Assembly (NCBI GenBank): GCA_016209015.1 | Contig: JACQWY010000002.1 | Span: forward strand, 77,622 to 141,621 | Direction of reading: 5' to 3' | Length of the DNA stretch: 64,000 bases | Source of the DNA: Gammaproteobacteria bacterium | Lineage (GTDB): Bacteria; Pseudomonadota; Gammaproteobacteria; Ga0077536 | Position numbers and translations under genes: made by a program | Notes under the pieces: model-generated | What the model was told of the DNA's origin: nothing | Seen by the model: the letters and a program-made list of their open reading frames with translations, nothing else | The model's database searches: none | Shown here: one piece after another, positions 1 to 64,000 of the stretch | How positions within the stretch are numbered: position 1 is the first letter of the stretch | How the letters are laid out: each line of letters begins with the position of its first letter

Positions 1-17
1 GCCTCTTCTTCGGCGAT

Positions 18-1181
18 TTGAGCGGCAAGGTCTATGCGCTCGATCCGGACACCGGGCGCGAGCACTGGAGCAGCGTCGCCGACGATCACCTTCACGCACG
101 CGTCACCGGCACGCCGATGTATCACGCCGGCCGGCTCTACGTGCCGCTGTCCTCGCTCGAGGAAGTCGCCGGCGCGATGCCCGACTACGAGTGCTGCACG
201 TTCCGCGGCGCCATCGCGGCACTCGACGCGACCACCGGCAAGCAGGTCTGGAAGACGCACACCATCGCCGAAGCGCCGACCAGGCGCGGCAGAAATCCGG
301 CCGGCGCGCAACTCTGGGCACCTTCCGGTGCCGCAGTGTGGTCCGCACCGACGCTCGACCCGGAGCACGACGCGCTCTACCTCGCGACCGGCGACAGCTA
401 TTCCGATCCCGCGGCGCCGGAGAGCGATGCCGTGATGTCGCTCGCGATGTCGACGGGCAAGGTCCGTTGGATCCGTCAGGCGACGCACGGCGACGCCTAT
501 ACGACGGCCTGCGCGGATCCCTCGCCGAAGTCTCAGGTCGCGTGTCCGAAATCGAAGGGCCCCGACCTCGACTTCGGTGCTTCGCCCGTGCTCGCGAAGG
601 ATGCGAACGGGCGCAGCGTGCTGCTCGCAGGACAGAAGTCCGGCGTGCTCCATGCGCTCGAGCCCGCGACGGGCAGCGTGTTGTGGCAGAAGACCGTCGG
701 CCGCGGCGGTATCGTCGGCGGCATCGAATGGGGCTTCGCGGTCGCGGATGGCCGCGCCTATGTCGCGCTCGCCGAAGCCTGGGAGCACGGCCCGAACGAC
801 GCCGGCGGCATCGTCGCCGTCGACCTCCGCGACGGCGCGACGGTCTGGCAGGTCGGCCCCGCGCAGGGCACGTGCGAAGGACGCAAGCGCTGCAATACCG
901 GCCAGCTCGCCGCGGTGAGCGGAATGCCGGGCGTCGTGTTCTCCGGCGCGCTCGACGGCCATTTGCGCGCGTATTCGACGCAGGACGGCAGTGTGCTGTG
1001 GGACGTCGATACGCGCGGGGATTACGCGACCGTGAACGCCATCGCGGCCCGCGGCGGGTCGCTCAACGGTCCCGGCCCGGCCATCGCCGATGGCCGTGTG
1101 TTCCTCGTCTCCGGCTATGCGCTCTGGAACCTGTGGACGCCGGGCAACGTGCTGCTCGCGTTCACGGTCGAGGGTCATTGA
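18..1181 (+). CDS. PQQ-like beta-propeller repeat protein (BamB/PQQ-dehydrogenase-like fold), 5' end outside window
   Basis: ORF track 18..1181. Repeated 'G.VYALD..TG...W' style beta-propeller repeats (VYALDPDTGREHW, LHALEPATGSVLW, LRAYSTQDGSVLW). The reading frame is open to the window edge, so the N-terminus is missing. Confidence 0.55.
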   Translation: MSGKVYALDPDTGREHWSSVADDHLHARVTGTPMYHAGRLYVPLSSLEEVAGAMPDYECCTFRGAIAALDATTGKQVWKTHTIAEAPTRRGRNPAGAQLWAPSGAAVWSAPTLDPEHDALYLATGDSYSDPAAPESDAVMSLAMSTGKVRWIRQATHGDAYTTACADPSPKSQVACPKSKGPDLDFGASPVLAKDANGRSVLLAGQKSGVLHALEPATGSVLWQKTVGRGGIVGGIEWGFAVADGRAYVALAEAWEHGPNDAGGIVAVDLRDGATVWQVGPAQGTCEGRKRCNTGQLAAVSGMPGVVFSGALDGHLRAYSTQDGSVLWDVDTRGDYATVNAIAARGGSLNGPGPAIADGRVFLVSGYALWNLWTPGNVLLAFTVEGH

Positions 1182-1245
1182 AAAGCGTGCGCGTTGCGGA
1201 TGTAAAGCAGCCGCAACTGCGCAGTGAGATCACGCACGCTTTCGT
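1182..1245 (+). terminator. Nested hairpin downstream of the PQQ-repeat gene (AAAGCGTGCG...CGCACGCTTT enclosing GTTGCGG...CCGCAAC)
   Basis: Inverted repeats read directly from the sequence right after the stop codon at 1179-1181. There is no U-tract, which is common in high-GC genomes. Confidence 0.3.
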
Positions 1246-1405
1246 CGCGACCTGATCCCGGGCTCTGAAGAATTCCACGAACGTGCCGCCACTGTCGTTG
1301 AATCACCCGGGTCGCCCGCCGGATCCGACAGCCCTGCCTGCCGGATCACGCCCACGACGGACAGTCTTTGCGCGCGCGGCCATCGCCGCGAACAGGAGTT
1401 TTGAC

Positions 1406-1819
1406 ATGGCGTTTTATGCATGGAACGACAGTTACGCGATGGGGATACCCCTCATCGACCGCCACCACCGGATGCTGGTGGGCTACGTCAACAAGCTCGC
1501 CGACGCGCTCGATCACGGCGCCGCCGACCAGATCGTGGGCGAACTGCTGAACGAGCTCGGCGTCTACACCCAGATGCATTTTTCCTACGAGGAGGCGCTG
1601 TTCAACGAGCACCACTATCCCGAGGAAGTCGAGCATCGCCACTATCACGAGAATCTCGTCGGGCAGGTGAAGGCCTTCCTGCAGCGCTATCAGGCCGGCT
1701 CAGACGGATTGAGCGTCGAGCTTCTCGAATTCCTGAAGCAGTGGCTCAACAATCACATCCTGCGCGAAGACATGGCCTACTCCGGCTTCCTCCGCGAGCG
1801 CATGGGGCGCAAGCACTGA
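1406..1819 (+). CDS. Bacteriohemerythrin (hemerythrin-like metal-binding domain protein)
   Basis: Internal ATG at 1406 of ORF 1283..1819. It is preceded by AGGAG and is in frame by mod-3 check. The His/Glu/Asp spacing is typical of hemerythrin: H..H...E, HF..EE, HH..H, H...ED (MAFYAWNDSYAMGIPLIDRHH...HFSYEEALF...HRHYHENL...NHILREDMAY). Confidence 0.8.
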   Translation: MAFYAWNDSYAMGIPLIDRHHRMLVGYVNKLADALDHGAADQIVGELLNELGVYTQMHFSYEEALFNEHHYPEEVEHRHYHENLVGQVKAFLQRYQAGSDGLSVELLEFLKQWLNNHILREDMAYSGFLRERMGRKH

Positions 1820-1861
1820 GCTCGGGCGCGCGCCTCGCCCGGAGGCGCGCAGCACTTTGCT

Positions 1862-3100
1862 TCAGGCGGTCGGCGCCGCCGTCCGTCGCGCCCAGCGTTC
1901 GCGGATGTAGTCCAGGAGCTCCGTCGCGGAGGCAAAGCGGTCCTTGGGGTCTTTCGCCATCGTGCGGTCGATGATCGGTTGCAGCGCCGCGAACTCCTTC
2001 GGCAGCGTCGGCACCGGGTCGTTCGCATGCATGTACAGGAGCGCGATCAGCGAATTCGCCTGATACGGCTTCTCCCCCGTCAGCATCTCGAAGAAGATGG
2101 CGCCCAGGCTGTACAGGTCGCTGCGCGCATCGACCCCGGTCGCCGCGCCCTGCTCCGGGCTCATGTAGTACGGCGTTCCCAGCACCTCGCCCGGCATCGT
2201 CAGCGTCCACGACCACTCGAGCGCCCGCGAGACGCCGAAATCCATCAGCGCGATGCTGCGATCGGCCCGGAACATGATGTTCTGCGGTTTCAGATCACGA
2301 TGCACCACGCCCTGGCGGTGGACGTCCTCGAGCGCGATCGCGAGCTGGTAGAGGAAGCCGAGCGCGCGTTTCGGCGCGAGCGGCTTGCCGAGCAGCGGTT
2401 TCATGTCGCCGCCCGGGAAGTACTCCATCACGATGTACACGCTGTCGTCGGTGAAACCGTGCTCGTAGATGTGGGCGACGTGGTGGCTGTCGATTTTGGA
2501 GTGCAGATTGAATTCCTGCATGAAGCGCTTGAGCTGACCGTCGTCCTCGGTGAGCTCGCCATCGAGGATCTTGATCGCGACGGTCTCGTGCGTGTCCTGC
2601 TTGTCCGCGAGGTAGACCGTCGCCATACCGCCCCGACCAATCCGCTTCAGTACGTGATAGCCCTTGATGCGGACGTCCGCGGCTTCCGCCTCGGTCAGCG
2701 GCGCGAGCGGCTGCGTCAGGTCGAGATCCGAAAGCTCGACGCTCGTCGCGAGCGCTTCGTGCGTCGCGCGGTCCCGCGCCGCGAGCGCTTCCTTCATCGC
2801 TTCGGCGACGCTCTTGCGGTCAATCTGTCTGCTGTCGAGCACGGCCGCGCAGCGTACCCGCGCCACGTCGTCCGGCGCCGCCATACAGACGCCGATGCAG
2901 GCGGGAGTCGGCGGCCGCGGAAACGGCAGCTTCGACCCGAGATCGATGAACGCAACGTCGCAGCCCCGCGTCCCGCCCGCCAGTTCGAGCCAGGCCTGAG
3001 GATCGAACTCATCGACGTCGGCTTCCGGCCAGTCGATCGACAGCAGCTGCGCGAGCATGAGCCGCAGATCTTCATCGGGATGGACGATCGCAATGCGCAT
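1862..3100 (-). CDS. Hanks-type Ser/Thr protein kinase with an N-terminal ~150-aa non-kinase domain (possibly a degenerate receiver-like fold)
   Basis: ORF 1862..3205 on the minus strand. Kinase motifs: GRGGMATVY (P-loop), VAIKIL (catalytic Lys), HRDLKPQNIM, DFGVS, GTPYYMSPE. The probable start is MRIAIV at 3100. An alternative start at 3205 or 3187 cannot be excluded. Confidence 0.7.
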   Translation of the reverse strand: MRIAIVHPDEDLRLMLAQLLSIDWPEADVDEFDPQAWLELAGGTRGCDVAFIDLGSKLPFPRPPTPACIGVCMAAPDDVARVRCAAVLDSRQIDRKSVAEAMKEALAARDRATHEALATSVELSDLDLTQPLAPLTEAEAADVRIKGYHVLKRIGRGGMATVYLADKQDTHETVAIKILDGELTEDDGQLKRFMQEFNLHSKIDSHHVAHIYEHGFTDDSVYIVMEYFPGGDMKPLLGKPLAPKRALGFLYQLAIALEDVHRQGVVHRDLKPQNIMFRADRSIALMDFGVSRALEWSWTLTMPGEVLGTPYYMSPEQGAATGVDARSDLYSLGAIFFEMLTGEKPYQANSLIALLYMHANDPVPTLPKEFAALQPIIDRTMAKDPKDRFASATELLDYIRERWARRTAAPTA

Positions 3101-3368
3101 CGACGGGCCTGGTGACAAATCGGACGCCAAGTGTCCCTCCGGCCGGCGGCGATCGTCTACAGCGGACCGCACGATGCGCGCCCGCATCGGCTGCTTCTGC
3201 AACACGCGCTTGATCCAGGTCAGTCGCGGGGAACGGGATCACAGCGCGCGGCCCGGTCCTCAAGTCGATTTGCACGCTGGTCGATACCTTACCCGCGGCT
3301 GCCGTCATGGTGCAGGCGGATCCCTCTGCCGCGAAGTTCGAACAGGGAATGAAACACGGGAGGCCAGT

Positions 3369-3812
3369 GTGGGCGAGAAGTCCCCGACTGCCGGATACAA
3401 GATCCTCGTCATCGACGACAGCAACACGATCCGTCGAAGCGCCGAGATCACGCTGAAGCACGCGGGTTTCGAAGTGGTCCTCGCCGAGGACGGCTTCGAC
3501 GCGCTCGCGCAGATCGTCGATCACCATCCGGATCTCATTTTTCTCGACATCATGATGCCGCGCCTGGACGGTTATGCGACGTGCGGTCTCATCAAGCGCA
3601 ATCTCCAGTTCCGCGACACCCCGGTGATCATGCTCTCCAGCAAAGACAGCGTGTTCGATCGGGCGCGCGGCCGGCTGGTCGGCGCCAATGAATACCTGAC
3701 GAAGCCTTTCACCAAGGAGGGCCTGCTCGAGGCCGTCCGGGCGCATTTGGCCGCGCCGCATTCAACCGAGGAGAACCCGCATGTCCGTCAAGAGAGTACT
3801 GGTCGTCGATGA
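3369..3812 (+). CDS. pilG: Twitching-motility response regulator PilG (CheY-like single receiver)
   Basis: GTG at 3369 is preceded by GGGAGG. The REC domain reads KILVIDDSNTIRRSAEITLK...DLIFLDIMMPRLDGY...TPVIMLSSKD...YLTKPF and is almost co-linear with the P. aeruginosa PilG that I recall. The gene is first in the pilGHIJ-chpA order. Confidence 0.8.
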   Translation: MGEKSPTAGYKILVIDDSNTIRRSAEITLKHAGFEVVLAEDGFDALAQIVDHHPDLIFLDIMMPRLDGYATCGLIKRNLQFRDTPVIMLSSKDSVFDRARGRLVGANEYLTKPFTKEGLLEAVRAHLAAPHSTEENPHVRQESTGRR

Positions 3813-4146
3813 TTCCGCGACCGAGCGTCACATGTTGAGCGAGCTGCTCACGGCGCACGGTTACGAGGTGTTCACCGCCGAATCCGGCGAGGATGGCATC
3901 GAAAAGACCAAGCAGCTCAGGCCCGACCTCGTGCTCATGGACGTCGTCATGCCGGGACTCAACGGATTCCAGGCCACCCGCATGCTGACGCGTGACGACG
4001 CGACGAAGAACATTCCGGTCATCATGTGCACGACGAAATCGCAGGAGACCGACAAGGTGTGGGGCCTGCGGCAGGGCGCCGCGAGCTATGTCACGAAGCC
4101 GGTCGACGAGGGCGAGCTGCTCGAGCAGATCGCCGCGCTCAACTGA
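3781..4146 (+). CDS. pilH: Response regulator PilH (CheY-like)
   Basis: ORF track. REC domain reads VLVVDDSATERHML...DLVLMDVVMPGLNGF...IPVIMCTTKSQETDKVWGLRQGA..YVTKP. The gene overlaps the pilG 3' end by 32 bp. Confidence 0.8.
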   Translation: MSVKRVLVVDDSATERHMLSELLTAHGYEVFTAESGEDGIEKTKQLRPDLVLMDVVMPGLNGFQATRMLTRDDATKNIPVIMCTTKSQETDKVWGLRQGAASYVTKPVDEGELLEQIAALN

Positions 4147-4147
4147 C

Positions 4148-4660
4148 ATGGGCAAACGCACCAGCCTCGTCGAGTTCCAGCGCGAGTTGCTGGAACGCCT
4201 GAGCGTCGCGCCGCGCGGCGAAGCGCTCAATGCGCTGCTCGCCGTCGCGCTCGGTGACGAGCCCTGGCTCATCGGTCTCGGCGACATCTCCGAAGTGCTG
4301 CCGGTCCCGCCGATCGAGACCGTGCCGTGGACGAAACGCTGGCTGCAGGGCGCGGTGAACGTGCGCGGCCAGGTATACGGCGTGGTGGATCTCGCGGCGT
4401 TCGTCGGTGCCGGGGCAGCGGCCGCCGGCCCGGGCGCGCGCATCCTGCTCGTGCACCGGCGCATCGCCAACGCCTGTGCGCTGCTGGTACCGCGCGTCAT
4501 CGGACTGCGCAACCCGACCTCGTTCATCGCGGATCTCGCGATGCCGGGCGATGCGCCCTGGGTCCGAACCATTCACGTCGACGCGGAGAAGCAGCGCTGG
4601 TCGGAGCTCGATCTGCGTCGCCTCACGTCGCATCCCACTTTTCTCGAGGCCGCGCTGTAG
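4148..4660 (+). CDS. pilI: CheW-like coupling protein PilI
   Basis: ATG at 4148 is in frame within ORF 3992..4660. The CheW-like fold is LIGLGDISEVLPVPPIETVPWTKRWLQGAVNVRGQVYGVVDLAAF. The gene lies between pilH and the MCP gene. Confidence 0.7.
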   Translation: MGKRTSLVEFQRELLERLSVAPRGEALNALLAVALGDEPWLIGLGDISEVLPVPPIETVPWTKRWLQGAVNVRGQVYGVVDLAAFVGAGAAAAGPGARILLVHRRIANACALLVPRVIGLRNPTSFIADLAMPGDAPWVRTIHVDAEKQRWSELDLRRLTSHPTFLEAAL

Positions 4661-4711
4661 GCCGGGCTCCGGCTCCGCGCACAGCCCACCCGAACAACAC
4701 TGGAGGTTTTC

Positions 4712-6058
4712 ATGTCAGCGAACAACACTGCGCCGGCCGGCCAGAGCGGAAAGGACAGCGGCTCGTCCGGCGCCGGAGGCGGCAAGGTCGCCCATCTGTT
4801 CGGCGCGAAGAAGAAGAGCGGAACGCGCAGCGCGGCGCTCGGCTCCGCGCAGCTCCACATGCTCGCCGGCGCCCTCTGTGCAGGCGCGGTCGGCGTGTTG
4901 CTGTTCGCGGCGGCGGGCGCGGGCGTGACGGCGGGCTTCCTCGTCACGGCGGGACTCGCGATTGCGCTCGTCGGCAGCGGCGTCGCGGTACTCGCGAAGC
5001 TCTCCAAGGCGGCAGCCGCGGCGCAGAAGTCGCTCGAAGAGCAGACGGCGAAGCACGCGACGGAATCCCAGCGCAACCAGTCGGCGATCCTGCGTCTCCT
5101 CGACGACATGGGCGCGCTGGCCGATGGCGATCTGACCGTGAAGTCGAAGGTGACCGAGGACATCACGGGCGCGATCGCCGACTCCGTGAATTACACGGTG
5201 GGCGAGCTCCGCAGCCTCGTGACCCGCGTGAACGACGCTTCCGCGGAAGTGCTGCAGAAGACGACGGGCGCCGAAGCGCTCTCCGTCACGGTGCTCGAGG
5301 CCGCGCAGCGACAGGCCGACCAGATCAAGCTCGCCAGCACGCAGGTGATGGGCGTCGCGGACTCGGTGAAGGACGTCTCGAGCAAGGCGACGGACTCGGC
5401 GCGCGTCGCGGGGCGCTCACTCGAGGCGGCGGAAGCCGGCGGTGCCGCGGTGGAGAACTCCATCAAGGGCATGAACGAAATCCGCGAGAACATCCAGGAG
5501 ACCTCGAAGCGCATCAAGCGTCTCGGCGAGAGCTCGCAGGAAATCGGCGAAATCGTCGAGCTCATCTCCGACATCACCGAGCAGACGAACGTGCTCGCCC
5601 TGAATGCGGCCATCCAGGCCGCCGCGGCGGGTGAAGCGGGCCGCGGCTTCGCGGTGGTCGCCGAGGAAGTGCAGCGTCTGGCCGAACGATCCGGCGAAGC
5701 CACGAAGCAGATCGGCAATCTCGTGAAGACGATTCAGCGCGACACGCAGGACGCGGTGGCCGCCATGGAGCGCAGCACGGTCGGCGTGGTGGAAGGCGCG
5801 AAGCTCGCCGACGCGGCGGGTGATTCGCTGCGCCAGATCCGACAGGTGTCGAACGATCTCGCCCGCATCATCGAGGACATCTTCGGCAAGACGAAGGAAC
5901 AGGCCGTGGTCGCGGACGAAGTGGCGAACACGATGCAGTCGATCCTCGGCATCACGGACGAGAACACGCGGGGCACGATGCAGATGACGGAATCCGTCAC
6001 CCAGCTCGCGAGCCTCGCGAGCGAGCTCAAGCAATCGGTATCCGGATTCAAGCTCTAG
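4712..6058 (+). CDS. pilJ: Methyl-accepting chemotaxis protein PilJ
   Basis: ORF track. There is an N-terminal TM region. The MCP signalling domain with the highly conserved hairpin tip is LALNAAIQAAAAGEAGRGFAVVAEEVQRLAERS. SD GGAGG lies upstream of the ATG. Confidence 0.85.
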   Translation: MSANNTAPAGQSGKDSGSSGAGGGKVAHLFGAKKKSGTRSAALGSAQLHMLAGALCAGAVGVLLFAAAGAGVTAGFLVTAGLAIALVGSGVAVLAKLSKAAAAAQKSLEEQTAKHATESQRNQSAILRLLDDMGALADGDLTVKSKVTEDITGAIADSVNYTVGELRSLVTRVNDASAEVLQKTTGAEALSVTVLEAAQRQADQIKLASTQVMGVADSVKDVSSKATDSARVAGRSLEAAEAGGAAVENSIKGMNEIRENIQETSKRIKRLGESSQEIGEIVELISDITEQTNVLALNAAIQAAAAGEAGRGFAVVAEEVQRLAERSGEATKQIGNLVKTIQRDTQDAVAAMERSTVGVVEGAKLADAAGDSLRQIRQVSNDLARIIEDIFGKTKEQAVVADEVANTMQSILGITDENTRGTMQMTESVTQLASLASELKQSVSGFKL

Positions 6059-6074
6059 ACGGAGCGTACGCCCA

Positions 6075-9000
6075 ATGATCGCTCAAACGGACATGGACGC
6101 CCTGCGCATCGTCGCTCCGGAAATCGACCGGGTCCTCGCGCTGACCGCGTCCGCCCTGACCGACGGCGCCAACGCCGAGCTCGCGCGTCAGTGCGAGCGC
6201 GATCTGCATCGTCTGCGCGGGGCCTTCGAGATGGCGGCGGCGCCGGGACTCGCACGCTTCTGCGAATGCTTCACCGCGGGGTACTGCGCGAGCCTCGCCG
6301 ATCCCGCGAATCGCAGCCGCTGGAACGCGCTGCTCGAACGCGCGCTGGCCGCGCTCAAGCGCTGCGTCAGAGACGCCGAGCACAACGGTGCAGTGCAGTC
6401 CATGCTGCTCTTCCCGCTCTACGTGGACATGAAGCGCGCGCTCGGTGAGGACAAGGTCAGCGCGAGCGATCTGTACTATCCCGAGGTCGATGTCGAACGC
6501 AGCCGCGGCGAACCGGTCACTCTGCCTGCGCAGGACTCGACCGCGGTCGCGAAACTCGCCCGCGGCCGCTATCAGCGGGCACTGCTCGCCTGGCTGCGCG
6601 GCGACGGCGTAGCGCCGGCCGCGATGCTGCGGGCCGTGACGACGGTCGACCAGTTGTTCGGCGCGCAATCGAATTTCTGGTGGGTGGCCTGCGGCTTCCT
6701 CGACGGCATCCGGGCCGGCGGCTTCACCATAGACTCCCATCTCAAGCGCATCTGCGCGCGCATCGATCTGCAGATTGCCCGCATCTGCGACGGGGCGAAC
6801 CTCGTCTCCGACGCCCTGCTGCGCGAGATGCTGTACTTCATCGGCCGCTGCACGGTCGACACCACGCGGATCAGCGAACTGCGCGAGGCTTATGCGCTCG
6901 ACGACGACGCACGTAACGGCGCCGCGGAGAGCGACGATCCCGCGGCGCGTGCCGCGGCGCTGAGCGCGGTACATACCGCCCAGCGTACGTTGGAAGGCCT
7001 CGCTGGCGGCGGTGCCGGCGCGGAAGCGGCTTTCGATGCCGCGATCGAGCGGCTCAACGCCTGCATCGACACGCTGCGCGAGCCCGCAGTGAAGGCGGCG
7101 GGCAACGCCGTCGGTACCGAAGCGCAGGAGCTGCGCTCGGGCGGACGGAACTACGAGAAAGACGCCGTCTCGCTCGCCGGCCTGCTGCTCGCGCTCGAGC
7201 GGGTGCTCGACGAGCGCACCGCCCAGCCCGGCGCGACGGCCGAGCTCAATGCCCTGCTCGAAGGGGGAACCACGACCGGCGGCACGACGAACCGTCTCGA
7301 TGCAGCGCTCGGGCAGGAGATCCGCAAGAGTCTCAAGCAGGTCGAGCATGCACTCGAGAGCCTGACCGCGGCCGCCGTGCCGCGCGACGTCGCACCCGCG
7401 CTGAATCCGCTGCGCCGGGCCGGGGCCGCGCTCGCGATCGCGAGCCAGACCGAGGCCGCGCAACTGCTCGCGCACGCCGAAGGCCTGGTGCGCGAGCTCG
7501 CGGACTCGCCGACGCCCGAAACGCAAATCGAGACGCTCGCCGAATGCCTCGGCGGCGCCGAGTTGTTCGTCGAGGCCGCGTGCCGCGGCAGCAACGGTCG
7601 CGAGGTGATCCTGCCGCTGCTGCGCAAGCTCGGCCTCGCCCCTGCCGACGAGCCGCCCGGCGAGCCGGCCGCGACCCAGCCGGCGACGGTCGAACAAGCG
7701 CTCGCACTCGAACGTCGCGGCGTGCAGGACCTGTTGCACAACTGGCAGCGCTCGAGCGAACGCGTCGTCGATGAATTGAAGAACAACCTGCAGGCGATCC
7801 ACCAGGACGCGCTGCTCGTCGCCGATCGCGAAGTTCGCGAACGATCCGCGCACGCGCTGTCGCTGCTCCAGGCGGCGCCGCCGGCGATAGATCCGCAACT
7901 GCGCGACGCCGTCGCCGCCGTCGGCGGCGTGATGGGCGGCCGCGGCCAGGCGCCGGCGGCCGTCGACGTCGCTTCCGATCCCGAGGTGCTGGACGTCTAT
8001 CTCGAGGAAGCGCGCGAAGTGCTCGATACGGTACGTGCGCATCTCGCGAGCGACGCGCGCACGCCGGAGGGTCTGCGCGAAGTCCGCCGCTATTACCACA
8101 CGCTGAAGGGCAGCAGCCGCGTCGTCGGCCTCGTCCACATGGGCGAAGTGGCGTGGAGCGTGGAACGCCAGTTGAATGCCTGGCTCGATGCCGACCTCGA
8201 CGCGACGCCGGCATTGCTCGCCGCCGTCGGCGCGGTCGCCGAAGCGTTCGCGGGCTGGGTGGAGAATCTCGCCGATCACGGCAGCACCGGCGTCGATGCC
8301 GCGGCACTGCAGGCCGGGATTGACGCCTTGACGCCGGCCAGCGCCACCGCGCCGGAGCCCGTCCCGGCGGCGCAAGCCGACGTCGAACCCGAGCCCCCCG
8401 CCGCGGGCGCGGCGCCGAATCCCGATCACGTGCGCCTCGGTCCCGAGTTCACCGTCTCCCGCGCGCTCCTCGACATCTTCCGCTCCGAAGCCGCGCAGCA
8501 CCTCGCTACCCTGCGCACGGACGCCGACTCGGCCGCGCCGGGCGATACCGTGCGGCGCACCGCGTTGCGCGCCGCCCATACGCTGGCCGGGATCGGGCGC
8601 ACCGTACGCATCGACGCCGTCGCGGGACTCGCCGCCGCGCTCGAAGCGTGGCTCGAGCGCATGCTCGACGCCGGTGCGGCGATGGAGGAGGAGTGCCGCG
8701 CGCTGTTCGTCGAAGCCGTCGACAGTCTGGGCGCGATGCTCGCGACCATCGAGGGCGAAGCGCTGCCCATCGCCGACACCGCGCTCCGCGACAAGCTCGA
8801 AGCCGCGGCTGCCGCGGTCGTCGCCGCCGAGGAAGCGGCATTCGTCGAACAGGAGATCGCGATCCCGGCCGCGCTGCTCGAGGCGGCGTTCATGCAGGGC
8901 GTGAATCCGGAAATCCTGCCCGTCGTGCTGGACGAGGCCCACGACCTGGGCGCCGCGATTGGGCGCGAGCTCGTCGGCTGGCGCGAGTCGCCCGACGAGG

Positions 9001-11105
9001 AAGCGCACGGCGAAGCGGTCGTACGCCATCTGCACACGCTGAAGGGCTCGGTCCGGGCCGCGGGCGCGATGCAGCTCGGCGACTTCGCGCATGCGAGTGA
9101 AGCGCGCATTCAGACCATGCTGCTCAACGAGACCGCGGATCCCGAGTGGCTCGAAGCGCTGCAGCAGTGGTTCGACACGTGGCTCATCGCAATCGACGCG
9201 CTGAAGTCGGCGCGTGCCGGCCAGCTCGGCGGCGCGGCGCAACGAAGCGTCGCCGAAGGTCAGCGCCCCGCGCCGCGCGCGACCGGCCAGCTACGGGTCG
9301 CGACGGAAACGGTCGAACACCTCATCGAAGCCTCGAGCGAGCTCGGGCTCACCCGCGCCCGTACCGCGAACGAAGTGGACGGGATCGGTCAGGGTGTCGC
9401 GGATCTCAAGGAATCGATCGTGCGCCTGCGTCAGCAGATCCGCGAAGTCGAGATCCAGGCGGAATCGCAGATGAGCGCCCGCCAGACGCAGATCGAGGAA
9501 GACAACGCCGCCTACGATCCGCTCGAGTTCGACCGCTTCACGCGCCTGCAGGAGCTCACGCGTCAGATGGCGGAATCGCTGCACGATGTCGTGACGGTGC
9601 AACAGAACCTGCAACGCCACCTAGACGACGTCGAGGAAGTCCTGGAGCGCCAGGGCTCGCTCAGCCGGGACATGCACGGCGCGCTCATGCGCATCTATGC
9701 CGTGCCGTTCGGGACGGTGACCGAACGTCTCGAGCGCGTGGTGCGGCAGGCCACGTCCGCGCTCGACAAGGCCGTGCGCCTCCACGTGCGCGGCGCCGAG
9801 GTCGAGCTCGACCGCGGCATTCTCGATCGCATCGTCGGACCGCTCGAGCACCTGCTGCGCAATTCTATCGCGCACGGCATCGAAGCCGGCGCGGAACGTC
9901 TCGCCGCGGGCAAGCCCGCGGCCGGCCGGCTCGACGTCGTGGTGCGCCAGGATGCGAACCGCGTGACGATCGAAGTGAGCGACGACGGGCGCGGTCTCGA
10001 CCTCGCGAGGATCCGCGCCAAGGCGGAGACCGCGGGCATCGTCGCGCCGGGCGCGGAGCTCACGGAGCAACAGTTGCGCGCGCTGATCTTCGCGCCCGGA
10101 CTCAGCACCGCGGAGTCGGTGACGGAGGTGTCGGGGCGCGGCATCGGCATGGATGCCGTGCGCAATGCCGTGCAGACGCTCGGCGGGACCATCGACATCC
10201 GCACGGAAGCAGGCCGCGGGACGACGTTCCTGGTGCACCTGCCGCTCACCGTCGTGGTCGTCTCCGTCGTCACCGTGATGGTCGGCGGGCGTCAGTTCGC
10301 GATCCCCGCGAATCTCGTCCGGCAGGCGCAGCGGATGAACGGGACGGCGCTGCGCGAGCTCTACGCCCGCGGCGAATCGGCGTGGCAGGACGAGCGCTAT
10401 CCGTTCCACCACTTGAGCGAGCTCATCGGCAAGCGCGTCGCGCCCACCGTGAACGAGCGCGGCAACATGGTGCTCTACCTCGGCGCGGACGAACGCCGCG
10501 TCGCGATTCACGTCGACAGCCTGTCCGTCACCCAGGACGTGACGCTGAAAGACATGGGCCCGCAGCTCGGCCGCGTGCCGGCTCTCGCCGGTGCGAGCGT
10601 CACGGGCGCCGGGCGGGTGCTGCTCGTGATCGATCCACTGCAGATGGTGAGCCGCGTGGCCGCGGCGAAGCGCGAGGACGACAAGACGAAAGGCGCCGCA
10701 CGGCGCCAGCCGCTCGTCCTCATCGTCGACGACTCGATCACCGTGCGCAAGGTCACGAGCCGGTTGATGGAACGCGCGGGCTATCGCGTGGCGACGGCGA
10801 AAGACGGTGTCGAGGGTCTCGAACAGATGCACGCGAAACGGCCGGACATCGTGCTGCTCGACATCGAGATGCCGCGCATGGACGGCTTCGAGTTCACGAA
10901 GCACGTCCGCAGCGAGGCAGCGACGGCTGCGCTGCCGATCGTGATCATCAGCTCGCGTACGGCGGACAAGCACCGTCAGCACGCGGAACGTCTCGGCGTG
11001 AATCTCTTCCTCGGCAAGCCGTACGAGGACGACCGGCTCCTCGCGGCGGTGGCGTCTCTGGTCGGTGGTGAAGGAACCGACGCGCTGCCGCGCACCGGCA
11101 CGTGA
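6075..11105 (+). CDS. chpA: ChpA-type multi-Hpt CheA histidine kinase with C-terminal receiver (Pil-Chp system)
   Basis: 1676 aa. Several Hpt-like blocks: HTLKGSSRVVGL, HTLAGIGRTVRID, HTLKGSVRAAGAM. HATPase_c region: GRGIGMDAVRNAVQTLGGTIDIRTEAGRGTTFLVHLPLT. A CheW-like domain is followed by a REC domain (PLVLIVDDSITVRK...DIVLLDIEMPRMDGFE). Confidence 0.85.
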   Translation: MIAQTDMDALRIVAPEIDRVLALTASALTDGANAELARQCERDLHRLRGAFEMAAAPGLARFCECFTAGYCASLADPANRSRWNALLERALAALKRCVRDAEHNGAVQSMLLFPLYVDMKRALGEDKVSASDLYYPEVDVERSRGEPVTLPAQDSTAVAKLARGRYQRALLAWLRGDGVAPAAMLRAVTTVDQLFGAQSNFWWVACGFLDGIRAGGFTIDSHLKRICARIDLQIARICDGANLVSDALLREMLYFIGRCTVDTTRISELREAYALDDDARNGAAESDDPAARAAALSAVHTAQRTLEGLAGGGAGAEAAFDAAIERLNACIDTLREPAVKAAGNAVGTEAQELRSGGRNYEKDAVSLAGLLLALERVLDERTAQPGATAELNALLEGGTTTGGTTNRLDAALGQEIRKSLKQVEHALESLTAAAVPRDVAPALNPLRRAGAALAIASQTEAAQLLAHAEGLVRELADSPTPETQIETLAECLGGAELFVEAACRGSNGREVILPLLRKLGLAPADEPPGEPAATQPATVEQALALERRGVQDLLHNWQRSSERVVDELKNNLQAIHQDALLVADREVRERSAHALSLLQAAPPAIDPQLRDAVAAVGGVMGGRGQAPAAVDVASDPEVLDVYLEEAREVLDTVRAHLASDARTPEGLREVRRYYHTLKGSSRVVGLVHMGEVAWSVERQLNAWLDADLDATPALLAAVGAVAEAFAGWVENLADHGSTGVDAAALQAGIDALTPASATAPEPVPAAQADVEPEPPAAGAAPNPDHVRLGPEFTVSRALLDIFRSEAAQHLATLRTDADSAAPGDTVRRTALRAAHTLAGIGRTVRIDAVAGLAAALEAWLERMLDAGAAMEEECRALFVEAVDSLGAMLATIEGEALPIADTALRDKLEAAAAAVVAAEEAAFVEQEIAIPAALLEAAFMQGVNPEILPVVLDEAHDLGAAIGRELVGWRESPDEEAHGEAVVRHLHTLKGSVRAAGAMQLGDFAHASEARIQTMLLNETADPEWLEALQQWFDTWLIAIDALKSARAGQLGGAAQRSVAEGQRPAPRATGQLRVATETVEHLIEASSELGLTRARTANEVDGIGQGVADLKESIVRLRQQIREVEIQAESQMSARQTQIEEDNAAYDPLEFDRFTRLQELTRQMAESLHDVVTVQQNLQRHLDDVEEVLERQGSLSRDMHGALMRIYAVPFGTVTERLERVVRQATSALDKAVRLHVRGAEVELDRGILDRIVGPLEHLLRNSIAHGIEAGAERLAAGKPAAGRLDVVVRQDANRVTIEVSDDGRGLDLARIRAKAETAGIVAPGAELTEQQLRALIFAPGLSTAESVTEVSGRGIGMDAVRNAVQTLGGTIDIRTEAGRGTTFLVHLPLTVVVVSVVTVMVGGRQFAIPANLVRQAQRMNGTALRELYARGESAWQDERYPFHHLSELIGKRVAPTVNERGNMVLYLGADERRVAIHVDSLSVTQDVTLKDMGPQLGRVPALAGASVTGAGRVLLVIDPLQMVSRVAAAKREDDKTKGAARRQPLVLIVDDSITVRKVTSRLMERAGYRVATAKDGVEGLEQMHAKRPDIVLLDIEMPRMDGFEFTKHVRSEAATAALPIVIISSRTADKHRQHAERLGVNLFLGKPYEDDRLLAAVASLVGGEGTDALPRTGT

Positions 11106-11118
11106 GGAGCGCCGAGGA

Positions 11119-11859
11119 TCAGCGGGCGGGCGTGAAGCTCGCGCCTTCCCGCGCGGCCGGCGCGGCGTCGAAGAGCAGGAAAGCGCGGTCCCCCTTCACG
11201 TTCATGTAGGAGACCGCGGCGCCGCGACGCCACTGAAAGCTCCGGCCGTCGCCGTCCGCGCCCGCCGCCCAGCGCCAGGGCGCGAAGCCCTGCATATTGC
11301 CCACGATAGAAATCCAGTACGGCTGCCCGCCCTCGAGCACGATCGGCTCGTCGAGATCGGCGTCGAAGCGGAACGCGTCGTTGCCTGCGGCCTCGCGCTT
11401 GAAACGCTTCACCTGACGGCGGGCGACGACCCCCGCATCGTCCTCGGGCGCGAACGCGGGCTCGCTCACCGCCGGCTTCTGCCGGTAGACCGTGATCGTG
11501 AAACCATGTTCGGGCAACGGCTGTCCCTCGCCCCACCACGCCATGCGCGCAATTTTCGTCGTACGGTGCAACGTGACGTTGTCGAAGGCGGCGCTGTCGG
11601 AATCGAGACCGTCCGCGGCGATGGTCTGCTGCGAGTCGACGAAGCCGCCGGCCGGCCTGGCTGCGGGTTGGGCATAGACCTGGATCGCGAGCGCGCCCTG
11701 CGTCGTCGCGAGCAGCGCGGCGGCGAGCGCGGGCCCGGCGCATCGCCGCGCCGGCACACTCCCCGGAATCACCGCCGCGTCGCTCAATGCAAGCCCACGC
11801 GTCGGCGGTATTCCGCGACGACGCGATCGGCGCTCGCGAATCCTTCGAGCCGCAGCCAC
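11119..11859 (-). CDS. Hypothetical secreted protein, last gene of the MCO operon. The true start is probably internal, just before the signal peptide.
   Basis: ORF track 11119..11859 on the minus strand. A signal-peptide-like stretch GPALAAALLATTQGALAIQVYAQ is followed by a Trp-rich soluble domain. I recognise no family. The gene overlaps the SCO1 gene's 3' end. Confidence 0.35.
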   Translation of the reverse strand: MAAARRIRERRSRRRGIPPTRGLALSDAAVIPGSVPARRCAGPALAAALLATTQGALAIQVYAQPAARPAGGFVDSQQTIAADGLDSDSAAFDNVTLHRTTKIARMAWWGEGQPLPEHGFTITVYRQKPAVSEPAFAPEDDAGVVARRQVKRFKREAAGNDAFRFDADLDEPIVLEGGQPYWISIVGNMQGFAPWRWAAGADGDGRSFQWRRGAAVSYMNVKGDRAFLLFDAAPAAREGASFTPAR

Positions 11860-12464
11860 GGCTCGCCGGGCTTCGCCCGCATGAAGACGACGGGGATGTG
11901 ATTCATCTTGTCACCGCGAAATGTCTTGAAGGCCTTTTGCAGCGCGATGCTGTTCTCGACGGAGCCGGTATAGAACTGCCAGCTCGGCCCGGCCTCGAAC
12001 TTCTCCGCATAGGCCGGCAGCGGACCGCTCACCGTGTCGTTCTCGGGGTCGATGGAAATGGAGACGAGGTGCGGCATCGGACCGTCGGCGGCGAGCTTGT
12101 CCTGCACCTGGGCGAACGTGCGGCTCAGGATCGGACAGATCGCCGTGCAGGTCGTGAAAATGAAGTTCACGAGCACCGGACGACCGTCGTCGAGCTCGGC
12201 CGGGAATTCGACCTTGCGGCCGTCGTGACGCTGCATGCCGAGCTTCGGGATCTCGACGCGGTCCTCCGCGCGTTTGACGTCCTGCGGGGCGTTCGCCAGG
12301 TGCTGAGCGTGCATGTCGTGGTTCATGCCCGAATGGTCCATCTGCGAATGATCCATGGGCGCCATGTCTTCGGCCCGCACACCGGATGCGGCACCGAGCC
12401 CGAGGCAGGCGATTGCGATCCATGCGCCGCGCGTCAGGCGCCTGCAGCCGCCGGTTTCGTGCAT
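11784..12464 (-). CDS. SCO1/SenC-family copper chaperone (thioredoxin fold) with a His/Met-rich N-terminal metal-binding stretch
   Basis: Start MHETGG at 12464. The complement of ATG was verified, and GAGAGAGGA lies upstream. CxxxC motif FIFTTCTAICP plus a downstream conserved His. His/Met cluster: MDHSQMDHSGMNHDMHAQH. Signal/TM segment: AWIAIACLGLGAASGVRA. Confidence 0.75.
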   Translation of the reverse strand: MHETGGCRRLTRGAWIAIACLGLGAASGVRAEDMAPMDHSQMDHSGMNHDMHAQHLANAPQDVKRAEDRVEIPKLGMQRHDGRKVEFPAELDDGRPVLVNFIFTTCTAICPILSRTFAQVQDKLAADGPMPHLVSISIDPENDTVSGPLPAYAEKFEAGPSWQFYTGSVENSIALQKAFKTFRGDKMNHIPVVFMRAKPGEPWLRLEGFASADRVVAEYRRRVGLH

Positions 12465-12490
12465 CTCGTCGTCCTCTCTCGTCTCGTCCT

Positions 12491-14302
12491 TCAGGGTACC
12501 GTCCACTCGCCCTCGGCGACCAGCGCCGTGTCGTCCGGCTTCTCGTAGCGGACGACGTAAGCGCCTTTCGAGGCATGGCGCTGCCCGGGCCCGAGACTCA
12601 GGCGCGGATAGACCGTGGTGCCGCTCTGGTGCGCGCGGGGCCCGCCTTCCCGGGCCAGCGCCGCGATCTCGGCCGCCGCGTCGAGGCGCTTGGCGTTCGG
12701 CAGGACGCGATTGCCGCCGGGCTTCCTGACACCGAGCGCGGCACGGTCGCGCGCCTCCTGCTCGGCCTTGCTGGCCTCGCGCCTGCTCAGCATATTCTCG
12801 GCGCGCTCGATCAGATAATCCCGATAGAGATTGTCGAGCATCTCGGCCGTCGTGTTCGTGAGGAAGCTGATCGCGAAGAAGACCTCGGACTGCAGCGGCT
12901 CGTCGACGATTTCGACCTTGGACATCTTGCTCCAGGAACGGAAGTAGGCGAGGTTCGCGCGCCGCTTCGCCGGCAGCTCGTAGGGATAGACGATCTTCGA
13001 CGCGGCGCGCCAGGCTGCGGGCAGCGGCGCGTAATCCGGCCGGCCGAGCGTCGCCGAGACGAGATACGTCGCGCCTGCGACGGGCTGCGTCGCGGCAAGA
13101 TCATCGGGCCTCGCGAAGAGCATGACGTGATCGCCGGCGCGCACGCCGGCGAGCGCGGACGCGAGACCGCCCGTTCCCAGCACGCGCTCGTCGGCCTTCA
13201 CCTCGGCGCGCGCGAGGGCTGCGGCGAACGCTGCGCCGGCGCTGCGGCCCGGTTCGTCGTCGTGACGGATCGCGATCACCCGCGACGGCTTCGTGCCGCC
13301 CACCGGCGCGATCGCGTCGGCCGCGACCGCCGCCTCGAGCCGCACGCCTTGCGAGAAATACAGACCGTACTGCGATGTCACGGGCGGCGCCGGCACGCTC
13401 GGGAACCACAGTGGCAGATGCTGCGCTTCGCAGAACTCGTGCACGGGCGCCCAGTCGGAGTCGGAGATGCCCGAGATGAGCGCGAATGCGGGCTGACGAC
13501 GGTAGAACTCGCCGAGCTGTGCGCCCCAGGTCTTCGCATCGCCCTTCAGCTCCCAGACCTCGAGCGCCCATTTGCGCTCCGTCCCGAGCACGAGCTCCGC
13601 GGCCGTGACCATGTGGCGGCGACGGGCGCGATGCAGGCCCGGCACGGTGCTCGCGTTCTTCTGATCGAACGCGCGCCGCAGCGTGTCGAGCATCGCCTGA
13701 CGCCGTGCCGGCGCGACGCCCGGCGCAATCACCGTGGCGAAGTGGATCGTCTCCTGCTCCGCACCCGGCGAACGTTCGCGCGAGAGCTGCTTCAGGTAGG
13801 CGACGATCGCGGCGGAGTCCTCGGGCCCGAGGTCGTAGCGCGGCATCATCACGCCGAGCGTCCGTCCGTCGGCCGTCGTGCCCTCGCGGATCGCGGTGGT
13901 GAGCGTTTCCTCGTCGTAGTCGGCATGTGCCTGGTTGAAGGCCTTGCCGCGTCGCGGATCCATGGTCGCGACGACGCGTTCGGCATCGTTGAACAGGGCC
14001 TTGCCGGTGATGGGCGGCACGATGATGTCGCCCTCCACCGAGCCCATGCCGCTCTTGCGATGGCATTGCGCACACGCGGCGCCGCGGCCGTCGACCGGCG
14101 TCTCGTTCGCGCGGGAACCGTGCAGCGGCTGGCCCGAGGGCAGCATGCCCTCTTCGTAGATCATGCGGCCGCGTTCGAGCACGGAGGGTGCCGCCGCCGC
14201 GAATCCGCAGACGAAGAACAGCGCCAGCGCCGCGCCCAGACGGCGCGCGAGGTTCGGATCGAGGCGCCGCGGCGAAGGCGGCGCGCCGCGCCGCATGCTC
14301 AT
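12491..14302 (-). CDS. c-type cytochrome domain protein (CxxCH) fused to a large periplasmic domain; a MofC-like accessory cytochrome
   Basis: ORF 12491..14302 on the minus strand. Signal peptide LGAALALFFVCGFAAAAPS. Heme-binding CAQCH. The start ATGA overlaps the stop of the upstream FKBP gene at 14299-14302. Confidence 0.7.
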   Translation of the reverse strand: MSMRRGAPPSPRRLDPNLARRLGAALALFFVCGFAAAAPSVLERGRMIYEEGMLPSGQPLHGSRANETPVDGRGAACAQCHRKSGMGSVEGDIIVPPITGKALFNDAERVVATMDPRRGKAFNQAHADYDEETLTTAIREGTTADGRTLGVMMPRYDLGPEDSAAIVAYLKQLSRERSPGAEQETIHFATVIAPGVAPARRQAMLDTLRRAFDQKNASTVPGLHRARRRHMVTAAELVLGTERKWALEVWELKGDAKTWGAQLGEFYRRQPAFALISGISDSDWAPVHEFCEAQHLPLWFPSVPAPPVTSQYGLYFSQGVRLEAAVAADAIAPVGGTKPSRVIAIRHDDEPGRSAGAAFAAALARAEVKADERVLGTGGLASALAGVRAGDHVMLFARPDDLAATQPVAGATYLVSATLGRPDYAPLPAAWRAASKIVYPYELPAKRRANLAYFRSWSKMSKVEIVDEPLQSEVFFAISFLTNTTAEMLDNLYRDYLIERAENMLSRREASKAEQEARDRAALGVRKPGGNRVLPNAKRLDAAAEIAALAREGGPRAHQSGTTVYPRLSLGPGQRHASKGAYVVRYEKPDDTALVAEGEWTVP

Positions 14303-14994
14303 TTGATTTCCACGAGCTCGAAGTCGTAGATCAGCACTTCGTTCGGCGCGATGTCACCGCCGACGCCGCGCTCGCCGAAGCCGAGCTTCGGCGGAATGAC
14401 GAGCTGCCACTTCGAGCCAAGCGGCATTTCGGCGACGGCGTCGCGCACGCCTTCCGGTGTGATGCCCGTCATCTTCACCGTCGCAGTCTGATCGCCCTGC
14501 GTGCCGACGAACTCCATGCCCGCGGTCGTGGTGCCGCGGAACCTGCAGACTATCGTGTCGTCCTTCGTCGGCTTGCGGCCGGCGCCGGCCTTGACCACTT
14601 TGTACTGCACGCCGTTCGACAGCTCTTTCACGCCTTCCCTGCTCTTGTTCGCGGCGAGGAAGGTGTCCGCCTTCTTCGCGTTCTCCTGTGCGGCGAGCTG
14701 GCGGGTGACGCGCGATTTGCGGACGAGCTCGGCCATGAACTTGTTCATGATGTCCTTGAGCTCGGCTTCGGAGATCGCGATGCGCTCACCGGACATGCCA
14801 TCGCGCAGTCCGCGCACCATGGCCTCGACGTTGATCTCGACCTGATCCTTCTTGAAATTGCGTGCGGTCTGCACGCCGATGCCATAGCTCAGGCGATCCT
14901 GTTCCGTCTTCAGCGCGGGCGCTTCGTCCTTGGCATGGACCGCAACGGTCCACGCCAGAGCCATGAGGGCGAGCGCAAGAGGCTTCGGTGTCAT
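14299..14994 (-). CDS. FKBP-type peptidyl-prolyl cis-trans isomerase (FkpA/Mip-like), periplasmic
   Basis: Start MTPKPLALALMALAWTVAVHA at 14994. The complement of ATG was verified, and AAGGAA lies upstream. FKBP C-terminal domain: GVQYKVVKAGAGRKPTKDDTIVCRFRGTTTAGMEF...PLGSKWQLVIPPKLGFGERGVGGDIAPNEVLIYDFELVEI. Confidence 0.8.
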   Translation of the reverse strand: MTPKPLALALMALAWTVAVHAKDEAPALKTEQDRLSYGIGVQTARNFKKDQVEINVEAMVRGLRDGMSGERIAISEAELKDIMNKFMAELVRKSRVTRQLAAQENAKKADTFLAANKSREGVKELSNGVQYKVVKAGAGRKPTKDDTIVCRFRGTTTAGMEFVGTQGDQTATVKMTGITPEGVRDAVAEMPLGSKWQLVIPPKLGFGERGVGGDIAPNEVLIYDFELVEIK

Positions 14995-15194
14995 GTCATT
15001 TCCTTGTACGTGTGAGAGGGGATCGCGGCGCACGGAGCAGACGTCCGGTGGGCGCCGCCGTCAGGATACCAACGTTGCGACCGCTCGAATCTCGAGGGCG
15101 CTCGAGCCGACGACGCGGTCCGATCGGGCGTTGCCCGGTGGCCGCGGCGTGCGGCACCGGAACGCGGGCACTGCGCCCGCGTTCCGGAACCTCG

Positions 15195-15704
15195 TCAGCG
15201 CGCGATGTGGTTCTCGGGCAGCGGATTCACGAGCAGATGGCTCGACGCCACTGCAGCGCCATCCGGATTCGCCTCGCCCGCGGCGGCCGGCGTCGTGGTG
15301 ACGCTGAAGTTGCCGTTGACGTTGCGCTTGCCCCCGGCGGTGTCGAGCGTGCCGTAGACGACGCCGCTGAGCGCGTAGGACACGCTGCCGTCGGCGTCCG
15401 TCACGGTCTTCAACACCACGCGGGAGATGTGCCCGCTCAGGCTCGTCGCGCCGTCGTTGAATTCGAGCGTGCCGTCCTTGAACGTCGCGGCGCCCGAGCG
15501 CGGATCGCCGCTGGAGGGTTTGGAAGTGGTGAGGCTGATCGGACGGCCGCTCACCGCGATCTCGTGATCGGCAGTGATGCTCATGCTGCCCGATTCCACG
15601 CCGCCCTGGTTCGGGTCGGGGAGGACGAGGGGCAGGCCCCATGCCGCCGAGACCAGCGAGGCGGCGAGACCGATCGAGGCCAAGGTCTTGTGCACGATGT
15701 TCAT
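15195..15704 (-). CDS. Hypothetical small secreted protein (~169 aa) inside the MCO operon
   Basis: Start MNIVHKTLASIGLAASLVSAAWG at 15704. The complement of ATG was verified, and AAGGA lies upstream. Composition is Ser/Thr/Gly-rich, and I recognise no domain. Confidence 0.5.
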   Translation of the reverse strand: MNIVHKTLASIGLAASLVSAAWGLPLVLPDPNQGGVESGSMSITADHEIAVSGRPISLTTSKPSSGDPRSGAATFKDGTLEFNDGATSLSGHISRVVLKTVTDADGSVSYALSGVVYGTLDTAGGKRNVNGNFSVTTTPAAAGEANPDGAAVASSHLLVNPLPENHIAR

Positions 15705-15951
15705 AGTCGTAATCCTTCTGGATGTGTGTCGCTGATCCGTCTGTCGCCGCGCTTCGTAGCGTGCACGGCACGTTCCGGACCCTTGCTGCAAGAAACCCTC
15801 GTGGCGAATCCGGCCGCCCGGGCGCTGTGTTCGTTCGAAGCGATGATGTTCATCTTCCCTTCTCCCTCCACGCAGATGCCCGTTAGTCCGTTTCCGCCTT
15901 CGCCTCACGCCGCGGTAAAGCGGCGCGAGGCTGCATCGACCCGCGCTACGC

Positions 15952-18900
15952 TCAGTTCAGCGTGACGGTCGCCGTGGCCGGAGCCGACGTCAGACCGCCG
16001 TAGTTCAGCTGATACGTGAACGTATAGGTTCCGCGCTTCTGCACCTGACGCTGGGCCGGGGTCAGCCCCGTTCCCACCGGCGTCAGGGCGATGTTGCACG
16101 AACCCGAAGTCGGAGCGCAGGTCAGGGTCGCCGTGGCGCCGCCGTTGACGGAGTTCAACGTACCGACCGTCACCGTACCGCCGGACGCCGAGGACGGCGT
16201 GTCGTTGGTGCGGATGTTGAAGCTGACGGTCTGCGTCGAGTTCGTCGTCGACTGCGTCGCGGGGAACGTGAAGCTGTCGCTCACGGTTACGGGCGCAACC
16301 AGCGTGGTGGCCGACGACGGGGTGGCGGCGAAAGCCGAGCTGCCCCAGGCGTTGGCCCGTACGCGGAAGCTGTAACGTGTGGCCGGCTGCAGACCCGTCG
16401 TCGGCAGCGACGTTCCGGTCGCTGCGTTGTTCAGGGTCGTCCAGCCGTTCCCGTCACACGGACTCGCCACGGTGTTCGCACACTGCTGCTGCTGCACCGT
16501 GTAGTTGACCGCAGCGGAAGAACCGTTCCAGCGGATCGTCATGGACGTGCTCTGGATGTTGTTCGGCCCGGCCATCGTCGGAGTCGATGGGACACGCAGC
16601 GTGGTCAGTGTCTTCGCGTTGGAGTACGGCAGGCCCGGATGCCCGGCCACCACCGGCTGCGCGAAGTACGTATACGTCGTACCCGGCGCTGCGGTCGTGT
16701 CGGCCCACGGACTGCCGGCCGCGGCGGAGAACGTCGTACGACCGCTCGTGCAGGTCCCAAAGGTCTGCGTGCCCGTGCAGCGCACGGCGCTATAGGAGTC
16801 CACGCTGAACGAGAGGTTCGACCACGTCAGATCCACCTGCGTCTTGCCGGGCGCGCTCACCGCATTGAGGTCGGCGATCGCGAGGCTCACCGCCGTCACG
16901 TTGATGTTGACCGGCGCCGACTTCTGCACGCCGTCCTTGCCGACGACCGTCACCGCGTAGCTGTACGCATTGCCGGGCGTGAGGCTCGTGTCGGCATAGG
17001 GACCGGCCGCGACCGTCGAGGTCATGTCGGGTGTACGGTCGACTTCGAACGTCACCGCGTTCGGGTTGTCGTTCGTCCAGTCGAGCGACACCGCCCACGG
17101 GGTGAGCGAGCCGTTGACGATCTGGAGAGCCGATACCGGCTGCGGTGCCGTGGTCACGTTCAACGAGGCGTCGGCCGTGCCGTCCGCACCCGAGATCGTC
17201 ACCGTATAGGCGTAATCGGAGTTCGCACTCACGTTCTCGTCCGTCCACGTCGTCGTGCCCGTGAGACCCGACGCAACGGGGGTGCCGTCACGGCTGATCG
17301 TCGCGTTCAGGCCCGCCGTGTTCGCGTTCGCCGGATACGTCCAGCTCAGCACGACGCTCGTCGCCGTGTGGGTCTGCGTGAACGTGGCGATGGCCGGCGC
17401 AGTCGTCACGTCCTTCGAGACCGTGAACGCATTGCCGTTCGCGCCGGTCACCGTCACCGCATAGCTGAAGGCCGCATTGGCAGCCAGCCCGGCATCGGTG
17501 TAGGTGTCCGCGGCCAGAATCTGCGCCCCGGTCAGCGTGGCGACGACATCGCCGTTGCGGGCGATCTCCACCTTCTGGAGGGCGCTGAGATTCGGGTTCG
17601 CGTTCGCCCAGCGCAGCGTCACGGCGCTCGCGGTCACGTCACCGGCCCGGGCAGCTTCGAAGCTCGCCGGCACGGCGTCGGTGGTCGCGGAGACCGTGTT
17701 GCTGTGGATCGAGGAGCCGTGTTTCGCGACGACATCGAAGAAGTACGTCGTGTTCGCCGCGAGACCCGTGATGACGGAGTTGAGATCGGTCAGCGAGGCA
17801 TTCACGTCGGCGAGGGCATCGGCCGCGAAGCCGTCCTCGACCTGGTAGCTCGTCGCGTTCTGCGACGAGGTCCAGCTCAGCGCGACGGAGCTCGAGTTCA
17901 CCGTCCCCAGCGTCAGCGTGAAGGTGCCGGGCGGCGTGAGCTGCAGGAGGGCCTGCGACCACGCGGTCGGCTTGATCGAGGTCTTCGGATCGCTATACGG
18001 CGTCATAGGACCCTGCTGGGCCGAGTTGTACGCACCGACGCGGAACGCGTAGTCCGTATTCGGCGTGAGCGTGGCACGCTCGATGGACGCCGACTCGGTA
18101 TTCGCGATCGCGGTCGAGACCGTCTGCCAGGCATTGGCGTCGAGGATCGGTTCATCGCCGTTGTAGCCGGTGATGGGCTGCATCTGCACCATGAAGCCGA
18201 TTTCGTTCATCGGGTTGCCGAGGTTGGCAGGCTTGTCTTCCACCAGCGTCGCCGGCGTCGGATCCTGCCAGGTCAGGTCGATCTTCTGCGCATCGGCGGT
18301 CGCGCTGAGCGTGCCGGGTGCGGTCGGAGCGACGACCGACGCCTTCGTGTCCATCACGAACGGACGCATGAAGTCGTTTTCCTCATGGCCCAGGATGTGA
18401 CAGTGCCAGACGTACTCGTTGTCGAAGTCCTCGAGCCTGTTCTGCACGAGCAGCGGGTTGTTGGTCTGCGGATCGATCTGCGTGAAGCCGGTGGTCACAC
18501 CCACTTCCTGCGAGGGATCGTCCGTGCGCACGCTGCGCGGCTGACCGAAAGGCGTCTTCGGGGCAACGGCCTTGACCGCGACGATGACGTCCTCGAGCGG
18601 ATTCATCTTCACGGTTTCCTTCCAGCCGACTTCGTTCGCTTCCGGCGGCTTGATCGTGCCGTCCCAGCCCACGCGGTTGATCAACTGCACATTCACGAGG
18701 TGGAAGTGCACGGGGTGCGCGTCGACGCCGTTGTGGGTGATCTTCCAGATCTGCACCTGGCCCTGCGGAATCGTCTCCGTCGTCGGGTCGATGTAGTTCA
18801 GCGGAATCGTCGTCTGGGTCAGCGCGCTCGTGAACGGGAGCTCGACACCGAGCGTCGCGTTCATGCGGCCGTAGAAGGGTTCGAAGAGCTCCTGAATCGC

Positions 18901-21723
18901 CTTGTTCTGCACGTCGTAGGCCGTCGTTGCAGAGCTCACGTTGTCGGGATTGGCGAGATCGTAGCGATCCATGATCGCCATGGCGGCGGCACCGCCACCG
19001 CTCATCGTCGCGGTGGCCTTGGCCTGCGTGCCGCCCGCCGGCGGATCGATGGTCACCTTGAGGGGCGCGGCGAGGACCTGCGGCAAACCGGCGGCGGCCA
19101 GCGTCACGCCGGAGACCTGGCCCGTGGCCGAGACCGTCGCCGTGGCGGCGACGGAGGTGACGGGCACGTCGTGGGCATCGGTCAGCGTGACCGCGGGCGG
19201 GGACGCCTGGCTGTAGCCCGTGCCGCGCACCGTCACGACCACCCGGCTCGGCACCTGGCCGAACGTCACGGTCGGGGCGGCGGTATAACCCGCGCCGGCA
19301 CTGCTGAGCGAGAGGCCCTGCACGATGCCGGGATGCGCGGGATCCATGATGGCCGTGGCGGCGGCCTGCGTGCCGCCGGCCGGCGGCGCGGCGAGCGTCA
19401 CCGGCGGCATGAACGTGTAACCCGTACCGCCGCCGCTCAACGCGAAGGAGTTGACACGCAGGGCTTCACCCGCGACCGGGGTATCCGTCGCGTAGAACTT
19501 CGGCAGGTTCGCGGAACCCGTGAAGATCGACGCGTAGTTGTCGCCGTAGGTCGTGCCGAGTGCGTCGTTATAGGCGATCTGGCCCGCGACCGGCGGATCC
19601 TGCACGGCCTTGTACGCCGCGTGCAGCGCGTCGTTGAGCGCCACGGCATCGAGCGGTGCGGCCGGCGCGGCGGCCCGGACGTGGATCTGCATCACCGTAC
19701 GCGTATTCGGACCGTAGCCGGGCTTCGTGCTCGGCGCGCCGCCGGCATCGGTCTGATCACCGTTGCCGGTGTAGTAGTCGCTACGCGGGTCGAAGCCCGG
19801 GTTCGGCGCCGGCCCATCGTTGTAGAGGATCAGCGTCTTGCCCGCGAACTGCGAGAAGTCGACCACGACGTCCGCCCGTTCCGCCGGTCCGAGGTAGAGG
19901 GCGTGGCAGTCCGGATAGCAGGCCTGCGAGGGATCCTCGTTCTGCGAGACGTTCAACACGGTGGCGGTGCGGCGGTTGTAGTCGTAGTTCTCCGGCACGG
20001 GCTTGACCGTGCTGACATTCGGCATCAGGCCCGCTTCATTGCCGATCTGGTACATGACCGGACCGACGGTCGTCGGATCGGGTACGCCACCCGCGCGGGA
20101 GTCGGTCGGCCAGTTGTACGGGAAGCCCGGGGTTGCCGTGGCCGGCACCATCTTGACCTCGGTGCAGTCCTCGATGTCGGTCGGCGCGTTCGGGCTGCCG
20201 TCGCAGAGCTTCAGGCCGGGGCTGTTGAGCGGATCCTCGGGGTTCGTCGTGTTCTTGTCGGCGGCGACGTAGAATCCGAGGTTCAGGAAGCGGTCGTTGC
20301 CCGCGGCGAGGATGCGGAAGCGATAGGCCTTCGGATCCACGGTCATCGTCGGATACGCGGTACCGTTGACGACCGAGGTGTCCATGAACGCTTCCGGCGT
20401 CGTCGTCTCGTCACCGTAGGCACCGGTGGGCAGCGCGTACTGCGCCGGGAACACCGGCCAGAACCACGGCCCCCAGTCCCAGCGGCCGACGGCGTTCGCG
20501 CCGCCCTTCTGGTTCGGATCCTGGTTCGTCTCGTAGACGTGCGGGAACCACAGGTCGCCGGGCTGGCCCCAGGTCATCGGATCCCACAGCGCGTCCTGCG
20601 TGTCGATGTCCGCCGGTACGAACGTCTTGTCCTGGATGACGAGCGGGATCTGCTCGCCGGGCAGACCGCCCGCGGCGAGGATGGTTTCCGCCTGCGGATC
20701 CGTCAGCACGTAACCCGCAGCTTCGCCCGCATACACGTTCAGGCGCGTGAGGCCCGAGGTGTGGTCGTGGTAGAACATGAAACGCGCGCTCTGGTCGTTC
20801 GTCCAGTACAGCGTCGCGGAGCCCTCACCCGGATCGACCATGTCGGGCACGTTCTGGAAGCTCTGACCCTTCTTGTAGTGCGCACCCGTATCGCCGACCG
20901 GCACGGTCCACTGGTGCGGCGTACCATCGGAAATCCACGGCGTGAGACCGCCATGGAGGTGAATCTCCGCGCGGTTCTCCGTGAACATCGGAGCGTCGGG
21001 GCCATCGGGACCGAAGCCCGCACCCGGCAGGGTGTGGTCGACCGGGATGAACAGGTCGCCATTGCGTTTGCCGGTTTCGGGATCGAACTTGCCGATCGGC
21101 AACAGGTTGCTGTATTTCATGCGCACCGGCTTGCCCTTCGTCGCGAGGATGATCGGGCCGAGGTAGTGCGGCTTCGCGTAGGCATAGACCTGCTTGCCGT
21201 CGACCATGATCGCGTTGCCGTCGAGGTAGGTCAGCGGATAGCACTCGCTGCCCGCGCTCTTCGCGCCACAGTCGCCGGCCGCGGTCGCCGCCGCGTCGAT
21301 CTGCACGTAGCCGCGCAGCGTCGTCGCCTTCGGCAGATCGCTGTGCATTTTCTCGGTGTACTCGACGATGCCGATCCAGTAGTAATCCGAACCCGGATAG
21401 CTCGCCGTGTCCGCCGCGGCAAGCGGGAGAGACTGGCCGAGGTTGTTCACGCCGGCGTTCGTCGAGGGCGCGAGGCCCGGCACGCTGGACAGCGTGTCGA
21501 CGAACTTGCGGAGCGCCGTACCGGACTGGTGAGCGTTGCCCGCCCAGTCCGTGTAGTCGCCGCTGGGGCTGTTCGCGAAATACGTGGGGACCGGGAACTC
21601 GAGGCCTCCCAGATCCATGCCGCTGCCGAGCCCGGCGCCCGCGAATGCGGAATCCATGGCGGCGGGCAGCGTCGCGAGTAGGAATAGCGACCCTATCCGG
21701 GATCGCGTTTTGCGTCGGCTCAT
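15952..21723 (-). CDS. Giant multicopper oxidase (~1924 aa): N-terminal cupredoxin/MCO catalytic region followed by ~8 FN3/Ig-like repeats. MnxG/MofA-like candidate Mn(II) oxidase.
   Basis: Start MSRRKTRSRIGSLFLLATLPAAMDSAFA at 21723. The complement of ATG was verified, and GGAGGA lies upstream. Copper-ligand motifs: IHLHGG and FMFYHDHTSG (N-terminal HxH pairs), HPVHFHLV and WHCHILGHEENDFM (C-terminal HxH and HCH..H..M, the type 1/trinuclear site). The C-terminal ~800 aa are tandem ~90-aa repeats rich in Thr/Ser/Ala with conserved W/Y positions, typical of FN3 domains. Confidence 0.8.
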   Translation of the reverse strand: MSRRKTRSRIGSLFLLATLPAAMDSAFAGAGLGSGMDLGGLEFPVPTYFANSPSGDYTDWAGNAHQSGTALRKFVDTLSSVPGLAPSTNAGVNNLGQSLPLAAADTASYPGSDYYWIGIVEYTEKMHSDLPKATTLRGYVQIDAAATAAGDCGAKSAGSECYPLTYLDGNAIMVDGKQVYAYAKPHYLGPIILATKGKPVRMKYSNLLPIGKFDPETGKRNGDLFIPVDHTLPGAGFGPDGPDAPMFTENRAEIHLHGGLTPWISDGTPHQWTVPVGDTGAHYKKGQSFQNVPDMVDPGEGSATLYWTNDQSARFMFYHDHTSGLTRLNVYAGEAAGYVLTDPQAETILAAGGLPGEQIPLVIQDKTFVPADIDTQDALWDPMTWGQPGDLWFPHVYETNQDPNQKGGANAVGRWDWGPWFWPVFPAQYALPTGAYGDETTTPEAFMDTSVVNGTAYPTMTVDPKAYRFRILAAGNDRFLNLGFYVAADKNTTNPEDPLNSPGLKLCDGSPNAPTDIEDCTEVKMVPATATPGFPYNWPTDSRAGGVPDPTTVGPVMYQIGNEAGLMPNVSTVKPVPENYDYNRRTATVLNVSQNEDPSQACYPDCHALYLGPAERADVVVDFSQFAGKTLILYNDGPAPNPGFDPRSDYYTGNGDQTDAGGAPSTKPGYGPNTRTVMQIHVRAAAPAAPLDAVALNDALHAAYKAVQDPPVAGQIAYNDALGTTYGDNYASIFTGSANLPKFYATDTPVAGEALRVNSFALSGGGTGYTFMPPVTLAAPPAGGTQAAATAIMDPAHPGIVQGLSLSSAGAGYTAAPTVTFGQVPSRVVVTVRGTGYSQASPPAVTLTDAHDVPVTSVAATATVSATGQVSGVTLAAAGLPQVLAAPLKVTIDPPAGGTQAKATATMSGGGAAAMAIMDRYDLANPDNVSSATTAYDVQNKAIQELFEPFYGRMNATLGVELPFTSALTQTTIPLNYIDPTTETIPQGQVQIWKITHNGVDAHPVHFHLVNVQLINRVGWDGTIKPPEANEVGWKETVKMNPLEDVIVAVKAVAPKTPFGQPRSVRTDDPSQEVGVTTGFTQIDPQTNNPLLVQNRLEDFDNEYVWHCHILGHEENDFMRPFVMDTKASVVAPTAPGTLSATADAQKIDLTWQDPTPATLVEDKPANLGNPMNEIGFMVQMQPITGYNGDEPILDANAWQTVSTAIANTESASIERATLTPNTDYAFRVGAYNSAQQGPMTPYSDPKTSIKPTAWSQALLQLTPPGTFTLTLGTVNSSSVALSWTSSQNATSYQVEDGFAADALADVNASLTDLNSVITGLAANTTYFFDVVAKHGSSIHSNTVSATTDAVPASFEAARAGDVTASAVTLRWANANPNLSALQKVEIARNGDVVATLTGAQILAADTYTDAGLAANAAFSYAVTVTGANGNAFTVSKDVTTAPAIATFTQTHTATSVVLSWTYPANANTAGLNATISRDGTPVASGLTGTTTWTDENVSANSDYAYTVTISGADGTADASLNVTTAPQPVSALQIVNGSLTPWAVSLDWTNDNPNAVTFEVDRTPDMTSTVAAGPYADTSLTPGNAYSYAVTVVGKDGVQKSAPVNINVTAVSLAIADLNAVSAPGKTQVDLTWSNLSFSVDSYSAVRCTGTQTFGTCTSGRTTFSAAAGSPWADTTAAPGTTYTYFAQPVVAGHPGLPYSNAKTLTTLRVPSTPTMAGPNNIQSTSMTIRWNGSSAAVNYTVQQQQCANTVASPCDGNGWTTLNNAATGTSLPTTGLQPATRYSFRVRANAWGSSAFAATPSSATTLVAPVTVSDSFTFPATQSTTNSTQTVSFNIRTNDTPSSASGGTVTVGTLNSVNGGATATLTCAPTSGSCNIALTPVGTGLTPAQRQVQKRGTYTFTYQLNYGGLTSAPATATVTLN

Positions 21724-21949
21724 CTCTCGAATCCTCCGATTCAGACCTCGGTTGCCGCGGGCTGCCAGGGGCCGCCGGCGGGGCGTTTCGTCTGGCTCCC
21801 CACCCGCCGATCGGGGTGCGATCCGTTCGCCCGAGAGGTCCGGGCGGGACACGCACCACGGGCACGGAGCCCAGGTGTGCGGCAGGATGTCGCATGGCGA
21901 TCCCGCATTGCGATTCGGTCAAACGCGCGGGGGGCGGAGGGGAATTCGT

Positions 21950-22130
21950 GGTAGGGAAAGACTGTAGAGGCCCGCGCTATGTCACTGAATTAGCACGGCT
22001 AGTGATTTAGATTCGCATTACGGGGATCAATTTACTGTCATTCGCCCTACTTTCGGACGATTTTGCCCCGGCGCGGTGCCACGGGGCGTTGATGAACAAT
22101 AATGCATTGCATTTGCATCACGGGATCCCG
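21950..22130. promoter_or_regulatory. AT-rich divergent control region between the MCO operon and the hemerythrin-GGDEF gene, containing a TGCAT direct-repeat cluster
   Basis: Local GC is far below the window average. AATGCATTGCATTTGCAT sits at about 22101-22118. The region lies between divergent starts at 21723 (minus) and 22375 (plus). Confidence 0.3.
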
Positions 22131-22374
22131 GCTCGGCGGGCATTCAAAACTATTGTTTCCCGGCCGCGCCCGCTGCGCTGCCCGCGAATTGACGGACGTC
22201 AAGGTTCGGAACGCCCGCGCGGGGTTTGATGCATCCTGGAGCCGCAGGGCGGGGCCGGCCGCGGGTCCGGTGAGGCTGCGGGCCGCTACGAGCGCAGGGA
22301 GGAAGGAACGCTCGAATGATCAGACCACTCGCCGGCTGTCGTTGACAGGACCGCTGCCACGGGCTCACGCATCC

Positions 22375-23568
22375 ATGGAAACCTTCGTCTGGGACCGCCA
22401 CTTCACCACCGATCTCGACACGGTGGACGATCAGCACCACGCGCTCGTCGATTTGATCAACCGGCTCGGCGAGCACCTCGTCGCGGGCCCGGCCGACGAC
22501 ACCGATCTCGAAGCGATATTCGGGCAGCTCGCCGAATACGCGATCTACCACTTCGCCGAAGAAGAGAATCTGATGGCCGCCTCGGGCGTCGACCCGCGGC
22601 ACGTCGACGAGCACAAGGACTTGCACCGGCGCTTCGTCAACCAGGTCCAGAGCATGTGGCACGCGCGGCGCACGATCGCGACCGCCACGACCGTCCTCCA
22701 CGAATTCCTCGCCGCCTGGCTGAGCTTCCACATCCTCGGCGAGGATCAGGCGATGGCGCGCCAGATCAAGCGCATCGCCGAGGGAGAATCGCCGGGCGTC
22801 GCCTACGCGCGCGAGGCGGACCCGGTGGACAACGCGACGACGGCGCTGCTCGGCGCGCTGCGGAATCTCTATCACGTGCTGTCAGCGCAGAACGACGATC
22901 TCGTCATCGCGAATCGCAATCTCGAACAGCGCGTCGCGGAACGTACCGAGGCACTGGCACGCGCGAACGCCGCGCTCACCGACGCAAATCGTCAGCTCGA
23001 GAAGGCCTCGCGCACCGACGGCCTGCTCGGTATCGCGAACCGCAAATACTTCGACGAGAAGCTGCGCGAAGAATGGCAGCGCGGCCGGCGGGAACGTCAT
23101 CCGCTGGGGCTCATCATGCTCGACGTCGATCACTTCAAACGCTACAACGACAGCTACGGTCACATCGCCGGCGATGCCTGCCTGCGCGCCGTCGCGGGGG
23201 CGGCCGGCGGGGCGCTGAAACGTCCGGGCGACCTCATCGCGCGCTACGGCGGGGAGGAGCTCGTCATCATGCTGCCGCACACCGACGTCGCGGGCGCGCT
23301 CGCCGTTGCGCGACAGGTCCTCGAACACATTCACGCGCTCGCCCTGCCGCACTGTGATTCACCCGTTGCGCCGCACGTCACCGTGAGCATGGGCGTCGCG
23401 TCGCGATTCGCGGATACCGCGCGCAGCGCGGAATCGCTCATTGCCGCGGCGGATGCCGCGCTCTACGCGGCGAAGGAAGCCGGCCGCAATCGCATCTGCG
23501 GCGCGACGCCGCACGATCCGCAAGCCGGCGCGGCTATGCCGGACCAGCCGACCGAGGGGCTGCGCTGA
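22375..23568 (+). CDS. Bacteriohemerythrin-GGDEF diguanylate cyclase (putative O2/NO/redox-sensing DGC)
   Basis: ATG at 22375 is in frame within ORF 22102..23568. N-terminal hemerythrin: HHALVDLINRL...AIYHFAEEENLM...HVDEHKDLHRRF...FLAAWLSFHILGEDQAM. C-terminal GGDEF: GLLGIANRKYFDEKL...LIMLDVDHFKRYNDSYGHIAGDACL...RYGGEELVIML (GGEEL active site). Confidence 0.8.
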   Translation: METFVWDRHFTTDLDTVDDQHHALVDLINRLGEHLVAGPADDTDLEAIFGQLAEYAIYHFAEEENLMAASGVDPRHVDEHKDLHRRFVNQVQSMWHARRTIATATTVLHEFLAAWLSFHILGEDQAMARQIKRIAEGESPGVAYAREADPVDNATTALLGALRNLYHVLSAQNDDLVIANRNLEQRVAERTEALARANAALTDANRQLEKASRTDGLLGIANRKYFDEKLREEWQRGRRERHPLGLIMLDVDHFKRYNDSYGHIAGDACLRAVAGAAGGALKRPGDLIARYGGEELVIMLPHTDVAGALAVARQVLEHIHALALPHCDSPVAPHVTVSMGVASRFADTARSAESLIAAADAALYAAKEAGRNRICGATPHDPQAGAAMPDQPTEGLR

Positions 23569-23572
23569 TCGC

Positions 23573-25180
23573 TCACGCCCCGGATGGCGGCCCCGTCAGG
23601 AACCAGTAGCCGTCCTCGTCGCGCGCGGCGCTCGCGCCGTGCCACCACAAGTCCGGACGGCGCGACCAATAGCTCTCGAAATAGCGCGCGGGATCGTTCC
23701 ACAGACCGCGCGTCATGCCGATCGACGAACGCCGCATCACGAGCGTGCCGCGGCCCGCACCGCGGATGCTGGAGCACGCCTCGTCGACGAGGTCGACGCC
23801 GCTGCCCGGTACCGCCGCGCTGAACGCACAAGGCTTCAGGGGATGCAGCAGCGTATCGGTCAATACGCCGCCGCCGAGGTCCGGCGCGCCCGAGCAGCCG
23901 AGGATCGGCACGCGCCGCCGGCACACGTGCTCGAACGTCCAGTGCCAGGCCTCGGGCCTCCAGTCCTCCCCGGCCGCCACGACGAGCCGCAGGGCGCGCA
24001 GGTCGTAGCGTTCGATGCCGTAACCGCCGGCGCGGGTCGCGGCCCAGAGGCTCGCGGGCGAGGCGCCGAGCACCGTGACGTGGTGCTCCTGCAGCAGGCG
24101 CCACAACCGCGCCCCGTCGGGCGCGTGCGGCTCACCCTCGGCGAGGATCAGCGTCGCCCCGAGCAGCGTCGCCGCGACGAGTTGCATGGGACCGGCGAGC
24201 GAGCCCGGATCGCTCATCCACAGCACGCGATCCTCCGTCCGCCAATCGAGACACAGACCGAAATCGAGCGCCATCTTCGTCATGAAGCCGCAATGCGTAT
24301 GCACCGTGCCGCGCAGGCGTGCGCTGTTCGTCGCGGCCGGCGCGTAGTAGACGAGGGCCGGCGTGTCGGCCGGGACGACGCGCGGCATGAAGTCGCGCCG
24401 CGCGGGCTTCCGTACCCGGTGCCACCAGCGGTCACGCATCGAACGCCCGGTTCGCTCGTAGCCGAGATGGCGGACCGTGACGACGCGCTTGAGCGCCGGC
24501 GCCGCGACGAGTGCGGCGGCGAGCGTCGCGCGGAAGTCCTGCGGCACACCGCCGCTGGAGCCGCCGTCGGCCATCAGCATCGCGACGGCGCCGGAGTCGC
24601 GGAGCAGCGCGCCGAGGCGCGCGGCATCGACGTCCGCGGGCACCGGCAGGACGACCGCGCCCACCGCGAGCACGGCGAAGAAGCCGATCGCCCATTCCGG
24701 GATCGCCGGCATGTACAGCGCCACGACTTCGCCGGGCCCGATGCGCAGCGCCTCGAGTCCCGCCGCGACCCGTCCCACTTCGGCGTCGAGCTCGGCATAG
24801 GTGTAGCTGCGCCGACTGCCGTCCTCCCCTTCCCAGACGAGCGCGGGCTTGCGCCACACCGGCGTGTCGCGATGTCGCGTGAGGCAATTGAGCGCGAGAT
24901 TCGTCTCGCCGTCGAGGCACCACACGGTCCACGGCATACCGAACGCGGGCTCGCAGACCTTGGAGTAGGGCCGGGAGAAGCGCAGCCCGAAGTATCCGAT
25001 GCACGCATCCCAGAACCAGCCCGGATCCGCGTCGGCGCGGGCCACGAGCTGCGCATACGCGGCCTCCGGCGCGCCACCGATGCCGAGGGTCCGCATGAAA
25101 TGCGTCAACCGCGCCTGCCGCTTCAGATCGGCGTCGGCGTTCCAGAAGATATCGCTCGCGAATTTCGGGGATTCCAGCAT
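23573..25180 (-). CDS. AMP-dependent synthetase/ligase family protein (acetyl/acetoacetyl-CoA synthetase-like)
   Basis: Start MLESPKFASDIFW at 25180. The complement of ATG was verified, and GGAGG lies upstream. The N-terminal region resembles the ACS N-domain, and the architecture is ANL-superfamily-like. The family was assigned by overall resemblance only. Confidence 0.55.
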   Translation of the reverse strand: MLESPKFASDIFWNADADLKRQARLTHFMRTLGIGGAPEAAYAQLVARADADPGWFWDACIGYFGLRFSRPYSKVCEPAFGMPWTVWCLDGETNLALNCLTRHRDTPVWRKPALVWEGEDGSRRSYTYAELDAEVGRVAAGLEALRIGPGEVVALYMPAIPEWAIGFFAVLAVGAVVLPVPADVDAARLGALLRDSGAVAMLMADGGSSGGVPQDFRATLAAALVAAPALKRVVTVRHLGYERTGRSMRDRWWHRVRKPARRDFMPRVVPADTPALVYYAPAATNSARLRGTVHTHCGFMTKMALDFGLCLDWRTEDRVLWMSDPGSLAGPMQLVAATLLGATLILAEGEPHAPDGARLWRLLQEHHVTVLGASPASLWAATRAGGYGIERYDLRALRLVVAAGEDWRPEAWHWTFEHVCRRRVPILGCSGAPDLGGGVLTDTLLHPLKPCAFSAAVPGSGVDLVDEACSSIRGAGRGTLVMRRSSIGMTRGLWNDPARYFESYWSRRPDLWWHGASAARDEDGYWFLTGPPSGA

Positions 25181-25214
25181 CGCCACCTCCGCACGGCCGG
25201 ACCAGCCGCCGCTC

Positions 25215-25262
25215 AATTGTACCATATAGTATATTCTCATACTGTTTGGTAGATACGGCGGC
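25215..25262. promoter_or_regulatory. Candidate TetR operator: AT-rich inverted repeat ACCATATAGTATAT-TCTCATACTGTTTGGT in the divergent region
   Basis: The half-sites AGTATA and TATACT-like are read directly. This is the only AT-rich patch between the ligase start (25180) and the TetR start (25449). Confidence 0.35.
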
Positions 25263-25448
25263 CGCGGTTCGGCTCGCGCGAGGGCCCGGAAAGCCCGGGT
25301 GCTGCCGATATGGCGGCCCGCTTGCGCAGCGCGCTGGCGGCATCGACGGCGCAGTGCTAGTGTGCAGTCCCGTCGTGCTGCGTCGCGCACTCCACCGCCG
25401 GGGGGCGGCCGGGTGAGAACGCGGCGCGGCGCCGGAACCGATGAGACC

Positions 25449-26144
25449 ATGAAAGAAGAAATCAAAGAATACAAACGCGAGCGCATCCTCGAAGCCGCGA
25501 TCGCGCTGTTCCACGAGCGCGGGTTCGCGGGCACGTCCGTCGAAGCCGTCGCCGACCGCCTCGGCGTCACGAAGCCCTTCATCTATACGTATTTCGAGAA
25601 CAAGCACGCATTGCTGGTCGCCATCTTCCTGCAGGCGACCGAACGGCTGCTCGCGCTCGTCGCCGCGGCGCTCGCCGAAGAGGCCCCGCCGGACCGTCAG
25701 CTCGCGAACCTCGTGCACGCCTTCGCACGCGAGAACATGGACGTGCGGCTCATCTCGCGCGTGTTCCTGCAGGAAGAGAAGCACCTCGACGAGAAATTCC
25801 TCAAGCGCATCCGTCAGGCGCAGAAGAAGTTCGACACCCAGCTCACCGAGCTCATCGCGCGCGGGGTCGAATGCGGACTGTTCGAGGTCGAGGATCCCGC
25901 GGTCGCGGCGCTCGCGATCACGGGCATGATCCGTTGGATCCAGCGCTGGTATCGCGAGGACGGCCGACGCGAGGCCGAAGATCTCGCGCGCATCATGTCG
26001 GAGCTCGCCTTGAACCTCGTGCGCTGCAAATCCACCGCCGCGCCCGCGAGGGCGGTGCGGACCCCGACGTCGCGCCGCACCAAGGCCGTGACGAAAGAGA
26101 AGGCACCACCCGCGCGACGCGTGAGGCGCAAGACGAACGCCTGA
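25449..26144 (+). CDS. TetR/AcrR family transcriptional regulator
   Basis: ATG at 25449 is in frame within ORF 25299..26144. N-terminal HTH: RERILEAAIALFHERGFAGTSVEAVADRLGVTKPFIYTYFENKHALL. Confidence 0.8.
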   Translation: MKEEIKEYKRERILEAAIALFHERGFAGTSVEAVADRLGVTKPFIYTYFENKHALLVAIFLQATERLLALVAAALAEEAPPDRQLANLVHAFARENMDVRLISRVFLQEEKHLDEKFLKRIRQAQKKFDTQLTELIARGVECGLFEVEDPAVAALAITGMIRWIQRWYREDGRREAEDLARIMSELALNLVRCKSTAAPARAVRTPTSRRTKAVTKEKAPPARRVRRKTNA

Positions 26145-26438
26145 TCGGGCGACGCCGCCGCCCGGGTGAGGCGCGGCCATGGCCCTGGACTTCGTCCGCC
26201 GGCCCGGCAAGCACGCAGCGCCTGCGTCTCCCGCCATGATCGAAGAGGCTCACAGGTGAGGAAGCTCTGAGTACGTTCAGCGCTTCCCTAAGGCGTCCGC
26301 GAGCTCATCGACGGCAACCCGCCTCCCCATTCCGCCGCCTTCACCGCCCCGCTATGCTCTCTGTGCGCACGGAACGCGGGCCCGCCATTCACCGTGCGTC
26401 CGCGCCGTGCCTTTCACCACACCCGAGGGGAGGCAGCG

Positions 26439-27521
26439 ATGAAATTCGGCATCATGTTCGACACCCACGTCGACAAGTGGGAGCTCATCCGTTACGCCGA
26501 GGAGCTCGGCTACGACATGGCCTGGGTTCCCGACTCGCAGATGATCTGGTCCGACTGCTACGCGACGATGGCGCTCGCGGCGGTCAACACGAAGCGCATC
26601 CGCATCGGCACCGGTGTGGCGATCGCGGGCACGCGCATCGCGCCCGTGACCGCGCATTCCATCGCGAGCATCAATCAGCTCGCGCCGGGCCGCGTCTTCC
26701 TCGGCATCGGCACCGGTCACACCGCGATGCGGGTGATGGGCCAGGATCCGATGCCGCTGAAGGAGTTCCGGGAATATCTCCGCGTCGTGCGCGCGCTGCT
26801 CGCGGGTGAAGCCGTCGACTACACGTATCGCGGCGAGACGCGCGAGATAAAGTTCATCCACCGCGATCGCTACTTCATCAACCTCGACAATCCGATCCCG
26901 ATCTACATCGCCGCGAACGGGCCGCTCGCGATGAAGACCATCGGCGTCTACGGCGACGGCTGGATGTCGATCACGACCGACCCCGCGATGGTCCGCGACG
27001 GGCTCGCGCTCGTCCGCGAAGGCGCGGCGAAGGTGAACCGCACGCTGCCGGCGAATTTCCACAACGCGGTCGTGACCTCGGCCTGCGTGCTCCGTCCCGG
27101 CGACAGGCTGACGGACGATCGCGTGATCGACGAGACCGGCTCGATGGTGACCTGCGTGCTGCACTTCGCCTGGGAGGTCTGGAAGCAGCACGGCGAGAAG
27201 GACGAGCTCATCCCGCCCTTCTTCGCCGACGTATGGGAGCGCTACTGCGAGCGCGTGGCGAAGTATTCACTGCCGGAAGGCGCGCGCTTCCGCCAGATCC
27301 ACGACGGCCACTGCACGTTCCTGCAGCCGGAGGAGCGGCCGTTCGTCACGCCGGAGGCGATCCGGAACTGCTGCATCGTCGGCACGCCGGAGGATATCGT
27401 GCAGCGCATCCGCGATCTCGGGGCCGCGGGCATAAACGAGGTGAGCTTCCTGCCGCCGGCGGATTACCAGCGCAAGGTGTATCGCGATCTCGCAGAAATG
27501 GTGTTTCCGGCGTTCCGCTGA
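26439..27521 (+). CDS. LLM-class (luciferase-like) flavin/F420-dependent oxidoreductase
   Basis: ATG at 26439 is preceded by GAGGGGAGG. MKFGIMFDTHVDKWELIRYAEELGYDMAWVPDSQMIW is the typical LLM N-terminus. Size 360 aa. Confidence 0.75.
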   Translation: MKFGIMFDTHVDKWELIRYAEELGYDMAWVPDSQMIWSDCYATMALAAVNTKRIRIGTGVAIAGTRIAPVTAHSIASINQLAPGRVFLGIGTGHTAMRVMGQDPMPLKEFREYLRVVRALLAGEAVDYTYRGETREIKFIHRDRYFINLDNPIPIYIAANGPLAMKTIGVYGDGWMSITTDPAMVRDGLALVREGAAKVNRTLPANFHNAVVTSACVLRPGDRLTDDRVIDETGSMVTCVLHFAWEVWKQHGEKDELIPPFFADVWERYCERVAKYSLPEGARFRQIHDGHCTFLQPEERPFVTPEAIRNCCIVGTPEDIVQRIRDLGAAGINEVSFLPPADYQRKVYRDLAEMVFPAFR

Positions 27522-27524
27522 GGC

Positions 27525-28532
27525 TCAGAAGCGGCGGCGGATCGCGCCGAGGTCCTCGCCGCGCAGCTCGCGCAGTGCATAGCTCACGAGCTGCGTCGCG
27601 ACGTCCTTGCGCCAGCGCGTCTCGAAGTCCGTGTTGTCGACCGGCTTCGCGCGCGCGGCGACGCGGCGGGCGGTCGCGGCGATCGTCGCGTCGTCGAGCG
27701 TGCGGCCGATGAGCGCCTCGGACGCCTGCGGCACGAGGAAGGGCCGCGAGCCCGCCGCGCCGAGTGCGACGCGCGCGGCTTCGATCGTGCCGGCGGTGTC
27801 GCGCTTGACCGCGGCCGCGACGCCGAGCACCGGGAAATCGATCGCGCCGCGGCGCCGCAGCTTCCAGTACGTGCTGCGCCACCCCTGCGCGTCCGGCACG
27901 TCGACCGCGCTCAGGATTTCGTCCGGACGCTTCACGAGATGATCCATGCCGTCGTCGCGGTAGAAATCCTCGAGCGCGACCTCGCGCGTGCCTTCACGCG
28001 AGACGAGCCGCACGCGCGCCCCGAGCGCGACGAGCGCCGGCGCGCAATCCGAAGACGACACCGCGACGCAGCGCCTGCTCGCCGTCGCGACCCAGCACGT
28101 GTCGCCGTCCTTCTTCAGGCAACAGCCGATCGCGCGGCGCCAGGGCTCGCTCTGGTCGTAATAGCTGCAGCGCGTGTCGAGACAGAGATTGCCGCCGAGC
28201 GTCGCCTGATTGCGAAGCTGCGGGCTCGCCACGCGCGCCGCGGCCTGCGCGAGCGCGCCGTACTGCGCCATTCGCGTATCGGCGGCGAGCGCGGCGAGCG
28301 TCGTACCCGCGCCGATCGCGAGCGCGGCACCGTTCGTGAACGTCCGCAGCCCGGGGATCTCGCCGAGCGCGACGAGCACGCGTGGCGTCTGCTGCCGGCG
28401 CTTCATGTTCGGCAGCAGATCCGTGCCGCCCGCGAGCGGCCTCGCGGCCGGGCCCTCGCCCGCGAGGATCGTCGCGGCTTCGGCGAGCGTGCGCGGCCGG
28501 CGCAATTCGAAATCGGGCAGGCGCATCATCGC
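27525..28532 (-). CDS. Xanthine-dehydrogenase-family FAD-binding (medium, CoxM/CutM-like) subunit
   Basis: Start MMRLPDF. The ATGA overlaps the stop of the large-subunit gene. The FAD-binding motif LAGGTDLLPNMK is present. It is the third gene in S-L-M order. Confidence 0.7.
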   Translation of the reverse strand, partial: AMMRLPDFELRRPRTLAEAATILAGEGPAARPLAGGTDLLPNMKRRQQTPRVLVALGEIPGLRTFTNGAALAIGAGTTLAALAADTRMAQYGALAQAAARVASPQLRNQATLGGNLCLDTRCSYYDQSEPWRRAIGCCLKKDGDTCWVATASRRCVAVSSSDCAPALVALGARVRLVSREGTREVALEDFYRDDGMDHLVKRPDEILSAVDVPDAQGWRSTYWKLRRRGAIDFPVLGVAAAVKRDTAGTIEAARVALGAAGSRPFLVPQASEALIGRTLDDATIAATARRVAARAKPVDNTDFETRWRKDVATQLVSYALRELRGEDLGAIRRRF

Positions 28533-30961
28533 AGCTTCACCTCGCGTCTGATCTCGCGCCCGTCGCCGCCTTCCCAGGGCGGCGGCACGAACAGGGGCTC
28601 GGGATAGGGCACGTCGGGAAAGTGCTCGGGGCCGACGCGCGCCGGCTCGCCGCGCGCCTTGCGCTCGAGCGCGCGCAGGATCTTCCCGGGCGTCACCGGC
28701 ACTTCGTCGATGCGCACGCCGATCGCGTCGTAGACCGCGTTCGCGAGCGCCGGCATCACCGGCAGCAGCGGTCCCTGCCCCACTTCCTTCGCGCCGAACG
28801 GTCCGTTCGGATCCGGATCCTCGACGAGCACGACGTCGACCTCGGGCATGTCGAGCGCGGTCGGGCTCTTGTAGTCGAGCATCGAGGGCGCGCGATGCAC
28901 GAGCGCGTCGGAGAGCTTCGGCGGGAGTCGCCGGAACGCCTGCTCTTCCATCAAGGCCTCCCCGAGCGCCATGTAGACGCTGCCGATGACCTGGCCTTCG
29001 GCGAGCGTCCTGTTCAACGTGCGGCCGATGTCGTGCGCGATCCAGACCTTCTCGACGCTGACCCATCCGGTCGCTTCGTCGACTGCCACTTCGACGACGC
29101 AGGCTGTGTAGGAATACGCGGGCGAGGGGCCGATGCCGCCGCCCTTGTAGAGCGCGGTGTGCGGCGGCGGCGTGTAGGAGCCGACCGCGCCGAGCGTGCC
29201 GAAGCGTTCCTCCGCGGCGATCACCGCCTCGTGGAAGGCGAGCGCGCGCGCGGGATCGTCGGTGCGGAACACGCGGCCCTCCGCGAAGACGATCGCCTCG
29301 GTCGTCGTTTCGAGCTTCGCGGCCGCGGCTTCCGCGAGTTGCCCGCGCACGCGTTCGGCCGCGGCGATCGCGGCGTTGCCCATCATGAGCGTGACGCGGC
29401 TCGAGTAGGAGCCGAGATCGACGGGCGTGAGCGCGGTATCGCCCGTGACGCAGCGCACGTCGTCCGTGCCGATGCCGAGCACTTCCGCGACGAGCGCGGC
29501 GAGCACGTCGTCCGAGCCCTGGCCGACTTCGGTCGCGCCGCTGAACACGGTCACCTGGCCGCTGCGATCGAGCAGGATCTGCACGCCCGAGAGCGGCATC
29601 GCATTGCGATAGATCGGATGCGAGACGCCGGACATGTAGGAGCCGCAGGCGATGCCGACGCCGCGGCCCTGCGGCAGTCTGCGGTGCTTGCCGCGCCAGC
29701 CCGAGCGCGTGACGACTTCATCGATGCACTCCGCGAGGCCGATCGAGCCGATGCGGAACCAGTTCGTGCTGAGCGAGCCGGGCTTCGCGACGATGCCGAG
29801 CCTGAGCTCCGCGGGGTCCTTCTCCAGCGCTTCCGCGATTCGATCGAGCTGCACCTCCTGCGCGAAGCGCGGCTGCGGCGTGCCGTGACCGCGCTTCGGA
29901 CCGCAGGGCGGTTTGTTCGTGAACGTCCGGCAGCCTTCCCACTTGTAGCGCGGAATTTCGTAGGTCATCGCCTGCAGCGCGCCGGTGTAGAACACGCTCG
30001 CGACGCCATAAGACGCATACGCGCCGCCGTCGAGCAGGGTCTGCAGATGCATGCCGGTGATGCGCCCGTCCTGCGTCACACCCGTACGCAGGCGCATCGT
30101 CACGGGATGGCGGCCGCGGTGCATGTAGAAGACTTCCTCGCGCGTGAGACAGATCTTCACCGGCCGGCCGAGCCGCTCCGCGGCGCGCGCGACGACGAAC
30201 TCGTGATTGCAGAGATCGGTCTTGCCGCCGAAGCCGCCGCCGTTCGGGCAGGCGACGATGCGCACTCGCGCGGCCGGGCGGCCCAGCACGCGCGCCATCA
30301 TGCGATGCAGATAATGCGGCACCTGCGTGCTCGACCACAGCGCGAGCCGGCCGTCCGGTTCGAGCGCGGCGAGCGCGGCGTGCTGCTCGATGGGGAGATG
30401 CGTGCTGCCCTGGTAGAAGTAGAGATCCTCGAAGACGCGATCGGCGCCCGCGAGCGCCTCCTCGACGTCGCCGAACTCGAGCGCCTGCAGGCGATGGATG
30501 TTGCCCTGCTCGCTGTAGGCATGGAGCCGCGGCTCGGGATGCGCGAGCGCGTCCGCAGCATCGGCGATCGTGCGCAACGGGCGGTACTCGACCTCGATCG
30601 CCGCGAGCGCGGCCTCGGCCGTGCGCTCGTCGCGCGCGACGACGGCCGCGACGGGATCGCCGACGTAGCGCACGCGCTCGCGGGCGAGCGGATATTCGTC
30701 GGGCGTCACGGGCAGGATGCCGTAGCCGATGGGGAAGTCGGCGCCCGTCAGCACGAGCAGCACGCCGGGCCATGCCGCCGCGCGCGAGGTATCGACGCGC
30801 ACGATCTCCGCATGCGGATGCGGCGAGCGCAGGAGCTTCGCATGCACCATGCGCGGCAGCGTCAGATCGTCCGCGAAGCGGGTCTGGCCGAGCACTTTCG
30901 CGCGGCCGTCGACGCGCCGGCGCGCCTTGCCGATGACCGAGTAGCGCTCGCGCGCCGTCAT
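28526..30961 (-). CDS. Xanthine-dehydrogenase-family molybdopterin-binding large subunit (CoxL/aldehyde-oxidase-like; not a form I CODH)
   Basis: Start MTARERYSVIGK at 30961, obtained by residue arithmetic from the ORF end. The Moco-domain motif is CPNGGGFGGKTD. The active-site loop reads GIACGSYMSG rather than the CODH signature AYRCSFR. Size ~811 aa. Confidence 0.8.
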   Translation of the reverse strand: MTARERYSVIGKARRRVDGRAKVLGQTRFADDLTLPRMVHAKLLRSPHPHAEIVRVDTSRAAAWPGVLLVLTGADFPIGYGILPVTPDEYPLARERVRYVGDPVAAVVARDERTAEAALAAIEVEYRPLRTIADAADALAHPEPRLHAYSEQGNIHRLQALEFGDVEEALAGADRVFEDLYFYQGSTHLPIEQHAALAALEPDGRLALWSSTQVPHYLHRMMARVLGRPAARVRIVACPNGGGFGGKTDLCNHEFVVARAAERLGRPVKICLTREEVFYMHRGRHPVTMRLRTGVTQDGRITGMHLQTLLDGGAYASYGVASVFYTGALQAMTYEIPRYKWEGCRTFTNKPPCGPKRGHGTPQPRFAQEVQLDRIAEALEKDPAELRLGIVAKPGSLSTNWFRIGSIGLAECIDEVVTRSGWRGKHRRLPQGRGVGIACGSYMSGVSHPIYRNAMPLSGVQILLDRSGQVTVFSGATEVGQGSDDVLAALVAEVLGIGTDDVRCVTGDTALTPVDLGSYSSRVTLMMGNAAIAAAERVRGQLAEAAAAKLETTTEAIVFAEGRVFRTDDPARALAFHEAVIAAEERFGTLGAVGSYTPPPHTALYKGGGIGPSPAYSYTACVVEVAVDEATGWVSVEKVWIAHDIGRTLNRTLAEGQVIGSVYMALGEALMEEQAFRRLPPKLSDALVHRAPSMLDYKSPTALDMPEVDVVLVEDPDPNGPFGAKEVGQGPLLPVMPALANAVYDAIGVRIDEVPVTPGKILRALERKARGEPARVGPEHFPDVPYPEPLFVPPPWEGGDGREIRREVKLR

Positions 30962-31464
30962 GCCGGCTCGCCGCGCATGACGGCCGCCGCATGCGCGATG
31001 GCGTCCACGATCTGCTGGTAGCCCGTACAGCGGCACAGGTTGCCGCCGATCGCCTCGCGGATCCGCGCCCGATCCGGTGCAGGCTCGGCGGCGAGGAGCT
31101 GCTTCGCGCTCATCAGCATGCCGGGCGTGCAGTAGCCGCATTGCGAGCCGCCGAGATCCGCGAACGCCGCCTGCAGGGGATGGAGCCCGGGACCGTCGGC
31201 GAGCCCTTCGACCGTCTCGACCTGGCGACCGGCGCAGGTCTGGGCAAGCACGAGACAGGACAGCACGGACGCACCGTCGAGCAGCACGGTGCACGCGCCG
31301 CATTCGCCGAGCTCGCAGCCGTGTTTCGTGCCCGTCAGACCGAGCTCCTCGCGCAGCGCTTCGAGCAGTGTCACGTGCGCCGCGCACGCGATCGCGACGG
31401 GCTCGCCGTTGACGCTGAATTCGCAGGGCTCGCGTGGGGACGCGGGACGGGTCGAGTCGTTCAT
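30958..31464 (-). CDS. (2Fe-2S) iron-sulfur small subunit of the Mo-hydroxylase (CoxS-like)
   Basis: Start MNDSTRPAS at 31464. The complement of ATG was verified. The first Cys cluster has the spacing C-x4-C-x2-C...C (CELGECGACTVLLDGASVLSC), and the second is CGYCTPG ... CRCTGY. The stop overlaps the large-subunit start (ATGA). Confidence 0.8.
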   Translation of the reverse strand: MNDSTRPASPREPCEFSVNGEPVAIACAAHVTLLEALREELGLTGTKHGCELGECGACTVLLDGASVLSCLVLAQTCAGRQVETVEGLADGPGLHPLQAAFADLGGSQCGYCTPGMLMSAKQLLAAEPAPDRARIREAIGGNLCRCTGYQQIVDAIAHAAAVMRGEPA

Positions 31465-31553
31465 GAGAATTACCGGTGTGTGGAAGGCGGCGCGCCTGCT
31501 CCACCGTAGGCGGCGGCGGTGCATCCCGCTATCCCGTAAATCCGTGACGCGCG

Positions 31554-34190
31554 CTACAGGAGGTCGAGCTGGCGCGCCCTGGCGATGGCCTGCGTGCGGG
31601 TATGCGTGTCGAGCTTCTGGTTCACGCGCCGCAGGTGGGTCTCGACGGTGTTGTCCGTGATGCCGAGCAGACGCGCGATCTCCTTGTTCGCGCGACCGTC
31701 CGCGACGAGGCGCAGGATCGCCGTCTCGCGCGGGGAGAGCAGGCCGCGGCCGGCAGGTGCGAGCGGTACGGCGCCGCGGCGGGCATCGAGTTTCGCGACC
31801 GCGTGCCCGAGCCGCGCGAGTTGCGCCGGCTCGCCGCGGCCGCTGCGCGCGAGCTCGTCCAGCAGTCCCGCGAGCGACCAGGGTTCGTCCGCGAAGGCGC
31901 GCAGCACGCCGCTCGGCGCCGCGGCGCGCAGGGTCTGCTCGAGCGTGCGCAACGCGGCCGGGCGCTGACCCGCGGCGGCCTGGGCCTGCGCCTGCAGACC
32001 CTGCAGGAAGAATTTGCGGCGGCGGCGGCCCTGGGCGTCCGCCCGTTCGATCAGGGCCGGCAGCGCGGCGAGCGCCCGCTCCGCGTCGCCGGCCACGACG
32101 TCGAGGCGCAGGCGTGCTTCTGCGGGACCGTCGAGATCGTGGGCCGGAAGCTCGAAGCCCGCGTGTGCCGCCCACAGGCGCGGCTCCGCACCCAGCTCGA
32201 CATAACGCCGCGCGGCCTCGACGTCGCCGCGCAGCAGCGCGAAACGCGCGCTCTCGAGCCACGCGGCCGCACGCGGCCGCGGCACGCCGCGCACGTCGCC
32301 GAGATCGCCGAGCGTCGCGAGCAGGCGCTCCACGCGCTCACCCGCGCCGGCGAGGAAGGCGGCACGCGCGGCGCAGCGGCAGGCGAGGATCACGGTGTCG
32401 AGGTCAGCCGCCGCGCGGATCGCCTGCAGATGTTCCTCGAGCAGGCTCGCCGCGCCGACGTCGTCGTCGAGCTCGTAGAGCGCGAGCGCACGATAGACGG
32501 CCGCGAGCCCGGCACCGACGCCGCCGCTGACTGCGGCATCGAGGCGCGCGAGCGCCGCGCGCGGATCGGCGCGGGAGAGATCGAGCGCGGCCTCGAAGCA
32601 CACGCTGTAGGTGTTCGCCCAGCCGCCCGCGCTCGCGCTCTTCGCGGCGGCGAGCAGGAGCGCGGCCTCGTCGCCGGCACCGCGCGCGATGGCATGATAG
32701 GCCATGATGTTGCGTGCAATGCCGTCGAGCATCGTCCGTCCGCGATCGAGCTGCGGCGCGTAGTCGGCGATCTCCCGGCGTGTGAGATCGTGGCGATCCA
32801 TGAATTCGTGGAGGAGCGCGGCGAGGATCGTCGCCTCGAGCTCGGCGCCGCGGTCGCGGCGGCAATGCGCGAGGGCGTCTTCGGCCGCAGCGTAGCGATG
32901 GAGCGCGATCATCGCGTAGGCCCTGGCGCGTTGCAGCGCCGGGCGCGTGCCGGCGAGCGCCCCCGGCAGGGCGTCGAGCCAGCCCGCGACGGTCTCGATG
33001 CGGCCGGCCGCGACGAAATCGAGCGCGCACTCGGCCATGAGATCGGCCGCGAGCGCGAACTCGCCGGCGGCGAGCGCATGATCGATCGCCGGCGGAAAGC
33101 GCTGCCGCTCGCGATACCACTGCGCCGCGCGGCGATGCAGTGCCGGCACCTCGGACGGCGCGGTGCGCGCGAGCTCGGCCTGCAGGAAATCCCTGAACAG
33201 CGCGAGGAAGCGATAGGCCGGTCGGGCCGCGGGCGGGCCGAAGGCCACGATGAAGGCGTTCGCACGCGCGAGCCCGGCGAGCAGCGTCGCGCTGTCCGTG
33301 GTGTCGAGCACGGCGTCGCAGAGCTCGCCCGACAACTGTTCGAGCACACTCGAGCGCACCAGGAACTGCGCGACGTGAGGGTCGAGGCCGTGCAGTACGT
33401 TCTCGGCGAGATAGGTCGCGATGCCCGCGCTATGCCCCGAGAGCTCCGCGATCCAGCGCGCCGGATCGCGCTGTCCCGGCAGCGCGAGCGCCGCGAGCCG
33501 CACCGCCGCCGGCCAGCCCTCGGTGCGCTCGTGCAATTGCGCGGTGGCCGCCGCATCGAGCCCGAGCGCGGGCTGGGCCGCGAGGAAGGCCCGCGTCTCG
33601 TCCGCATCGAAGCGCAGCGCAGCGGCATCGAGCTGCCGCACACGCCCGCGGAGCTGCTGCGTGGAGAGCGCGAGACGCCCGAGCCCGCGCGCACCGACGA
33701 CGATGCGCTGTCCGTCCTGCACGGCGTCGATCATCTCCTGCACCAGGCGCAGGACCTCCGGCGCGGTGATCTTCTCCACGTCGTCGAGGAACAGCGTGCA
33801 GGGCCCCGCACTCGCGATCGCATCGAGGAGCGCGGCGGCGCCGGCGCCGGCCGCGCTGAAGGGATCGGGTCCCGCGACGGCCGCCGGCAGCGCGGTGATG
33901 CGCTCGGCGAAAGCGCGCAGATAAGCGACGAAGCGGCCGGGATCGTCGTCGCGGGCATCGAGCGTGAGCCAGCTCGCCGGACGCCCGGCGAGCAGCTCCG
34001 CGGCGTAGAGCTCGACCATGAGCGTCGTCTTGCCGAAGCCCGCGGGCGCGACGATCGCGACGAGCGGCTCGCTGCTCTCGAGAATCGCGGCGACGAGCCG
34101 CGTGCGCCGGAGCGCATCGCCCGCGCGCTGTGGCGCGGTGAGCTTGCCCGGAATGAGGCGCGGCACGGCGGGCGTGGCGGCTCGCGTCAT
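31554..34190 (-). CDS. MalT-like large ATP-dependent LuxR-family regulator
   Basis: Walker A: APAGFGKTTLM. Long helical repeat region. C-terminal LuxR HTH: LSPRETAILRLVADGRANKEIARLLGITDNTVETHLRRVNQKL. Size 878 aa. Confidence 0.8.
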   Translation of the reverse strand: MTRAATPAVPRLIPGKLTAPQRAGDALRRTRLVAAILESSEPLVAIVAPAGFGKTTLMVELYAAELLAGRPASWLTLDARDDDPGRFVAYLRAFAERITALPAAVAGPDPFSAAGAGAAALLDAIASAGPCTLFLDDVEKITAPEVLRLVQEMIDAVQDGQRIVVGARGLGRLALSTQQLRGRVRQLDAAALRFDADETRAFLAAQPALGLDAAATAQLHERTEGWPAAVRLAALALPGQRDPARWIAELSGHSAGIATYLAENVLHGLDPHVAQFLVRSSVLEQLSGELCDAVLDTTDSATLLAGLARANAFIVAFGPPAARPAYRFLALFRDFLQAELARTAPSEVPALHRRAAQWYRERQRFPPAIDHALAAGEFALAADLMAECALDFVAAGRIETVAGWLDALPGALAGTRPALQRARAYAMIALHRYAAAEDALAHCRRDRGAELEATILAALLHEFMDRHDLTRREIADYAPQLDRGRTMLDGIARNIMAYHAIARGAGDEAALLLAAAKSASAGGWANTYSVCFEAALDLSRADPRAALARLDAAVSGGVGAGLAAVYRALALYELDDDVGAASLLEEHLQAIRAAADLDTVILACRCAARAAFLAGAGERVERLLATLGDLGDVRGVPRPRAAAWLESARFALLRGDVEAARRYVELGAEPRLWAAHAGFELPAHDLDGPAEARLRLDVVAGDAERALAALPALIERADAQGRRRRKFFLQGLQAQAQAAAGQRPAALRTLEQTLRAAAPSGVLRAFADEPWSLAGLLDELARSGRGEPAQLARLGHAVAKLDARRGAVPLAPAGRGLLSPRETAILRLVADGRANKEIARLLGITDNTVETHLRRVNQKLDTHTRTQAIARARQLDLL

Positions 34191-34332
34191 GCGTGATCCG
34201 TCGATTGGGGGCTCACAGTGTACTGAATCGACGTCGCGGCCGGCGCGGCGGGGTACCGGCAGGCCTGAACCCAGGCGGAGCTTCCTTTAGTAAACTGTCC
34301 CCGCAATTCCCCTCCCGACCACGAGAGACCTC

Positions 34333-34704
34333 ATGAGCGCACGCCAGACCTCGCAGCACCCCGCCACATGTCGCACGCGAGTGCACCGCTGCGGCCTCGG
34401 CGTGTTCGCCCTCCTGCTCGCCGGCTGCAGCTTCAACGTTCCCGAAGCGCGCCTCGAGCCGCGGGTGGAGGCCATCGTGATCACCGCCGATCCGGCCGCC
34501 CTGCGCGGCTGCACATTCCTCGGCTCGTTCGCCGGCAGCGGCAAGCGCGACGGCGTCGGCCAGGCCGCGAGCCCGCGCACGCGCTCGCTCGCGAAGCTGC
34601 AGGGCGACAAGCTCGGCGCGACGCACCTGCTGGAATACGCCCTCGACGTCGATCTCGACACCTCTTTCGACTACACGGCATACCGCTGTCCGCCGCGGCC
34701 CTAG
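34333..34704 (+). CDS. Hypothetical small lipoprotein
   Basis: The signal peptide ends in the lipobox LLLAGCSF. Size 123 aa. I recognise no family. Confidence 0.45.
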   Translation: MSARQTSQHPATCRTRVHRCGLGVFALLLAGCSFNVPEARLEPRVEAIVITADPAALRGCTFLGSFAGSGKRDGVGQAASPRTRSLAKLQGDKLGATHLLEYALDVDLDTSFDYTAYRCPPRP

Positions 34705-34920
34705 ATACGGTCTGCGCCGCGTCCGCAGTCATCGGGTGCGGAGCGCTCATTCCCCGGCCGGGAGATTCTTCGCGAGCCTGACGGCGTGCAACAGGCCGAC
34801 CTGAACGTGCTCCTCGAACGCGTCCCGCCGTTCAGCGCCGGCGTCACGGGCCTCCGTGATACCCGCCGCACTGCGCGCGCCGCGACAATCCGACCCTCCA
34901 CCGCTCCCGGAGCTCACGCC

Positions 34921-36231
34921 ATGGCCGTCACGTTGATGGACGAACACTACGCCCGCCGCACGCGGCCCGACGCGCCGCCGTTCAACTGGCCCGCGGCACC
35001 GCGCACGACGCCCGATGCCCTCGGCGCCGAAGCGCCGCCGAGCACGCTGGAGGCCGAAATGCGCCGGACCGTGCATCAATTCGCGGCACGCGTGATGCGG
35101 CCGATCGGCGTCGCGCTCGATGGGCTCACCGCCGCCGAGGTCATCGCCCCCGGCTCGCCGTACTTCGACTACCGCAGCGAGCTCATGAAGCTCGGCCTCA
35201 CGCCGCGCGCCTTCCTCGAGCTCACGGCCGAGGAACGTGGACGCCTGTTCCCGGTGATCATGGAAGAGTTCGGCTGGGGCGACGCCGGTCTCTCCATCGT
35301 CTACGGCGCGAGCTGCCTACCGCCGCTGATGGCACTCGTCTTCCGGCGCCGGTTCCTGATCGAGCGTTTCCCGGAGACGCTGCGCGGCTGCTGGGCGATC
35401 ACCGAGCCCGATCACGGCAGCGACACGCTCGATCCCGGTGCCGAGGCCTTCCACGCGGCGGGCCGCTACGGAAGACCGAACTGCATCGCCCGGCTCGACG
35501 GCGATCGCGTGATCATCGACGGTCAGAAATCGGCGTGGGTGTCGAACGCGCCGCTCGCCGAAGTGTGCGTGCTCTACTGCGCGGCCGACACCGGCAACGG
35601 CCCCGACGCACGGCACGGCGTCTGCGTGCTCGTACCGCTCGACGCGCCGGGCGTCTCGCGCGGCAAACCGCTCGAGAAGATGGGCCAGCGTCCGCTGCCG
35701 CAGGGCGAGCTCTTCTTCGATCATGTCGAGCTCTCCGCCGATTACGTCGTCGCCGGCCCCGAGGACTATCAGCGCGCACTGCACTTCATCCATTGCGAGG
35801 CGAACAGCCAGATGGCGTGCATCTTCACCGGGGTGGCGCGCGCCGCTTACGAGCTCGCGCATGCCTACGCCCACCAGCGTCGGCAGGGCGGCGTGCCGCT
35901 CGTGCGCCATCAGCGCGTCGCGACGCGGCTCTTCCACATGTACCGGAAGATCGAGGCCTCGCGCGCGCTCGCGAAACGCGTCGCGTATTTCAACAACACC
36001 GCCGCCGTGCCGTCTCTGCCGGCCGCGATGTCCGCGAAGATCACCGGTACGCAGACCGCCTTCGAGGTCGCGAGCGAGGCGCTCCAGATCTTCGGCGGCA
36101 ACGGCCTCACGCGCGAATATCCCGTGGAGAAAATATTTCGCGACGCGCGCGCCGCGCTGATCGAGGACGGTTGCAACGAGCTGCTCGCGATCAAGGGCGG
36201 AATGGGGTTGATCGATCCGGAGCTCTTGTAA
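34921..36231 (+). CDS. Acyl-CoA dehydrogenase family protein
   Basis: ATG at 34921 is in frame within ORF 34786..36231. ACAD middle and C-terminal domain features: WAITEPDHGSD, IFGGNGLTREYPVEKIFRDAR. Confidence 0.7.
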   Translation: MAVTLMDEHYARRTRPDAPPFNWPAAPRTTPDALGAEAPPSTLEAEMRRTVHQFAARVMRPIGVALDGLTAAEVIAPGSPYFDYRSELMKLGLTPRAFLELTAEERGRLFPVIMEEFGWGDAGLSIVYGASCLPPLMALVFRRRFLIERFPETLRGCWAITEPDHGSDTLDPGAEAFHAAGRYGRPNCIARLDGDRVIIDGQKSAWVSNAPLAEVCVLYCAADTGNGPDARHGVCVLVPLDAPGVSRGKPLEKMGQRPLPQGELFFDHVELSADYVVAGPEDYQRALHFIHCEANSQMACIFTGVARAAYELAHAYAHQRRQGGVPLVRHQRVATRLFHMYRKIEASRALAKRVAYFNNTAAVPSLPAAMSAKITGTQTAFEVASEALQIFGGNGLTREYPVEKIFRDARAALIEDGCNELLAIKGGMGLIDPELL

Positions 36232-36335
36232 GCCTCACAGGCAAATTGCCCGGCGCGACCGGGCGATTCGCCCTTGTCCCGCTGCCGGTGCGCGCGCCAC
36301 ACTCGCCGCCCCACTATCGATGCAAGGAGCTCACG

Positions 36336-36731
36336 ATGATCGGGATCTGGAGTGCGCACGCGCAGGTCTTCCTGCTCGTGCTGTGTGTCGCGACCTCGGC
36401 ATGTTTCGCCCTGCCGCTGTTCTTCGTGCCGATCGCCTGGGCGAGAATCTTCCGCTGGACGATCCCCGCCGAGACCGATCTCGCCGTCTACTTCGGCCGC
36501 TGCCTCGGCGCGTTCGTGTTGATCGTCGAGGCGCTCATGCTGCGCGCCGGCCTGACCGGCACCGGTCTCGAATTCACGTTCCAGGTGCTGCTCGCCGTCG
36601 CGGGGATGATGGTGATCGTGCACGTCTGGGGCTACGTCAAACGCATCCAGCCGTTCACCGAGACGCTCGAAATCGGCATGTACTCCGGGATGGGGATCCT
36701 CTGCGCGTTGTTCTATCCGGGGCTGTCGTAG
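36336..36731 (+). CDS. Hypothetical small membrane protein (~131 aa, 3-4 predicted TM helices)
   Basis: ATG at 36336 is preceded by AAGGAG. The sequence is hydrophobic (VFLLVLCVATSACFALPLFFVPIAWARIF...). It sits in the C-terminal part of ORF 35535..36731. Confidence 0.45.
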   Translation: MIGIWSAHAQVFLLVLCVATSACFALPLFFVPIAWARIFRWTIPAETDLAVYFGRCLGAFVLIVEALMLRAGLTGTGLEFTFQVLLAVAGMMVIVHVWGYVKRIQPFTETLEIGMYSGMGILCALFYPGLS

Positions 36732-36737
36732 AGGTCT

Positions 36738-36765
36738 GGAAAGGGGGTCAGGTTCGATATCCCGG
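36738..36765. repeat. Solo half-copy of the GGGAAATGGGGTCAGGTTCGAATTCGCGG repeat family (left arm only)
   Basis: GGAAAGGGGGTCAGGTTCGATATCCCGG matches about 24 of 29 positions of the left arm of the maeB-flanking repeats. No partner arm is nearby. Confidence 0.3.
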
Positions 36766-36831
36766 ATGACACCGGTCGGATCGGCACCGTGACCGTCGGA
36801 GACATCGAGCCTGCCCCGTCTCCCGAAGCGC

Positions 36832-37674
36832 CTACCCCTGATCCAGCGCCCCCGCGACGCACTCCACGAACGCCTCCTCCGAGCTGACGCTACCGAGCAC
36901 GTCCGCGCCGATCGTGTAGCCGTGATCGCGGGCGATCGCCTCGTAGCGCGGGATGCGCGCCTGGAAGAGGCGCGGGAACATCCAGAGCACGAACTCGTCG
37001 GGCACGATGTCCTCGATGCGCGCGATGCCGCGCTCTTTCCGGAACACGGCGAGCTCGGCGTCGAGGAAGGGCTCGCGGTAGTAGAGCGGCTTCGGATCGA
37101 GCTCGGCGCGGCGCATGAGCTCGCGGCCGTACTCCGGCGTCGCTTCGATATAGACGATGAGCGTGTCGCGGGCGAGCACGTCGAGCACGTCGGGATCGTC
37201 GAGCTCGCAGAGGCTGCCTGCCGAGTCGTTCACGAAATGGCGGTAGCCGTAGATCTCGTGCGCCTTCGTGATGAACGCCGGCACGTCGAGCATCGCCGCG
37301 ACCTCGGCATCGCGATAGAGCTTCTGCCGGCGCTTGAACTCGAGGAGCGCGAGCCCGCCGAGCGACGGCATGCCGAGCTTGCCGAGGAAGGTGAGCACGG
37401 CGGTGAGGTTGTCGACGGTGATGTTGTTCGAGATGTAGATGGAATCTGCACGCAGCAGCTCGCGCAGGAACGGCACCTGCATCGCCTGGCGCTTGATGTT
37501 GTCGAGGATCGGCTCGTTGAGATAACGCGTGCCGATGCGGTAATCCGCGGAGTAGTGGAACCAGTGCGCGTGGCGCAGACAGGTCGAGAGGTGCGTCTTG
37601 CCCACGCCCGACATGCCGAGCAGAGTCACCGATTTCCGATCCCAGCGCCGGAATTCTGAAGCCGTCATTCGCAT
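36832..37674 (-). CDS. Uncharacterized P-loop NTPase (Walker A GMSGVGKT)
   Basis: ORF track. Walker A is near the N-terminus (VTLLGMSGVGKTHLS). I recognise no other family signature. It lies between two acyl-CoA dehydrogenase genes. Confidence 0.45.
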   Translation of the reverse strand: MRMTASEFRRWDRKSVTLLGMSGVGKTHLSTCLRHAHWFHYSADYRIGTRYLNEPILDNIKRQAMQVPFLRELLRADSIYISNNITVDNLTAVLTFLGKLGMPSLGGLALLEFKRRQKLYRDAEVAAMLDVPAFITKAHEIYGYRHFVNDSAGSLCELDDPDVLDVLARDTLIVYIEATPEYGRELMRRAELDPKPLYYREPFLDAELAVFRKERGIARIEDIVPDEFVLWMFPRLFQARIPRYEAIARDHGYTIGADVLGSVSSEEAFVECVAGALDQG

Positions 37675-37705
37675 GCGCGCATGCTACCAAGCGAAAGCAA
37701 GTTAT

Positions 37706-37775
37706 CAACAGGGGTCGGAGGGACTTTCTCGTTCTCGCACGCTAAAGCAAAAGTCCCTCCGACCCCTGTGGATAA
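37706..37775. repeat. Long near-perfect inverted repeat (27-bp arms, ~22-nt spacer) between two minus-strand genes
   Basis: GTTATCAACAGGGGTCGGAGGGACTTT ... AAAGTCCCTCCGACCCCTGTGGATAAG. There is one mismatch in 27 bp. Confidence 0.5.
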
Positions 37776-37801
37776 GTGGGCGATACGTTGCGGTATGGCG
37801 C

Positions 37802-38950
37802 TCAGTCGCCGGCGACGAGTGTGCGGCCGATGATCTCCTTCATGATTTCGGACGAGCCGCCGGCGATGCGCGAGACGCGGTTGTCGGCCCAGGCGCGCGT
37901 GATCGGATATTCCCACATGTAGCCGTAGCCGCCGTGCATCTGCACGCAGTCGTCGAGCACCCGCCAGAGCGATTCCGTCGCGTGCAGCTTCGCCATCGCG
38001 GCATCGACCGCGTCGAGCGCGCCTTCGAGATGGCGCAGGAGACAGGCATCGATGAACGTCCGGGTGACTGTCGTGAGCGTCTTCAGCTCCGCGAGCTTGA
38101 AGCGCGTGTTCTGAAAGCCCGCGAGCGTGCGGCCGAACGCCTCGCGCTCGTTCACGTAGCGCACCGTCCACTCGAGCGCCGCCTCCATCACCGCCGTCGA
38201 GCGCAGCGCGACGACGAGCCGTTCCTGCGGGAGCTGTTCGATGAGCTGAACGAAGCCGCGCCCCTCGACACCGAGCAGATTCGTCACCGGCACGCGGCAG
38301 TCGTTGAAGAAGAGCTCCGAATTGTCCTGGGCATGGAAGCCCGCCTTCTGCAGCCTGCGGCCGCGCTCGAAGCCCGGGCGGTCGCGTTCGACGAGGAGCA
38401 GGCTGATTCCTTTCGCGCCGAGCGCCGGGTCCGTCTTGCAGGCGAGGATGATCAGATCCGCGAGCCCGCCGTTCGAGATGAACGTCTTCTGACCGTTCAC
38501 GACGTAGTCCGCGTCCTCGCGCCGCGCATGCGTCTTGATCGCCTGCAGATCGGAACCCGCCGACGGCTCGGTCATCGCGATCGCGGTGATCGTCTCGCCG
38601 GTGCAGAGCTTCGGCAGCCAGGTGTGCTTCTGCGCCTCCGTGCCGTAGTGCACGAGATAGGGTGCGACGATTTCCGAATGCAGATGGAACGACGCGCCGG
38701 CATAACCCGCGCGGCCGAACTCTTCGACGACGATCGCGCCGAAGCGGAAATCCGCGCCCGCGCCGCCGTATTCCTCCGGCACGCACGGACAGAGGATGCC
38801 GGCCTCGCCCGCGGCGAGATAGACCTCGCGGCTCACCGAGCCCGCCTTCTCCCACGCCGCGTAATGCGGCGCGACCTCCTTGTCGATGAAGCGGCGGACG
38901 GTGTCGCGGAACGCTTCGTGCTCCGGCTCGAAGAGGGTTCTCGGGATCAT
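37802..38950 (-). CDS. Acyl-CoA dehydrogenase
   Basis: 382 aa. Classical ACAD motifs: AIAMTEPSAGSD, GQKTFISNGGLAD, MHGGYGYMWEYPITRAWADNRVSRIAGGSSEIMKEIIGR. Confidence 0.8.
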   Translation of the reverse strand: MIPRTLFEPEHEAFRDTVRRFIDKEVAPHYAAWEKAGSVSREVYLAAGEAGILCPCVPEEYGGAGADFRFGAIVVEEFGRAGYAGASFHLHSEIVAPYLVHYGTEAQKHTWLPKLCTGETITAIAMTEPSAGSDLQAIKTHARREDADYVVNGQKTFISNGGLADLIILACKTDPALGAKGISLLLVERDRPGFERGRRLQKAGFHAQDNSELFFNDCRVPVTNLLGVEGRGFVQLIEQLPQERLVVALRSTAVMEAALEWTVRYVNEREAFGRTLAGFQNTRFKLAELKTLTTVTRTFIDACLLRHLEGALDAVDAAMAKLHATESLWRVLDDCVQMHGGYGYMWEYPITRAWADNRVSRIAGGSSEIMKEIIGRTLVAGD

Positions 38951-39029
38951 GCAGGGCTCACTCGCGGACGTGGAAGGACACGCGGGATCCTAGCGGCGGC
39001 GGCGGCGCCCGCCATGATCCGGATCCGGA

Positions 39030-42000
39030 TCAGGCGCGCTTGAGCCTGCGCAGCGCGTGCTGCTGGAGCGCCGCGACGAGGTGCTCGAGCTCGATCGGTT
39101 TCGCGAGGTGCGCGACCATGCCCGCCGCGTGACACTTCGCGCTCTCCTCGGCCATCGCGTGCGCGGTCTGCCCGACGATCGGCAGATGCGGCGCGATTTC
39201 GAGGATGCGGCGCGTCGCCTCGTAGCCGTCCATCTCCGGCATCTGGATGTCCATGAGGATCGCATCGAACTCCGCATGCCCGCCGGCCGCGATGCGGGCG
39301 ACCGCCTGGCGGCCGTCGCCGACGATTTCATAGGCCGCGCCCTCGCCCTGCAGGAAGTCTTCGAGCACGAGGCAGTTCACCGTGTTGTCTTCGGCGACGA
39401 GCACTTTCATACCCGCGAGGCGGCGCTGGCCGGGCGCCGGGGGCAGCGGTTCCGCCGCCGGCAGCGCATCGGGCGGGGCCTCGACGAGCGGCAGACGCAG
39501 GTCGAACGTGCTGCCTTCGCCGGGCCGGCTCTCGACGCGGATCTCGCCGCCCATCAGCGCCGCGAGCTGGCGGCAGATCGTGAGCCCGAGCCCGCTGCCG
39601 CCGTAGCGGCGCGTCGTCGAGGAATCGCCCTGCCGGAACGGCTCGAAGATCTGCGTGAGCTGCTCCGCGCTCATGCCGGTCCCGGTGTCGGCGACCCGGA
39701 ACGACAGCATCGCGCCGGCCCGCGCCACCGTGAGCGTCACTTCGCCCCGGCTCGTGAACTTCAGCGCGTTCGACAGCAGGTTCGTCAGGATCTGGCGCAA
39801 GCGCAGCGGATCCGCGAGGCAGGCCGCAGGGAGGTCGTCCGCGAAGCGCGCCGCGAGTACGAGACCCTTGTCCTCGGCCTGGGCGCGGAACAGCTCCACG
39901 CTCTCGAGCGCGACCTGGCGCGGCTGGACGGCGATCGATTCGACATCGAGCTTGCCCGCCTCGATTTTCGAGAAGTCGAGCACGTCGTCGATGATCCCGA
40001 GCAGCATGCGGCCGGATTCCAGGATGCGGCGGAACATCTGCTCGGTGCGTGGCTCGCGCGCGCTGTCGCGCTGTCCGATTTGCGCGAACGCGAGCACGCC
40101 GTGCAGCGGCGTGCGGATCTCGTGACTCATGTTCGCAAGGAACGCGCTCTTCGCCTGCGCGTAGCGCTCGGCCTCGAGCCGGGCCTTCTCGAGCCGGGCG
40201 ATGAGCTCGAGATTCGCGAGACCGATCGCCGCGGCGTCGGCGAGCGCCCGCTGCAGGCGGAGCTCTTCCGGGCTCGCGCGATGCGGCCGCGCCCAGTAGC
40301 AGCCGAGCGCGCCGGAAGCCGTCGGCCGTCCGACCGGCACGATCGAGAGCGCACGCACGAAAGTGTGCCCGTAAGCCTCCTCGGGCACGTCCGGGTGGCC
40401 GGCCGTGTCCTCGATGATGTCGGGCTCGCCGCGCTCCATGACGCGTCCCGACACGCGTTGCGCGAGCAGGAAACGCTGGCCCTGCCACAAGGGGGTTATC
40501 GCGTCCTCTCCGACGTAGTGACACTGCTCCTCGTCGCGCAGCACGACCGTTGCCCCATCGCAGCCGATGATGCTGCGCGTCGCGCGGCAGACGATGGCGA
40601 GCAGTTCGGGCAGCGTGCGCACGCCCGCCATCTCGCCCACCGCCTCGGTGAGCTGGTGCAGGCGCTCGAGCGCGAGCTTGCGCTCCGTGATGTCCTGGCA
40701 GGTGCCGAACGCGCTCATCACTTTGCCCGCGGCGTCGCGTTCGAGTTCGGCGCACTCGCGGCACCAGCGCACCGCGCCGTCGACGAGAATGCGATGCTCG
40801 AAATCGTACGGCCGCCCCGCGAGCGCCCCGTCCCAGGCCCCTGCGAGAGCATCGCGATCCTCGGGATGCACGGCCGCGAGGAAATCCGCGAACTCGAGCG
40901 GCCGTCCCTGCGGAATGCCGAACAGCCGGTAGAGCTCGTTCGACCAGCGCAGCTCGTTCGTCGCGGTATCGAGACGCCAGCTCCCGATGTGGCCCATGGC
41001 CTGCGCGCGTTCGAGATCGTGCCGCGCCTCGGTGAGCGCGCGCTCGGCGAGCACATGTTCGGTGACGTCTAGCTTCGCGCCGATCGCGGTCAGCGGCCGG
41101 CCGTCCTCATCGCGGACGATCACGGCCCGGTCCTTCACCCAGGCGTAGCCGCCCGCGGGGGTCATGATGCGGTAGTCGCAGTACCAGGCGTCCGCGCCGG
41201 CGAGCGCCGCGGCGAACGACGCCGTGACGCGAGCGCGATCCTCGGGATGCAGCCGGCTCTCCCACCACGCACTCGATTCGCCGTCCTCCGGCATGCGCCC
41301 GAAGAGCTCGCGGTAGGCGTCGTTCCATTGCACCGTGCCGTCGACGAGGTTGCGCTCCCAGATCGCTTCCTTCGCAGCTTGCGTGGCGAGCCGGTAGCGC
41401 GCCTCGCTTGCCGCGAGCGCCGCCTCGGCGCGGCGGCGTCCGGAGATATCGATCACCGCACCCAGCACGCTGCGCCGCCCGCCTTCGAGGGCGCTGCGGC
41501 CGTGCGACTCGAGCGCGATGCGCCGGCCGTCGCGGGTGAGGCCGGTGAACGCATAACGGACGTCGTCCGCCTCGCCGCTCGCCCGCCGGCGCAGATTCTC
41601 GGCGACCTGGACGCGATCTTCGGGCGCCACGAGATCGAGCACCGCGGCCGACTCGATGAGCTCGGCCGGGCTCGCGTAACCGAACATCGTCGCGAGCGCC
41701 TCGTTCACGTAGCGGAACCGCTCGCCCTCGATGACGTACACGCCGACGAGTGACTGGCCCGCGAGCGCCTCGAGCCGCGCCGCATCGCGCTCGCTCCCGG
41801 CGCGGCGCACCTGTTCGAACAACAGGCAGACGAGCACGCCCATCGCCGTGAACATCGCGAGGAGCAACGTATCCTCGAGCTCGGGCAGCGCGAAGGACAG
41901 ACGGGGCGGCATGAACAGATACCAGGCGAGCAGCGCGCAAGCCGCCGTCGTGACGAGCCCGGCCTCGAGGCCGCCGAGCCAGGCTGCGGCGAACACCGCG

Positions 42001-42152
42001 GGATACATGAACAGCCATGGCGAGGGCGAGATGTGCTCCCACGCGAGCCATTGCAGGCCGGTCGCGAGCAGCGTCGCGAGCACGCCCACGGCGAGGCCGT
42101 AGCGGCGCGCCACGGGGCCGTTCGCGGGGCCGCTCAGGGGCCGGAACGTCAC
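39030..42152 (-). CDS. Hybrid sensor histidine kinase/response regulator with N-terminal membrane module and multiple PAS/GAF domains
   Basis: 1040 aa. TM segments at the N-terminus. Repeated PAS-like blocks. HisKA: MSHEIRTPLHGVLAF. HATPase: ADTGTGMSAEQLTQIFEPF...GGSGLGLTIC. C-terminal REC: VLVAEDNTVNCLVL...ILMDIQMPEMDGYE. Confidence 0.8.
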   Translation of the reverse strand: MTFRPLSGPANGPVARRYGLAVGVLATLLATGLQWLAWEHISPSPWLFMYPAVFAAAWLGGLEAGLVTTAACALLAWYLFMPPRLSFALPELEDTLLLAMFTAMGVLVCLLFEQVRRAGSERDAARLEALAGQSLVGVYVIEGERFRYVNEALATMFGYASPAELIESAAVLDLVAPEDRVQVAENLRRRASGEADDVRYAFTGLTRDGRRIALESHGRSALEGGRRSVLGAVIDISGRRRAEAALAASEARYRLATQAAKEAIWERNLVDGTVQWNDAYRELFGRMPEDGESSAWWESRLHPEDRARVTASFAAALAGADAWYCDYRIMTPAGGYAWVKDRAVIVRDEDGRPLTAIGAKLDVTEHVLAERALTEARHDLERAQAMGHIGSWRLDTATNELRWSNELYRLFGIPQGRPLEFADFLAAVHPEDRDALAGAWDGALAGRPYDFEHRILVDGAVRWCRECAELERDAAGKVMSAFGTCQDITERKLALERLHQLTEAVGEMAGVRTLPELLAIVCRATRSIIGCDGATVVLRDEEQCHYVGEDAITPLWQGQRFLLAQRVSGRVMERGEPDIIEDTAGHPDVPEEAYGHTFVRALSIVPVGRPTASGALGCYWARPHRASPEELRLQRALADAAAIGLANLELIARLEKARLEAERYAQAKSAFLANMSHEIRTPLHGVLAFAQIGQRDSAREPRTEQMFRRILESGRMLLGIIDDVLDFSKIEAGKLDVESIAVQPRQVALESVELFRAQAEDKGLVLAARFADDLPAACLADPLRLRQILTNLLSNALKFTSRGEVTLTVARAGAMLSFRVADTGTGMSAEQLTQIFEPFRQGDSSTTRRYGGSGLGLTICRQLAALMGGEIRVESRPGEGSTFDLRLPLVEAPPDALPAAEPLPPAPGQRRLAGMKVLVAEDNTVNCLVLEDFLQGEGAAYEIVGDGRQAVARIAAGGHAEFDAILMDIQMPEMDGYEATRRILEIAPHLPIVGQTAHAMAEESAKCHAAGMVAHLAKPIELEHLVAALQQHALRRLKRA

Positions 42153-42405
42153 GTGCCGCGGTGGGCGGGGTCGGAGCGCGGCGGAATGGCCGGCGGTCGG
42201 GCGGCGGCGCGGACGGACGCGGACGACCCGTCGGGGGCGCAGGGCCGCGAGGAGGGGATGACTGTGCTCGGGCTCATCATGTCTGGCATGGGACTCCGTG
42301 CGCCAAGGTCCTGCAGAGCGGCTGCGCGAGCGGCGGAGTTCCCTCCGCCTCGCAAGGTGCCCCGAGTGTAGCCGCCGGGTTGTGGCCAGACAACCGGCGC
42401 CGCGT

Positions 42406-43356
42406 TCACGGCTGCGGCGAGATGCCCTTCAGATATTTGAAGATGTCGCTGTCCGTCGAGAGGATCAGCGTCGTGTTCTTCGCGATCGCGTCGCGGTAGA
42501 TCTCCATGCTGCGCGTGAACTCGTAGAAGCGCACGGCCTCCGGGCTCTGGTTGTAGGCCTTCGCATAGATCTCCGTCGCCCTCGCGTCCGCCGCGCCGCG
42601 GATCTCCTGCACCTGGCGATACGCTTCCGATCGGATCTTGTTCAGATCGCGCTCGCGGTTGCCGCGGATGCGCGCCGCTTCGCCGTTGCCCTCGGAGCGG
42701 AAACGCTCGGCGATCTGCCGGCGCTCGCTGATCATGCGATCGTAGATCTTCGGCTGCACGCTGCGGTTGTAGTTGATGCGCTTGAAGCGGATGTCGAGCA
42801 GCTCGATGCCGAAGACCTTCACCTTCTCCGCCGCCGCCGCGTAGATCTCCTCCTCGACGGCCTTGCGGCCCTTGCGGATCGGCACGAGCGTGGCATTCGC
42901 CTCGCCGAGCGAGGCATCCTTGAGCGGCGCGCGATCCTTCGTCGTGCGGACGATTTCGATCAGTGCGTGCTTCGCGATGGCGTTGCGCGTCTCGCTGCCG
43001 AGGATGTCGTCGAGCCGCGACTGCGCGCTGCGCTCGTCGTGCAGCCGCAAGTAGTACTGCAGCGGATCGGTGATGCGCCAGCGGCCGTAGAGATCGACGG
43101 TGATGTAGAGCTTGTCCTCGGTCGGCATGTCGGAGGGGCTGCCGTCCCATTCCAGGATGCGCTTCTCGATGCGGTTGACCTCCTGCACGAACGGCGTCTT
43201 GAGCTTGAGTCCCGCGGTCGTCACGGGCTTCACGACAGGCTTGCCGAACTGCGTGATGATGACCTGCTCGAGCTCGTTGACGGTGTAGATGGAGTCGTAA
43301 GCGGCGAACAGCGCGAAGGCGAGCGCGAGGTAGCCGAGAATCTTCACGAGGCTCAT
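42406..43356 (-). CDS. hflC: Protease modulator HflC (SPFH/band-7)
   Basis: Start MSLVKILGYLALAFALFAAY from residue arithmetic. The SPFH domain is present. The start ATGA overlaps the hflK stop. Confidence 0.8.
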   Translation of the reverse strand: MSLVKILGYLALAFALFAAYDSIYTVNELEQVIITQFGKPVVKPVTTAGLKLKTPFVQEVNRIEKRILEWDGSPSDMPTEDKLYITVDLYGRWRITDPLQYYLRLHDERSAQSRLDDILGSETRNAIAKHALIEIVRTTKDRAPLKDASLGEANATLVPIRKGRKAVEEEIYAAAAEKVKVFGIELLDIRFKRINYNRSVQPKIYDRMISERRQIAERFRSEGNGEAARIRGNRERDLNKIRSEAYRQVQEIRGAADARATEIYAKAYNQSPEAVRFYEFTRSMEIYRDAIAKNTTLILSTDSDIFKYLKGISPQP

Positions 43357-44378
43357 TGCTGCTCCTCCTGGACGGGCGCCTGCGGCGCCGCCGGGATCTC
43401 GGCCGCGGCGGCGGCCGCGCTCTCCGGCGTGCTGTTGTCGAGATGGAGCAGCGGCAACATGCGCTGCGTCTTCTCGTCGACGACGATCTTCGAGCGGATC
43501 TCCGGCAACACCTGCTGCAGCGTCTCGAGATAGAGCCGGCGCTTCGTCACGTCCGGCGCCTTGAGGTATTCCGCGAGCACGGCGTCGAAACGCGCGGCGT
43601 CGCCCTCCGCCTCGTTCACGCGCTTGAGGCGGTAGCCCTCCGCCTCCTGGATGCGCTGATCCTTCTCGCCCTCGGCGAGCGGCACGACCTTGTTGTAGGC
43701 CTGGCGCGCCTCGTTGATGAGCTTCTCCTTCTCCTGCTGTGCCTGGTTCACCTCGTTGAACGAAGCCTGCACCGGCACGGGCGGATTGATGTTCTTCAAC
43801 TGCACCTGGTCGATGCTGATGCCGAGCTCGTATTTCTTCGCGAGTGCCTGCATGCGCGCGAGCGCCTCGATCTCGATTTCCTGGCGGCCGATCGTGATGA
43901 CCTCGTCCACCGTGCGATCGCCGACGACCTCGCGCATCGCGGATTCGGAGACGTCGCGCAGCGCCATCGAGGGTTCGCGGGCCTTGAACAGGAACGTCGT
44001 CGGATCGGCGATGCGGTACTGCACGACCCACTCGACGAGCGCCGCATTGAGATCGCCCGTCACCATCTGCGTCTCCTTCGCGGCGTCCTGCGCGACCTGG
44101 TAGGGATTCGTCGCGCCCGGGGTACCGAAACCGAACTCCTGTTTCAACTGGCGCTTCACGGGCAGCTTCGTCGCGATGTCCATGCCGAGCGGCAGCTTGA
44201 AGTGCAGGCCCGGCTCGACGACTTTCAGAAACCGGCCGAAGCGCTGCACGACCGCGACGGAATCGCCGGGCACGGTGTAATACGTCGACATCACCGCGAG
44301 CAGAGCGAGCAGCAGCGGCAAGGCGAGCCGCAATACGCGATCGCGCAGCGCAGTCACCCGATCGAGATCGATCACCAT
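43353..44378 (-). CDS. hflK: Protease modulator HflK (SPFH/band-7)
   Basis: Start MVIDLDRVTAL at 44378. The complement of ATG was verified, and GGAGG lies upstream. The SPFH domain and an Ala/Gln-rich C-terminus are present. Confidence 0.8.
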   Translation of the reverse strand: MVIDLDRVTALRDRVLRLALPLLLALLAVMSTYYTVPGDSVAVVQRFGRFLKVVEPGLHFKLPLGMDIATKLPVKRQLKQEFGFGTPGATNPYQVAQDAAKETQMVTGDLNAALVEWVVQYRIADPTTFLFKAREPSMALRDVSESAMREVVGDRTVDEVITIGRQEIEIEALARMQALAKKYELGISIDQVQLKNINPPVPVQASFNEVNQAQQEKEKLINEARQAYNKVVPLAEGEKDQRIQEAEGYRLKRVNEAEGDAARFDAVLAEYLKAPDVTKRRLYLETLQQVLPEIRSKIVVDEKTQRMLPLLHLDNSTPESAAAAAAEIPAAPQAPVQEEQQ

Positions 44379-44440
44379 TCGAGCCTCCCCAACTTTTCCG
44401 TGTCCGGGGCCGAGCATACGCTGGCCACCTGCGGATTAGT

Positions 44441-44613
44441 AGGTTGCCATGAAAGAGCGGCGGCGCCGGCGGGAAATGGGGTCAGGTTCGAATTCGCGGG
44501 GGAGCGCCCGGGTACGCGCCATTACGTTCGCCGCGAAATCGAACCTGACCCCAATTCCCTCTACGCGTCTTTCATAATTGCGGGCGCTGCTGCACAAACT
44601 TCATGACTGTTGG
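44441..44613. repeat. MITE/REP-like palindromic repeat, copy 1 (family with 21-bp arms GGGGTCAGGTTCGAATTCGCG / CGCGAAATCGAACCTGACCCC)
   Basis: Read directly. It is about 170 bp and about 90% identical to copy 2 at 47114..47284. Terminal inverted arms flank a ~35-nt spacer. Confidence 0.6.
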
Positions 44614-44748
44614 GCTGACGCAGGAAGCCCAACACCCGAAGTTTCATCGAGCGACAGCGACCCGCCCGGAGCTTGCAGGATCCTGCCGTCGACGAAGCAG
44701 TTGCACGCCGCAGTGTTGGGCTTCCTGCGTCAGCCCCACCTGCGCCAT
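44609..44748. repeat. Pair of 28-bp inverted repeats (GTTGGGCTGACGCAGGAAGCCCAACAC / revcomp) spaced ~85 bp apart, in the maeB 5' region
   Basis: Read directly. This is a second structured element adjoining repeat copy 1, immediately upstream of the maeB start at 44818. Confidence 0.4.
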
Positions 44749-44817
44749 CCCTGCGCTTGCCTCTCCCCCGCATCGGATGCATCGTAAGCGCCCCACCCGA
44801 TCCACGGTAGATGCCAG

Positions 44818-47103
44818 ATGACGAATCCGTTCCTCGAAGCCGCGCTCGATTACCACCGCAAGCCCGTCCCGGGCAAGATTTCCGTCACACCGACGAAGGC
44901 GCTCCTGAACCAGCGCGACCTCTCGCTCGCCTACTCGCCCGGCGTCGCCGCGGCCTGCGAGGCGATCGTGCGCGACTCGGGCGAAGTCTCGGCGCTGACC
45001 GCGCGCGGCAATCTCGTCGGCGTGGTGACGAACGGCACGGCGGTGCTCGGCCTCGGGCCGATCGGCCCGCTCGCCGCGAAGCCCGTGATGGAAGGCAAAG
45101 CCGTGCTGTTCAAGAAGTTCGCCGGCATCGACGTCTTCGACATCGAATTGAACGAAACGGATCCCGATCGCCTCGTCGACGTCATCGCCGCGCTCGAGCC
45201 GACGTTCGGTGGCATCAACCTCGAGGACATCAAGGCGCCGGACTGCTTCTACGTCGAGCGCAAGCTGCGCGAGCGTCTCAAGATCCCGGTCTTCCACGAC
45301 GACCAGCACGGCACGGCGATCATCACGAGCGCGGCGGTGACGAACGGCCTGCGCGTCGTCGGCAAGAAATTGAACGAAGTGAAGCTCGTCTGCAGCGGCG
45401 CGGGCGCGGCGGCGCTCGCCTGCCTCGATCTGCTCGTTCACCTCGGCCTCGACATGAAGAACGTCTGGGTCTACGACAAGTTCGGCGTCGTCTATACCGG
45501 GCGCCGCGAGGAGATGGACGAGAACAAGGTGCGCTACGCGAAGGACACGGACAAACGCACGTTGACGGACATCATTCCGGACGCGGACATCTTCCTCGGA
45601 CTCTCGGCCGGCAATGTGCTGAAGCCCGAGATGGTGAAGCTCATGGCCGCCCGCCCGCTCATCCTCGCGCTCGCGAACCCGACGCCCGAGATCCTGCCCG
45701 AGCTCGCGAAGGAGGCGCGCCCGGATTGCATCGTCGCGACCGGCCGCTCGGACTATCCGAACCAGGTCAACAACGTGCTGTGCTTCCCGTTCATGTTCCG
45801 CGGTGCGCTCGACGTCGGCGCGACGACCATCACCCGCGAGATGGAGCTCGCCGCAGTGCAGGCAATAGCCGAGCTCGCGTACGCCGAGCAGAGCGAGGTC
45901 GTGGCCGCGGCGTACGGTGATCAGGTGCAGCCGTTCGGGCCCGAGTACCTCATCCCCAAGCCTTTCGATCCGCGCCTCATCGTGAAGATCGCGCCGGCCG
46001 TCGCGCGCGCCGCGATGATCTCCGGCGTCGCGACGCGCCCCATACCCGATTTCGGGGCCTACGAAGAGCAGCTCAAGGTCTTCGTCTATCACTCGGGGCT
46101 GCTGATGAAGCCCGTCTTCGCGGCCGCGAAGGCGAACCGCAAGCGCATCGTGTTCGCCGAGGGCGAGGACGAGCGCATCCTGCGCGCGACGCAGGTCGTC
46201 GTCGACGAGGGTCTCGCGCAACCGATCCTCGTCGGCCGGCCGGACGTCGTCGAGGCGCGCATCAGACAATACGGCTTGCGCATCCGCCCGGACGTCGACT
46301 TCGAGCTCGTCAATCCGAACAGCGACGCGCGCTACAAGGACTACTGGCAGAGCTACTACGCGCTCACCGAACGCATGGGCGTGACGGCGGAATACGCAAA
46401 GATCGAAATGCGGCGGCGCTTGACGCTCATCGGCGCGATGCTCGTCCGCAAGGGTGATGCCGATGGCCTCGTCTGCGGCACGCTGGGCACGCACGCCCAG
46501 CATCTGCGCTACATCGATCGCGCCATCGGCCGCCTGCCCGGCACGTCGATCTACGCGGCGATGAACGGGCTGCTCCTGCCGAATCAGACGGTGTTCGTCT
46601 GCGACACGTACGTGAACTACGATCCGACCGCGGAAGAGCTCTGCGAGATGACGATCCTCGCCGCGGAGATGGTGAAACGCTTCGGCTTGATGCCCAAGAT
46701 CGCGCTCGTCTCGCATTCGAGCTTCGGCACCTACGACACGCCGAGCGCGAAGAAGATGCAGCGCGCGACGAAGCTCCTCTGGGAGCACGCGCCCGAGCTC
46801 GAGGTCGAAGGCGAGATGCACGGCGACGCCGCGCTCTCGGAGGAAGTGCGCCTCGCCGTCTTCCCGCGGGCGAAGCTGAAAGGCGCGGCGAATCTGCTCA
46901 TCATGCCCTCGCTCGACGCCGCGAACATCGGCTTCAATCTGCTGAAGCAGGCAGCCGGTGAAGGTCTGACGATAGGCCCGATCCTGCTCGGCGCCGCGAA
47001 GCCGGTGAACATCCTCACGCCGACGGCGACGGTCCGCCGCATCGTGAATCTCACGGCGCTGACGGCGGTGGAGAGTGCGCTCGAGGCGAATGGGGCGGCG
47101 TAG
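44818..47103 (+). CDS. maeB: NADP-dependent malic enzyme (malate dehydrogenase, decarboxylating) with C-terminal phosphotransacetylase-like domain
   Basis: 761 aa. Malic enzyme motifs: [31 protein letters not shown](P)-binding VCSGAGAAA. The C-terminal ~330 aa are a PTA-like domain. Confidence 0.9.
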
Positions 47104-47113
47104 TAGAGGCGTG

Positions 47114-47284
47114 GGTTGCCGTGAAAGAAGTGCGGTGCGGACGGGAAATGGGGTCAGGTTCGAATTCGCGGGCGAGCGCCCGGGTACGGGTCACCGCGTC
47201 GGCCGCGAAATCGAACCTGACCCCAATTCCCTCTACGCGTCTTTCATGATTGCGGGCGCCGCACGAACTGCATGACCGTGGGGC
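47114..47284. repeat. MITE/REP-like palindromic repeat, copy 2 (same family as 44441..44613)
   Basis: GGGAAATGGGGTCAGGTTCGAATTCGCGGGCGAGCGCCCGGGTACGG...GCCGCGAAATCGAACCTGACCCCAATTCCCTCTACGCGTCTTTCATGATTGCGGGCGC. It lies immediately downstream of the maeB stop. Confidence 0.6.
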
Positions 47285-47481
47285 TTCCTTCGTCGGCCCC
47301 AAACCTACCGTCCTCCCACGCCCCGTGCTACGCTCGCAGCGCGTGCCGGACGCACGCAAGACCGCTGCTCTCGAGGTGCGAACGGGACACGGCGCTGCAT
47401 GGTCCATTGCTTCCCTCGCGATCAGCCGGCCCGCCGCCGCACGGCGGCTTCACCACGTTCCGAGCCAGCGAGGGGAAAGCC

Positions 47482-48444
47482 ATGACAACGACGCCCGGCC
47501 ATGCCATCCACCGCCATCACCACATCACGCTCTGCACCGGCGGCGCGCAGGAGGACTTCGATTTCCACACGAAAGTCCTGGGTCTGAAAATCGTCAAGCG
47601 CACGCTGCTCTACGACGGGCAGGTGCCGATTTATCACTTCTACTACGGCAACGACAACGGCAACGAGAGCACGCTCGTCACGAGCTTTCCGATGCGCCAC
47701 ACGGGACGCAAGGCGCGCAAGGGCTCGGGGCAGATCGGCTCGGTCTCGCTCTCGATCCCCGAAGGCGCGCTCGACTACTGGACGGCGCGGCTCACGGAAT
47801 CGGGCTTCGAGACGCGCTACTCGGAACGCTTCGGTGAATCGCAGCTCGAGTTCCAGCATCCCTGCGGCATCGACTACCGCCTCGTCGCGACGAAGGACGA
47901 CGCGCGCACGCCGCACACGAAAGGCCCGGTGCCCGCCGAGCACATGATCCGCGGCACGCATGCCATCACGGTCTCGGTGCGCGACATGGACATGATGGAC
48001 GAGTTCATGGAGCTCGGCTGGGGCGGCACGCGGGTCGCCGCCGACAGCGAGGGCGTGCGCTACCAGATCGGCGCGGGCGGCTCCGGCCGCTACGTCGATT
48101 TCGTCGTCGAGCCGAACGTCAAGCAGGGGAGCTGGTCGCTCGGCGAAGGCTTCATCCACCACATGGCGTTCGAGGTCGACACGCACGAACAGCAGAACGC
48201 GATCAAGGCGACGCTCGAAGCGCTCGGCTTCACGGACACCTCCGATGTGAAGAATCGCGGCTACTTCGATTCGATTTACGTGCGCACGCCGGGCGGCGCG
48301 CTGTTCGAGGCGACGGTCTCGCACCAGCCCTCGTTCGCCTGCGACGAGCCCGCGGATCGCATCGGCCACGACGTGATCGTCTCGCCGCAGTTCAAGCAGG
48401 ATCTGCCGGGCTTGATCGCGCAGCTCGGCGCGATTCAGGACTGA
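47482..48444 (+). CDS. VOC-family (glyoxalase/ring-cleaving dioxygenase-like) two-domain protein
   Basis: ATG at 47482 is preceded by AGGGGAAAG and is in frame within ORF 47272..48444. HHITLCTGGAQEDFDFHTKVLGLKIVKR and a second half HHMAFEVDTHEQQNAIKATLEALGF give two tandem VOC modules. Size 320 aa. Confidence 0.6.
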   Translation: MTTTPGHAIHRHHHITLCTGGAQEDFDFHTKVLGLKIVKRTLLYDGQVPIYHFYYGNDNGNESTLVTSFPMRHTGRKARKGSGQIGSVSLSIPEGALDYWTARLTESGFETRYSERFGESQLEFQHPCGIDYRLVATKDDARTPHTKGPVPAEHMIRGTHAITVSVRDMDMMDEFMELGWGGTRVAADSEGVRYQIGAGGSGRYVDFVVEPNVKQGSWSLGEGFIHHMAFEVDTHEQQNAIKATLEALGFTDTSDVKNRGYFDSIYVRTPGGALFEATVSHQPSFACDEPADRIGHDVIVSPQFKQDLPGLIAQLGAIQD

Positions 48445-48510
48445 ATGAGACGGGCCGGGATGCGACCGGCCCGTTCGCTCTCCTCCACCCCCGAACCAGG
48501 AGGGCCGCAC

Positions 48511-49143
48511 ATGGCCGCGCCGTACAAATACAATCGCCTGTCGAAAGACGATGCCGCGCTGCTGCTCGTCGATCACCAGGCCGGCCTCATCTCGCTCGTA
48601 CAGGATTTCTCACCCGCCGAGTTCAAGAACAACGTGCTCGCCGTCGGCGCCTGCGGCAAGTATTTCAAGCTCCCGACGATCCTCACCACGAGCTTCGAGA
48701 ACGGCCCGAACGGCCCGCTCGTGCCGGAGCTGAAGGAGATGTTCGCCGACGCGCCGTACATCGCGCGCCCCGGCAACATCAACGCCTGGGACAACCCGGA
48801 CTTCGTCGCCGCGGTGAAGGCGACGGGCAAACGCCAGCTCATCCTCGCCGGCGTCGTCACCGAAGTCTGCGTCGCCTTCCCCGCGCTGTCCGCGATCGAG
48901 GAAGGCTTCGAGGTCTTCGTCATCACGGACGCCTCCGGCACGTTCAACGACGTCACGCGCCACGCGGCGTGGCTGCGCATGCAGGCCGCGGGCGCGCAGC
49001 TCATGAACTGGTTCGGCATGGCCTGCGAGCTGCATCGCGACTGGCGCAACGACATCGAGGGGCTGGGCACGCTATTCTCGAATCACATCCCGAATTACCG
49101 GAACCTGATGACGAGTTATTTTGCGGTGATGGGGAAGGGGTAG
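48511..49143 (+). CDS. Isochorismatase-family cysteine hydrolase
   Basis: ATG at 48511 is preceded by CCAGGAGGG. ALLLVDHQAGL...QLILAGVVTEVCVAFPALSAIEEGFEVFVITDASG shows the catalytic Cys in VTEVCV. Confidence 0.75.
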   Translation: MAAPYKYNRLSKDDAALLLVDHQAGLISLVQDFSPAEFKNNVLAVGACGKYFKLPTILTTSFENGPNGPLVPELKEMFADAPYIARPGNINAWDNPDFVAAVKATGKRQLILAGVVTEVCVAFPALSAIEEGFEVFVITDASGTFNDVTRHAAWLRMQAAGAQLMNWFGMACELHRDWRNDIEGLGTLFSNHIPNYRNLMTSYFAVMGKG

Positions 49144-49511
49144 ACGAAGGCTGCGCAGTTCGCGGGCACGGCTCGCACCACCGCAGTCGACGTCACGCCC
49201 TCGTCACAGGCGCAGCCGGGGATTCAGTCGGTGACCCAGCCACCAGCGGCGAACTACGGTATTCCAGAGTGACGGGACCGGGCCTCGAGGCCGAGACCCG
49301 ACCTAGGGCCCCGGGGCTGATCGTCTGCGCCGGGGCTCGACGACTGGATTCCCGCCTGCGCGGGAATGACGGTGGCGGGTGGCGGCGACATGCGCCGACA
49401 CTGCAATTCGTTCAGTGCGCGCTGCGAGTTGCAACCCGCGGGCCGTCGCCTCGGCACGAGTCGTGAACTGCAGCTCGATCCTCCAGCGAAGCCCACGAAC
49501 GATACGCGCCC

Positions 49512-50276
49512 TCACTGCACCACGAACCCCCCATCCACCGTCAACGCATGCCCGGTCGTGAACGAGGATCGATCCGAGCACAGCCAGATCACCGCCTTCG
49601 CGACTTCGGCGGCCTGCACGAGCCGTCCCGCGGGATGCTTCGACACGAGACGCTCCTTCGCGCCGGGCGTCTCCGCGAACAGGCGCTCGCCCATCGGCGT
49701 TTCCACGACGCCCGGGCACACGGCGTTCACGCGGATGCCCTGCTTCGCGTATTCGAGCGCCACGGTCTTCGTGAGGCCGACGACGGCGTGCTTCGTCGCG
49801 ACGTAGGCGGGCGCGCCGCGCCAGCCGATGAGTCCGACTATGGAGGCGGTATTGACGATGCTGCCGCCGGTCGGCTGCTTCAGCATCAACTGGCATTCCT
49901 TGCGCAGACAGTGGAAGACGCCGGTGAGATTCACGTCCAGCACTTTCTGCCAGTCGGCGTCCGTGTATTCGGACGTGCGGCCATAGACGCCTTCGATGCC
50001 GGCGTTGTTGAACGCGCAGTCGACGCGGCCATAGGCGTCGATGACCGAATCGAAGAAGGCATCGACTGGTGCGGACTTCGAGACGTCGCACTTGCCGGCC
50101 ATGGCGAAGCCGCCTTTCGACTCGATGAGGGCGACGGTCTCCTCGGCGGCTTCGAGATTGATGTCGGCGATCGCGAGCAGCGCGCCTTCTGCGGCCATCG
50201 CGAGTGCGGTCTCGCGGCCGATGCCGCTGCCGCCGCCGGTGACGACGATCGCCTTGCCCTTCAACTCCGTGCCCAT
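49512..50276 (-). CDS. SDR-family oxidoreductase
   Basis: Start MGTELKGKAIVVTGGGSGIGRE (TGxxxGxG). NNAG motif present. Catalytic YxxxK in PAYVATKHAV. Size 254 aa, from the C-terminal part of ORF 49512..50711. Confidence 0.8.
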   Translation of the reverse strand: MGTELKGKAIVVTGGGSGIGRETALAMAAEGALLAIADINLEAAEETVALIESKGGFAMAGKCDVSKSAPVDAFFDSVIDAYGRVDCAFNNAGIEGVYGRTSEYTDADWQKVLDVNLTGVFHCLRKECQLMLKQPTGGSIVNTASIVGLIGWRGAPAYVATKHAVVGLTKTVALEYAKQGIRVNAVCPGVVETPMGERLFAETPGAKERLVSKHPAGRLVQAAEVAKAVIWLCSDRSSFTTGHALTVDGGFVVQ

Positions 50277-50320
50277 CTGCTGCTCCCTCGTTGTCGTTGT
50301 GAGCTCTTCGAGGCCCGAGT

Positions 50321-51526
50321 CTAACAGGCGGAGGCCGATGCGAGGAACGCGAGCAGGAGCCGCGTCACCTCGACAGCCTGCTCCTGCTGCACCCAGTGGC
50401 CGGCGCCGTCGACGAAATGACAGCCGAGCATGCGCGTGAACGTCTGCTCGCGCATGCGCTCGATCGCGCCGGGCACCTGATAGTGACCCCAATCGTGCCG
50501 CCCGGAGATGAAGCACGCGGGCCGATCGATCGTCCGCCCTGCGAACACTTCGAGCTCCGCGCGATAGCGATCGGTGAAGTTCGCGCGATACCAGTTCAGG
50601 CCGCCCTGGAAGCCCGTGCGCGAGAACTCCGCCGCGTAGACGGCGAGCTCGGCCTCGGTCAACCATTTGCATTTCGCGATCGCCGCCGCATCCGGCATGA
50701 ACGGCGCACAATCCTCCGGCATCGTCCGATCGCGGTTCATCACGTAGTAGGTCGGCAGCTTCGCGAGCTCCACGGCGCTCCAGGACGCGAGCGGCTGCGG
50801 CTCGTTGCCCGGCCAGTCTGCGCTCTTGTAGTGGTAGTAGGCGCGGAGGAACGCGTGCACGAAGGAATTGGGGTCAGGATCCATCAGCCCCGCGCTAATG
50901 GATCCTGACCCCATTGCGCTGCCGCGCATGTCGGTCGCCGCTTCGCGCGTCGCGTAGTAGCGCCAGTAGTGCTTGCGCGGTGGTTCGAGCGCGGCGAGAG
51001 CGGCGTGGATGTCTGGTTCGGATTTCCGTTCCTCGCCGTCGGTGATCGCGGGCGCGCCGGTGAACGGCGCGCTCATCACGACGACGGCTTCGAAGACGTC
51101 CGGACGCAGCAGCGCGCACCAGCCCGCGACGAACGTGCCGAAGTCGTGCCCCATGACGCACGCGACGTTCGGGATGCCGAGCACGTGCAGCAGGCCCAGC
51201 ACGTCGCGCACGAGATTCAGGATCCGGAACGGCGCGAGATCGCCGTCGTAGTCGGCGTTCCAGCCCGTGGTGCGGCCGTAGCCGCGCTGGTCGGGCGCAA
51301 TCACGTGATAGCCCGCGGCGGCGAGCGCAGGCATGAGCTTGCGCCAGCTATAGGCGAGCTCGGGAAAGCCGTGCAGCAGGAGCAGGCAGGGGCGGCCCGG
51401 CGTTTCGAAGCCGGCGTCGAGGACGTGCAGGTCGAGGCCGTTCACGCCGGGGACGAGGCGGGAGCGAATGACGGGATCGAGCGTCGGGGTCTTCAGCGGA
51501 TCGATGGTGGCGGCCTCCGCGGGCAT
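50321..51526 (-). CDS. Alpha/beta-hydrolase (epoxide-hydrolase-like) carrying an in-frame 54-bp palindromic-repeat insertion
   Basis: 401 aa. HGFPELAYSWR, nucleophile elbow GHDFG, and the distal His region are typical of epoxide hydrolases. The segment MGSGSISAGLMDPDPNS is encoded by the repeat at 50865..50918. Confidence 0.75.
   Translation of the reverse strand: MPAEAATIDPLKTPTLDPVIRSRLVPGVNGLDLHVLDAGFETPGRPCLLLLHGFPELAYSWRKLMPALAAAGYHVIAPDQRGYGRTTGWNADYDGDLAPFRILNLVRDVLGLLHVLGIPNVACVMGHDFGTFVAGWCALLRPDVFEAVVVMSAPFTGAPAITDGEERKSEPDIHAALAALEPPRKHYWRYYATREAATDMRGSAMGSGSISAGLMDPDPNSFVHAFLRAYYHYKSADWPGNEPQPLASWSAVELAKLPTYYVMNRDRTMPEDCAPFMPDAAAIAKCKWLTEAELAVYAAEFSRTGFQGGLNWYRANFTDRYRAELEVFAGRTIDRPACFISGRHDWGHYQVPGAIERMREQTFTRMLGCHFVDGAGHWVQQEQAVEVTRLLLAFLASASAC
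50865..50918. repeat. Short variant of the GGGGTCAGG palindromic repeat family embedded in-frame within the hydrolase coding sequence
   Basis: GGAATTGGGGTCAGGATCCAT-N13-ATGGATCCTGACCCCATT. The terminal ~16 bp of each arm match the maeB-flanking repeats. Length is 54 bp, or 18 codons. Confidence 0.45.
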
Positions 51527-51776
51527 GTCGTCCGGTCATTGTGCCGCGCTTGGCGGGAAGCAGCATCCGAGAGAGAGATGAATTTGGGCGATGGTCCCGG
51601 GTTCGACAGGGCTGCCGCGGGCCAGCGACCGGGTCCCGGTCCCGGCCTCCGCCGGGAGGGTCCCTGCCCCGGGACGACGGGCCGCGATCGATGCGCCTCC
51701 TGCGCCGGCGCATCCGATAAACTCGCGGCGGTCACACGCGCGGTGCAGGATCGCGCCGGCACCCCGAGGAGCATTC

Positions 51777-53438
51777 ATGTCCGAAGAGTTCCCTTCCGCC
51801 CTCTCCCGCCGCGAATTCCTGAAACGCGCCGGCGCCTCGGGCGTCGCGGTCGCCGCGGGCACGTTCGGCCGTGCCGCGGCCGGCGCGGGCGGCGGCACGC
51901 CCGAGCAGGTGCATCTCACCTGGGGTGCGGATCCGTCGAGCGAAGTCGTCGTCTCCTGGTGCACGGTCGAAGCGGCCGTGAGTCCGCGCGTGCACTACGG
52001 GCCGACGCCCGCGCTCGGCAGGATCGTGCCTGCCGAAACGCGGCGCTACGTCGATGGTCTGAGCGGCGAAACGGTGATCTGCCATCACGCGCGGCTCAGC
52101 GGTCTGGCGCCCGCTTCGACCGTGCATTACGCCGTGACGGCGGACAACGACGCGAAGCAGGATCGGCCCTTCGCCGCCGGGTTCGTCACCGCGCCGCGCG
52201 AGCGCCGCGGCTTCCGCTTCACGAGCTACGGCGATCTCGCGACGCCGAACACGCAGTGGACGATTTCATCCCCGCAGGCCCGGCATGCGATCGTCGCGGT
52301 CGAGCGTTTCGCGCCGCTGTTCCATCTGCTGAACGGCGATCTCTGCTACGCGAACCTGAATCCGGCGGCGCAGCCCGCGGTGTGGCGCGACTTCGGCGAC
52401 AACGTCGAGCCGTCCGCCGCGCGCCGGCCGTGGATGCCCTGTCCCGGCAATCACGAGATCGAGTTCAACAACGGCGCGCAGGGCTACGGCGGCTATCTCG
52501 CGCGTTACGAGCTGCCCGCGAACGGCACGCGCTTTCCCGGGCGCTGGTATGCGTTCCGCGTCGGCGGCGTGCTGTTCGTCTCGCTCGATGCGAACGACGT
52601 CGTCCACCAGGACTGCGGGCCGCTCGTGAACGGTCCGCGCCCGCTCGTGCCCGCCCTCAATGCAGGCCAGCCGCCGATCGCCCCCGGCACCGCGCTCTAC
52701 GTCCGCGGCTAAAGCGGCGGCGAGCAGACGCGCTGGCTCGAGCAGACGCTGCGCGCCGCGCGCGCCGACGCGGGTCTCGACTGGATCGTCGTGCAGATGC
52801 ACGAGGACGCGATGAGCTCCTCCGATCCCGGCAACGGCTCGGACAAGGGCATCCGCGAAGCCTGGCTGCCGCTCTTCGACACATACGGCGTCGACCTCGT
52901 GCTGTGCGGCCACGATCACGACTACGAGCGCACGTTCCCGGTCCGCGGCCGTCATCACGACACGGGGCGCGACGTGGCAACGGGCGAGCCCGTCGACACG
53001 CTGCAGCCGATCCCGCTCGTCAGGGAGGACCCGGCGGACGGCGTATACGACTCACCGCAGGGCGCGATCCATCTCGTGCTCGGCGGCGGCGGTACGGGCG
53101 CACCGCTCGGCGTCTACGGCCGCGATCCGCAATCCGGCGCGCCGCTCGCGAAAGTCTTCACGAAGCGCAACGCGCCGCGGCCCGGTGCGAAGCCCGGCAC
53201 GTTCATGCGTGCCAAAGCGGATGCGGTGGAAGCGGCAATCTGGTCGGCGCGCCGCGACACGGAGAGCGCTTACGGTATCGCGGTCTTCGACGTGCATTAC
53301 GACGAGACGCCGGGCATGACGTCGATCACCCTGAGCTACTGGCACACAGTCGGCGCCGTGCCGACGGGCGATTACGAGCTCTTCGAGAAGATCGTGTTGC
53401 GGAAGAAGCGCAAGGACGCTCTTCGCAACTCGTCGTAG
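51777..53438 (+). pseudogene. Purple acid phosphatase/metallophosphoesterase with Tat signal, interrupted by a single in-frame TAA (52710-52712). Possible pseudogene or sequence error.
   Basis: ATG at 51777 is preceded by CCGAGGAG. Tat motif: SRREFLKRAG. PAP motifs: GDLCYAN, GNHE, GHDHDYER. ORFs 51591..52712 and 52791..53438 are in the same frame. The sequence reads continuously across the TAA: YVRG*SGGEQTRWLEQTL. Confidence 0.5.
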
Positions 53439-53489
53439 GTCCGTAGCCGCGGGCGTAATCGGACGTTCGATTCGCCTTCGGCCCGGCGC

Positions 53490-54623
53490 TCAATTCCCCG
53501 GCTGCAAGGTGACTTCGACATCACCCTTCTTGCCGTGCCGGAGCAGCGAGAGCGTGACGTTGTCGCCGACCTTGAAGTCGTCGAGGCGCGCGAAGAGCTT
53601 GCTCACGCTGTCGACGGGTTTGCCGTTGACCGCGACGATCACGTCGCCGATCGCGACTTCGCCCTGGGCCGACATCGCCGCGCCCTCGAGGCCGGCTTTC
53701 GCGGCCGGCGAGTCCGCCTTCACGCGGAGGATCACCACGCCCTGCACGCCGAGCATGTTCGTCAACTGCTGGTTCAACTCCTCGTCAAGCTCCACACCGA
53801 GGCCGGGGCTGATGTACTTGCCGTGGCGGATGAGCTGCGGCACGACGCGGTTCACGACGTCGACCGGTACGGCGAAGCCGATGCCGGCGCTCGCGCCGCT
53901 CGGGCTGTAGATCGCGGTGTTGATGCCGATGAGCCGGCCCGCGGAATCGAGCAGCGGGCCGCCGGAATTGCCGGGATTGATCGCCGCGTCGGTCTGGATC
54001 AGATGTTCGATCGTCGCGCCGTTCTCCTCGCCGAGCGAGCGATCGAGCGCGGAGACGATGCCGGTCGTGAGCGTCCAGTCGAGGCCGAAGGGATTGCCGA
54101 TTGCGAAGACCTTCTGGCCGACCTTGAGCTTCGCGCTCTCGCCGATCGGCACGGGCGGCGGACGCTTGAAGCCGACGCCGATCTTCAGCACCGCGATGTC
54201 GTGCGCCTCGCTCGCCCCGACGAGTCCCGCCTTGTAATCACGGCCGTCGGCGAGCTTGACGGTCGCTTCGCTCGCGCCTTCGAGCACGTGGTAGTTCGTC
54301 ACCACGTGGCCCGCACCGTCCCAGATGAAGCCCGAACCCGTGCCGCGCGGCACGGAGTAGACGTTGCGCGTCCAGAAATCGCGCACTTTCGCGCGCGTCG
54401 TGATGTAGACGACGCCGCCGCGCGCGTTCTCGAAGAGATCGATCGTCGCCTTTTCGTCGGCCGCGAGATCGCCGCGTGCGGTGACCACGCGCGGTGCGGC
54501 ATCCTCGCGCGAGAGCGTGTATTCGTAGCGCGTGGTGATGCGCCACAACACGAGCACGGCAGCGATCGCCGCGGCGATCCACAGGATCTTCGCGTAGTCG
54601 CGTTCAGGTTCTTCGTAGCGCAA
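53490..54623 (-). CDS. HtrA/DegS-like S1C serine protease with one PDZ domain and an N-terminal membrane anchor
   Basis: Catalytic triad context: TNYHVL (His), DIAVLKI (Asp), GNSGGPL (Ser). PDZ: GVQGVVILRVKADSPAAKAGL. The probable start is TTG at 54623 (or CTG at 54626), 8 nt after GAGGGAAG and in frame with ORF 53490..55250. Confidence 0.7.
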   Translation of the reverse strand: MRYEEPERDYAKILWIAAAIAAVLVLWRITTRYEYTLSREDAAPRVVTARGDLAADEKATIDLFENARGGVVYITTRAKVRDFWTRNVYSVPRGTGSGFIWDGAGHVVTNYHVLEGASEATVKLADGRDYKAGLVGASEAHDIAVLKIGVGFKRPPPVPIGESAKLKVGQKVFAIGNPFGLDWTLTTGIVSALDRSLGEENGATIEHLIQTDAAINPGNSGGPLLDSAGRLIGINTAIYSPSGASAGIGFAVPVDVVNRVVPQLIRHGKYISPGLGVELDEELNQQLTNMLGVQGVVILRVKADSPAAKAGLEGAAMSAQGEVAIGDVIVAVNGKPVDSVSKLFARLDDFKVGDNVTLSLLRHGKKGDVEVTLQPGN

Positions 54624-54762
54624 CAGAGCTTCCCTCGTCCGTTCGCGATCGCGCGTTCGTTCCGCCGTCCGGCGCCTACGCTGCAAGTGCGGGCGGTCGG
54701 GCCGGGAATCAAGGGGCCGGCCGTCGGCGCGATGGATCCGCGTCCGACACGCCCGGCGCGGA

Positions 54763-54790
54763 TTGAAATCGTCACCACCGGTCCACATAT
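54763..54790 (+). promoter_or_regulatory. Sigma32 (RpoH)-type heat-shock promoter candidate upstream of the first hsp20
   Basis: TTGAAA-N14-CCACATAT compared with the sigma32 consensus CTTGAAA-N13-15-CCCCATnT. It lies about 55 nt upstream of the ATG at 54846. Confidence 0.4.
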
Positions 54791-54845
54791 ATCCGCCGGA
54801 CACATGACGAACGGTGTCCACACGAATCCGAAAGGACGCAGCCAG

Positions 54846-55304
54846 ATGGAGGACGAAACCATGATATATCGATCCCTGTTCCCCGGCGACGTGTTCGCCG
54901 AAATCGATCGCCTGCGCCGTGACATGCAGGAGAGCTTCGATTATTCGCCCAGCATCCGCGGCATCGGCCGCGGCGGTTTTCCCGCCATGAACGTCGGCGG
55001 CTCGCCGCAATCGATCGAGATCTATGCGTTCATGCCGGGCGTCGACCCGGCCCAGGTCGAGGTCCAGATCGAGAACGGCGTGCTGACGATTTCCGGTGAG
55101 CGCAAATCCGATCTGCCGACGGACAAGACCCAGCGCTCCGACGTGCACATCGCCGAACGATTCACGGGCCGCTTCAGGCGCGTCGTGACGCTGACGGAGG
55201 ACGCCGATCCGGACGCCGTGAACGCGGTGTATCGCGACGGCGTGCTCCACATCAGCATCCAGCGCCGCGCCGCGGCCCAGCCGCGCCGCATCAGCATCCA
55301 GTGA
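54846..55304 (+). CDS. Hsp20/alpha-crystallin small heat-shock protein (copy 1)
   Basis: ATG at 54846 is preceded by AAAGGA. The alpha-crystallin domain (IEIYAFMPGVDPAQVEVQIENGVLTISGER...FTGRFRRVVTL...DAVNAVYRDGVLHI) shows the A..G.L motif. Confidence 0.8.
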   Translation: MEDETMIYRSLFPGDVFAEIDRLRRDMQESFDYSPSIRGIGRGGFPAMNVGGSPQSIEIYAFMPGVDPAQVEVQIENGVLTISGERKSDLPTDKTQRSDVHIAERFTGRFRRVVTLTEDADPDAVNAVYRDGVLHISIQRRAAAQPRRISIQ

Positions 55305-55321
55305 GTCGAGGAGGTGACACC

Positions 55322-55702
55322 ATGAACGAGACGAAGCCCAGCACGAACGAGCAGCGCAACACCCGCCCCGAGGCGGCGATCCTGCCGCCCGTCGACGTCA
55401 TCGAAGATAAATCGGGCATTACGCTGATCGCCGATCTGCCCGGTGTGGCGAAAGAGAACATGCACGTGCGGCTCGAAGCGGACACGCTGACGATCGAGGG
55501 TGAAGTGACGCTCAACCTCCCGCAGGGAACGGAGGCGACGCACGCCGAGGTCAACCTGCCGCGTTACCGCCGCGCGTTCACGCTCTCCAAGGAGCTCGAC
55601 AGCGAGCAGGTGCGCGCCGAGTTCACGCACGGCGTGCTCAAGCTCCACATCCCGAAGGCCGCGCACGCCCAGCCGCGCAAGGTGGATGTCCACGTCGGAT
55701 GA
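55322..55702 (+). CDS. Hsp20/alpha-crystallin small heat-shock protein (copy 2)
   Basis: ATG (MNETKP) is preceded by GAGGAGG. ITLIADLPGVAKENMHVRLEADTLTIEGE...AEFTHGVLKLHIPK. Confidence 0.8.
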   Translation: MNETKPSTNEQRNTRPEAAILPPVDVIEDKSGITLIADLPGVAKENMHVRLEADTLTIEGEVTLNLPQGTEATHAEVNLPRYRRAFTLSKELDSEQVRAEFTHGVLKLHIPKAAHAQPRKVDVHVG

Positions 55703-55710
55703 GAAGGGGT

Positions 55711-55836
55711 CTGACGCGTGTGGGTAACTCGCAGCAAGCGAGTTATCCACGCGGGTCATACCCCGGCTTCCCGAGCGCCGAACGAAGGGCGCGCCGGCCG
55801 CCGAACACCGCGATCGATGCGCCTCCTTCGTCGGCA
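55711..55836 (+). repeat. Copy 1 of a ~100-bp conserved intergenic element that starts immediately after a stop codon and includes a CCTCCT block
   Basis: Conserved blocks are shared with 61353..61453 in reverse orientation: CTGACGCGTGTGG; GCGGGTCATACCCCGGCTTCC-GAGCGCCGAACGAAGGG; CGATCGATGCGCCTCCTTCGTCGGCA. This copy also carries an extra palindrome, GTGGGTAACTCGC-AGCAA-GCGAGTTATCCAC. Confidence 0.5.
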
Positions 55837-55890
55837 TCCTATAGGCCAAAACTCCGGACCGCCGCTGCGGTCGATGCAGGAGGTCATGCC

Positions 55891-56391
55891 ATGACATTCG
55901 AGAATCTGAAAGAGAATCTCAGCTCGCTGTGGGATTCGGTGGCCGAGGGCTGGCAGCACCTCGCGCAGTCCGCGAACAGTGCGCTGACGCGGTTCAAGCC
56001 CGGCGCCGAAATGCCGGACAAGCGCGAAGTGGACGATACGTGGTATCTGCCCACCCGCGGGTGGGCGATGCTCGGCGGCGATGTCTTCGAGGATACCGCC
56101 CGCATCGTGGTCCGCCTCGAAGTGCCGGGTCTGCAGAAGCAGGATCTCAGGCTCGAGATCGAAGACAACGCGCTCGTCGTCAGTGGTGAGAAACGCTTCG
56201 AGCGCGAGAGCACGCAGGGGCGCTGGCGCGTGATGCAATGCGCGTACGGCAGCTTCCGCCGCGTCGTGCCGCTGCCGGCGAGCGTCGCGCCCGAACAGGC
56301 GAAAGCGAGTTACCGGGAAGGCGTGTTGCGCGTGGAGATACCGAAGCTCCGGCAGGCCGCGCCCGAGGGCCGGACGATACCCATCGACTGA
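55891..56391 (+). CDS. Hsp20/alpha-crystallin small heat-shock protein (copy 3)
   Basis: ATG at 55891 is preceded by GCAGGAGG. IVVRLEVPGLQKQDLRLEIEDNALVVSGEKR...GSFRRVVPLP...ASYREGVLRVEIPK. Confidence 0.8.
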   Translation: MTFENLKENLSSLWDSVAEGWQHLAQSANSALTRFKPGAEMPDKREVDDTWYLPTRGWAMLGGDVFEDTARIVVRLEVPGLQKQDLRLEIEDNALVVSGEKRFERESTQGRWRVMQCAYGSFRRVVPLPASVAPEQAKASYREGVLRVEIPKLRQAAPEGRTIPID

Positions 56392-56518
56392 CTTTCGGCC
56401 GCCCCGGAACAGAGCCGGAGTCCGAATGCGTCGGACTCCGGCTCCGACCCGGCAGCGTGTGCCGTCTCCGTCGCTGCGCGATGCCGGGCTTCGGATGACG
56501 CCCGAGGAGCCGCGGCGA

Positions 56519-57358
56519 TCAGCTCCAGTCGTCGCCGCCGATGTCGCCGCCGCCGAGATCGCCGCCGTCGACGTAGCCCGAGTTGTCGCCCCAGGACGAG
56601 GAGTCGTTCACACCGAAATCCTGATCCTCCGGGACGCCGCGGTTCGCCTGCGTGAAGCCCGCCGGCCCGAAGCCCGCGCCGGGATCCGCGGTGCGGTTGC
56701 CGTCCATCACGCGATGCACGAGCGCCTCGCCCGCGGCGATACCCGCGCCCACGGCGAGCCCGCTCGCGAGGCTCGAGCCGAGACCCGGCCCCGAGCCGCC
56801 CATCGGCGCGGGACCGCCGCCGTACGGGCCTTGTGCATACGGGCCACCCTGGGCGCCGCCGTAGCCTGCCCCATAGGCTGTCGGAGGGTTCGCGGCGTTG
56901 CGGCGCGCGGACCTCGCCCGCACGACGAACATGACGAGCAGGAGGCCGCCGACCCCGAGCACGATCGGCATCAGCGAATGGCCGCCGCGCATGGCGCCGC
57001 CGTCCGCCACGGGCAGCGCCGCGGCGGTGCCGTTGATCATCTCGCGCAGATGGGCGACCGCGCTCGGCTTCGCGAACGTGAGGCCCGGGGCGAGCTTCTC
57101 CGCGGTGGCGAGCGCCTCGCGCGCCTCGTCGCGACGGCCTTCGCGCGCGAGCACCTCGGCATGCACGAAGTGTGCTTTCGCGCTGTCCGGATGCGCTTTC
57201 AACACTTCGCCCATCATCGTGTCCGCTTTACCGAGCTTGCCGGCCTCTACGGCTTCGAAGACCTCGTGCAGCGTGGGCTCCGCGGCGTAACCCGCGGTCG
57301 CGACGCCGCCGGCGAGCGCGAGGGCGAAGACCGTATTCCTGGCAATCTGTCTCAACAT
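56519..57358 (-). CDS. Hypothetical membrane-anchored protein: signal peptide, TPR-like helical domain, one TM helix and a Gly/Asp-rich disordered tail
   Basis: ORF track. MLRQIARNTVFALALAGGVATAGYA, then a helical region (AHFVHAEVLAREGRRDEAREALATAEKLAP), a TM helix (IVLGVGGLLLVMFVV), and a C-terminal GGxG/DG repeat region. Confidence 0.45.
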   Translation of the reverse strand: MLRQIARNTVFALALAGGVATAGYAAEPTLHEVFEAVEAGKLGKADTMMGEVLKAHPDSAKAHFVHAEVLAREGRRDEAREALATAEKLAPGLTFAKPSAVAHLREMINGTAAALPVADGGAMRGGHSLMPIVLGVGGLLLVMFVVRARSARRNAANPPTAYGAGYGGAQGGPYAQGPYGGGPAPMGGSGPGLGSSLASGLAVGAGIAAGEALVHRVMDGNRTADPGAGFGPAGFTQANRGVPEDQDFGVNDSSSWGDNSGYVDGGDLGGGDIGGDDWS

Positions 57359-57591
57359 GGCTGACTCCTGAGGTTCGTACGCCGGGATCGTTTCGAGTGC
57401 CGGCGGTGGCGGGGGTTCCGTCGCTGTGCAGTGTTTCCGGAGCTGCTCGAGCGAATCTGAAATCCGGGGCCGTCACGCGTCGGCCGGCAGACTACCACGC
57501 GCCGGCATATCCATATGACGGATCCGCAGGCGGCTTCACCGCGCATCGCTGATACTATGCCGCGCCTTCGAACCCGGACCCTCGTTGCCCC

Positions 57592-58386
57592 GTGATCACG
57601 ACGACTCTCATGAATCCCGCCGCGGGCTTTCTCGTCGGCACGCTCGTGGGCTTCACCGGCGTGGGCGGCGGCGCGCTGATGACGCCGATCCTCGTGCTGC
57701 TGTTCGGCGTCGTCCCGCACACCGCGGTGGGCACGGATCTGCTCATGGCGACGATCACGAAGACGGTCGGCAGCTCCGTGCACTGGTCGCGGGGCGCGGT
57801 CGACTGGCAGGTCGTGCGCAGGCTCTGGCTCGGCAGCCTGCCGGCCGCGGCGGCGACGCTCGTCTTCCTCCATCACGCCGAAACGGACAGCGCGCGCGTC
57901 TCGGCCATCATCCTGCCCATGCTCGGCGTCGCCCTGCTGCTCACGAGCCTCGGCGTGCTGTTCAAGCCCGCGCTGCACCGGCTCGGTAAACATCTCCGCT
58001 CGCATTTCACGGCGCGCTTCAAGCGCGCGCAGCCCGCGCTCACGGTGCTCGCAGGGGCGATCCTCGGCGTGCTCGTGACCCTGACCTCGGTCGGCGCCGG
58101 CGCGCTCGGGACGGTGATGCTCGTCTATCTCTATCCGTTCCGCATGCACGCGACGAAGCTCGTGGGGACGGACATCGCGCACGCCGTGCCGCTCACGCTC
58201 GTCGCGGGACTCGGCCATCTCGCGCTCGGCAACGTCGATCTCGCGCTGCTCGCGGGCCTGCTCGCGGGCTCGATACCGGGCATCGTGCTCGGCGCGCTGC
58301 TGAGCCACCGTGTCGATCCGGGCTGGGTGACGAAGGGAATCGCCGTCACGCTCGCGCTGATCGCGGCGAAGCTGCTGCTGAAGTGA
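57592..58386 (+). CDS. TSUP-family (TauE/SafE) sulfite/anion exporter
   Basis: 264 aa. Duplicated 4-TM halves with GxGGG-type motifs (FTGVGGGALMTPILV; TSVGAGALGTVMLV). Confidence 0.7.
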   Translation: MITTTLMNPAAGFLVGTLVGFTGVGGGALMTPILVLLFGVVPHTAVGTDLLMATITKTVGSSVHWSRGAVDWQVVRRLWLGSLPAAAATLVFLHHAETDSARVSAIILPMLGVALLLTSLGVLFKPALHRLGKHLRSHFTARFKRAQPALTVLAGAILGVLVTLTSVGAGALGTVMLVYLYPFRMHATKLVGTDIAHAVPLTLVAGLGHLALGNVDLALLAGLLAGSIPGIVLGALLSHRVDPGWVTKGIAVTLALIAAKLLLK

Positions 58387-58428
58387 GAGAGAACGCGCGG
58401 ACGCCGGACGGCGCCCGCGCGCAGGCCA

Positions 58429-59208
58429 TTACGGCTGGACGGGCGGGAGGTTCGCGCTCAGCGCGGAGACGTTGTCCGCACCGGCGATCGCGCACACCGG
58501 ATGCGAGAAGTCGTTCTGCAGGCTCGGCACCGCGACCTGACCCTGGTAATTGATGTTGTCGGGACGCGTGGCGTCCGCGCCGACGCCGCCCGGCACGTAG
58601 TCGAGCTTCAGGTTGTGACGCGTGCGCCAGGCGATGTTGTGGTCCGCGCAGGACGTGTCGCCCGAGACGCCGACGGCGCCGAGCAGCACCTTGCCCTTGC
58701 CGTAGAGCGCGAGGCCGCCGCCGAAGACGTTCACGCCGCCGATCTTCTCGCCGACCATGGGATCGTTCACCTGGCCATAGTTCTGCGACGGGCCCTTGTA
58801 GGCCGCGGCCGTGTTGACCGGGTTGCTCTCCTGCAGACCGAAGAGTGAGCCGCCGGGCTGCACCGCCGCCCACAGGTTCGCCGTCGACAGCGCGAGCCCC
58901 GGCAGGCTGAACGCGTTCGCGGTATTCGCCTTCTGGGCCGAAATCACGCGGCTGCCGGGCCATTCCGCGCCACGGTCCCCGCCGGTGAACGCGACCGCGC
59001 ACACGACCCCGTCACGGTTCACGACCGTGCCCCACATATCGAGATTGAAACCGCCGTTCGAGGCGTTGCGCGCGTCGATCAGTGCCTGCTCGAGCTGGGC
59101 CTGCGAGGGCAGACCCTTGCACGAGTTGTCGCTCGCGGCGTAGACGGCGCCGGACGCGGCCACGAGGCCGCCCATCCACACTGCCATGACGTGTTTGTTG
59201 TTCAGCAT
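58429..59208 (-). CDS. Secreted GlcG/HbpS-like (DUF336, heme-degrading-type) domain protein
   Basis: Start MLNNKHVMAVWMGGLVAASGAVYAA at 59208. The complement of ATG was verified, and AGGAGA lies upstream. GAVGVSGDT matches the family's GAIGVSGG loop. Size ~259 aa. Confidence 0.5.
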   Translation of the reverse strand: MLNNKHVMAVWMGGLVAASGAVYAASDNSCKGLPSQAQLEQALIDARNASNGGFNLDMWGTVVNRDGVVCAVAFTGGDRGAEWPGSRVISAQKANTANAFSLPGLALSTANLWAAVQPGGSLFGLQESNPVNTAAAYKGPSQNYGQVNDPMVGEKIGGVNVFGGGLALYGKGKVLLGAVGVSGDTSCADHNIAWRTRHNLKLDYVPGGVGADATRPDNINYQGQVAVPSLQNDFSHPVCAIAGADNVSALSANLPPVQP

Positions 59209-59614
59209 GGTTTGCTCTCCTGTTCGAGTTGGAATTCTTTTCTGGAACCCGATTGCCGAGCGAGTGCGGGCGCGTCGCGTCCTGCCGCCGTGTTCCGGTG
59301 TCCTGGAGATCGATGCTGGAAAGCTCGCATTGCCGCACCCACGAAGCAGGCGCACGGTAAACCCGTCCGCCGGGGAAGGGAAGCGCGCAGAAGCGACAGT
59401 GCTTCACGCGTCGTGACATTCGGCACCGTAGGGTCCAATCGGGTCGTGCGCGGGACGCCGTGTAAGCACTGCGTGTCGCGTCAGAACAAATTACACGCGC
59501 GCCGCCGCGTAATGCCGCTGCAGACCGGCGCTTTCCGCTGGCATGTGTATTGCCTCGTGCCATGCGACGTCCGCGCGGCGGACGCTTCCCTTCCATCATG
59601 CAGAGGTGAACACC

Positions 59615-59689
59615 ATGAACGGAATCATCTATCTCGTCGGGCTGGTCGTGGTGATCCTCGCGATCCTCTCGTTCCTCGGACTGCGCTGA
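59615..59689 (+). CDS. Unannotated 24-aa hydrophobic micro-protein (MNGIIYLVGLVVVILAILSFLGLR), DUF1328-like N-terminal pattern
   Basis: ATG at about 59615 is preceded by GAGGTG. The TGA stop is 2 nt before the ATG of the following membrane-protein gene. It is absent from the ORF track because it is shorter than 60 aa. Confidence 0.3.
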   Translation: MNGIIYLVGLVVVILAILSFLGLR

Positions 59690-59691
59690 TC

Positions 59692-60606
59692 ATGAGCAGC
59701 CAGACCCTGCCTCCGCGCAACGACGCGGTAATCACGCCACGTGGCGACGCGCCGCACGTCGATCTGCCCGCGATCATCGCGGGCGCATTGTTGAGCGCCG
59801 CGGTCGCCCTGTTGTTCACGACGTTCGGCTCCGGCATCGGTCTCTCGATGCTCTCGCCCTATCGCGGCGAAGGCACGTCGGGGACGATGTTCCTCGTCGC
59901 GTTCGGGCTGTGGACGATCTGGGTCGCGGTGTCGAGTGCGATGGCCGGCGGTTATCTCGCCGGCCGGCTGCGCCGGCGCACCGCGGACGCGACGCCCCAC
60001 GAAGTCGAGATCCGCGACGGCTTCCACGGTCTCGCGGTGTGGGCGCTCGCAGCGCTGATCGGCGCCTGGCTCGCCGCGGGCGCGACGGCAGGCGTCGCGA
60101 AAATGGGTGCGGGCGCCGCCCGTGGCGCGATGCACGCGGGCGCACAGGCCGCAGGACATCACGCCGGCGGTATGATGCGCGGCATGATGAGCGACATGCA
60201 GGGGATGACCGGGCAGGACGATTTCGGCGCGACGGCCGATCGTCTCGTGCGCGCGCCGCAGGACGGCTCGCCGCGCGAAGTCGCGCGCATCCTCTCGCAC
60301 AGTGCGGCAGCAGGCCAGCTCAGCGCGGAGGATCGCCAGTATCTCGTCGACGTCGTCGCCGCGCGCACGAACCGCACGCCCGAAGAGGCCGGTCAGATCG
60401 TCGATCGTGCCTTCACCGACGCCCAGCAGGCACTCGCCCACGCCCGGGATGCGGCCGAGAAGGCGCGCAAGGCGGGAATACTGTTCGCGTTCCTGACCGC
60501 CGCCTCGCTGCTCGCGGCCGGTGTCGGCGCCTGGTGGGCGGCGACGCGCGGCGGCCTGCATCGCGATCAGAACACGGACTTCAGCCGGCTCACGCGCTGG
60601 GCCTGA
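59692..60606 (+). CDS. Hypothetical inner-membrane protein with Gly/Ala/Met-rich central segment
   Basis: ATG at 59692 is in frame within ORF 59191..60606. Multiple TM helices. The stretch MHAGAQAAGHHAGGMMRGMMSDMQGM suggests possible metal binding. I recognise no family. Confidence 0.45.
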   Translation: MSSQTLPPRNDAVITPRGDAPHVDLPAIIAGALLSAAVALLFTTFGSGIGLSMLSPYRGEGTSGTMFLVAFGLWTIWVAVSSAMAGGYLAGRLRRRTADATPHEVEIRDGFHGLAVWALAALIGAWLAAGATAGVAKMGAGAARGAMHAGAQAAGHHAGGMMRGMMSDMQGMTGQDDFGATADRLVRAPQDGSPREVARILSHSAAAGQLSAEDRQYLVDVVAARTNRTPEEAGQIVDRAFTDAQQALAHARDAAEKARKAGILFAFLTAASLLAAGVGAWWAATRGGLHRDQNTDFSRLTRWA

Positions 60607-60609
60607 AGC

Positions 60610-61047
60610 GTGGCGAACCAGGGCACGCTCGTCGACGGCACGCACAGCGCGGCCGTCGGCTACGTGCTCTGGATCTTCGGCTTCATGGGCGCGCACCGTT
60701 TCTACTTCGGACGGCCGGTGAGCGGGACGATCTATTTCTTCACGCTCGGACTCTTCCTCATCGGCTGGATCGCGGATCTGTTCCTGATGCCGGGCCTCGA
60801 GGCCGCCGCGGATCAACGCTACGCCGCCGGCCGCTACAGCTTCACCCTGGCCTGGGTGCTGCTCATCTTCCTCGGGCTCTTCGGCGCCCACCGCTTCTAT
60901 CTCGGCAAATGGCTCACCGGCCTGCTCTGGCTCTGCACCGGCGGTCTCTTCCTCGCCGGGTGGCTCTATGATCTGTGGACGCTGAACGGGCAGGTCGATG
61001 CCCTGAATCGCGAGCACGGACGGACGCTGCGATATTCGAGTCTGTGA
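60610..61047 (+). CDS. TM2-domain membrane protein
   Basis: GTG start. A duplicated G.HRFY.G motif (GAHRFYFGRP; GAHRFYLGKW) is characteristic of TM2/NINE domains. Confidence 0.6.
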   Translation: MANQGTLVDGTHSAAVGYVLWIFGFMGAHRFYFGRPVSGTIYFFTLGLFLIGWIADLFLMPGLEAAADQRYAAGRYSFTLAWVLLIFLGLFGAHRFYLGKWLTGLLWLCTGGLFLAGWLYDLWTLNGQVDALNREHGRTLRYSSL

Positions 61048-61063
61048 TCTCTCCGATCAGCCG

Positions 61064-61306
61064 CAGGCGTAATCGGACGTTTCTTCGCGGGTTGCACGGC
61101 ATCGATCCCCTTACTCGCGGCCCGGGAACCGAAGAATTCATCCGATTACGCCGGCGCTAAGGAAGCTCTGAACAAGTTCAGAGCTTCCGGCGGCACAGGG
61201 ATGTGCCGCCGTGAACAGTGGCGTAAGCCATTGTTCACGTAAGGTTGGCAAGAACCACGCTTCTTGCCGACCGTGCTCTGAAAAGTCCAGGATGTCCAGG
61301 ATGGAC
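61064..61306. ncRNA. Candidate structured RNA / REP-array: six consecutive perfect or near-perfect hairpins filling a convergent intergenic region
   Basis: GGCGTAATCGGA...TCCGATTACGCC (61064-61140). GGAAGCTCTGAAC-AA-GTTCAGAGCTTCC (61161-61188). GGCGGCACA-GGGA-TGTGCCGCC (61189-61210). GTGAACAGTGGC-GTAA-GCCATTGTTCAC, with a GNRA loop and a G-U pair (61211-61238). GTTGGCAAGAA-CCACGC-TTCTTGCCGAC (61244-61271). GTCCAGGATGTCCAGGATGGAC (61285-61306). Local GC is reduced. Coding status of the two overlapping track ORFs is rejected. Confidence 0.3.
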
Positions 61307-61352
61307 TTATTGAGAGCTTCCCTAACGGTACCTACGAAGCGCTCATGGGACG

Positions 61353-61453
61353 TGCCGACGCAGGAGGCGCACCGATCGCGGGGCGACGTTCCGGAGATCC
61401 CTTCGTTCGGCGCTCTGGAAGCCGGGGTATGACCCCGGCGCCACACGCGTCAG
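61353..61453 (-). repeat. Copy 2 (reverse orientation) of the ~100-bp conserved element; contains hairpin GCCGGGGTCATACCCCGGC
   Basis: It shares three conserved blocks with 55711..55836. As in copy 1, it begins with the stop codon of the upstream minus-strand gene inside CTGACGCGTGTGG. Confidence 0.5.
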
Positions 61454-61884
61454 CCCCCGGCACCCGCACACGGCGGCACGACCGCGATCCCCACGGTGGC
61501 GAAGATCAACGCGAGCATGAAGCCCGCGCTCGCCATCATGCCGCACACCGCGAGGAAGCGCGTGCGGCCTTCGCCGGCATCGAGCAGGTGATGGGCGGAG
61601 CCGGCGGCTTCTTCGCGCGTCGCGCGCCAGCCGAGCCAGGCGACGACGAAGGCGGCGACGGTGACCGCGAGCGCCATGACGTCGACCGCGGCGAGCGCGC
61701 TGTGGAGCGTCCGGGCGTCGAGCGCGTAGCGCGCGCCGTTGCAGGTGACGCCGGTCACGGCATAGCTCGCGGTGAGCTGGAACGCCCAGGCGAGCGGTGC
61801 TGCGAAGAGACCGAAAGCGAGCGCGCCGCGGCCGTAACGTTCGCGATGCGGCGCAGGATGGGAGGAACCGAGCAGCGTGTTCAT
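61450..61884 (-). CDS. Small membrane protein (144 aa) downstream of coxIII; possible cytochrome oxidase accessory or subunit IV-like protein
   Basis: Start MNTLLGSS at 61884. The complement of ATG was verified. It lies 5 nt after the coxIII stop. Three predicted TM helices. I recognise no family. Confidence 0.4.
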   Translation of the reverse strand: MNTLLGSSHPAPHRERYGRGALAFGLFAAPLAWAFQLTASYAVTGVTCNGARYALDARTLHSALAAVDVMALAVTVAAFVVAWLGWRATREEAAGSAHHLLDAGEGRTRFLAVCGMMASAGFMLALIFATVGIAVVPPCAGAGG

Positions 61885-61889
61885 GGGTG

Positions 61890-62489
61890 TCACCCGAGGC
61901 GTGGGAGGAGATAGAACGTGGTGAAGACGGCGAGCCACACGGCGTCGACGAAATGCCAGTAGACGGCACTCACCGCGACGGGGACGGGCCGCGCGGGCCC
62001 GGCGCGGCCGCTCGCGAGCCACCAGGCGACGGCGGCGAGCATCACCCAGCCCGCGACGACGTGCGCCATGTGGAAGCCCGTGATCGTGAAGTACAGCGAG
62101 CCGTAGACGTGCGAGGCCGGCGTGAAGGATTTCTTGTGCCACTCGAGGAGCTGCACGGCGATGAAGACGGCACCGAACGCGAGCGTCGCGAGGAAGCCGC
62201 GCCGGCAGCCGCGCAGATCGCCGCGGCGCGACAGCCGGCGCTCGGCCCACCACACCGTCACGCTGCTCGCGAGCAGCACGAGAGTGTTCGGCAGCGCGAG
62301 CTTCAACTCGGGCGCACCGACCGGCGGCCACGGCGGCGGCGCCTGCGCCGCGATGTAGCCATAGGAGAACAGCAGGTAGGCGAACAGTGCGGCCTCGGTC
62401 GCGATCGTCGCGATCATGCCCCACCAGCCGGACGTGCGGTGGGGCTTGCGCTCCGCGCCGGCGAGGATTTCGGCGGGAATCGCGCTCAT
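61890..62489 (-). CDS. ctaE: Cytochrome c oxidase subunit III
   Basis: Start MSAIPAEIL from residue arithmetic. GSLYFTITGFHMAHVVAG, YWHFVDAVW and WLAVF are Cox3 signatures. The start overlaps the coxI stop (ATGA). Confidence 0.8.
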   Translation of the reverse strand: MSAIPAEILAGAERKPHRTSGWWGMIATIATEAALFAYLLFSYGYIAAQAPPPWPPVGAPELKLALPNTLVLLASSVTVWWAERRLSRRGDLRGCRRGFLATLAFGAVFIAVQLLEWHKKSFTPASHVYGSLYFTITGFHMAHVVAGWVMLAAVAWWLASGRAGPARPVPVAVSAVYWHFVDAVWLAVFTTFYLLPRLG

Positions 62490-64000
62490 GGCGCCCCGAG
62501 CGTCGCCGGTCGGGCGGGCGTGAGCCAGACGAGCGTGCAGATCGCCGTGCCAATCGCGGCCGCGAGCGCGAGCCACCAGTGATGCGCGAGCAGGGCCGCG
62601 AAGCCCGCGAGCATGACGAGTGCGGTCACGAGCGGCAGCAGGGAGTCCTCCGGCATGTGCACGGAGCCGTCGGGCTCGGCGTCGAGCGGCGTCGTGCGCA
62701 GGATCTCGCGGCCGTGATCGAGGGCCGGGCCGACGCGCGTCGAGGAGCGTTCGCCGGTTTCGTCGAGGCGGTTCTCCCACAGCGGATGGCGGCTTGCGAC
62801 CGTCGGGATGACGAGGAAGTTGTAGGGCGGCGGCGGTGAGGACGTCGCCCACTCGAGCGTCGGCGCGTCCCAGGGATTCGGCCCGGCGATCGCGCCGGAC
62901 TTCAGGCTCCTGATCACGTTCACGACGACGAGCAGCACGCCGAGGGCGACGACGAACGCGCCGATGCTCGTCAGCATGTTGAGCCCGTCCCAGCCGACGC
63001 CGGCGGGATAGGTGTAGATCCGCCGCGGCATGCCGAGCAGGCCCGTGAGGTGCATCGGCAGGAACGCGACGTTGAATCCGGTGAACGTGATCCAGAAGCT
63101 CCAGCGGCCGAGGCGCTCGCTCATGAGCCGGCCCGTCATCTTCGGGAACCAGAAGTGGATGCCGCCGAGCACCGGGAAGACGTTGATCCCGAGCAGCACG
63201 TAGTGGATGTGCGCGACGACGAAGTAGGTGTCCGTGAGCTGCCAGTCGAGCGGCACGGCGGCCGTCATGAAACCCGAGACGCCGCCGACGACGAACAGGA
63301 ACACGAAGCCTGCGAAATAGAGGAACGGTGTCGCGCGCACCGGCCGGCCCGTCCAGATCGTCGCGATCCAGGCGAAGACCGCGACGGCCGAGGGGATGAC
63401 GATCGCCATGCTCGCCGCGCTGAAGAACGACAGGCCGAGGGGCGGGATGCCGGTCGCGAACATGTGATGCAGCCAGACGCCGAAGCCGAGCACGATCGTC
63501 GCGACCGTCGACAGCGCGACCGCGGTGTAGCCCACGAGCGGGCGGCGGCAGAATACGGGCAGCGCGTCCGAGACGATGCCCATCGCCGGCAGCACGATCG
63601 CATACACCCAGGGATGGCCGAACATCCAGAACAGGTGCTGCCAGAGCAGCGGGCGGCCGTTCTGCTCGACGTCGAAGAAGTGCGTGCCGAACTGGCGATC
63701 GAGCCACAGCATGAGGAAGGCGAGGCTCACCGCCGGCACTGCGGCAAGGTTGCCGAAAGACGCCGTCAGCGTGCCCCACACCATGATCGGCACGCGATTG
63801 ACAGACATGCCCGGCGCACGCGTCTTGAACAGCGAGACGATGAAGTTCACGGCACCGACCGTCGTCGAGATCCCGAAGAACACCATGCCGAGCGCGTAGA
63901 TATCGATGTTCGGCCCCGGATCGTAGGCGCGCGAGGTGTAGGGCACGTAGTTGAACCAGCCCGCATCGGGCCCGTGTCCCGTGACGAAGCCCACGTAGAT
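62486..64000 (-). CDS. ctaD: Cytochrome c oxidase subunit I (heme-copper oxidase catalytic subunit), N-terminus beyond window; unusual ~60-aa hydrophobic C-terminal extension
   Basis: WFFGHPEVY-type region appears here as MFGHPWVYAIVLP. His ligands: VVAHIHYVLL, GGIHFWFPK, WQHLFWMFGHP. The extension is LLPLVTALVMLAGFAALLAHHWWLALAAAIGTAICTLVW. Confidence 0.85.
   Translation of the reverse strand: MYVGFVTGHGPDAGWFNYVPYTSRAYDPGPNIDIYALGMVFFGISTTVGAVNFIVSLFKTRAPGMSVNRVPIMVWGTLTASFGNLAAVPAVSLAFLMLWLDRQFGTHFFDVEQNGRPLLWQHLFWMFGHPWVYAIVLPAMGIVSDALPVFCRRPLVGYTAVALSTVATIVLGFGVWLHHMFATGIPPLGLSFFSAASMAIVIPSAVAVFAWIATIWTGRPVRATPFLYFAGFVFLFVVGGVSGFMTAAVPLDWQLTDTYFVVAHIHYVLLGINVFPVLGGIHFWFPKMTGRLMSERLGRWSFWITFTGFNVAFLPMHLTGLLGMPRRIYTYPAGVGWDGLNMLTSIGAFVVALGVLLVVVNVIRSLKSGAIAGPNPWDAPTLEWATSSPPPPYNFLVIPTVASRHPLWENRLDETGERSSTRVGPALDHGREILRTTPLDAEPDGSVHMPEDSLLPLVTALVMLAGFAALLAHHWWLALAAAIGTAICTLVWLTPARPATLGAP

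Follow-up and report, generated by a model that had tools for sequence, protein, structure and literature searches.

Hairpins around maeB belong to a new family of probable REP/REPIN type

The hairpins around maeB in the 64,000-nucleotide stretch of gammaproteobacterial DNA analysed here (the window) belong to a new family, probably of a known kind, the REP/REPIN type, and annotation pipelines and Rfam currently leave this family unflagged. We favour, with modest confidence, the interpretation that the two copies beside maeB are non-coding, non-autonomous palindromic repeat elements of the REP-dimer (REPIN) type. As in REPINs, inverted conserved units and the spacer between them fold as one long hairpin. 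The first-pass annotation of this DNA, which called the element MITE/REP-like and palindromic, named the correct kind of element: the hairpin is one of a dispersed family of 60 loci, and another member is inserted in frame in a gene of the same window. The breadth of this family is its interesting part; the hairpin core is not private to the source organism.

A paired repeat unit on both sides of maeB

Two direct copies of a repeat unit had been proposed to bracket maeB. BLASTN confirmed them and refined their boundaries (86%, 178 columns, E 1e-55), giving the following features.

44439..44616, plus strand: copy 1 of the ~175-nt unit, a direct repeat with copy 2 (86-88%)
44471..44559, no strand assigned: family hairpin of copy 1 (-36.6 kcal/mol as single-stranded DNA, z -6.0)
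44818..47103, plus strand: maeB, NADP-dependent malic enzyme, 761 aa (Pfam malic, Malic_M, PTA_PTB)
47111..47285, plus strand: copy 2 of the unit, beginning 8 nt past the maeB stop codon
47143..47231, no strand assigned: family hairpin of copy 2, with core 47150-47163/47211-47224 (-47.9 kcal/mol as single-stranded DNA, z -11.3)

The copies are indeed highly similar, at 86-88% identity instead of the approximately 90% first given; the segments 44439-44590 and 47111-47262 form a gap-free direct repeat that is 88% identical. The pair includes perfectly matching stretches of 31 nt and 46 nt. The 21-nt inverted arms are present exactly as reported (44478-44498/44532-44552 and 47150-47170/47204-47224, with none expected in shuffled sequences). 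They are not terminal, however, and lie mid-stem within a stem of 29-33 bp, formed in copy 1 by 29-nt arms (44471-44499/44531-44559, 93% complementary) and in copy 2 by 33-nt arms (47143-47175/47199-47231, 91% complementary). In copy 1, the hairpin is built of an outer stem GGGAAAT/AATTCCC, a core at 44478-44491/44539-44552, an inner stem ATTCGCGG/CCGCGAAA and a 31-nt loop, and it is the only part of the copy with matches in other loci. Beyond the stem, the maeB copies share about 32 nt on the left and about 57 nt on the right. Only the hairpin of about 90 nt recurs elsewhere, while the outer 85 nt or so are common to these two copies alone. A metagenome scan with the window-specific right flank CTGACCCCAATTCCCTCTACGCG gave no match, and therefore the 175-nt version could not be found outside this organism.

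Folding of the whole units as RNA was far beyond chance (z-scores -5.6 and -6.4). The peptides that had been judged spurious in the open reading frame track proved to be translations of the palindromes, beyond which the 175-200 nt repeats have no coding capacity. These translations had no matches in a collection of 5.8 billion proteins, searched to catch spurious reading frames over other copies. At its gathering thresholds, Rfam yielded no match in the window, and a search by E-value around copy 1 gave only chance-level matches to microRNA hairpins; the elements were not called in a tRNA scan.

Copy 1 lies in a 439-bp spacer between maeB and a divergent Band_7/SPFH gene (start 44378, minus strand). 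This upstream neighbour is not RlmM, with which it has only its length in common. A second assembly of the same organism stops 14 nt outside the core of copy 1. For the window, the repeats explain the odd peptides of the reading frame track, a probable assembly break and the 300 bp of palindromes that precede maeB.

A dispersed family with a paired stem and a free loop

The family hairpin with the 14-bp core GGGGTCAGGTTCGA/TCGAACCTGACCCC was found with unrelated flanks at 60 public loci (27 genome and 33 metagenome loci); that the core is invariant among them stems in part from searching for exact matches. Carriers include Burkholderiales, Nitrosospira, Rhodanobacteraceae and Alteromonadaceae, with Planctomycetota and Gemmatimonadota added by MAG label only, and the core is kept across bacteria of 47-70% G+C from several orders. 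Local density reaches five hairpins in the 64 kb of the window and four to five within 8 kb in Nitrosospira sp. Nl5 (locus L012). No copy of the core was present in viral contigs or in 72,556 PLSDB plasmids, and a full-text literature search for the core and its sub-strings returned only unrelated primers and sequences.

The stem is composed of seven variable, paired outer base pairs, the nearly fixed 14-bp core and seven variable, paired inner base pairs. In a set of 52 unique elements, the seven outer and the seven inner positions, all outside the search pattern, were paired in 58-98% of cases versus 31-98% with shuffled partners. At 11 of these 14 positions the observed pairing was not reached by any shuffle, with up to four pair types at a single position, whereas position 8 on either side showed no more than background pairing. 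Among copies not selected by the search pattern, core changes were compensated in eight pairs (L012:914, L022:5615, L061:1305 and window position 50870), and the three uncompensated changes were all G.T.

Loops are unrelated between subfamilies, and homologous and drifting within a subfamily. Captured target DNA was rejected as their origin because the loops align after the elements are oriented. One orthologous site carries the element in three Rhodanobacteraceae MAGs; a full comparison of two of them places it between convergent genes, with flanks 75-83%, arms 81-93% and the loop 44% identical. Burkholderiales have a 64-nt subfamily in which one arm can fold by itself, as GGGGTCAG-N10-CTGACCCC, through an internal (G)GGTCAG; this applies to one side only, and the fold is found neither in all copies of the subfamily nor in the window copies.

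When elements were oriented with the upstream gene, G.U and A.C mismatches were equal in number (12:12), leaving no strand-specific G.U excess, and element orientation relative to the upstream gene was unbiased (6 sense, 5 antisense). The equality of mismatches and the lack of orientation bias point to a DNA-level rather than an RNA-level signal.

Further hairpins in the window include an in-frame insertion

A 14-kb part of the window contains five hairpins with a GGGGTC base. These are the two maeB copies and three others, two of which share the core start GGGGTCAGG.

36728..36834, no strand assigned: decayed member of the family, GGGGTCAGGTTCGATATCCCGG... / ...CATCGAGCCTGCCCC, with convergent genes on its two sides; weak fold (z -0.3)
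37702..37775, no strand assigned: related long hairpin with a GGGGTC...GACCCC base and a different stem, GGGGTCGGAGGGACTTT; 26-nt arms, 96% complementary (z -9.3)
50869..50913, no strand assigned: short family member, GGGGTCAGGATCCAT...ATGGATCCTGACCCC, with a flank AATTCC as in copies 1 and 2

The long hairpin is positioned 3′ of a minus-strand gene (37802-38989). The short member forms a 48-nt in-frame insertion that adds 16 residues to an epoxide-hydrolase-like gene (50321-51526, minus strand). The extra residues fall exactly at the hairpin and are missing in all seven aligned homologues, two of which are 86-87% identical. This is direct evidence that elements of this REP-like kind insert. 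No target-site duplication was visible at the empty sites in the DNA of those two homologues (L065 and L066), in a single filled/empty comparison whose junctions are blurred by about 15% divergence; the lack of a visible duplication fits REP-type rather than MITE-type elements. Uniqueness to the two maeB sites together with the lack of a target-site duplication had been named in advance as what would speak against the element. For the hairpin this combination does not apply, as further copies occur in the window and elsewhere.

GTAG tags and a second REP-like hairpin

Short tags and a second small hairpin accompany the maeB copies.

44439..44442, plus strand: GTAG tag left of copy 1, with an inverted partner CTAC at 44561-44564, 1 nt from the stem base
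47100..47106, plus strand: GTAGTAG left of copy 2, in which the TAG at 47101-47103 is the maeB stop, with an inverted partner CTAC at 47233-47236
44609..44739, no strand assigned: doublet of a second hairpin family, GTTGGGCT GACGCAGGA AGCCCAAC (fold z -6.4)
47278..47301, no strand assigned: single copy of the second hairpin family, after copy 2

GTAG is found at both ends, in inverted orientation, in three longer window copies (copies 1 and 2 and 36728..36834). In the last of these, the left GTAG includes the TAG stop of the upstream reading frame (35535..36731) and the right CTAC, as read from the sequence, overlaps the stop of the minus-strand gene. The left tag stands 33-44 nt away from the stem, not adjoining it, in two of the three tagged copies. 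A single GTAG replaces GTAGTAG left of copy 2 in the second assembly. Across the family, GTAG occurs within 30 nt in 12 of 102 flanks, a count partly confounded by TAG stop codons. That most members lack the tag counts against the REPIN reading.

A second inverted pair had been reported next to copy 1 as 28 bp extending to 44748. Such a pair exists there, with arms of 27 nt at 44609-44635/44713-44739 (96% complementary, 77 nt apart). It constitutes a doublet from a family unrelated to the hairpin of the maeB pair, and its two units are inverted relative to each other, a REPIN-like arrangement. The single copy after copy 2 has its loop inverted relative to 44609-44635 and occupies an identical position relative to the 175-nt unit.

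Placement at gene ends and a possible terminator role

About half of the elements have the end of a reading frame of 100 codons or more no further than 12 nt from the core; for random positions the figure is 6.5%. The family consensus reads TGAAAAAT-[GC-rich stem]-ATTTTTCA, and most members other than the maeB pair carry a tail ATTTTT(C), so that a GC-rich stem is followed by a T-rich tract in terminator-like form. TRIT of Mycobacterium tuberculosis, reportedly described by Gardner et al. in 2011, is a comparable terminator-like hairpin of conserved sequence; it shares the conserved stem sequence and the gene-end location and differs from the present family in being restricted to a genus.

These features, together with the orthologous site kept in the Rhodanobacteraceae MAGs and the start of copy 2 just past the maeB stop, would be expected if the hairpins were first and foremost host-selected, two-way intrinsic terminators or 3′-end mRNA stabilisers, whose common sequence spreads by recombination among terminators instead of transposition, with copy 2 terminating maeB. 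We consider this unlikely, while granting it a real chance. The two maeB copies have no T-tract and end instead in AATTCCCTCTACGCG (CCCC-AATTCCCTC), lacking this feature of an intrinsic terminator; the terminator scan itself cannot score loops of this length. Copy 1 is upstream of both of its divergent neighbours, another window copy is inside a coding sequence, and the transcribed strand shows no excess of G.U pairs. Host selection for termination also leaves unexplained why distant bacteria have the core in common and why a copy inserted into a reading frame. A terminator role is nevertheless compatible with the REPIN explanation as a secondary, co-opted one.

Comparison with MITEs

Like Correia/NEMIS, ERIC and other bacterial MITEs, the present elements are small, non-coding, foldable and dispersed near genes, and members of both kinds may at times act as terminators or lie inside reading frames. 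A classical MITE would have arms that serve as terminal inverted repeats, bound as double-stranded DNA by the DDE transposase of a full-length insertion sequence elsewhere, and would move by cut and paste. The inverted arms, small size, dispersed copies in both orientations, and nested or duplicated ends in three loci (L032, L046 and L051) agree with this, yet we judge it quite improbable. In MITEs of the Correia/NEMIS and ERIC kind, it is the terminal inverted repeats that are conserved, and the target is duplicated (TA for Correia), whereas here the conserved 14 bp lie mid-stem and the true ends, the outer 7 bp, vary while staying complementary. Compensation of core changes on the opposite arm indicates that a hairpin is preserved and not a protein-binding site. 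No target duplication was seen at the sole empty site available, and no longer element with the same arms, or parent insertion sequence, was found among the loci compared, in plasmids or in viral contigs; the core itself is absent from the latter two.

Comparison with REP and REPIN systems

REPINs are REP doublets that form hairpins in Pseudomonas fluorescens SBW25 and its relatives and are mobilised by RAYT transposases (PMC3116915, PMC3337134). Spacers that vary yet still fold, long palindromic singlets and A/T flanks interpreted as terminator co-option are among their described traits (PMC3337134). The present elements resemble SBW25 REPINs in their length of about 80-100 nt, two inverted conserved arms, sequence-free spacer, conserved A/T runs on the flanks, long palindromic short derivatives and persistence at orthologous sites. 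They differ in that their arms are only partly palindromic when taken alone, which, set against classical REP units, counts against the REPIN reading, and in that no RAYT gene flanked by the hairpin has been demonstrated.

Other REP families have GTAG termini that provide genes with TAG stops, and some of their REPs lie inside reading frames (PMC3733652). Parallels with these GTAG-tagged families (Di Nocera et al. 2013, PMC3733652) are the inverted GTAG at both ends of window copies, the TAG stop that the tag supplies to maeB and one other gene, and the window copy wholly inside a reading frame and in frame with it. Unlike them, most members of the wider family are untagged and have an outer stem resembling TGAAAAAT. 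The mosaics with a second REP type recall those of Escherichia coli REP/BIME (PMC3333891). Copy 1, between divergent genes, occupies an unusual place for REPs, an observation that counts against the REPIN reading.

Searches for a transposase covered all six-frame reading frames of the 64-kb window by local phmmer and selected ones by Pfam scans, and detected none; neither a RAYT nor an integrase was detected among the window reading frames. The lack of a RAYT in the window counts against the REPIN reading as well. Two loci elsewhere are suggestive only. One, in L012, is a 62-residue N-terminal RAYT-like remnant about 60 nt from a half element, a weak match (E 0.0025 locally, 0.089 against NCBIfam) in a locus that ends at the critical spot. 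The other, in L042, is an intact Y1 transposase 6.5 kb from the hairpin (Pfam Y1_Tnp 2e-8; NCBIfam REP_Tyr_transpos 67 bits against a cut-off of 80), flanked by a different motif, GGGTCGGACC, and not by the family hairpin. A literature search for RAYT together with Nitrosomonas found nothing.

Under the REPIN interpretation, the working module would be the hairpin of about 90 nt, in which a 7+14+7 bp stem closes an unconstrained loop. A tyrosine (HUH/Y1, RAYT-like) transposase acting in trans may copy this hairpin, in single-stranded DNA form, into new sites, a step that would leave no target duplication, and copies would persist for long because the stem stays intact. Most family members presumably either insert right at gene ends or are kept there, where their A-rich and T-rich flanks could give the two-way terminator form and the outer stem would often supply the stop codon. 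The maeB pair would be a local duplicate of one lineage-specific version that has additional sequence on its flanks, bears GTAG tags, lies beside a second REP type and has apparently lost the T-tract.

Breadth of the family

REPIN families are described as lineage-specific, whereas the same 14-bp core occurs here in several orders and probably phyla. Since REPIN/RAYT systems, as described, are mostly confined to one lineage and passed on vertically, this cross-phylum core is a further point that counts against the REPIN reading. A single REPIN-like family whose core resembles a tRNA T-arm (GGTTCGAA) may span Beta- and Gammaproteobacteria, as well as Planctomycetota and Gemmatimonadota should the MAG labels prove right, with the outer stem, inner stem and loop specific to each lineage. 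We put this forward tentatively and think it somewhat doubtful. If true, there are two possibilities: horizontal transfer has carried a REPIN along with its transposase from phylum to phylum, or all carriers have in common a factor that reads the core. Both would contradict the prevailing picture, in which REPINs are passengers tied to a lineage and inherited vertically. The element would then be, in most hosts, a portable two-way terminator that settles on, and often supplies, stop codons. The family offers a good system for what recognises REP-like hairpins and how they reach stop codons.

Relation of the repeats to maeB

Structured regulatory RNAs, as a maeB leader or small RNA genes, would account for the very stable predicted RNA folds and the location of copy 1 upstream of maeB, and are very improbable: Rfam gave only weak matches to microRNA hairpin models, no promoter-like site was found in 43300-48000, the hairpin adjoins many unrelated genes in either orientation and is absent at the maeB genes of relatives, and the G.U signal is not strand-specific.

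The first-pass annotation had also raised the possibility that maeB was mobilised. This found no support: the searches of the window reading frames detected no transposase gene, the repeats are non-coding and maeB has host-like codon composition (GC3 0.91). Its closest relatives, from the same broad group, are 82-83% identical, and the core is absent from their maeB-flanking spacers; these spacers are too diverged, and the neighbouring genes too different, for empty-site boundaries to be drawn. The repeats could in principle bound a composite mobile unit, or a recombination cassette, that delivered maeB, given direct repeats of about 200 bp around one gene and neighbourhoods that differ among the three closest relatives, and we regard this as highly unlikely in view of repeats that encode nothing, the lack of any detected transposase or integrase among the window reading frames that a composite transposon would have, a maeB base composition that agrees with that of neighbouring genes, the close relatives in the same broad group, and similar hairpins that adjoin unrelated genes 8 kb upstream and 4 kb downstream.

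Nothing found ties the repeat family specifically to maeB or points to regulation of the gene by the repeats, and under the REPIN interpretation the bracketing would be a by-product of local copying. The main foreseeable consequence is that recombination between the two 200-bp direct repeats could delete or amplify maeB.

Two repeat units flank maeB

The first-pass annotation described two copies of a MITE/REP-like palindromic element on either side of the malic enzyme gene maeB. Both copies proved real: a repeat search of the window returned an ungapped direct repeat (44439-44590 versus 47111-47262, 88% identity), which BLASTN widened to 44439-44616 versus 47111-47285 (86% over 178 columns, E 1e-55). 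The 21-nt arms, described as terminal, were present exactly at the stated places and had 0 occurrences in 100 shuffles, but they sit mid-stem: the full arms measure 29 nt in copy 1 (93% complementary) and 33 nt in copy 2 (91%), beyond which common sequence continues for about 32 nt on the left and 57 nt on the right. Relative to shuffled sequences, RNA folding of the whole units gave z = -5.6 (copy 1) and -6.4 (copy 2), and single-stranded DNA folding of the hairpins gave z = -6.0 and -11.3, respectively.

Repeat elements and neighboring genes in the window
36728-36834: decayed hairpin with a GGGGTC...GACCCC base, between convergent genes; tags GTAG (36728-31) and CTAC (36831-34)
37702-37775: near-perfect hairpin with a 26-bp stem, GGGGTC...GACCCC base and a different stem, 3' of a gene
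44378, minus: start of the Band_7/SPFH gene upstream of maeB, from a ribosome-binding site read in the sequence
44439-44616: copy 1; tags GTAG (44439-42) and CTAC (44561-64)
44818-47103: maeB
47111-47285: copy 2; tags GTAGTAG (47100-06) and CTAC (47233-36)
~47484: start of the gene after copy 2, from a ribosome-binding site and ATG in the sequence (the gene call of the other assembly maps to ~47480)
50321-51526, minus: epoxide-hydrolase-like alpha/beta-hydrolase gene carrying a 48-nt in-frame palindromic element
50869-50913: short hairpin with a GGGGTC...GACCCC base, inside the preceding gene

The second inverted pair annotated after copy 1 also exists (44609-44635/44713-44739, 96% complementary) and is a doublet of another small hairpin, of which one flipped copy follows copy 2 (47278-47301). 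Because this second hairpin lies at the same distance from both units, the duplicated block spans about 200 nt and is a mosaic of two repeat types. Copies 1 and 2 are mutual closest relatives, also in the flanks outside the family hairpin and in the second hairpin next to them, and hence arose by local duplication or local copying; they contain identical stretches of 31 nt and 46 nt, and the outer ~85 nt of the unit is common to these two only. They depart from the family consensus: the outer stem reads GGGAAAT/AATTCCC, an A.A mismatch in it is conserved, and no T-tract lies downstream. Two assemblies of the source organism differ within the units by a few substitutions and by 3-nt indels, namely GTAGTAG (window 47100-47106) versus GTAG (L028:2634-2640, the other assembly) at the maeB stop and GCGCTGCTGCAC (window 44583-44600) versus GCGCTGCAC (L028:107-130), and the units vary between strains.

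Copy 1 and the doublet lie between maeB and the Band_7/SPFH gene and thus take up some 300 bp of the 439-bp divergent spacer, and copy 2 begins 8 nt past the maeB stop. In GCA_016218315.1, which was assembled independently from this organism and has a 100% identical maeB, a contig ends 14 nt outside the copy 1 core, which is a typical effect of repeats on an assembler. The suggestion that maeB had been mobilised found no sign in its favor: the repeats have no coding content, searches of the window turned up no transposase gene, and the composition of maeB matches that of neighboring genes in this 68% G+C MAG. The closest maeB relatives are on metagenome contigs (82-83% identity), and those with taxon labels belong to Burkholderiales and Rhodocyclales (72-77%); as maeB neighbors differ among relatives, synteny is not decisive on mobilisation. 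The suggested regulation of maeB through the repeats is likewise unsupported; a scan of 43300-48000 gave no sigma-70-like site, a result that says little at this G+C content. Homologous recombination between the identical stretches could occasionally delete or amplify maeB. The family core was not found in the maeB-flanking spacers of three relatives. Other palindromic families, of the CCCCTTCCCCCTTTCAGGGGGAAGG and GTCATTGCGAGGAGCGAAGCGACGAAGCAATC types, were seen in such spacers (L062:11830-12000, L064:12280-12380), and palindromic elements seem to land in these spacers generally.

The hairpin recurs across bacterial groups

When both units were compared with all fetched loci by BLASTN, matches were confined to window 44462-44569, and the hairpin alone recurs elsewhere; the window-specific right flank had no exact match in the metagenome collection. 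The pattern GGGGTCAGGTTCGA-N(30-60)-TCGAACCTGACCCC matched 27 loci among species-representative genomes, and a similar pattern matched 33 metagenome contigs, mostly of high G+C. According to record titles, hosts included several Burkholderiales MAGs (eight loci in one of them), the isolates Nitrosospira sp. Nl5 and Pelomonas parva, Roseateles, three Rhodanobacteraceae MAGs, Alteromonadaceae (a 698-kb contig, 47% G+C), Arenicellales, two Planctomycetota MAGs (assigned by label only), one Gemmatimonadaceae MAG (two contigs), and one possibly mis-binned Streptomycetaceae bin with a Burkholderiales-like copy. The outer stem, inner stem, and loop are specific to each host group, which argues against contamination. 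The Gemmatimonadaceae contigs encode CarboxypepD_reg-type outer-membrane barrel proteins and a duplicated MacB/FtsX permease, gene content in keeping with their label. The core was absent from the viral contigs searched and from PLSDB plasmids, no Rfam family matched the hairpin, and a full-text literature search found no paper printing the core motif. This unusually broad distribution is the one feature of the family worth following up.

Stem structure and evolution

Pairing was counted in 52 unique elements at positions outside the search pattern. Seven positions on each side of the 14-bp core, outer and inner, paired in 58-98% of elements (31-98% with shuffled partners), the observed value being unreached by any shuffle at 11 of the 14 positions, with up to four Watson-Crick pair types per position. 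At position 8 on either side, pairing was at background, and the stem therefore comprises 7+14+7 bp with sharp ends. The search itself dictates an invariant core across the 60 loci; its real evolution is seen in copies that were detected only through their closeness to a hit: four of these (L012:914, L022:5615, L061:1305, and window 50870) carried two core changes each, with a complementary change on the opposite arm, and the three uncompensated changes (L012:2515, L012:4196) were all G.T.

The loops of the 64-nt Burkholderiales-type copies align to a loose consensus once oriented by an internal (G)GGTCAG; they are thus homologous and drifting, and captured target DNA was rejected as their origin. 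The same drift is seen over time at one orthologous element site common to the three Rhodanobacteraceae MAGs, where the pair compared in full was 75-83% identical in the flanks, 81-93% in the arms, and 44% in the loop. Oriented by the upstream gene, variable stem positions showed 12 G.U-type versus 12 A.C-type mismatches, and the elements were 6 sense and 5 antisense. There was no indication of selection on one transcribed strand, and the constraint looks to act on the DNA hairpin or to be symmetric.

Nested or partly duplicated ends were seen at L032:270-413, L046:4172-4254, and L051:3033-3122 (= L060), all with an extra GGGGTCAGGTTC outside the complete element and L032 also with an extra GAACCTGACCCC; it looks as if a copy had inserted at the TTC|GAA center of a minimal palindrome or the ends had slipped. 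With the loop left out and the arms joined, the core becomes GGGG-TCAGG-TTCGAA-CCTGA-CCCC, a sequence similar to a tRNA T-arm (stem, TTCGAA loop, stem) that is stacked on a short stem of acceptor type.

Placement at gene ends and likeness to REPINs

The family consensus, TGAAAAAT-[stem]-ATTTTTCA, has the form of a two-way intrinsic terminator. In about half of the elements, the core lay no more than 12 nt from the end of an open frame of at least 100 codons, versus 6.5% for random positions drawn from those loci, and the outer stem often contains the stop codon. Neighboring genes were tandem in 26 cases, convergent in 4, and divergent in 10, classes that are indicative only, given crude gene calls.

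These traits match published features of REPINs, REP dimers that fold into one hairpin: inverted conserved units, a spacer that differs per copy yet folds, A and T flank runs interpreted as co-opted terminators, and singlets that are long palindromes (PMC3337134). GTAG-tagged REPs reportedly donate a TAG stop to adjacent ORFs and are also found within ORFs (PMC3733652). The three longer window copies are tagged likewise, with GTAG at the left end and CTAC at the right, and the TAG stops of maeB and of the gene ending at 36731 lie inside the tag; family-wide, GTAG is uncommon (12 of 102 flanks versus 3 for its reverse complement). The first-pass annotation was right about the kind of element and is unsupported on mobilisation and regulation; we regard the element as a new family of a known kind, REP-dimer or REPIN-like.

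Candidate transposase partners

REPIN membership requires a RAYT, a Y1/HUH tyrosine transposase, flanked by the repeats. Searching the window by phmmer with E. coli RayT, IS608 TnpA, and the L042 protein as queries gave no RAYT, and Pfam on ORFs in gaps between called genes gave no transposase. An intact RAYT-like Y1 transposase of 265 aa is encoded in the fetched locus L042 (2264-3061), at a distance of 6.5 kb from a hairpin; it matches Pfam Y1_Tnp (2e-8) and scores 67 bits against the NCBIfam model for the REP-associated tyrosine transposase, below the cut-off of 80. On either side of its gene stand inverted GGGTCGGACC motifs (11-mers GGGTCGGACCA/TGGTCCGACCC, at 2146 and 3071), which are not the family core and each have GTAGA just upstream on the plus strand; the 11-mers look like that gene's own REP pair.

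In Nitrosospira sp. Nl5 (L012), bases ~75-260 encode the first 62 residues of a RAYT-like protein, ending just before the HUH motif. About 60 nt upstream of this truncated N-terminus (within L012:1-281) is half a hairpin of the local type, whose inner arm makes up bases 1-19, where the locus is cut. Over the next 5 kb, four complete hairpins stand between small, unrelated genes (DUF4385, NUDIX, polyketide cyclase, glyoxalase, and DUF5131). Group 1 RAYTs are reported to occur in 21 classes of bacteria and to show signs of horizontal transfer (PMC5581495); such breadth would suit a family this widespread, and the two may be linked.

An in-frame insertion and other window hairpins

The 50869-50913 hairpin gives evidence that the element inserts: at this point the epoxide-hydrolase-like protein is longer by exactly 16 residues (SGSISAGLMDPDPNSF), placed in the variable cap region and missing from all 7 aligned homologs, two of them 86-87% identical. 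The DNA of both close homologs has the empty site (...CGCAAGGG|ATCCACGCG...). The insertion keeps the frame and has AAT...AATTCC flanks as in copies 1 and 2; no target duplication was visible against the empty sites, with junctions blurred by ~15% divergence. The arms of the 37702-37775 hairpin are TTATCAACAGGGGTCGGAGGGACTTT/AAAGTCCCTCCGACCCCTGTGGATAA, and its base, GGGGTCGGA, resembles the motif flanking the L042 transposase gene. ARAGORN also called a 92-nt tRNA-Ala(CGC) at 23703-23794 on the minus strand, with the anticodon at position 31, which is probably a false positive because it lies inside a composition-called 669-codon gene.

Follow-up and report, generated by a model that had tools for sequence, protein, structure and literature searches.

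A putative short member of a local palindromic repeat family inserted in frame in the cap region of an epoxide-hydrolase-like gene of a gammaproteobacterium

Results

The hydrolase locus and its palindrome

The window, that is, the whole stretch of gammaproteobacterial DNA analysed here (64 kb), carries on its minus strand a gene for an epoxide-hydrolase-like alpha/beta hydrolase, and a palindrome related to repeats flanking maeB lies within this gene. The features are as follows.

50321..51526, minus strand: epoxide-hydrolase-like alpha/beta hydrolase gene, 401 aa
50858..50920, minus strand: 63-nt block replacing 15 nt of the nearest orthologues, codons 203-223, SAMGSGSISAGLMDPDPNSFV (DNA and protein alignments)
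50864..50915, minus strand: 52-nt putative short copy of the palindromic repeat, gene sense AATGGGGTCAGGATCCAT-TAGCGCGGGGCTG-ATGGATCCTGACCCCAATTCC
50869..50888, plus-strand coordinates: left arm of the hairpin (repeat finder, I15)
50894..50913: right arm of the hairpin (repeat finder, I15)
36738..36826, plus strand: degenerate full-length family copy directly after a stop codon
44469..44561, plus strand: full-length 93-nt family copy upstream of maeB (repeat finder, I2)
47141..47233, plus strand: full-length 93-nt family copy downstream of maeB (repeat finder, I1)

In plus-strand letters, positions 50864-50915 read GGAATTGGGGTCAGGATCCAT-CAGCCCCGCGCTA-ATGGATCCTGACCCCATT, the middle part being the N13 segment, and form a near-perfect palindrome with the tips AATTGGGGTCAGG / CCTGACCCCATT. 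An earlier note on this DNA had described a 54-bp palindrome at 50865-50918; the palindrome is real, but the coordinates were one base off and the string is 52 nt long. The arms detected by the repeat finder are 20 nt each and 95% complementary. As gene-sense RNA, the segment forms a 20-bp stem with a folding energy of -41.3 kcal/mol, compared to a mean of -20.8 kcal/mol for shuffled sequences (z = -5.8), and 0 of 200 shuffles were as stable. Terminal inverted repeats, as expected of a miniature inverted-repeat element (MITE), are present.

A local repeat family

The two 93-nt copies flanking maeB fold into hairpins of -63.5 and -72.1 kcal/mol, and the formation of one long hairpin is a family trait that the hydrolase copy has too. 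At 36738-36826, where a solo half-copy (36738-36765) had been reported earlier, we found instead a complete, degenerate hairpin. When GGGGTCAGGATCCAT was searched in the window with at most 2 mismatches, the only matches were at 36744, 44538, 47210, 50870, and 50898, all of them in palindrome arms, and these 5 matches compare with 0.08 expected from shuffles. The exact 9-mer core GGGGTCAGG/CCTGACCCC was present only in the four family elements within the 64 kb.

On the minus strand, the hydrolase copy has the same orientation as the 93-nt copies and has in common with them AATGGGGTCAGG, then CGCGGGG, and then CCTGACCCCAATTCC. The tips that delimit the family, AATGGGGTCAGG ... CCTGACCCCAATT, are both found in the hydrolase copy, with 15 nt (GGAATTGGGGTCAGG) and 12 nt (CCTGACCCCATT) identical to the 93-nt copies; the sharing with the maeB-flanking repeats that had been noted before is thus confirmed, but not its extent, which had been given as about 16 bp of both arms. 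Neither the full length of the family (about 89-93 nt) nor its inner arm GGTTCGAATTCGCGG is found in the hydrolase copy, from which about 40 central nt of the 93-nt copies are missing. The inner arms also differ, with GGTTCGAA(T/A)T in the 93-nt copies corresponding to GGATCCAT on both arms of the hydrolase copy, and such paired changes are expected of a subfamily of a hairpin element. Judged by its sequence, the hydrolase copy is a short or divergent subfamily member of the local family.

The maeB-flanking palindromes lie within a longer direct duplication (44439-44616 and 47138-47285; about 150-180 bp, 86-90% identity), which includes an outer inverted pair, TGAAAGA...TCTTTCA. Two strong palindromes of the window that are unrelated to the family were located at 37702-37775 and 44609-44739 (I4 and I3), and the unrelated pairs reported by the repeat finder were TTATCAACAGGGGTCGGAGGGACTTT / AAAGTCCCTCCGACCCCTGTGGATAA, with 26-nt arms of 96% complementarity, and GTTGGGCTGACGCAGGAAGCCCAACAC, with 27-nt arms 77 nt apart. 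At 23703-23794, ARAGORN called a 92-nt tRNA-Ala(CGC) for which the Rfam tRNA model gave no match at gathering score; the ARAGORN result is probably spurious, or else marks an unusual gene.

In-frame insertion relative to homologues

The database searched contained thousands of homologues of the hydrolase. The two nearest orthologues were L001 and L002 (88% and 86% nt identity, respectively), and proteins were compared in two alignments, one with the 15 best-spread homologues and a larger one with 119 (62-87% identical). In the DNA alignment, L001 and L002 read GGC TGC CCG CAA GGC ATC CAC, an uninterrupted site in which TGC CCG CAA GGC ATC encodes CPQGI, compared to GGC AGC GCA ATG GGG TCA ... 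AAT TCC TTC GTG CAC in the window. Replacement of 15 nt by 63 nt results in a net gain of 48 nt, so that the insert measures 16 codons relative to the orthologues, and not 54 nt or exactly 18 codons as previously stated.

Residues 207-222 were gapped in 119 of the 119 homologues, the two nearest orthologues included, and neither hairpin arm was found in the orthologous DNA of L001 and L002. The former, which is syntenic (Metallophos, hydrolase, SDR), carried no copy of the core motif. Had orthologues without the repeat carried the same segment, it would have been ordinary coding sequence; none of the 119 homologues has it. Together with the match of both tips to the family, these gaps support the proposal of the earlier note that a member of the repeat family was inserted in the hydrolase gene. 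The four codons before the insert were changed as well, from CPQG in the homologues to SAMG in the window. The position changed to M in the window is Q in 111 of the 119 homologues, and the following G, present in all 119, was kept as G206.

The ORF is intact, as had been claimed, and the peptide MGSGSISAGLMDPDPNS (residues 205-221) had been correctly translated; across the insert the product reads ...R-G-S-A-M-G-S-G-S-I-S-A-G-L-M-D-P-D-P-N-S-F-V-H.... Of the element's six frames, only two contain no stop, and the gene is read in one of these, which fits survival through a selection filter and not a design for coding. In the alignment with orthologue DNA, no direct repeat indicative of a target-site duplication flanked the hydrolase copy and no clean boundary was seen, the flanks being rewritten. 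These features, along with the four rewritten codons, indicate that the event was not a simple cut-and-paste. The flanks of other hairpin copies continue the palindrome.

Fold, motifs, and selection of the host enzyme

The product matches Abhydrolase_1/6, and in a sequence search against solved structures it matched the mycobacterial epoxide hydrolases EphA/EphB (E ~1e-45). The catalytic motifs HGFP (52-55), the nucleophile D128 in GHDFG, D345, and H377 in GAGHW were all present and invariant in the 119-homologue alignment; the HGXP oxyanion motif, the Asp nucleophile in sm-x-D-x-sm, and the His/Asp relay that characterize epoxide hydrolases are thereby found. Epoxide hydrolases have two ring-opening tyrosines in the cap; Y187, Y191, Y230, Y260, and Y261 were invariant here, and sequence alignment did not match the cap to that of the solved structures. 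An AlphaFold2 model built from 120 sequences had a mean pLDDT of 86.9 and a pTM of 0.89, and in Foldseek comparisons the target-normalised TM was 0.80-0.86 to the epoxide hydrolases 6unw, 2e3j, and 5cw2. The model placed the insert in the cap domain, between helices 194-202 and 219-233, with low confidence (pLDDT <50) at residues 206-216. By this prediction, the insert forms a surface loop of 16 disordered residues in the cap domain, distant from the catalytic core.

Outside the insert, the branch dN/dS of the window gene was 0.27, compared to 0.28 and 0.16 for the two orthologues. Among 117 homologues of greater distance, 170 positions are conserved to 95% or more; at these, the window gene and the two orthologues showed 10, 10, and 10 deviations, respectively, mostly at shared positions. 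Between the two insert-bearing strains described below, there were 6 synonymous and 3 non-synonymous codon differences, while about three quarters are expected to be non-synonymous under neutrality (binomial estimate p ~0.012, on 9 codon differences). The branch dN/dS values and the 6:3 ratio indicate that purifying selection continued after the insertion. Considering the predicted loop location, the intact motifs, the dN/dS similar to that of the orthologues, and the 6:3 codons, the insertion looks tolerated, and sequence and model together favour a protein that accommodates the loop over one that has lost activity.

The allele in other assemblies

An identical insert-bearing gene was found in two Logan assemblies from different runs. 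A second metagenome-assembled genome (MAG), GCA_016218315.1 (L164), was 99.1% identical in nt to the window over 16.7 kb, with 138 mismatches, and had the same hydrolase hairpin and both maeB-flanking copies. The presence of the allele in two MAGs and two independent read-set assemblies indicates that it is not an assembly artefact, and the insertion is fixed in the two sampled strains.

The two MAGs also differ by a 178-bp segment (window 61146-61323), which is absent from L164, where the sequence at the empty site is CATCCGA|AACGG. The inverted repeats AAGGAAGCTCTGAAC ... TTGAGAGCTTCCCT bound the segment, which resembles a MITE of another kind; its polymorphism between the strains implies that this element moved recently in the species.

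Hairpins with the same tips inside hrpA

In other genomes, the first 20 stop-to-stop ORFs running across a hairpin were inspected, and hrpA of L086, a Rhodanobacteraceae MAG, was the only convincing intragenic case, with L048 as a possible second. The remaining ORFs were rejected, as the hairpin lay upstream of the domain or past its end, or there was no domain. In L086, the hairpin (5509-5579) corresponds to HrpA residues 242-265, between the DEAD and Helicase_C domains. HrpA thereby gains KWGQVHFSGRSGKSVDPRNKNEPDPI at a place where the linker of E. coli HrpA is shorter, and related peptides (WGQVHF ... EPDP) were seen in HrpA homologues of several other Xanthomonadales lineages. The proteins P0124 and P0125, which are 81-86% identical and the closest to L086 outside its own clade, do not have the insert peptide.

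Perfect hrpA stems of 20 to ~33 bp in the same frame were found in L086, L161, L162, and L165, and the L165 hairpin is a short form (20-bp stem and 4-nt loop) comparable to the hydrolase copy. Compared to L086, paired changes mark the arms of L161 and L162; in L160 the arms have decayed. These hrpA hairpins end in the tips GAAATGGGGTCAGGTTC, exactly as the window's 93-nt copies do. L163 has an empty site, GAAACGATTTCC, which resembles the outer tips joined. The hairpins in the RecA1/RecA2 linker of hrpA reflect either one old insertion with subsequent maintenance and loss, or repeated insertion at a hotspot.

Wider distribution and the search for a mobilising partner

When species-representative genomes were scanned for TGGGGTCAGG...CCTGACCCCA, at least 120 loci were obtained (L005-L124), and among the matches listed, such palindromes occurred in many phyla. 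As control decamers were equally frequent in viral contigs, the number of cross-phylum matches alone proves nothing, and a breadth beyond chance is unproven. In the fetched hairpins, TCT just inside the core and an A-rich stretch just outside it are both conserved, and near-identical 28-nt arms (TGGGGTCAGG[C/T]CTGACATTCGGACATTT) are common to Massilia and Parachlamydiales; these sequence features argue for a true relationship within at least part of the cross-phylum set.

At gathering score, Rfam gave no family for the hairpins, either in the window or in 18 loci that carry one, and a full-text literature search with the core sequence gave unrelated, eukaryotic matches. All-against-all BLAST of 4,972 ORFs from ~155 hairpin loci yielded no recurrent neighbouring transposase or RAYT-like partner, and no related autonomous insertion sequence (IS) with the same ends was seen in the fetched loci. 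An IS30-like transposase gene (371 aa) with the ends TCGTTTCAGG/CCTGAAACGA in L104 (Ilumatobacter MAG, 5970-7160) is inserted inside a hairpin and is not its parent. Short-form siblings with a GGATCC core were sought in JGI metagenomes, and none of the 35 loci found was related; most belonged to another soil family, TGTGCCAGGGGGTCAGGATCCTTGGCACATGTGCC. The palindromic family TGTGCCAGGGGGTCAGGATCCTTGGCACATGTGCCAAGGATCCTGACCCCCTGGCACA, abundant in soil metagenome contigs of ~70% GC (L125-L159), is separate from that of the window. An origin from a tRNA minihelix, suggested by GGTTCGAAT in the arm, was discarded because the wider hairpin set has TCT, not TTC, after the core.

Discussion

The reading that we prefer, with a probability of about 0.8, is that a short member of a hairpin-forming REP/MITE-like family was inserted in the cap region of the hydrolase and is tolerated as a probably near-neutral passenger. 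A non-autonomous short member would have entered the coding region of the cap ('lid') in the lineage of this species, after its split from the nearest known orthologues, in an event that exchanged 15 nt for 63 nt. We infer that a family copy arrived through transposition or recombination. Three circumstances would explain why the insertion was kept: a gain divisible by three, a reading frame free of stops, and a position in the loop that joins two cap helices. The outcome would be a disordered surface loop of 16 residues in a gene that stays under purifying selection, with its catalytic machinery untouched, and the hydrolase is presumably still active.

Alternatively, the enzyme might have been inactivated or crippled, the gene being a recently formed, still undecayed pseudogene. 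The overwritten C-P-Q-G turn, with its Q in 111 and its G in 119 of 119 homologues, lies immediately ahead of the conserved helix FLRAYYH of the cap, the substrate tunnel of epoxide hydrolases is formed by the cap domain, and the mRNA would contain a hairpin of -41 kcal/mol. However, the ORF is intact in two strains with G206 kept, the branch dN/dS of 0.27 resembles that of the orthologues without excess changes at conserved positions, and the 6 synonymous and 3 non-synonymous changes arose after the insertion, which makes loss of function unlikely in our estimate. It is quite improbable, too, that the hairpin in the gene is selected at the nucleic-acid level, for instance for RNase III cleavage, mRNA stability, or a pause in translation. 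The 20-bp stem is almost perfect despite a branch dS of ~0.18, and hrpA lineages that are ~72-75% identical in protein each have long perfect stems at the same linker, with arms differing by paired changes (GAGTCA/TGACTC in L161 and AGGGGG/CCCCCT in L162), but recent or repeated insertion from genome-specific subfamilies would explain perfect arms equally well, the L160 arms have decayed, and for both genes many close relatives have no hairpin.

That the segment is ordinary coding sequence with a coincidental similarity to the repeat, or a local inverted duplication produced by a template switch, is already contradicted and scarcely credible. Any palindromic decamer pair will match a few times in large collections, as in viral contigs, where control decamers gave 5 and 5 matches and the real core 4; yet the segment is absent from all 119 homologues, neither arm exists in the orthologous DNA, and the 15-nt and 12-nt tips together with CGCGGGG match a family seen three more times within 15 kb. 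Palindromes and repeats can also mis-join short-read assemblies, but an error of assembly or binning is extremely doubtful when the MAG contig, two Logan assemblies of different runs, and a further MAG with 138 mismatches elsewhere all contain the same sequence.

In-frame intragenic insertion of a palindrome is rare, and its kind is already known from RPE, BRE, BOX/RUP, and QMITE. RPEs are palindromic repeats found in frame in Rickettsia protein genes (Ogata et al. 2000, cited in PMC3184786). As with RPEs, a dispersed palindromic repeat lies in frame, the host gene is intact, and the added peptide is absent from orthologues; the hydrolase copy likewise kept the frame, lies in a constrained gene, and occupies a predicted surface loop. 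RPEs are ~105-146 bp and belong to obligate intracellular Rickettsia, whereas the hydrolase copy is 52 nt, GC-rich, and from a gammaproteobacterial MAG of free-living type; it shows no sequence similarity to RPEs, and is the one intragenic copy within 64 kb.

REPs and REPINs, which RAYT (Y1) transposases mobilise, resemble the window family as well: both consist of short, GC-rich, imperfect palindromes that fold into long hairpins and lie mostly between genes. REPs are targets for IS insertion and are usually lineage-specific. Like them, a hairpin was targeted by an IS (the IS30-like element in L104). Unlike them, the family has the tips GGGAAATGGGG / CCCCAATTCCC without a GTAG-type tetranucleotide, and its tips recur in several phyla among the matches listed; no RAYT gene was seen in the ~155 hairpin loci, which had no recurrent neighbour. 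Bacterial MITEs offer further parallels: BRE of Bordetella (Betaproteobacterial repeat element) is a MITE-like repeat also found within genes (PMC3110155), QMITE1/2 of Coxiella are MITEs that fuse with ORFs (PMC5896051), and BOX/RUP/SPRITE and ERIC/YPAL have been reviewed (PMC3184786). With these elements (BRE, QMITE, BOX/RUP) the hydrolase copy has in common that it is non-autonomous, has inverted ends, and is of a kind that is occasionally wholly intragenic or extends ORFs; it differs in having no target-site duplication, and in the lack of a parent IS among the fetched loci. The supplementary BRE sequence lists did not contain the GGGGTCAGG/CCTGACCCC core, and BRE was therefore rejected as the name of the family.

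The insert can also be viewed as a case of cap-loop variation among epoxide hydrolases. Barth et al. in 2004 reportedly classified these enzymes and described length variation of the cap loop and the NC loop. The extra residues lie, as in ordinary variation, between cap helices in a naturally length-variable region, but here a mobile palindromic repeat is the source of the added length, and no other of the 120 close homologues shows it.

The hydrolase cap and the hrpA linker together raise the idea that family hairpins are maintained as perfect stems in coding loops and linkers by selection on mRNA or DNA, which we consider unlikely. If it is true, the maintained stems might serve, for example, in processing by RNase III or in pausing translation between domains, and paired arm changes between lineages would be a signature of selection on them. 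The hrpA site, where the hairpin may be present, absent, short, or long, is a tractable system for distinguishing selected stems from re-inserted ones.

With uninterrupted orthologues available and two strains sharing the insertion, the hydrolase gene would provide a clean, dated example of a mobile palindrome that adds a loop to an enzyme without killing it. The same type of element in the hrpA linker of several Xanthomonadales suggests that the phenomenon extends beyond Rickettsia-like reduced genomes. Such insertions are one route to new protein surface loops, and they mislead annotation and homology modelling.

Follow-up and report, generated by a model that had tools for sequence, protein, structure and literature searches.

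What is the block of non-coding DNA that follows both the second of three hsp20 genes and, at a distant locus on the opposite strand, a small ORF of the cox region, and does it control the heat-shock gene behind it? The original prediction had found this block immediately after two stop codons in a window of 64,000 nucleotides from a Gammaproteobacteria bacterium, and had read it as a terminator or 3'-UTR module that might also act as a thermometer-like control of the third hsp20 gene. The results of the current analysis indicate, with a probability of about 0.8, that both elements belong to a lineage-specific composite palindromic repeat, the 3' module of which is a repetitive extragenic palindrome (REP) of the GTAG-tagged kind. 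Such hairpin-forming repeats are of an ordinary bacterial "junk" type, here lodged in several intergenic gaps of the genome; the element is not dedicated to heat-shock control.

Architecture and copies of the composite repeat

The ordered blocks that had been judged too long to be shared by chance are indeed present at both loci. The 19-mer GGGTCATACCCCGGCTTCC has exact matches at 55753 (+) and 61435 (-), the 17-mer GAGCGCCGAACGAAGGG at 55773 (+) and 61415 (-), and two matches to the 19-mer were obtained in 0 of 100 shuffles. Copy 1 (55706..55842, plus strand; 125 bits against a five-copy HMM) begins 3 nt past the stop of hsp20 copy 2 (55322..55702, +; PF00011, E 7.6e-17), lies 5' of hsp20 copy 3 (55891..56391, +; PF00011, E 9.4e-21) and is made up of a palindrome (P1), block B and a REP unit (REP-C). 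P1 (55706..55764, +; predicted -46.4 kcal/mol, z = -10.5) is a near-perfect palindrome of 59 nt, GGGGTCTGACGCGTGTGGGTAACTCGC-AGCAA-GCGAGTTATCCACGCGGGTCATACCCC, the 5' arm of which had previously been noted as block A; it is completed by about 29 extra nt in copy 1. Its inner stem, TAACTCGC/GCGAGTTA, reads TGACTCGC/GCGAGTCA in the related locus L031, a compensatory change. Copies 1, 2 and 5 have block B (GGGTCATACCCCGGCTTCCCGAGCGCCGAACGAAGGG; 55753..55789, +) in conserved form, copy 3 only weakly so. The REP-C of copy 1 (55809..55842, +; 39.8 bits, E 6e-11) consists of the tail CGCGATC, the stem GATGCGCC / GGCA--TC with a 2-nt deletion, the loop TCCTTCGTC and the tag CTAT (reverse complement ATAG). 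For the whole RNA of this gap (55703-55850) the predicted fold has -87.6 kcal/mol and z = -7.7.

Copy 2 (61345..61458, minus strand; 105 bits) has lost the inner part of P1 and occupies a gap between convergent genes. The clean GC hairpin attributed to it exists (GCCGGGGTCATACCCCGGC, 61421-61439, -) and is an 8-bp hairpin, GCCGGGGT-CAT-ACCCCGGC (61421..61439, -), left over from P1 and block B. Its REP-C (61345..61380, -; 30 bits, tag CCAT) is decayed, as the stem GGTGCGCC / GGCACGTC carries two mismatches and one G-U wobble. At its other end, copy 2 is overlapped by the 3' end of a 144-aa membrane ORF located 3' of COX3 (61450..61884, -; no Pfam match), and this ORF takes its final two Gly codons and its stop from the 5' end of the copy, GGGGGCTGA. 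The protein ends in ...PPCAGAGG, whereas homologues without the element end in ...PPC(A)(A) and are 3-5 residues shorter; copy 2 has overwritten the end of the ORF and now provides its stop codon. The claim that the element starts with or beside the TGA of the upstream gene thus holds for copy 2, where the TGA (61452-61450) is the real stop, but not for copy 1, where the homologous TGA (55712-55714) lies 10 nt past the actual stop of hsp20 copy 2 (55700-55702). A 178-bp MITE-like hairpin element (61146..61323, -) adjoins copy 2; it has homologues at two other loci of the related sequence L029 and is missing from L007 and L036, which indicates that this gap accumulates repeats. A member of a second REP family, REP2, lies in the same gap (61052..61078, -; GTCCGATTACGCCTGCGGCTGATCGGA, family consensus GTAGGTCCGATTAGCCGCAGGCGTAATCGGAC).

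Both copies first described are real, but a third, diverged one on the plus strand had been overlooked. Searches for further copies yielded this one within the window, two just outside it, and the REP unit in metagenome contigs. Copy 3 (51603..51718, +; 66.7 bits) has diverged blocks A and B together with an intact REP-C (51683-51718; 38.2 bits) with the perfect stem GATGCGCC/GGCGCATC. It is flanked by divergent genes, and the ATG of a phosphatase gene (51777) follows about 60 nt further on. Copies 4 (L007, 19542-19585) and 5 (L035, 28-200) are placed just past the end of the window in a 99%-identical MAG contig. Copy 4 is likewise in a gap between divergent genes; copy 5 follows the hairpin and T-run of its upstream gene, and the contig stops 27 nt further on. 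The tag is CTAT in copies 1 and 4, CTAC (reverse complement GTAG) in copy 5, CCAT in copy 2 and CGAT in copy 3, so that on the opposite strand the first tag base is A rather than G in four of the five local copies (ATAG, ATGG, ATCG). The repeat measures about 110-140 nt and its copies differ from one another by insertions or deletions of whole hairpins. All five lie within about 22 kb, and positions 1-51000 hold none; local duplication may also account for this clustering. The assembly contigs L008, L009, L036 and L035 terminate within, or less than 30 nt from, REP-C copies, as expected of a multi-copy repeat.

The REP unit and known repeat families

The 3' block of the composite is a REP-type palindrome of 36 nt, CGCGATCGATGCGCC-TCCTTCGTC-GGCACATC-CTAC/T, in which an 8-bp stem with compensatory changes encloses a loop of 9 nt and a tag, GTAG or ATAG, stands on the opposite strand; read on the tag strand, its consensus is GTAG/ATAG - GATGYGCC - GACGMAGGA - GGCRCATC - GATCGCG (stem, loop and conserved tail). 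Scanning metagenomes with the block-C pattern returned 19 loci, about 13 of which reach the full 36-nt consensus with a CTAC or CTAT end. These lie in about 13 unrelated contigs with a GC content of 48-67%, one of which has two units within 2 kb; all are intergenic, usually 4-90 nt past a stop. Inverted doublets with the tags outside occur in L010, L011/L020/L027, L019 and L028. Across 16 copies, 89% of the stem cells are paired compared to 26-52% in slid controls, and three pairs show compensatory double changes. The position of the tag is conserved and its first base varies in the local subfamily; CTAC is found in L010, L011, L019, L022, L028 and copy 5, and CTAT in copies 1 and 4, L031, L014, L023 and L025. 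A scan of viral contigs gave one match to REP-C and none to P1. In a plasmid collection neither the locus (near mode) nor the REP doublet (distant mode) was matched, and the only matches to the single unit were partial, inside genes and attributed to chance. Six matches of the block-B 19-mer in a genome collection, from unrelated phyla, were also put down to chance because none extends past the 19-20-mer. Searching literature text for the REP sequence retrieved unrelated primers only.

The definition of the GTAG REPs and their typical placement were taken from Di Nocera et al. 2013 (PMC3733652) and Corneloup et al. 2021 (PMC8266576). REPs as a class are typically located just past stop codons, and as RNA they can function as hairpins (PMC3733652), and in E. 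coli any change of the GTAG abolishes binding and cleavage by TnpA(REP) (PMC8266576). The repeat described here is extragenic and lies mostly just 3' of stop codons. With the GTAG REP superfamily and its BIMEs (E. coli REP y/z, Pseudomonas REPs, Stenotrophomonas SMAGs) it shares the 36-nt unit with a stem-loop in the 6-13-bp range, an unpaired tetranucleotide in the position of the GTAG tag at one end, the extragenic position near ORF 3' ends, at times providing the stop codon, the occurrence either singly or in inverted dimers whose tags face outward, the presence of several families per genome (here REP-C and REP2), and the clustering with pieces of flanking DNA. It differs in its long loop (9 nt), in the conserved 7-nt tail (GATCGCG) after the stem and in the ATAG of the local subfamily; an associated RAYT was not seen either, as a crude motif scan of six-frame translations of the window and the examined loci gave no HUH...YxxNP motif. 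Blocks A and B were found in this lineage alone, so that the three-module composite does not correspond to any REP already described.

Two further kinds of repeat were compared. REPINs, REP doublets that form hairpins, were reportedly described in Pseudomonas fluorescens SBW25 by Bertels and Rainey in 2011. The inverted doublets of L010, L011, L019 and L028, which could fold into one long hairpin, resemble them, as does the presence or absence of the element among close relatives; unlike REPINs, the window copies are not clear doublets and belong to a larger composite of three modules. That block B might be an inverted counterpart of REP-C has weak support (local alignment p = 0.025-0.06), and this reading was set aside as unproven; the pairing of B with C is lost in copy 5 and deleted in L031. 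MITEs and composite palindromic intergenic repeats, for instance ERIC, RPE and NEMIS/Correia, are similar in being about 110-140 nt long, non-coding, highly structured and inserted between genes, where they may overlap ORF ends. A MITE does not fit: the two ends of the unit (GGGGKCTGACG... / ...CATCCTAT) do not form an inverted pair, no unit-wide terminal inverted repeats or flanking target-site duplication were recognised, and the 3' end is a REP tag.

Insertion and the alternative readings

Orthologous gaps of relatives speak to how the element arrived. Where a related genome also has all three hsp20 genes, the spacer between hsp20-2 and hsp20-3 measures 98 nt and shows no trace of it. L029, whose hsp20-3 is 81% identical, lacks it both in this gap and 5' of the phosphatase gene. 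In L033, whose small ORF is 86% identical, no A, B or C follows the ORF and REP2 copies are found there instead. L031 (96% identical) has a variant of copy 2 that keeps the inner hairpin lost from the window copy and lacks half of block B. As the copies are missing from these orthologous gaps, they arrived by insertion, and the element is not a conserved regulator.

This bears directly on the proposal that CCUCCU pairs with the Shine-Dalgarno (SD) sequence of hsp20-3 in a read-through transcript, from which heat would release it, and so gives thermometer-like control or translational coupling. The two motifs are where they had been placed, CCTCCT at 55822-55827 and AGGAGG at 55878-55883, complementary on the same strand of the hsp20 operon, and like ROSE and fourU thermometers they combine a pyrimidine stretch with a position 5' of an hsp20 gene. 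In-silico folding gave a summed pairing probability between CCUCCU and the hsp20-3 SD of 0.0 at 25, 30, 37, 42 and 45 C, with the CCUCCU predicted to be sequestered in the hairpin of the element itself. CCTCCT lies at the junction of REP stem and loop and recurs in all REP copies with unrelated surroundings, including every REP-C copy beside unrelated genes; in the left arms of the doublets it changes to GTTCCT through stem covariation. Rfam, including the ROSE thermometer families, returned nothing relevant at gathering or E<=10 thresholds, and the gap of the relative with the same operon lacks the element. Cis-regulation of this kind is almost certainly not what the element does. It is hardly more credible that the copies are sRNA genes or 3'-UTR-derived sRNAs acting in trans on many mRNAs through a CCUCCU anti-SD seed in the hairpin loop. 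Loop motifs rich in C are known to serve as seeds of sRNAs, and all five local copies are oriented so that the transcript of the neighbour carries CCUCCU and not AGGAGG, but this sense bias was not upheld among the metagenome copies, where both orientations occur and L013, L023 and L025 run antisense to their closest gene. Moreover, a signal scan found neither promoter-like nor terminator-like signals, Rfam is silent here too, and the copies are free to decay, with mismatches in the stem and deletions of 2 nt and 24 nt.

Strong GC hairpins right behind stop codons would suit paralogous intrinsic (Rho-independent) terminators after the two genes. A scan of 51400-62000 found no terminator at the copies, whose hairpins are not followed by a U-tract (the sequence is GGCTTCCCGAG 3' of P1 and AGGCCAAAAC 3' of REP-C); conservation between copies reaches about 80 nt past the hairpin, and copies 3 and 4 sit 5' of genes, between divergent genes. 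The terminator reading is thus very unlikely, although the broader suggestion that a hairpin module recurs at 3' ends was right in spirit, the module being of REP type. A common promoter or transcription-factor binding module for hsp20-3, the phosphatase gene and the cox operon is just as improbable. Copies 1, 3 and 4 do lie about 50-175 nt 5' of start codons in sense orientation, but no downstream gene is seen for copies 2 and 5, owing to the convergent gap and to the contig end 27 nt on, respectively. The scan gave no sigma-70-like match, L029 lacks the element 5' of the same genes, and the identical 36-mer stands behind stop codons in unrelated organisms. A sigma-54 or sigma-32 promoter, considered by eye for block C, was discarded because spacing and hexamers misfit across the copies. 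Derivation from a tRNA or att site was ruled out, as there is no tRNA nearby.

Proposed behaviour and significance of the repeat

For the composite REP-type repeat we propose a behaviour modelled on established REPs. The element would spread through recognition and cleavage of its single-strand hairpins by a RAYT/TnpA(REP) transposase whose gene would lie at another site of the genome, and recombination between copies may be an additional or alternative route. Most local copies, with the tags ATAG, ATGG and ATCG, are probably now immobile. Once transcribed, the hairpins, above all P1 just past hsp20-2, would form passive 3' barriers that may shield the upstream mRNA against 3' exonucleases and may reduce read-through into the next gene; gene-specific regulation is not implied. 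A more far-reaching variant is unlikely: that P1, block B and REP-C together are a new lineage-specific, non-autonomous mobile unit around a REP, which reshapes gene ends by adding C-terminal residues and a new stop, and whose hairpin-borne CCUCCU anti-SD in the sense transcript of every neighbouring gene would be a weak generic brake on translation downstream.

The value of the finding lies mainly in annotation, in that a striking non-coding repeat beside stress and respiratory genes is accounted for as REP-type selfish or structural DNA, and the identification guards against over-reading it as a heat-shock riboregulator. To the cataloguing of REPs it makes a modest contribution, as one REP unit occurs across contigs of widely differing GC, and it documents a local ATAG-tagged subfamily joined to other palindromes. 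It also provides a clear example of a repeat element overwriting the stop codon of an ORF.

A composite repeat present in five copies

The original prediction described ordered blocks common to two stretches, and these blocks are present: the 19-mer GGGTCATACCCCGGCTTCC and its adjoining 17-mer occur exactly twice, once in each copy, and two matches to the 19-mer were never obtained in shuffled sequence. The similarity begins at GGGG(T/G)CTGACGCGTGTGG (55706 in copy 1, 61458 in copy 2) and stops at CCTAT or CCCAT, the end of block C (55842 and 61345, respectively). Copy 1, on the plus strand, lies between hsp20-2 (55322-55702) and hsp20-3 (55891-56391), both confirmed as HSP20 family members. 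Copy 2, on the minus strand, follows a 144-aa ORF (61450-61884, minus strand) downstream of COX3, the identity of which was also confirmed. The element was said to begin at or near the TGA of the upstream gene; this holds for copy 2, which contains the TGA that stops the ORF, but the counterpart of that TGA in copy 1 comes 10 nt after the real hsp20-2 stop codon (55700-55702).

The repeat is real, yet two copies were an under-count, as five are found within about 22 kb. A repeat search returned block C again at 51669-51718, and alignment gives a diverged but full copy 3 (51603-51718, plus strand) in the divergent gap upstream of the purple-acid-phosphatase gene. The remaining copies lie past the window end, in sequence of the MAG GCA_016218315.1 (L007/L035), which is 99% identical to the window. 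Copy 4 (L007 19542-19585, minus strand) consists of block C only and is flanked by cox2 and a PQQ dehydrogenase gene, and copy 5 has the A/B/C architecture (L035 28-200, minus strand). No copies were found in positions 1-51000 of the window. Another repeat family occurs at 44439-44590, 47111-47262 and 36733-36765; its two 152-nt units at 44-47 kb form a direct repeat of 88% identity and enclose the inverted repeat GGGAAATGGGGTCAGGTTCGAATTCGCGG, and the inverted repeat AAATTTCGGGGACACGA at about 330-440 of L035 is similar in look.

Comparison with the 99%-identical MAG yielded further observations. The phosphatase gene (51777-53438) carries an in-frame TAA at 52710-52712, where the MAG contig has TAC (Tyr); the TAA is due either to a nonsense mutation in the window genome or to an error in its sequencing. 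Differences from L007 are concentrated in 58000-60999 (16-44 per kb, with none in 53-56 kb), a region encoding an HbpS-like gene and membrane genes without assigned function, which suggests a recombined or fast-evolving patch. Elsewhere in the window, the tRNA-Ala(CGC) called by ARAGORN at 23703-23794 (minus strand) measures 92 nt, an unusual length among bacterial tRNAs that may reflect a false call or an insertion.

Block C as a probable REP unit

A metagenome scan with the pattern CGCGATCGNTGCGCCTCCTNCG returned 19 loci, about 13 of which match well past the pattern along a single consensus, CGCGATCGATGCGCCTCCTTCGTCGGCACATCCTAC (or ...CTAT), here termed REP-C, on contigs of 48-67% GC. The unit forms a hairpin with the stem GATGCGCC / GGCRCATC and a 9-nt loop, preceded on the opposite strand by GTAG or ATAG. 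Units are intergenic, with a stop codon 4-90 nt away, and at L010, L011/L020/L027, L019 and L028 they are paired face to face with their tags outward. In an alignment of 16 copies, among them the left arms of doublets and one syntenic copy unconstrained by the search pattern, 89% of stem cells are paired; sliding the partner lowers this to 26-52%. Both sides are altered at three stem pairs (C-G to U-A, C-G to G-C and C-G to U-A). The alignment, a small and partly related sample, supports the stem, short of proof. Contigs L008, L009, L036 and L035 terminate within or beside REP-C copies, probably through the effect of a multi-copy repeat on assembly.

The traits found in REP-C are those that define GTAG-tagged REPs, the ends of which are able to supply stop codons and several families of which can occur in one genome (Di Nocera et al., PMC3733652; Corneloup et al., PMC8266576). 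A second, classic-looking family, REP2 (consensus GTAGGTCCGATTAGCCGCAGGCGTAATCGGAC), shares gaps with REP-C; it lies at 61052-61078 (minus), 61140-61157 (plus), 53435-53464 (minus) and 17209-17221 (minus) and also in L031, L033, L013 and L025, with the GTAG tag clear in relatives. The element is most probably a hitherto uncatalogued member of the well-known REP/BIME-like palindromic repeat class, with ATAG as the local tag. Beside copy 2, a 178-bp segment of lower GC (61146-61323, 55%) with the inverted ends TAGGGAAGCTCT...AGAGCTTCCTTA has a multi-hairpin fold (-89.8 kcal/mol). Contigs L007 and L036, which are 99% identical to the window, lack this segment, and homologues of 87-94% identity occur at two other loci in L029 (3793-3946 and 11563-11684). 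The segment probably represents a MITE showing polymorphism within the population.

In copy 1 the fold comprises two hairpins (-87.6 kcal/mol, z = -7.7). The palindrome P1 (55706-55764) is near-perfect over 59 nt (-46.4 kcal/mol, z = -10.5); block A forms its 5' arm, and the 3' arm takes in the first bases of block B. In copy 2 the inner 29 nt of P1 are gone, leaving the short hairpin originally noticed. The orthologous copy in the 96%-related contig L031 retains the inner hairpin, in which an A-T pair has been replaced by G-C in compensatory fashion, and lacks 24 nt of block B. The ancestral unit thus comprised P1, block B and REP-C, and its copies decay through loss of entire modules. Blocks A and B were found only in this lineage. 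Block B weakly resembles inverted REP-C (p about 0.03), but the pairing is not kept in copy 5 and we do not claim a REPIN.

Insertion and likely role

Comparison with related genomes indicates that the copies are insertions, not a conserved feature. In L029 hsp20-3 is 81% identical and gene order is the same from the malic-enzyme gene through hsp20-1/2/3; its 98-nt hsp20-2/hsp20-3 spacer has no likeness to the element, and REP-C is absent upstream of its phosphatase gene. In L033, where the small ORF is 86% identical, no A, B or C block lies 3' of it and REP2 copies are found there instead. Small-ORF homologues without the element end in ...PPC, ...PPCA or ...PTCAA; the two with it end in ...PPCAGAGG, in which GGGGGCTGA is element sequence.

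The proposal of a 3'-end module stands in a generic sense; its terminator part does not, as a scan detected no hairpin with a U-tract at any of the copies. No sigma-70-like promoter was found at the copies. Thermometer-like or coupling control of hsp20-3, through pairing of CCUCCU with its Shine-Dalgarno (SD) sequence, is not supported by folding of the whole hsp20-2/hsp20-3 gap, in which the summed probability of this pairing was 0.0 at 25, 30, 37, 42 and 45 C. At every temperature CCUCCU is predicted to pair within the element, with block B. The SD and the start codon are predicted to share a small local hairpin (palindrome GGTCATGCCATGAC, 55876-55900) that changes little with temperature, the SD core having an unpaired probability of 0.0-0.06 from 25 to 45 C. 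The hsp20-3 start codon also overlaps a mini-ORF of two codons (ATGCCATGA). Moreover, CCTCCT is a generic part of REP-C found beside unrelated genes, and covariation of the stem changes it to GTTCCT in the left arms of doublets.

A generic CCTCCT, no predicted SD pairing and neither terminator nor promoter together indicate that the role of the element is most likely the generic one of REPs, as selfish or structural DNA. By analogy with the REP family, its hairpins, where transcribed, would act as passive 3' barriers. Spread would have been by a RAYT transposase, although a crude motif scan saw none in the sequence examined. Since most local tags differ from GTAG, the local copies may be immobile relics.

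Follow-up and report, generated by a model that had tools for sequence, protein, structure and literature searches.

The spacer between the TM2 gene and the cox operon

The spacer described here occupies positions 61048-61449 of the 64-kb stretch of DNA that was analyzed (hereafter the window) and separates two convergent genes, a TM2-domain gene with its stop at 61047 and a gene for a 144-aa protein with its stop at 61450. The features of the spacer are listed in Table 1. The nearest public genome is the MAG GCA_016218315.1. The GC content was 61% in the spacer, compared with 68% in the window. A first-pass annotation of this DNA had described a convergent spacer of lower GC content between the TM2 gene and the cox operon, containing two ORFs without coding signal, and the gene ends, the Pfam matches, and the base composition agree with this description. 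Neither of the two ORFs across the spacer gave a Pfam match, and both span a 178-bp stretch that is not a multiple of 3 in length and is missing from near-identical strains. A scan of the spacer found no sigma-70-like promoter and no T-run terminator on either strand. Three readings had been offered for the region: a small RNA, a multi-terminator insulator, and a BIME-like array.

Table 1 Features of the spacer and its borders in the window
Feature	Positions	Strand	Basis or remarks
TM2-domain gene	60610-61047	+	Pfam TM2, E = 1e-29
REP-like unit, forward	61046-61078	+	Degenerate GTAG head, ..TCCGATCAGCCGCAGGCGTAATCGGAC; fits consensus GTAGGTCCGATTAGCCGCAGGCGTAATCGGAC
Long-range REPIN-like hairpin	61066-61152	+	12-bp outer stem 61066-61077 / 61141-61152; z = -4.4
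Inverted REP-like unit, left half	61139-61160	-	Split by the probable MITE; rejoined sequence ATCCGATTACGCCGGCGCTAACGGTACCTAC
Target-site duplication, left copy, CTAA	61157-61160	.	Same CTAA flanks E. coli IS5 and ISXfu1
Probable 161-bp non-autonomous IS5-group element (MITE)	61161-61321	+	Sense defined from H1 to H5; z = -11.8
Left terminal inverted repeat, GGAAGCTCTGAACAAG	61161-61176	+	Compared with Nitrobacter, ISXfu1, and IS5 ends
H1	61161-61188	+	13-bp perfect palindrome, left end and an extra inverted copy of the left end; inverted-repeat search
H2	61188-61211	+	10-bp perfect stem, loop ACAGGGAUGU
H3	61210-61239	+	13-bp stem with one G-T, GTAA loop
H4	61243-61272	+	12-bp stem with one T-G, loop CCACGC
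H5	61275-61317	+	Composite hairpin; inner part of the right end serves as the 3' arm; CAGGAUG in the loop
Window-specific tandem duplication, 2 x GTCCAGGAT	61285-61302	+	Within the H5 loop
Right terminal inverted repeat, tip inward, GGAAGCTCTCAATAAG	61306-61321	-	End comparison
Target-site duplication, right copy, CTAA	61322-61325	.	Matches the left copy
Inverted REP-like unit, right half, CGGTACCTAC	61326-61335	-	Reverse complement starts GTAGGTACCG
Third dispersed module, unrelated	61336-61449	-	Core GCAGGAGGCGCACCGATCGCGG at 61360-61381
8-bp hairpin	61421-61439	.	Directly after the stop of the 144-aa gene, within the third module
144-aa gene	61450-61884	-	Last gene of the COX2-COX1-COX3 operon

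Five abutting hairpins

The + strand of the spacer folded at -206 kcal/mol, compared with -153 ± 6 kcal/mol for shuffles (z = -9.2), and the - strand gave z = -8.6 against its shuffles; for 61161-61321 on its own, z was -11.8. With a perfect stem of at least 9 bp and a loop of 2-8 nt as the criterion, the whole window contains 11 hairpins, two of them in the spacer. The first-pass annotation had counted six consecutive hairpins. Hairpins far beyond the level of shuffles are genuinely there, but only five are local and abutting (61161-61317, H1 to H5), and the supposed first one pairs 61066-61077 with 61141-61152 over a long range. The array, which had been ended at 61306, extends to about 61320, and hairpins cover approximately 63% of the spacer rather than almost all of it. 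By contrast, the perfect or G-U-containing stems (here 10-13 bp), the GUAA loop (in H3), and the different sequence of each hairpin were all described correctly.

Both imperfect pairs of the window copy are G-U on the + strand. The 5' arm of H5 is itself end-like, its partner being the inner portion of the right end, and the tandem duplication in the H5 loop is a 9-nt insertion compared with all eight other aligned copies of the array. H1 also occurs on its own, at 26260-26287 of the window and at three loci elsewhere (L012, L013, and L014), so that the window holds just one full copy and one solo H1.

REP-like units and filled and empty sites

The array is flanked by REP-like palindromes with a GTAG head, the consensus of which can also be given as GTAGGTNCGATTAGCCGCAGGCGTAATCGNAC. 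Other copies of this palindrome were found at 53435-53464 of the window and in L004, L026, and L027, and its arms carry compensatory changes (TCCGA/TCGGA, TCGGA/TCCGA, and TACGA/TCGTA). The long-range hairpin at 61066-61152 is formed by two such units in inverted orientation; its 3' arm in L004 is TCCGATTGCGCT, in which the pairing is kept as G-U on the + strand.

At its borders in the window, the block reads GCG CTAA (GGAAGC...GCTTCC) CTAA CGG. The two CTAA tetramers are direct and not inverted, and they are therefore a duplication rather than an extension of the ends. When 61161-61325 (the block and one CTAA) was deleted, the joined sequence was ATCCGATTACGCCGGCGCTAACGGTACCTAC with a single CTAA, which is the reverse complement of the GTAG-REP consensus and matches the intact inverted REP of L026. 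This indicates that the insertion took place at the CTAA of an inverted REP unit that was already there.

The array is missing at the same site in four related sequences, L001, L003, L004, and L005. L001 and L003, which are 97-99.8% identical to the window, lack exactly 61146-61323 (178 bp), and the absence of the element from strains this close indicates that the insertion is recent. In L004 and L005 (approximately 94% identical), the array is missing and the flank is kept up to GGCGCT/GAAC. The contig of L002 is 100% identical to the window and stops within H1. A clean empty site would read GCGCTAACGG; the L001 and L003 alleles additionally miss 13 nt of flank. Judging from these alleles, the difference could be either the result of an imprecise excision, with a scar of 15 + 2 flank bases, or that of an independent 13-nt deletion in the REP loop. 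The samples with the filled and empty alleles, SRR12113406 and SRR12113407, have adjacent accessions and are taken to be from the same study. The locus offers a clean filled-versus-empty case of a MITE inserted in a REP within one natural population.

Terminal sequences of the IS5 type

A blastn search of the element against plasmids found a similar end in plasmid 1 of Nitrobacter hamburgensis, which reads CTAA-GGAAGCTCTGAACAAC and lies 46 nt upstream of the start codon of an annotated IS5-family transposase; that IS then led to ISXfu1 of Xanthomonas fuscans/phaseoli, a named IS (PMC3826837). The window element has the form CTAA-GGAAGCTCTGAACAAG...CTTATTGAGAGCTTCC-CTAA. The corresponding form is CTAA-GGAAGGTGCGAACAAGTCC...CTTATTCGCACCTTCC-CTAA for E. 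coli IS5, as checked in the chromosome, and CTAA-GGAAACTCTGAACAATCC...TTGATCAGACCATCC-CTAA for ISXfu1 in Xanthomonas phaseoli, the right end of which is also given as GCATTGATCAGACCATCC. The left end of the window element is identical to the Nitrobacter plasmid end at 15 of 16 positions, to the left end of ISXfu1 at 14, and to that of IS5 at 13. The terminal sequence type shared with IS5-group ISs is GGAAG(G/C)TCTGAAYAAGTCC. Similarity continues inside the ends, where the reverse complement of the H5 loop (TCCATCCTG) aligns with the subterminal sequences TCCGTCCTG of ISXfu1 and GTCCCTGA of IS5. The transposase of ISXfu1 is 56% identical to that of IS5. The element also has the left/right asymmetry of ISXfu1, as seen from the right end of subfamily C (TTGATCAGACCTTCC) beside that of ISXfu1 (TTGATCAGACCATCC), and IS5 and ISXfu1 share with it a 4-bp YTAR duplication, which was CTAA in the copies examined. 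Unlike these ISs, the element has no transposase gene, and its interior is unrelated to that of ISXfu1.

The same ends and CTAA duplications, around different interiors, were found in two other MITEs, one of 151 bp in the X. perforans plasmid CP077786 and one of 89 bp in an IMG/VR contig. Each of these forms one long hairpin closed by both ends (z about -5.7), whereas in the window element each end folds locally, as H1 and H5, with three covarying hairpins between them. The five-hairpin design is therefore particular to the family of the window element.

We searched for an IS5-group transposase by tblastn with the IS5, ISXfu1, and Nitrobacter proteins as queries and found none in the window or in approximately 200 kb of fetched loci; because of this result, we infer that the element is mobilized in trans. 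IS copies are usually dropped from MAG assemblies. The IS beside the L028 copy was considered as a partner and rejected, since it belongs to a different IS5 subgroup and has unrelated ends. An IS5-family DDE transposase, most like that of Xanthomonas ISXfu1, would recognize the two GGAAGCTCTGAAYAAG-type ends, put the unit into a YTAR tetranucleotide, and duplicate this target. At the present locus, the target was the CTAA within an older REP-like GTAG palindrome in the TM2/cox spacer.

Dispersed copies and stop codons

In total, 13 copies (11 of them complete) were found, which fall into at least three subfamilies and come from approximately 10 assemblies of uncultured Gammaproteobacteria, two MAGs having three copies each. 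They are located at unrelated sites (L006-L011, L015, L016, L018, L019, L028, and L030). A scan with the H1 pattern, using one genome per species, yielded 11 loci in MAGs of uncultured Gammaproteobacteria or Pseudomonadota, in a Lysobacteraceae MAG, and in a Rhodanobacteraceae MAG; a multi-hairpin unit was present at eight of these, two of them cut by a contig end, and H1 alone at the other three. Two further copies came from a metagenome scan, and a protein search with a query peptide translated across the element returned two clusters with two further copies, one of which is in a Chromatiales MAG. Two viral scans with the H1 and H5 patterns found no copy of the window element, and one viral scan with a generic end pattern gave a single match, the unrelated 89-bp MITE mentioned above.

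Perfect 4-bp direct repeats flank five of the 11 complete copies (CTAA, TTAA, CTAG, CTAG, and CTAA), and the other six have YTAR-like flanking tetramers with one or two differences; the identity of the flanking tetramers is only weakly informative by itself, since YTAR constrains both of them. A stop codon adjoins six of the 13 copies. In L009, L018, L008, and L011, the TAA or TAG of the upstream gene forms the last three bases of the left duplication, and in L015, two convergent genes end exactly at both duplications. In L010, a gene continues for 45 codons into the element. Copies abut stop codons because TAA or TAG is part of the YTAR target, and they do so frequently because YTAR tetramers are rare inside genes at 68% GC and occur mostly at stop codons. 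The duplication of the target would restore the stop codon. These copies illustrate how, where genomes are GC-rich, insertions are directed to stop codons by a YTAR target, so that genes are spared.

Covariation among the copies

Nine full copies were aligned, and they represent three subfamilies. H1 is invariant among the nine, whereas the stems of H2 to H4 have entirely different sequences between subfamilies and still pair. RNAalifold predicted 54 pairs, of which 18 have compensatory changes; shuffles gave 10.7 ± 1.9 such pairs, and none of 500 shuffles reached 18. Controls in which the pairing partners were slid gave 3-8 compensatory pairs. In the same alignment, 93% of the cells were paired, compared with 81% in shuffles. 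The stem of H3 is wholly different in the other subfamilies, with compensatory changes in five of 10 pairs, and H4 has such changes in eight of 12 pairs, with 100% of its cells paired. The loops are more conserved than the stems: H2 has CAGG(G)A in all subfamilies on a stem that varies, H4 has YCACRC, and H5 has CAGGAUG or CAUGGAUG. The first-pass annotation had held that stems without conservation or compensatory changes in related genomes would speak against a structured RNA. The stems do covary, although among transposed copies and not among syntenic orthologues, and they may thus have a structural role.

A third repeat next to the 144-aa gene

The remainder of the spacer, 61336-61449, belongs to another repeat and aligns with 55690-55900 and 51600-51790 of the window and with L004. 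Three occurrences of its core, GCAGGAGGCGCAYCGATCGCGG, were counted in the window, compared with 0.04 expected. The other two core copies have the opposite orientation and precede, at a distance of 77-86 nt, a metallophosphatase gene and the third of three HSP20 genes, whereas the copy in the spacer points to the MITE and has no gene behind it. Conservation of the core extends to L004 and L005 but not to L026. A sigma-32 promoter was considered for this repeat and rejected, since, as judged by eye, a -10-like TCCCAT/CCTAT has no matching -35.

Class of the element

The block at 61161-61321 is short (161 bp, below the approximately 300 bp of a MITE) and non-coding, with no Pfam match in the ORFs that span it, which are interrupted in the alleles without the 178 bp. 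Its ends are 13-15 of 16 positions identical to those of IS5, ISXfu1, and the Nitrobacter IS, and it shows a 4-bp YTAR duplication, dispersed copies, and filled and empty sites among relatives. The ends matching ISXfu1 and the CTAA duplication together fit the definition of an IS5-group MITE. From these sequence comparisons, we conclude that the block is very probably a 161-bp non-coding IS5-group MITE that was mobilized in trans into a REP unit and whose five hairpins have been kept by compensation. A literature search on the end sequence and on IS5 MITEs in Xanthomonas found no description of the family of the window element; IS5-group MITEs of this family, here inserted in a REP-like palindrome, are newly described.

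The BIME-like array proposed earlier is the closest of the three original readings, because the array is a dispersed mobile extragenic repeat with REP-like flanks; nevertheless, the array itself is not a REP or BIME. The flanking units have what is expected of a REP, BIME, or REPIN, namely, a GTAG head, an imperfect palindrome of 30 nt, an extragenic position, and an inverted pair. The five-hairpin unit differs from them; REP arrays consist of 20-40-nt palindromes of one family with a GTAG-type head and lack DDE-type ends and duplications. None of the five hairpins starts with GTAG, and they share no sequence with REP units or with one another. They always move as one unit, with DDE-type inverted ends and a direct 4-bp duplication, unlike REPs. 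The GTAG palindromes flanking the array, at 61046-61078 and, in two halves, at 61139-61160 and 61326-61335, and those elsewhere would suit a REP/BIME-type cluster mobilized by a REP-associated tyrosine transposase (RAYT), but given the features of the hairpins, such an origin of the array is barely credible.

Rfam was searched in E-value mode with the region and with four other copies and in gathering mode with the whole window. Nothing in the window reached a gathering score, and the only matches were below threshold: ivy-DE (RF02999) over H1-H2, with 35.4 bits against a gathering score of 41.4 (E = 4e-5), and RsmW (RF02809), with 24 bits against 52 (E = 0.028). Only the window copy scores; the four other copies gave no match in E-value mode. 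ivy-DE and RsmW are tandem hairpins; the loop of the second hairpin of ivy-DE, ACAGGGA, resembles the H2 loop, and RsmW has GGA loops, as the element does. The CsrA-like appearance of H2 (ACAGGGAUGU) and of the CAGGAUG in H5 explains both weak matches. One might read them as the trace of a stand-alone small RNA gene native to the spacer, a distant member of the ivy-DE or Rsm family. However, ivy-DE is a 92-nt sRNA reported only from pseudomonads (bioRxiv 10.64898/2026.09.16.751967), the orthologous spacer of four relatives is without the sequence, copies of the array are located at unrelated sites elsewhere, and the spacer scan found no promoter-like or terminator-like site. A native small RNA gene, the reading also entertained in the first-pass annotation, is therefore extremely unlikely.

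The GGA loops of H2 and H5 also raise the question of whether the element is a portable CsrA/RsmA binding module that would place host mRNAs under Csr/Rsm control or act as part of a decoy pool. The H2 loop agrees at 11 of 12 positions with RUACARGGAUGU, which is reportedly the high-affinity CsrA consensus, and H5 contains CAGGAUG, said to be of the CsrB type, which is duplicated in the window copy; the GGA loops are constant in all subfamilies while the stems vary, and the weak RsmW match points in the same direction. On the other hand, this match is far below its gathering score and is confined to the window copy, each copy has only two or three GGA loops, the spacer scan found none of the promoter or terminator sites of a Csr/Rsm decoy sRNA, and several copies are antisense to the surrounding genes. 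In addition, the H5 loop is the reverse complement of a subterminal motif (TCCRTCCTG / GTCCCTGA) shared with ISXfu1 and IS5, indicating that the GGA of H5 was inherited from an IS end. As far as motif matching can tell, a portable binding module would be very unlikely. A related proposal, that the interior of the MITE is a selected RNA module in which two GGA hairpins of the CsrA/RsmA type and stabilizing stem-loops are brought to the 3' ends of genes through insertion at stop codons, is likewise quite improbable. If this second proposal were true, the family would serve uncultured Gammaproteobacteria as a mobile cassette for post-transcriptional regulation.

A broader explanation, compatible with the MITE, is that the hairpins of the mobile element are kept for an action in RNA, where, transcribed as the 3' end of the upstream gene, they would block 3' exonucleases or make transcription stall or terminate, effects that have been described for REP, ERIC, and Correia elements. 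Compensatory changes keep all the internal stems across subfamilies, in every one of 11 copies folding favors the sense strand over the antisense strand (by 1-12 kcal/mol), and the predicted folds of nine copies contain 16 G-U pairs in the sense strand compared with one in the antisense strand. In six copies, the sense strand follows the upstream gene, and the genes of L009, L018, L008, and L011 end at the left end. However, the orientation is mixed overall: L010 and L028 are antisense between co-directional genes, and L019, L007, and L030 adjoin gene starts. We therefore rejected the orientation bias as proof of an RNA function, the sample being small and L010 and L028 being counter-examples. 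Also against an RNA action, no T-run terminator follows the hairpins on either strand, and the covariation itself has another possible source, since DNA palindromes can keep their complementarity by templated repair within the hairpin, and those of the element may maintain themselves in this way without selection. On balance, an RNA action is possible but doubtful.

A neutral effect of the MITE is the most likely at the TM2/cox locus; at most, the TM2 gene would gain a stable block of stem-loops in its 3' untranslated RNA, and the cox operon would gain the block in antisense. The array is mobile DNA of an ordinary kind, unusual in how well its hairpin design is conserved, and not a dedicated RNA gene. 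The feature noticed in the first-pass annotation is genuine and was correctly spotted but wrongly classed. The present classification prevents the annotation of a conspicuous structure as an sRNA or an insulator and removes two spurious ORFs. A MITE of which only the ends matter does not predict conserved internal hairpins and loops, and a modest question is thus raised as to whether structure in a non-autonomous transposon is selected by RNA function, by transposase binding, or by the maintenance of DNA palindromes. The interest of the element is modest and comes from the conserved five-hairpin interior and the targeting of stop codons.

Comparison with other structured repeats

Several other bacterial groups carry small structured intergenic repeats, including Correia elements in Neisseria, ERIC/IRU in enterobacteria, and RUP and BOX in pneumococcus. 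These are non-coding, dispersed sequences of 100-200 bp that are located in untranslated regions, form stable RNA folds, and are present or absent depending on the strain. BOX is modular with conserved end modules, Correia and RUP elements duplicate TA, and the parent transposases differ. RNA effects have been shown experimentally for elements of the Correia, ERIC, RUP, and BOX type. The element described here resembles them in size, dispersal, structure, and strain polymorphism. It has no sequence relation to any of them, however, and its structure is a predicted one, whereas their RNA effects are experimental.

MITE copies at gene ends

Two MITE copies in fetched loci meet the ends of genes. 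In L015, both convergent genes terminate exactly at the two target duplications of the MITE, and the whole intergenic spacer is therefore the MITE itself. In L010, approximately 45 codons of the 469-codon frame lie inside the element and its stop falls within the left end of the MITE; as read from this open frame, the C-terminal tail of the product is MITE-encoded.

H1, the hairpin formed by the left end of the MITE and its inverted extra copy, also occurs without the rest of the element, once in the window and in three fetched loci (L012, L013, and L014). The right end of the MITE and the 3' arm of H1 have up to 12 nt in common, and the solo H1 could be a remnant of recombination between them.

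Features discussed in the text, with their locations
Feature	Locus	Position	Remarks
MITE copy	L010	592-744	469-codon open frame enters from opposite strand
MITE copy	L015	410-562	Between two convergent genes
Solo H1	Window	26260-26287	Between two + strand genes; GGAAGCTCTGAGTACGTTCAGCGCTTCC, then CTAA
REP-like GTAG	Window	53435-53464; 61046-61078	GTAGGTNCGATTAGCCGCAGGCGTAATCGNAC
REP-like GTAG	L004	4259-4321	Tandem
REP-like GTAG	L026	827-929	
22-nt core	Window	51682-51703; 55808-55829; 61360-61381	GCAGGAGGCGCAYCGATCGCGG
HSP20/HtrA-like genes	Window	~54867-56394	Coordinates transferred from L003 gene calls
Perfect hairpins	Window	56412-56444; 15157-15187	Stems 14-bp and 13-bp
IS5-family element, another subgroup	L028	286-1024	Two ORFs, DUF4096 and DDE_Tnp_1; ends GGGCCTGTTGATC
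151-bp MITE	L023	2506-2656	X. perforans plasmid CP077786
89-bp MITE	L021	7514-7602	IMG/VR contig

Other repeats and hairpins

The GTAG-headed REP-like copies, present singly, in tandem, or as inverted pairs, lie immediately 3' of stop codons, and their arms differ by compensatory changes. The 22-nt core occurs three times in the window against 0.04 expected. Two of its copies have genes 77 to 86 nt downstream, encoding a metallophosphatase and the third HSP20, and the 55.7-kb and 61.4-kb copies of the repeat have approximately 100 nt in common, including a variable inserted hairpin. The core may be an operator module, a promoter module or another mobile module.

Three consecutive HSP20 small heat-shock genes adjoin an HtrA-like protease gene. 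Two further perfect hairpins are the longest elsewhere in the window; the one with the 14-bp stem lies directly 3' of the third HSP20 gene.

Comparison with IS5-related elements

An IS5-family element lies 2 kb from the MITE copy in L028; a comparison of its ends with those of the MITE gave no match. The 151-bp and 89-bp MITEs share their IS5/ISXfu1-type ends and CTAA duplications with the window MITE, but their interiors are unrelated to it and each folds into one long hairpin.
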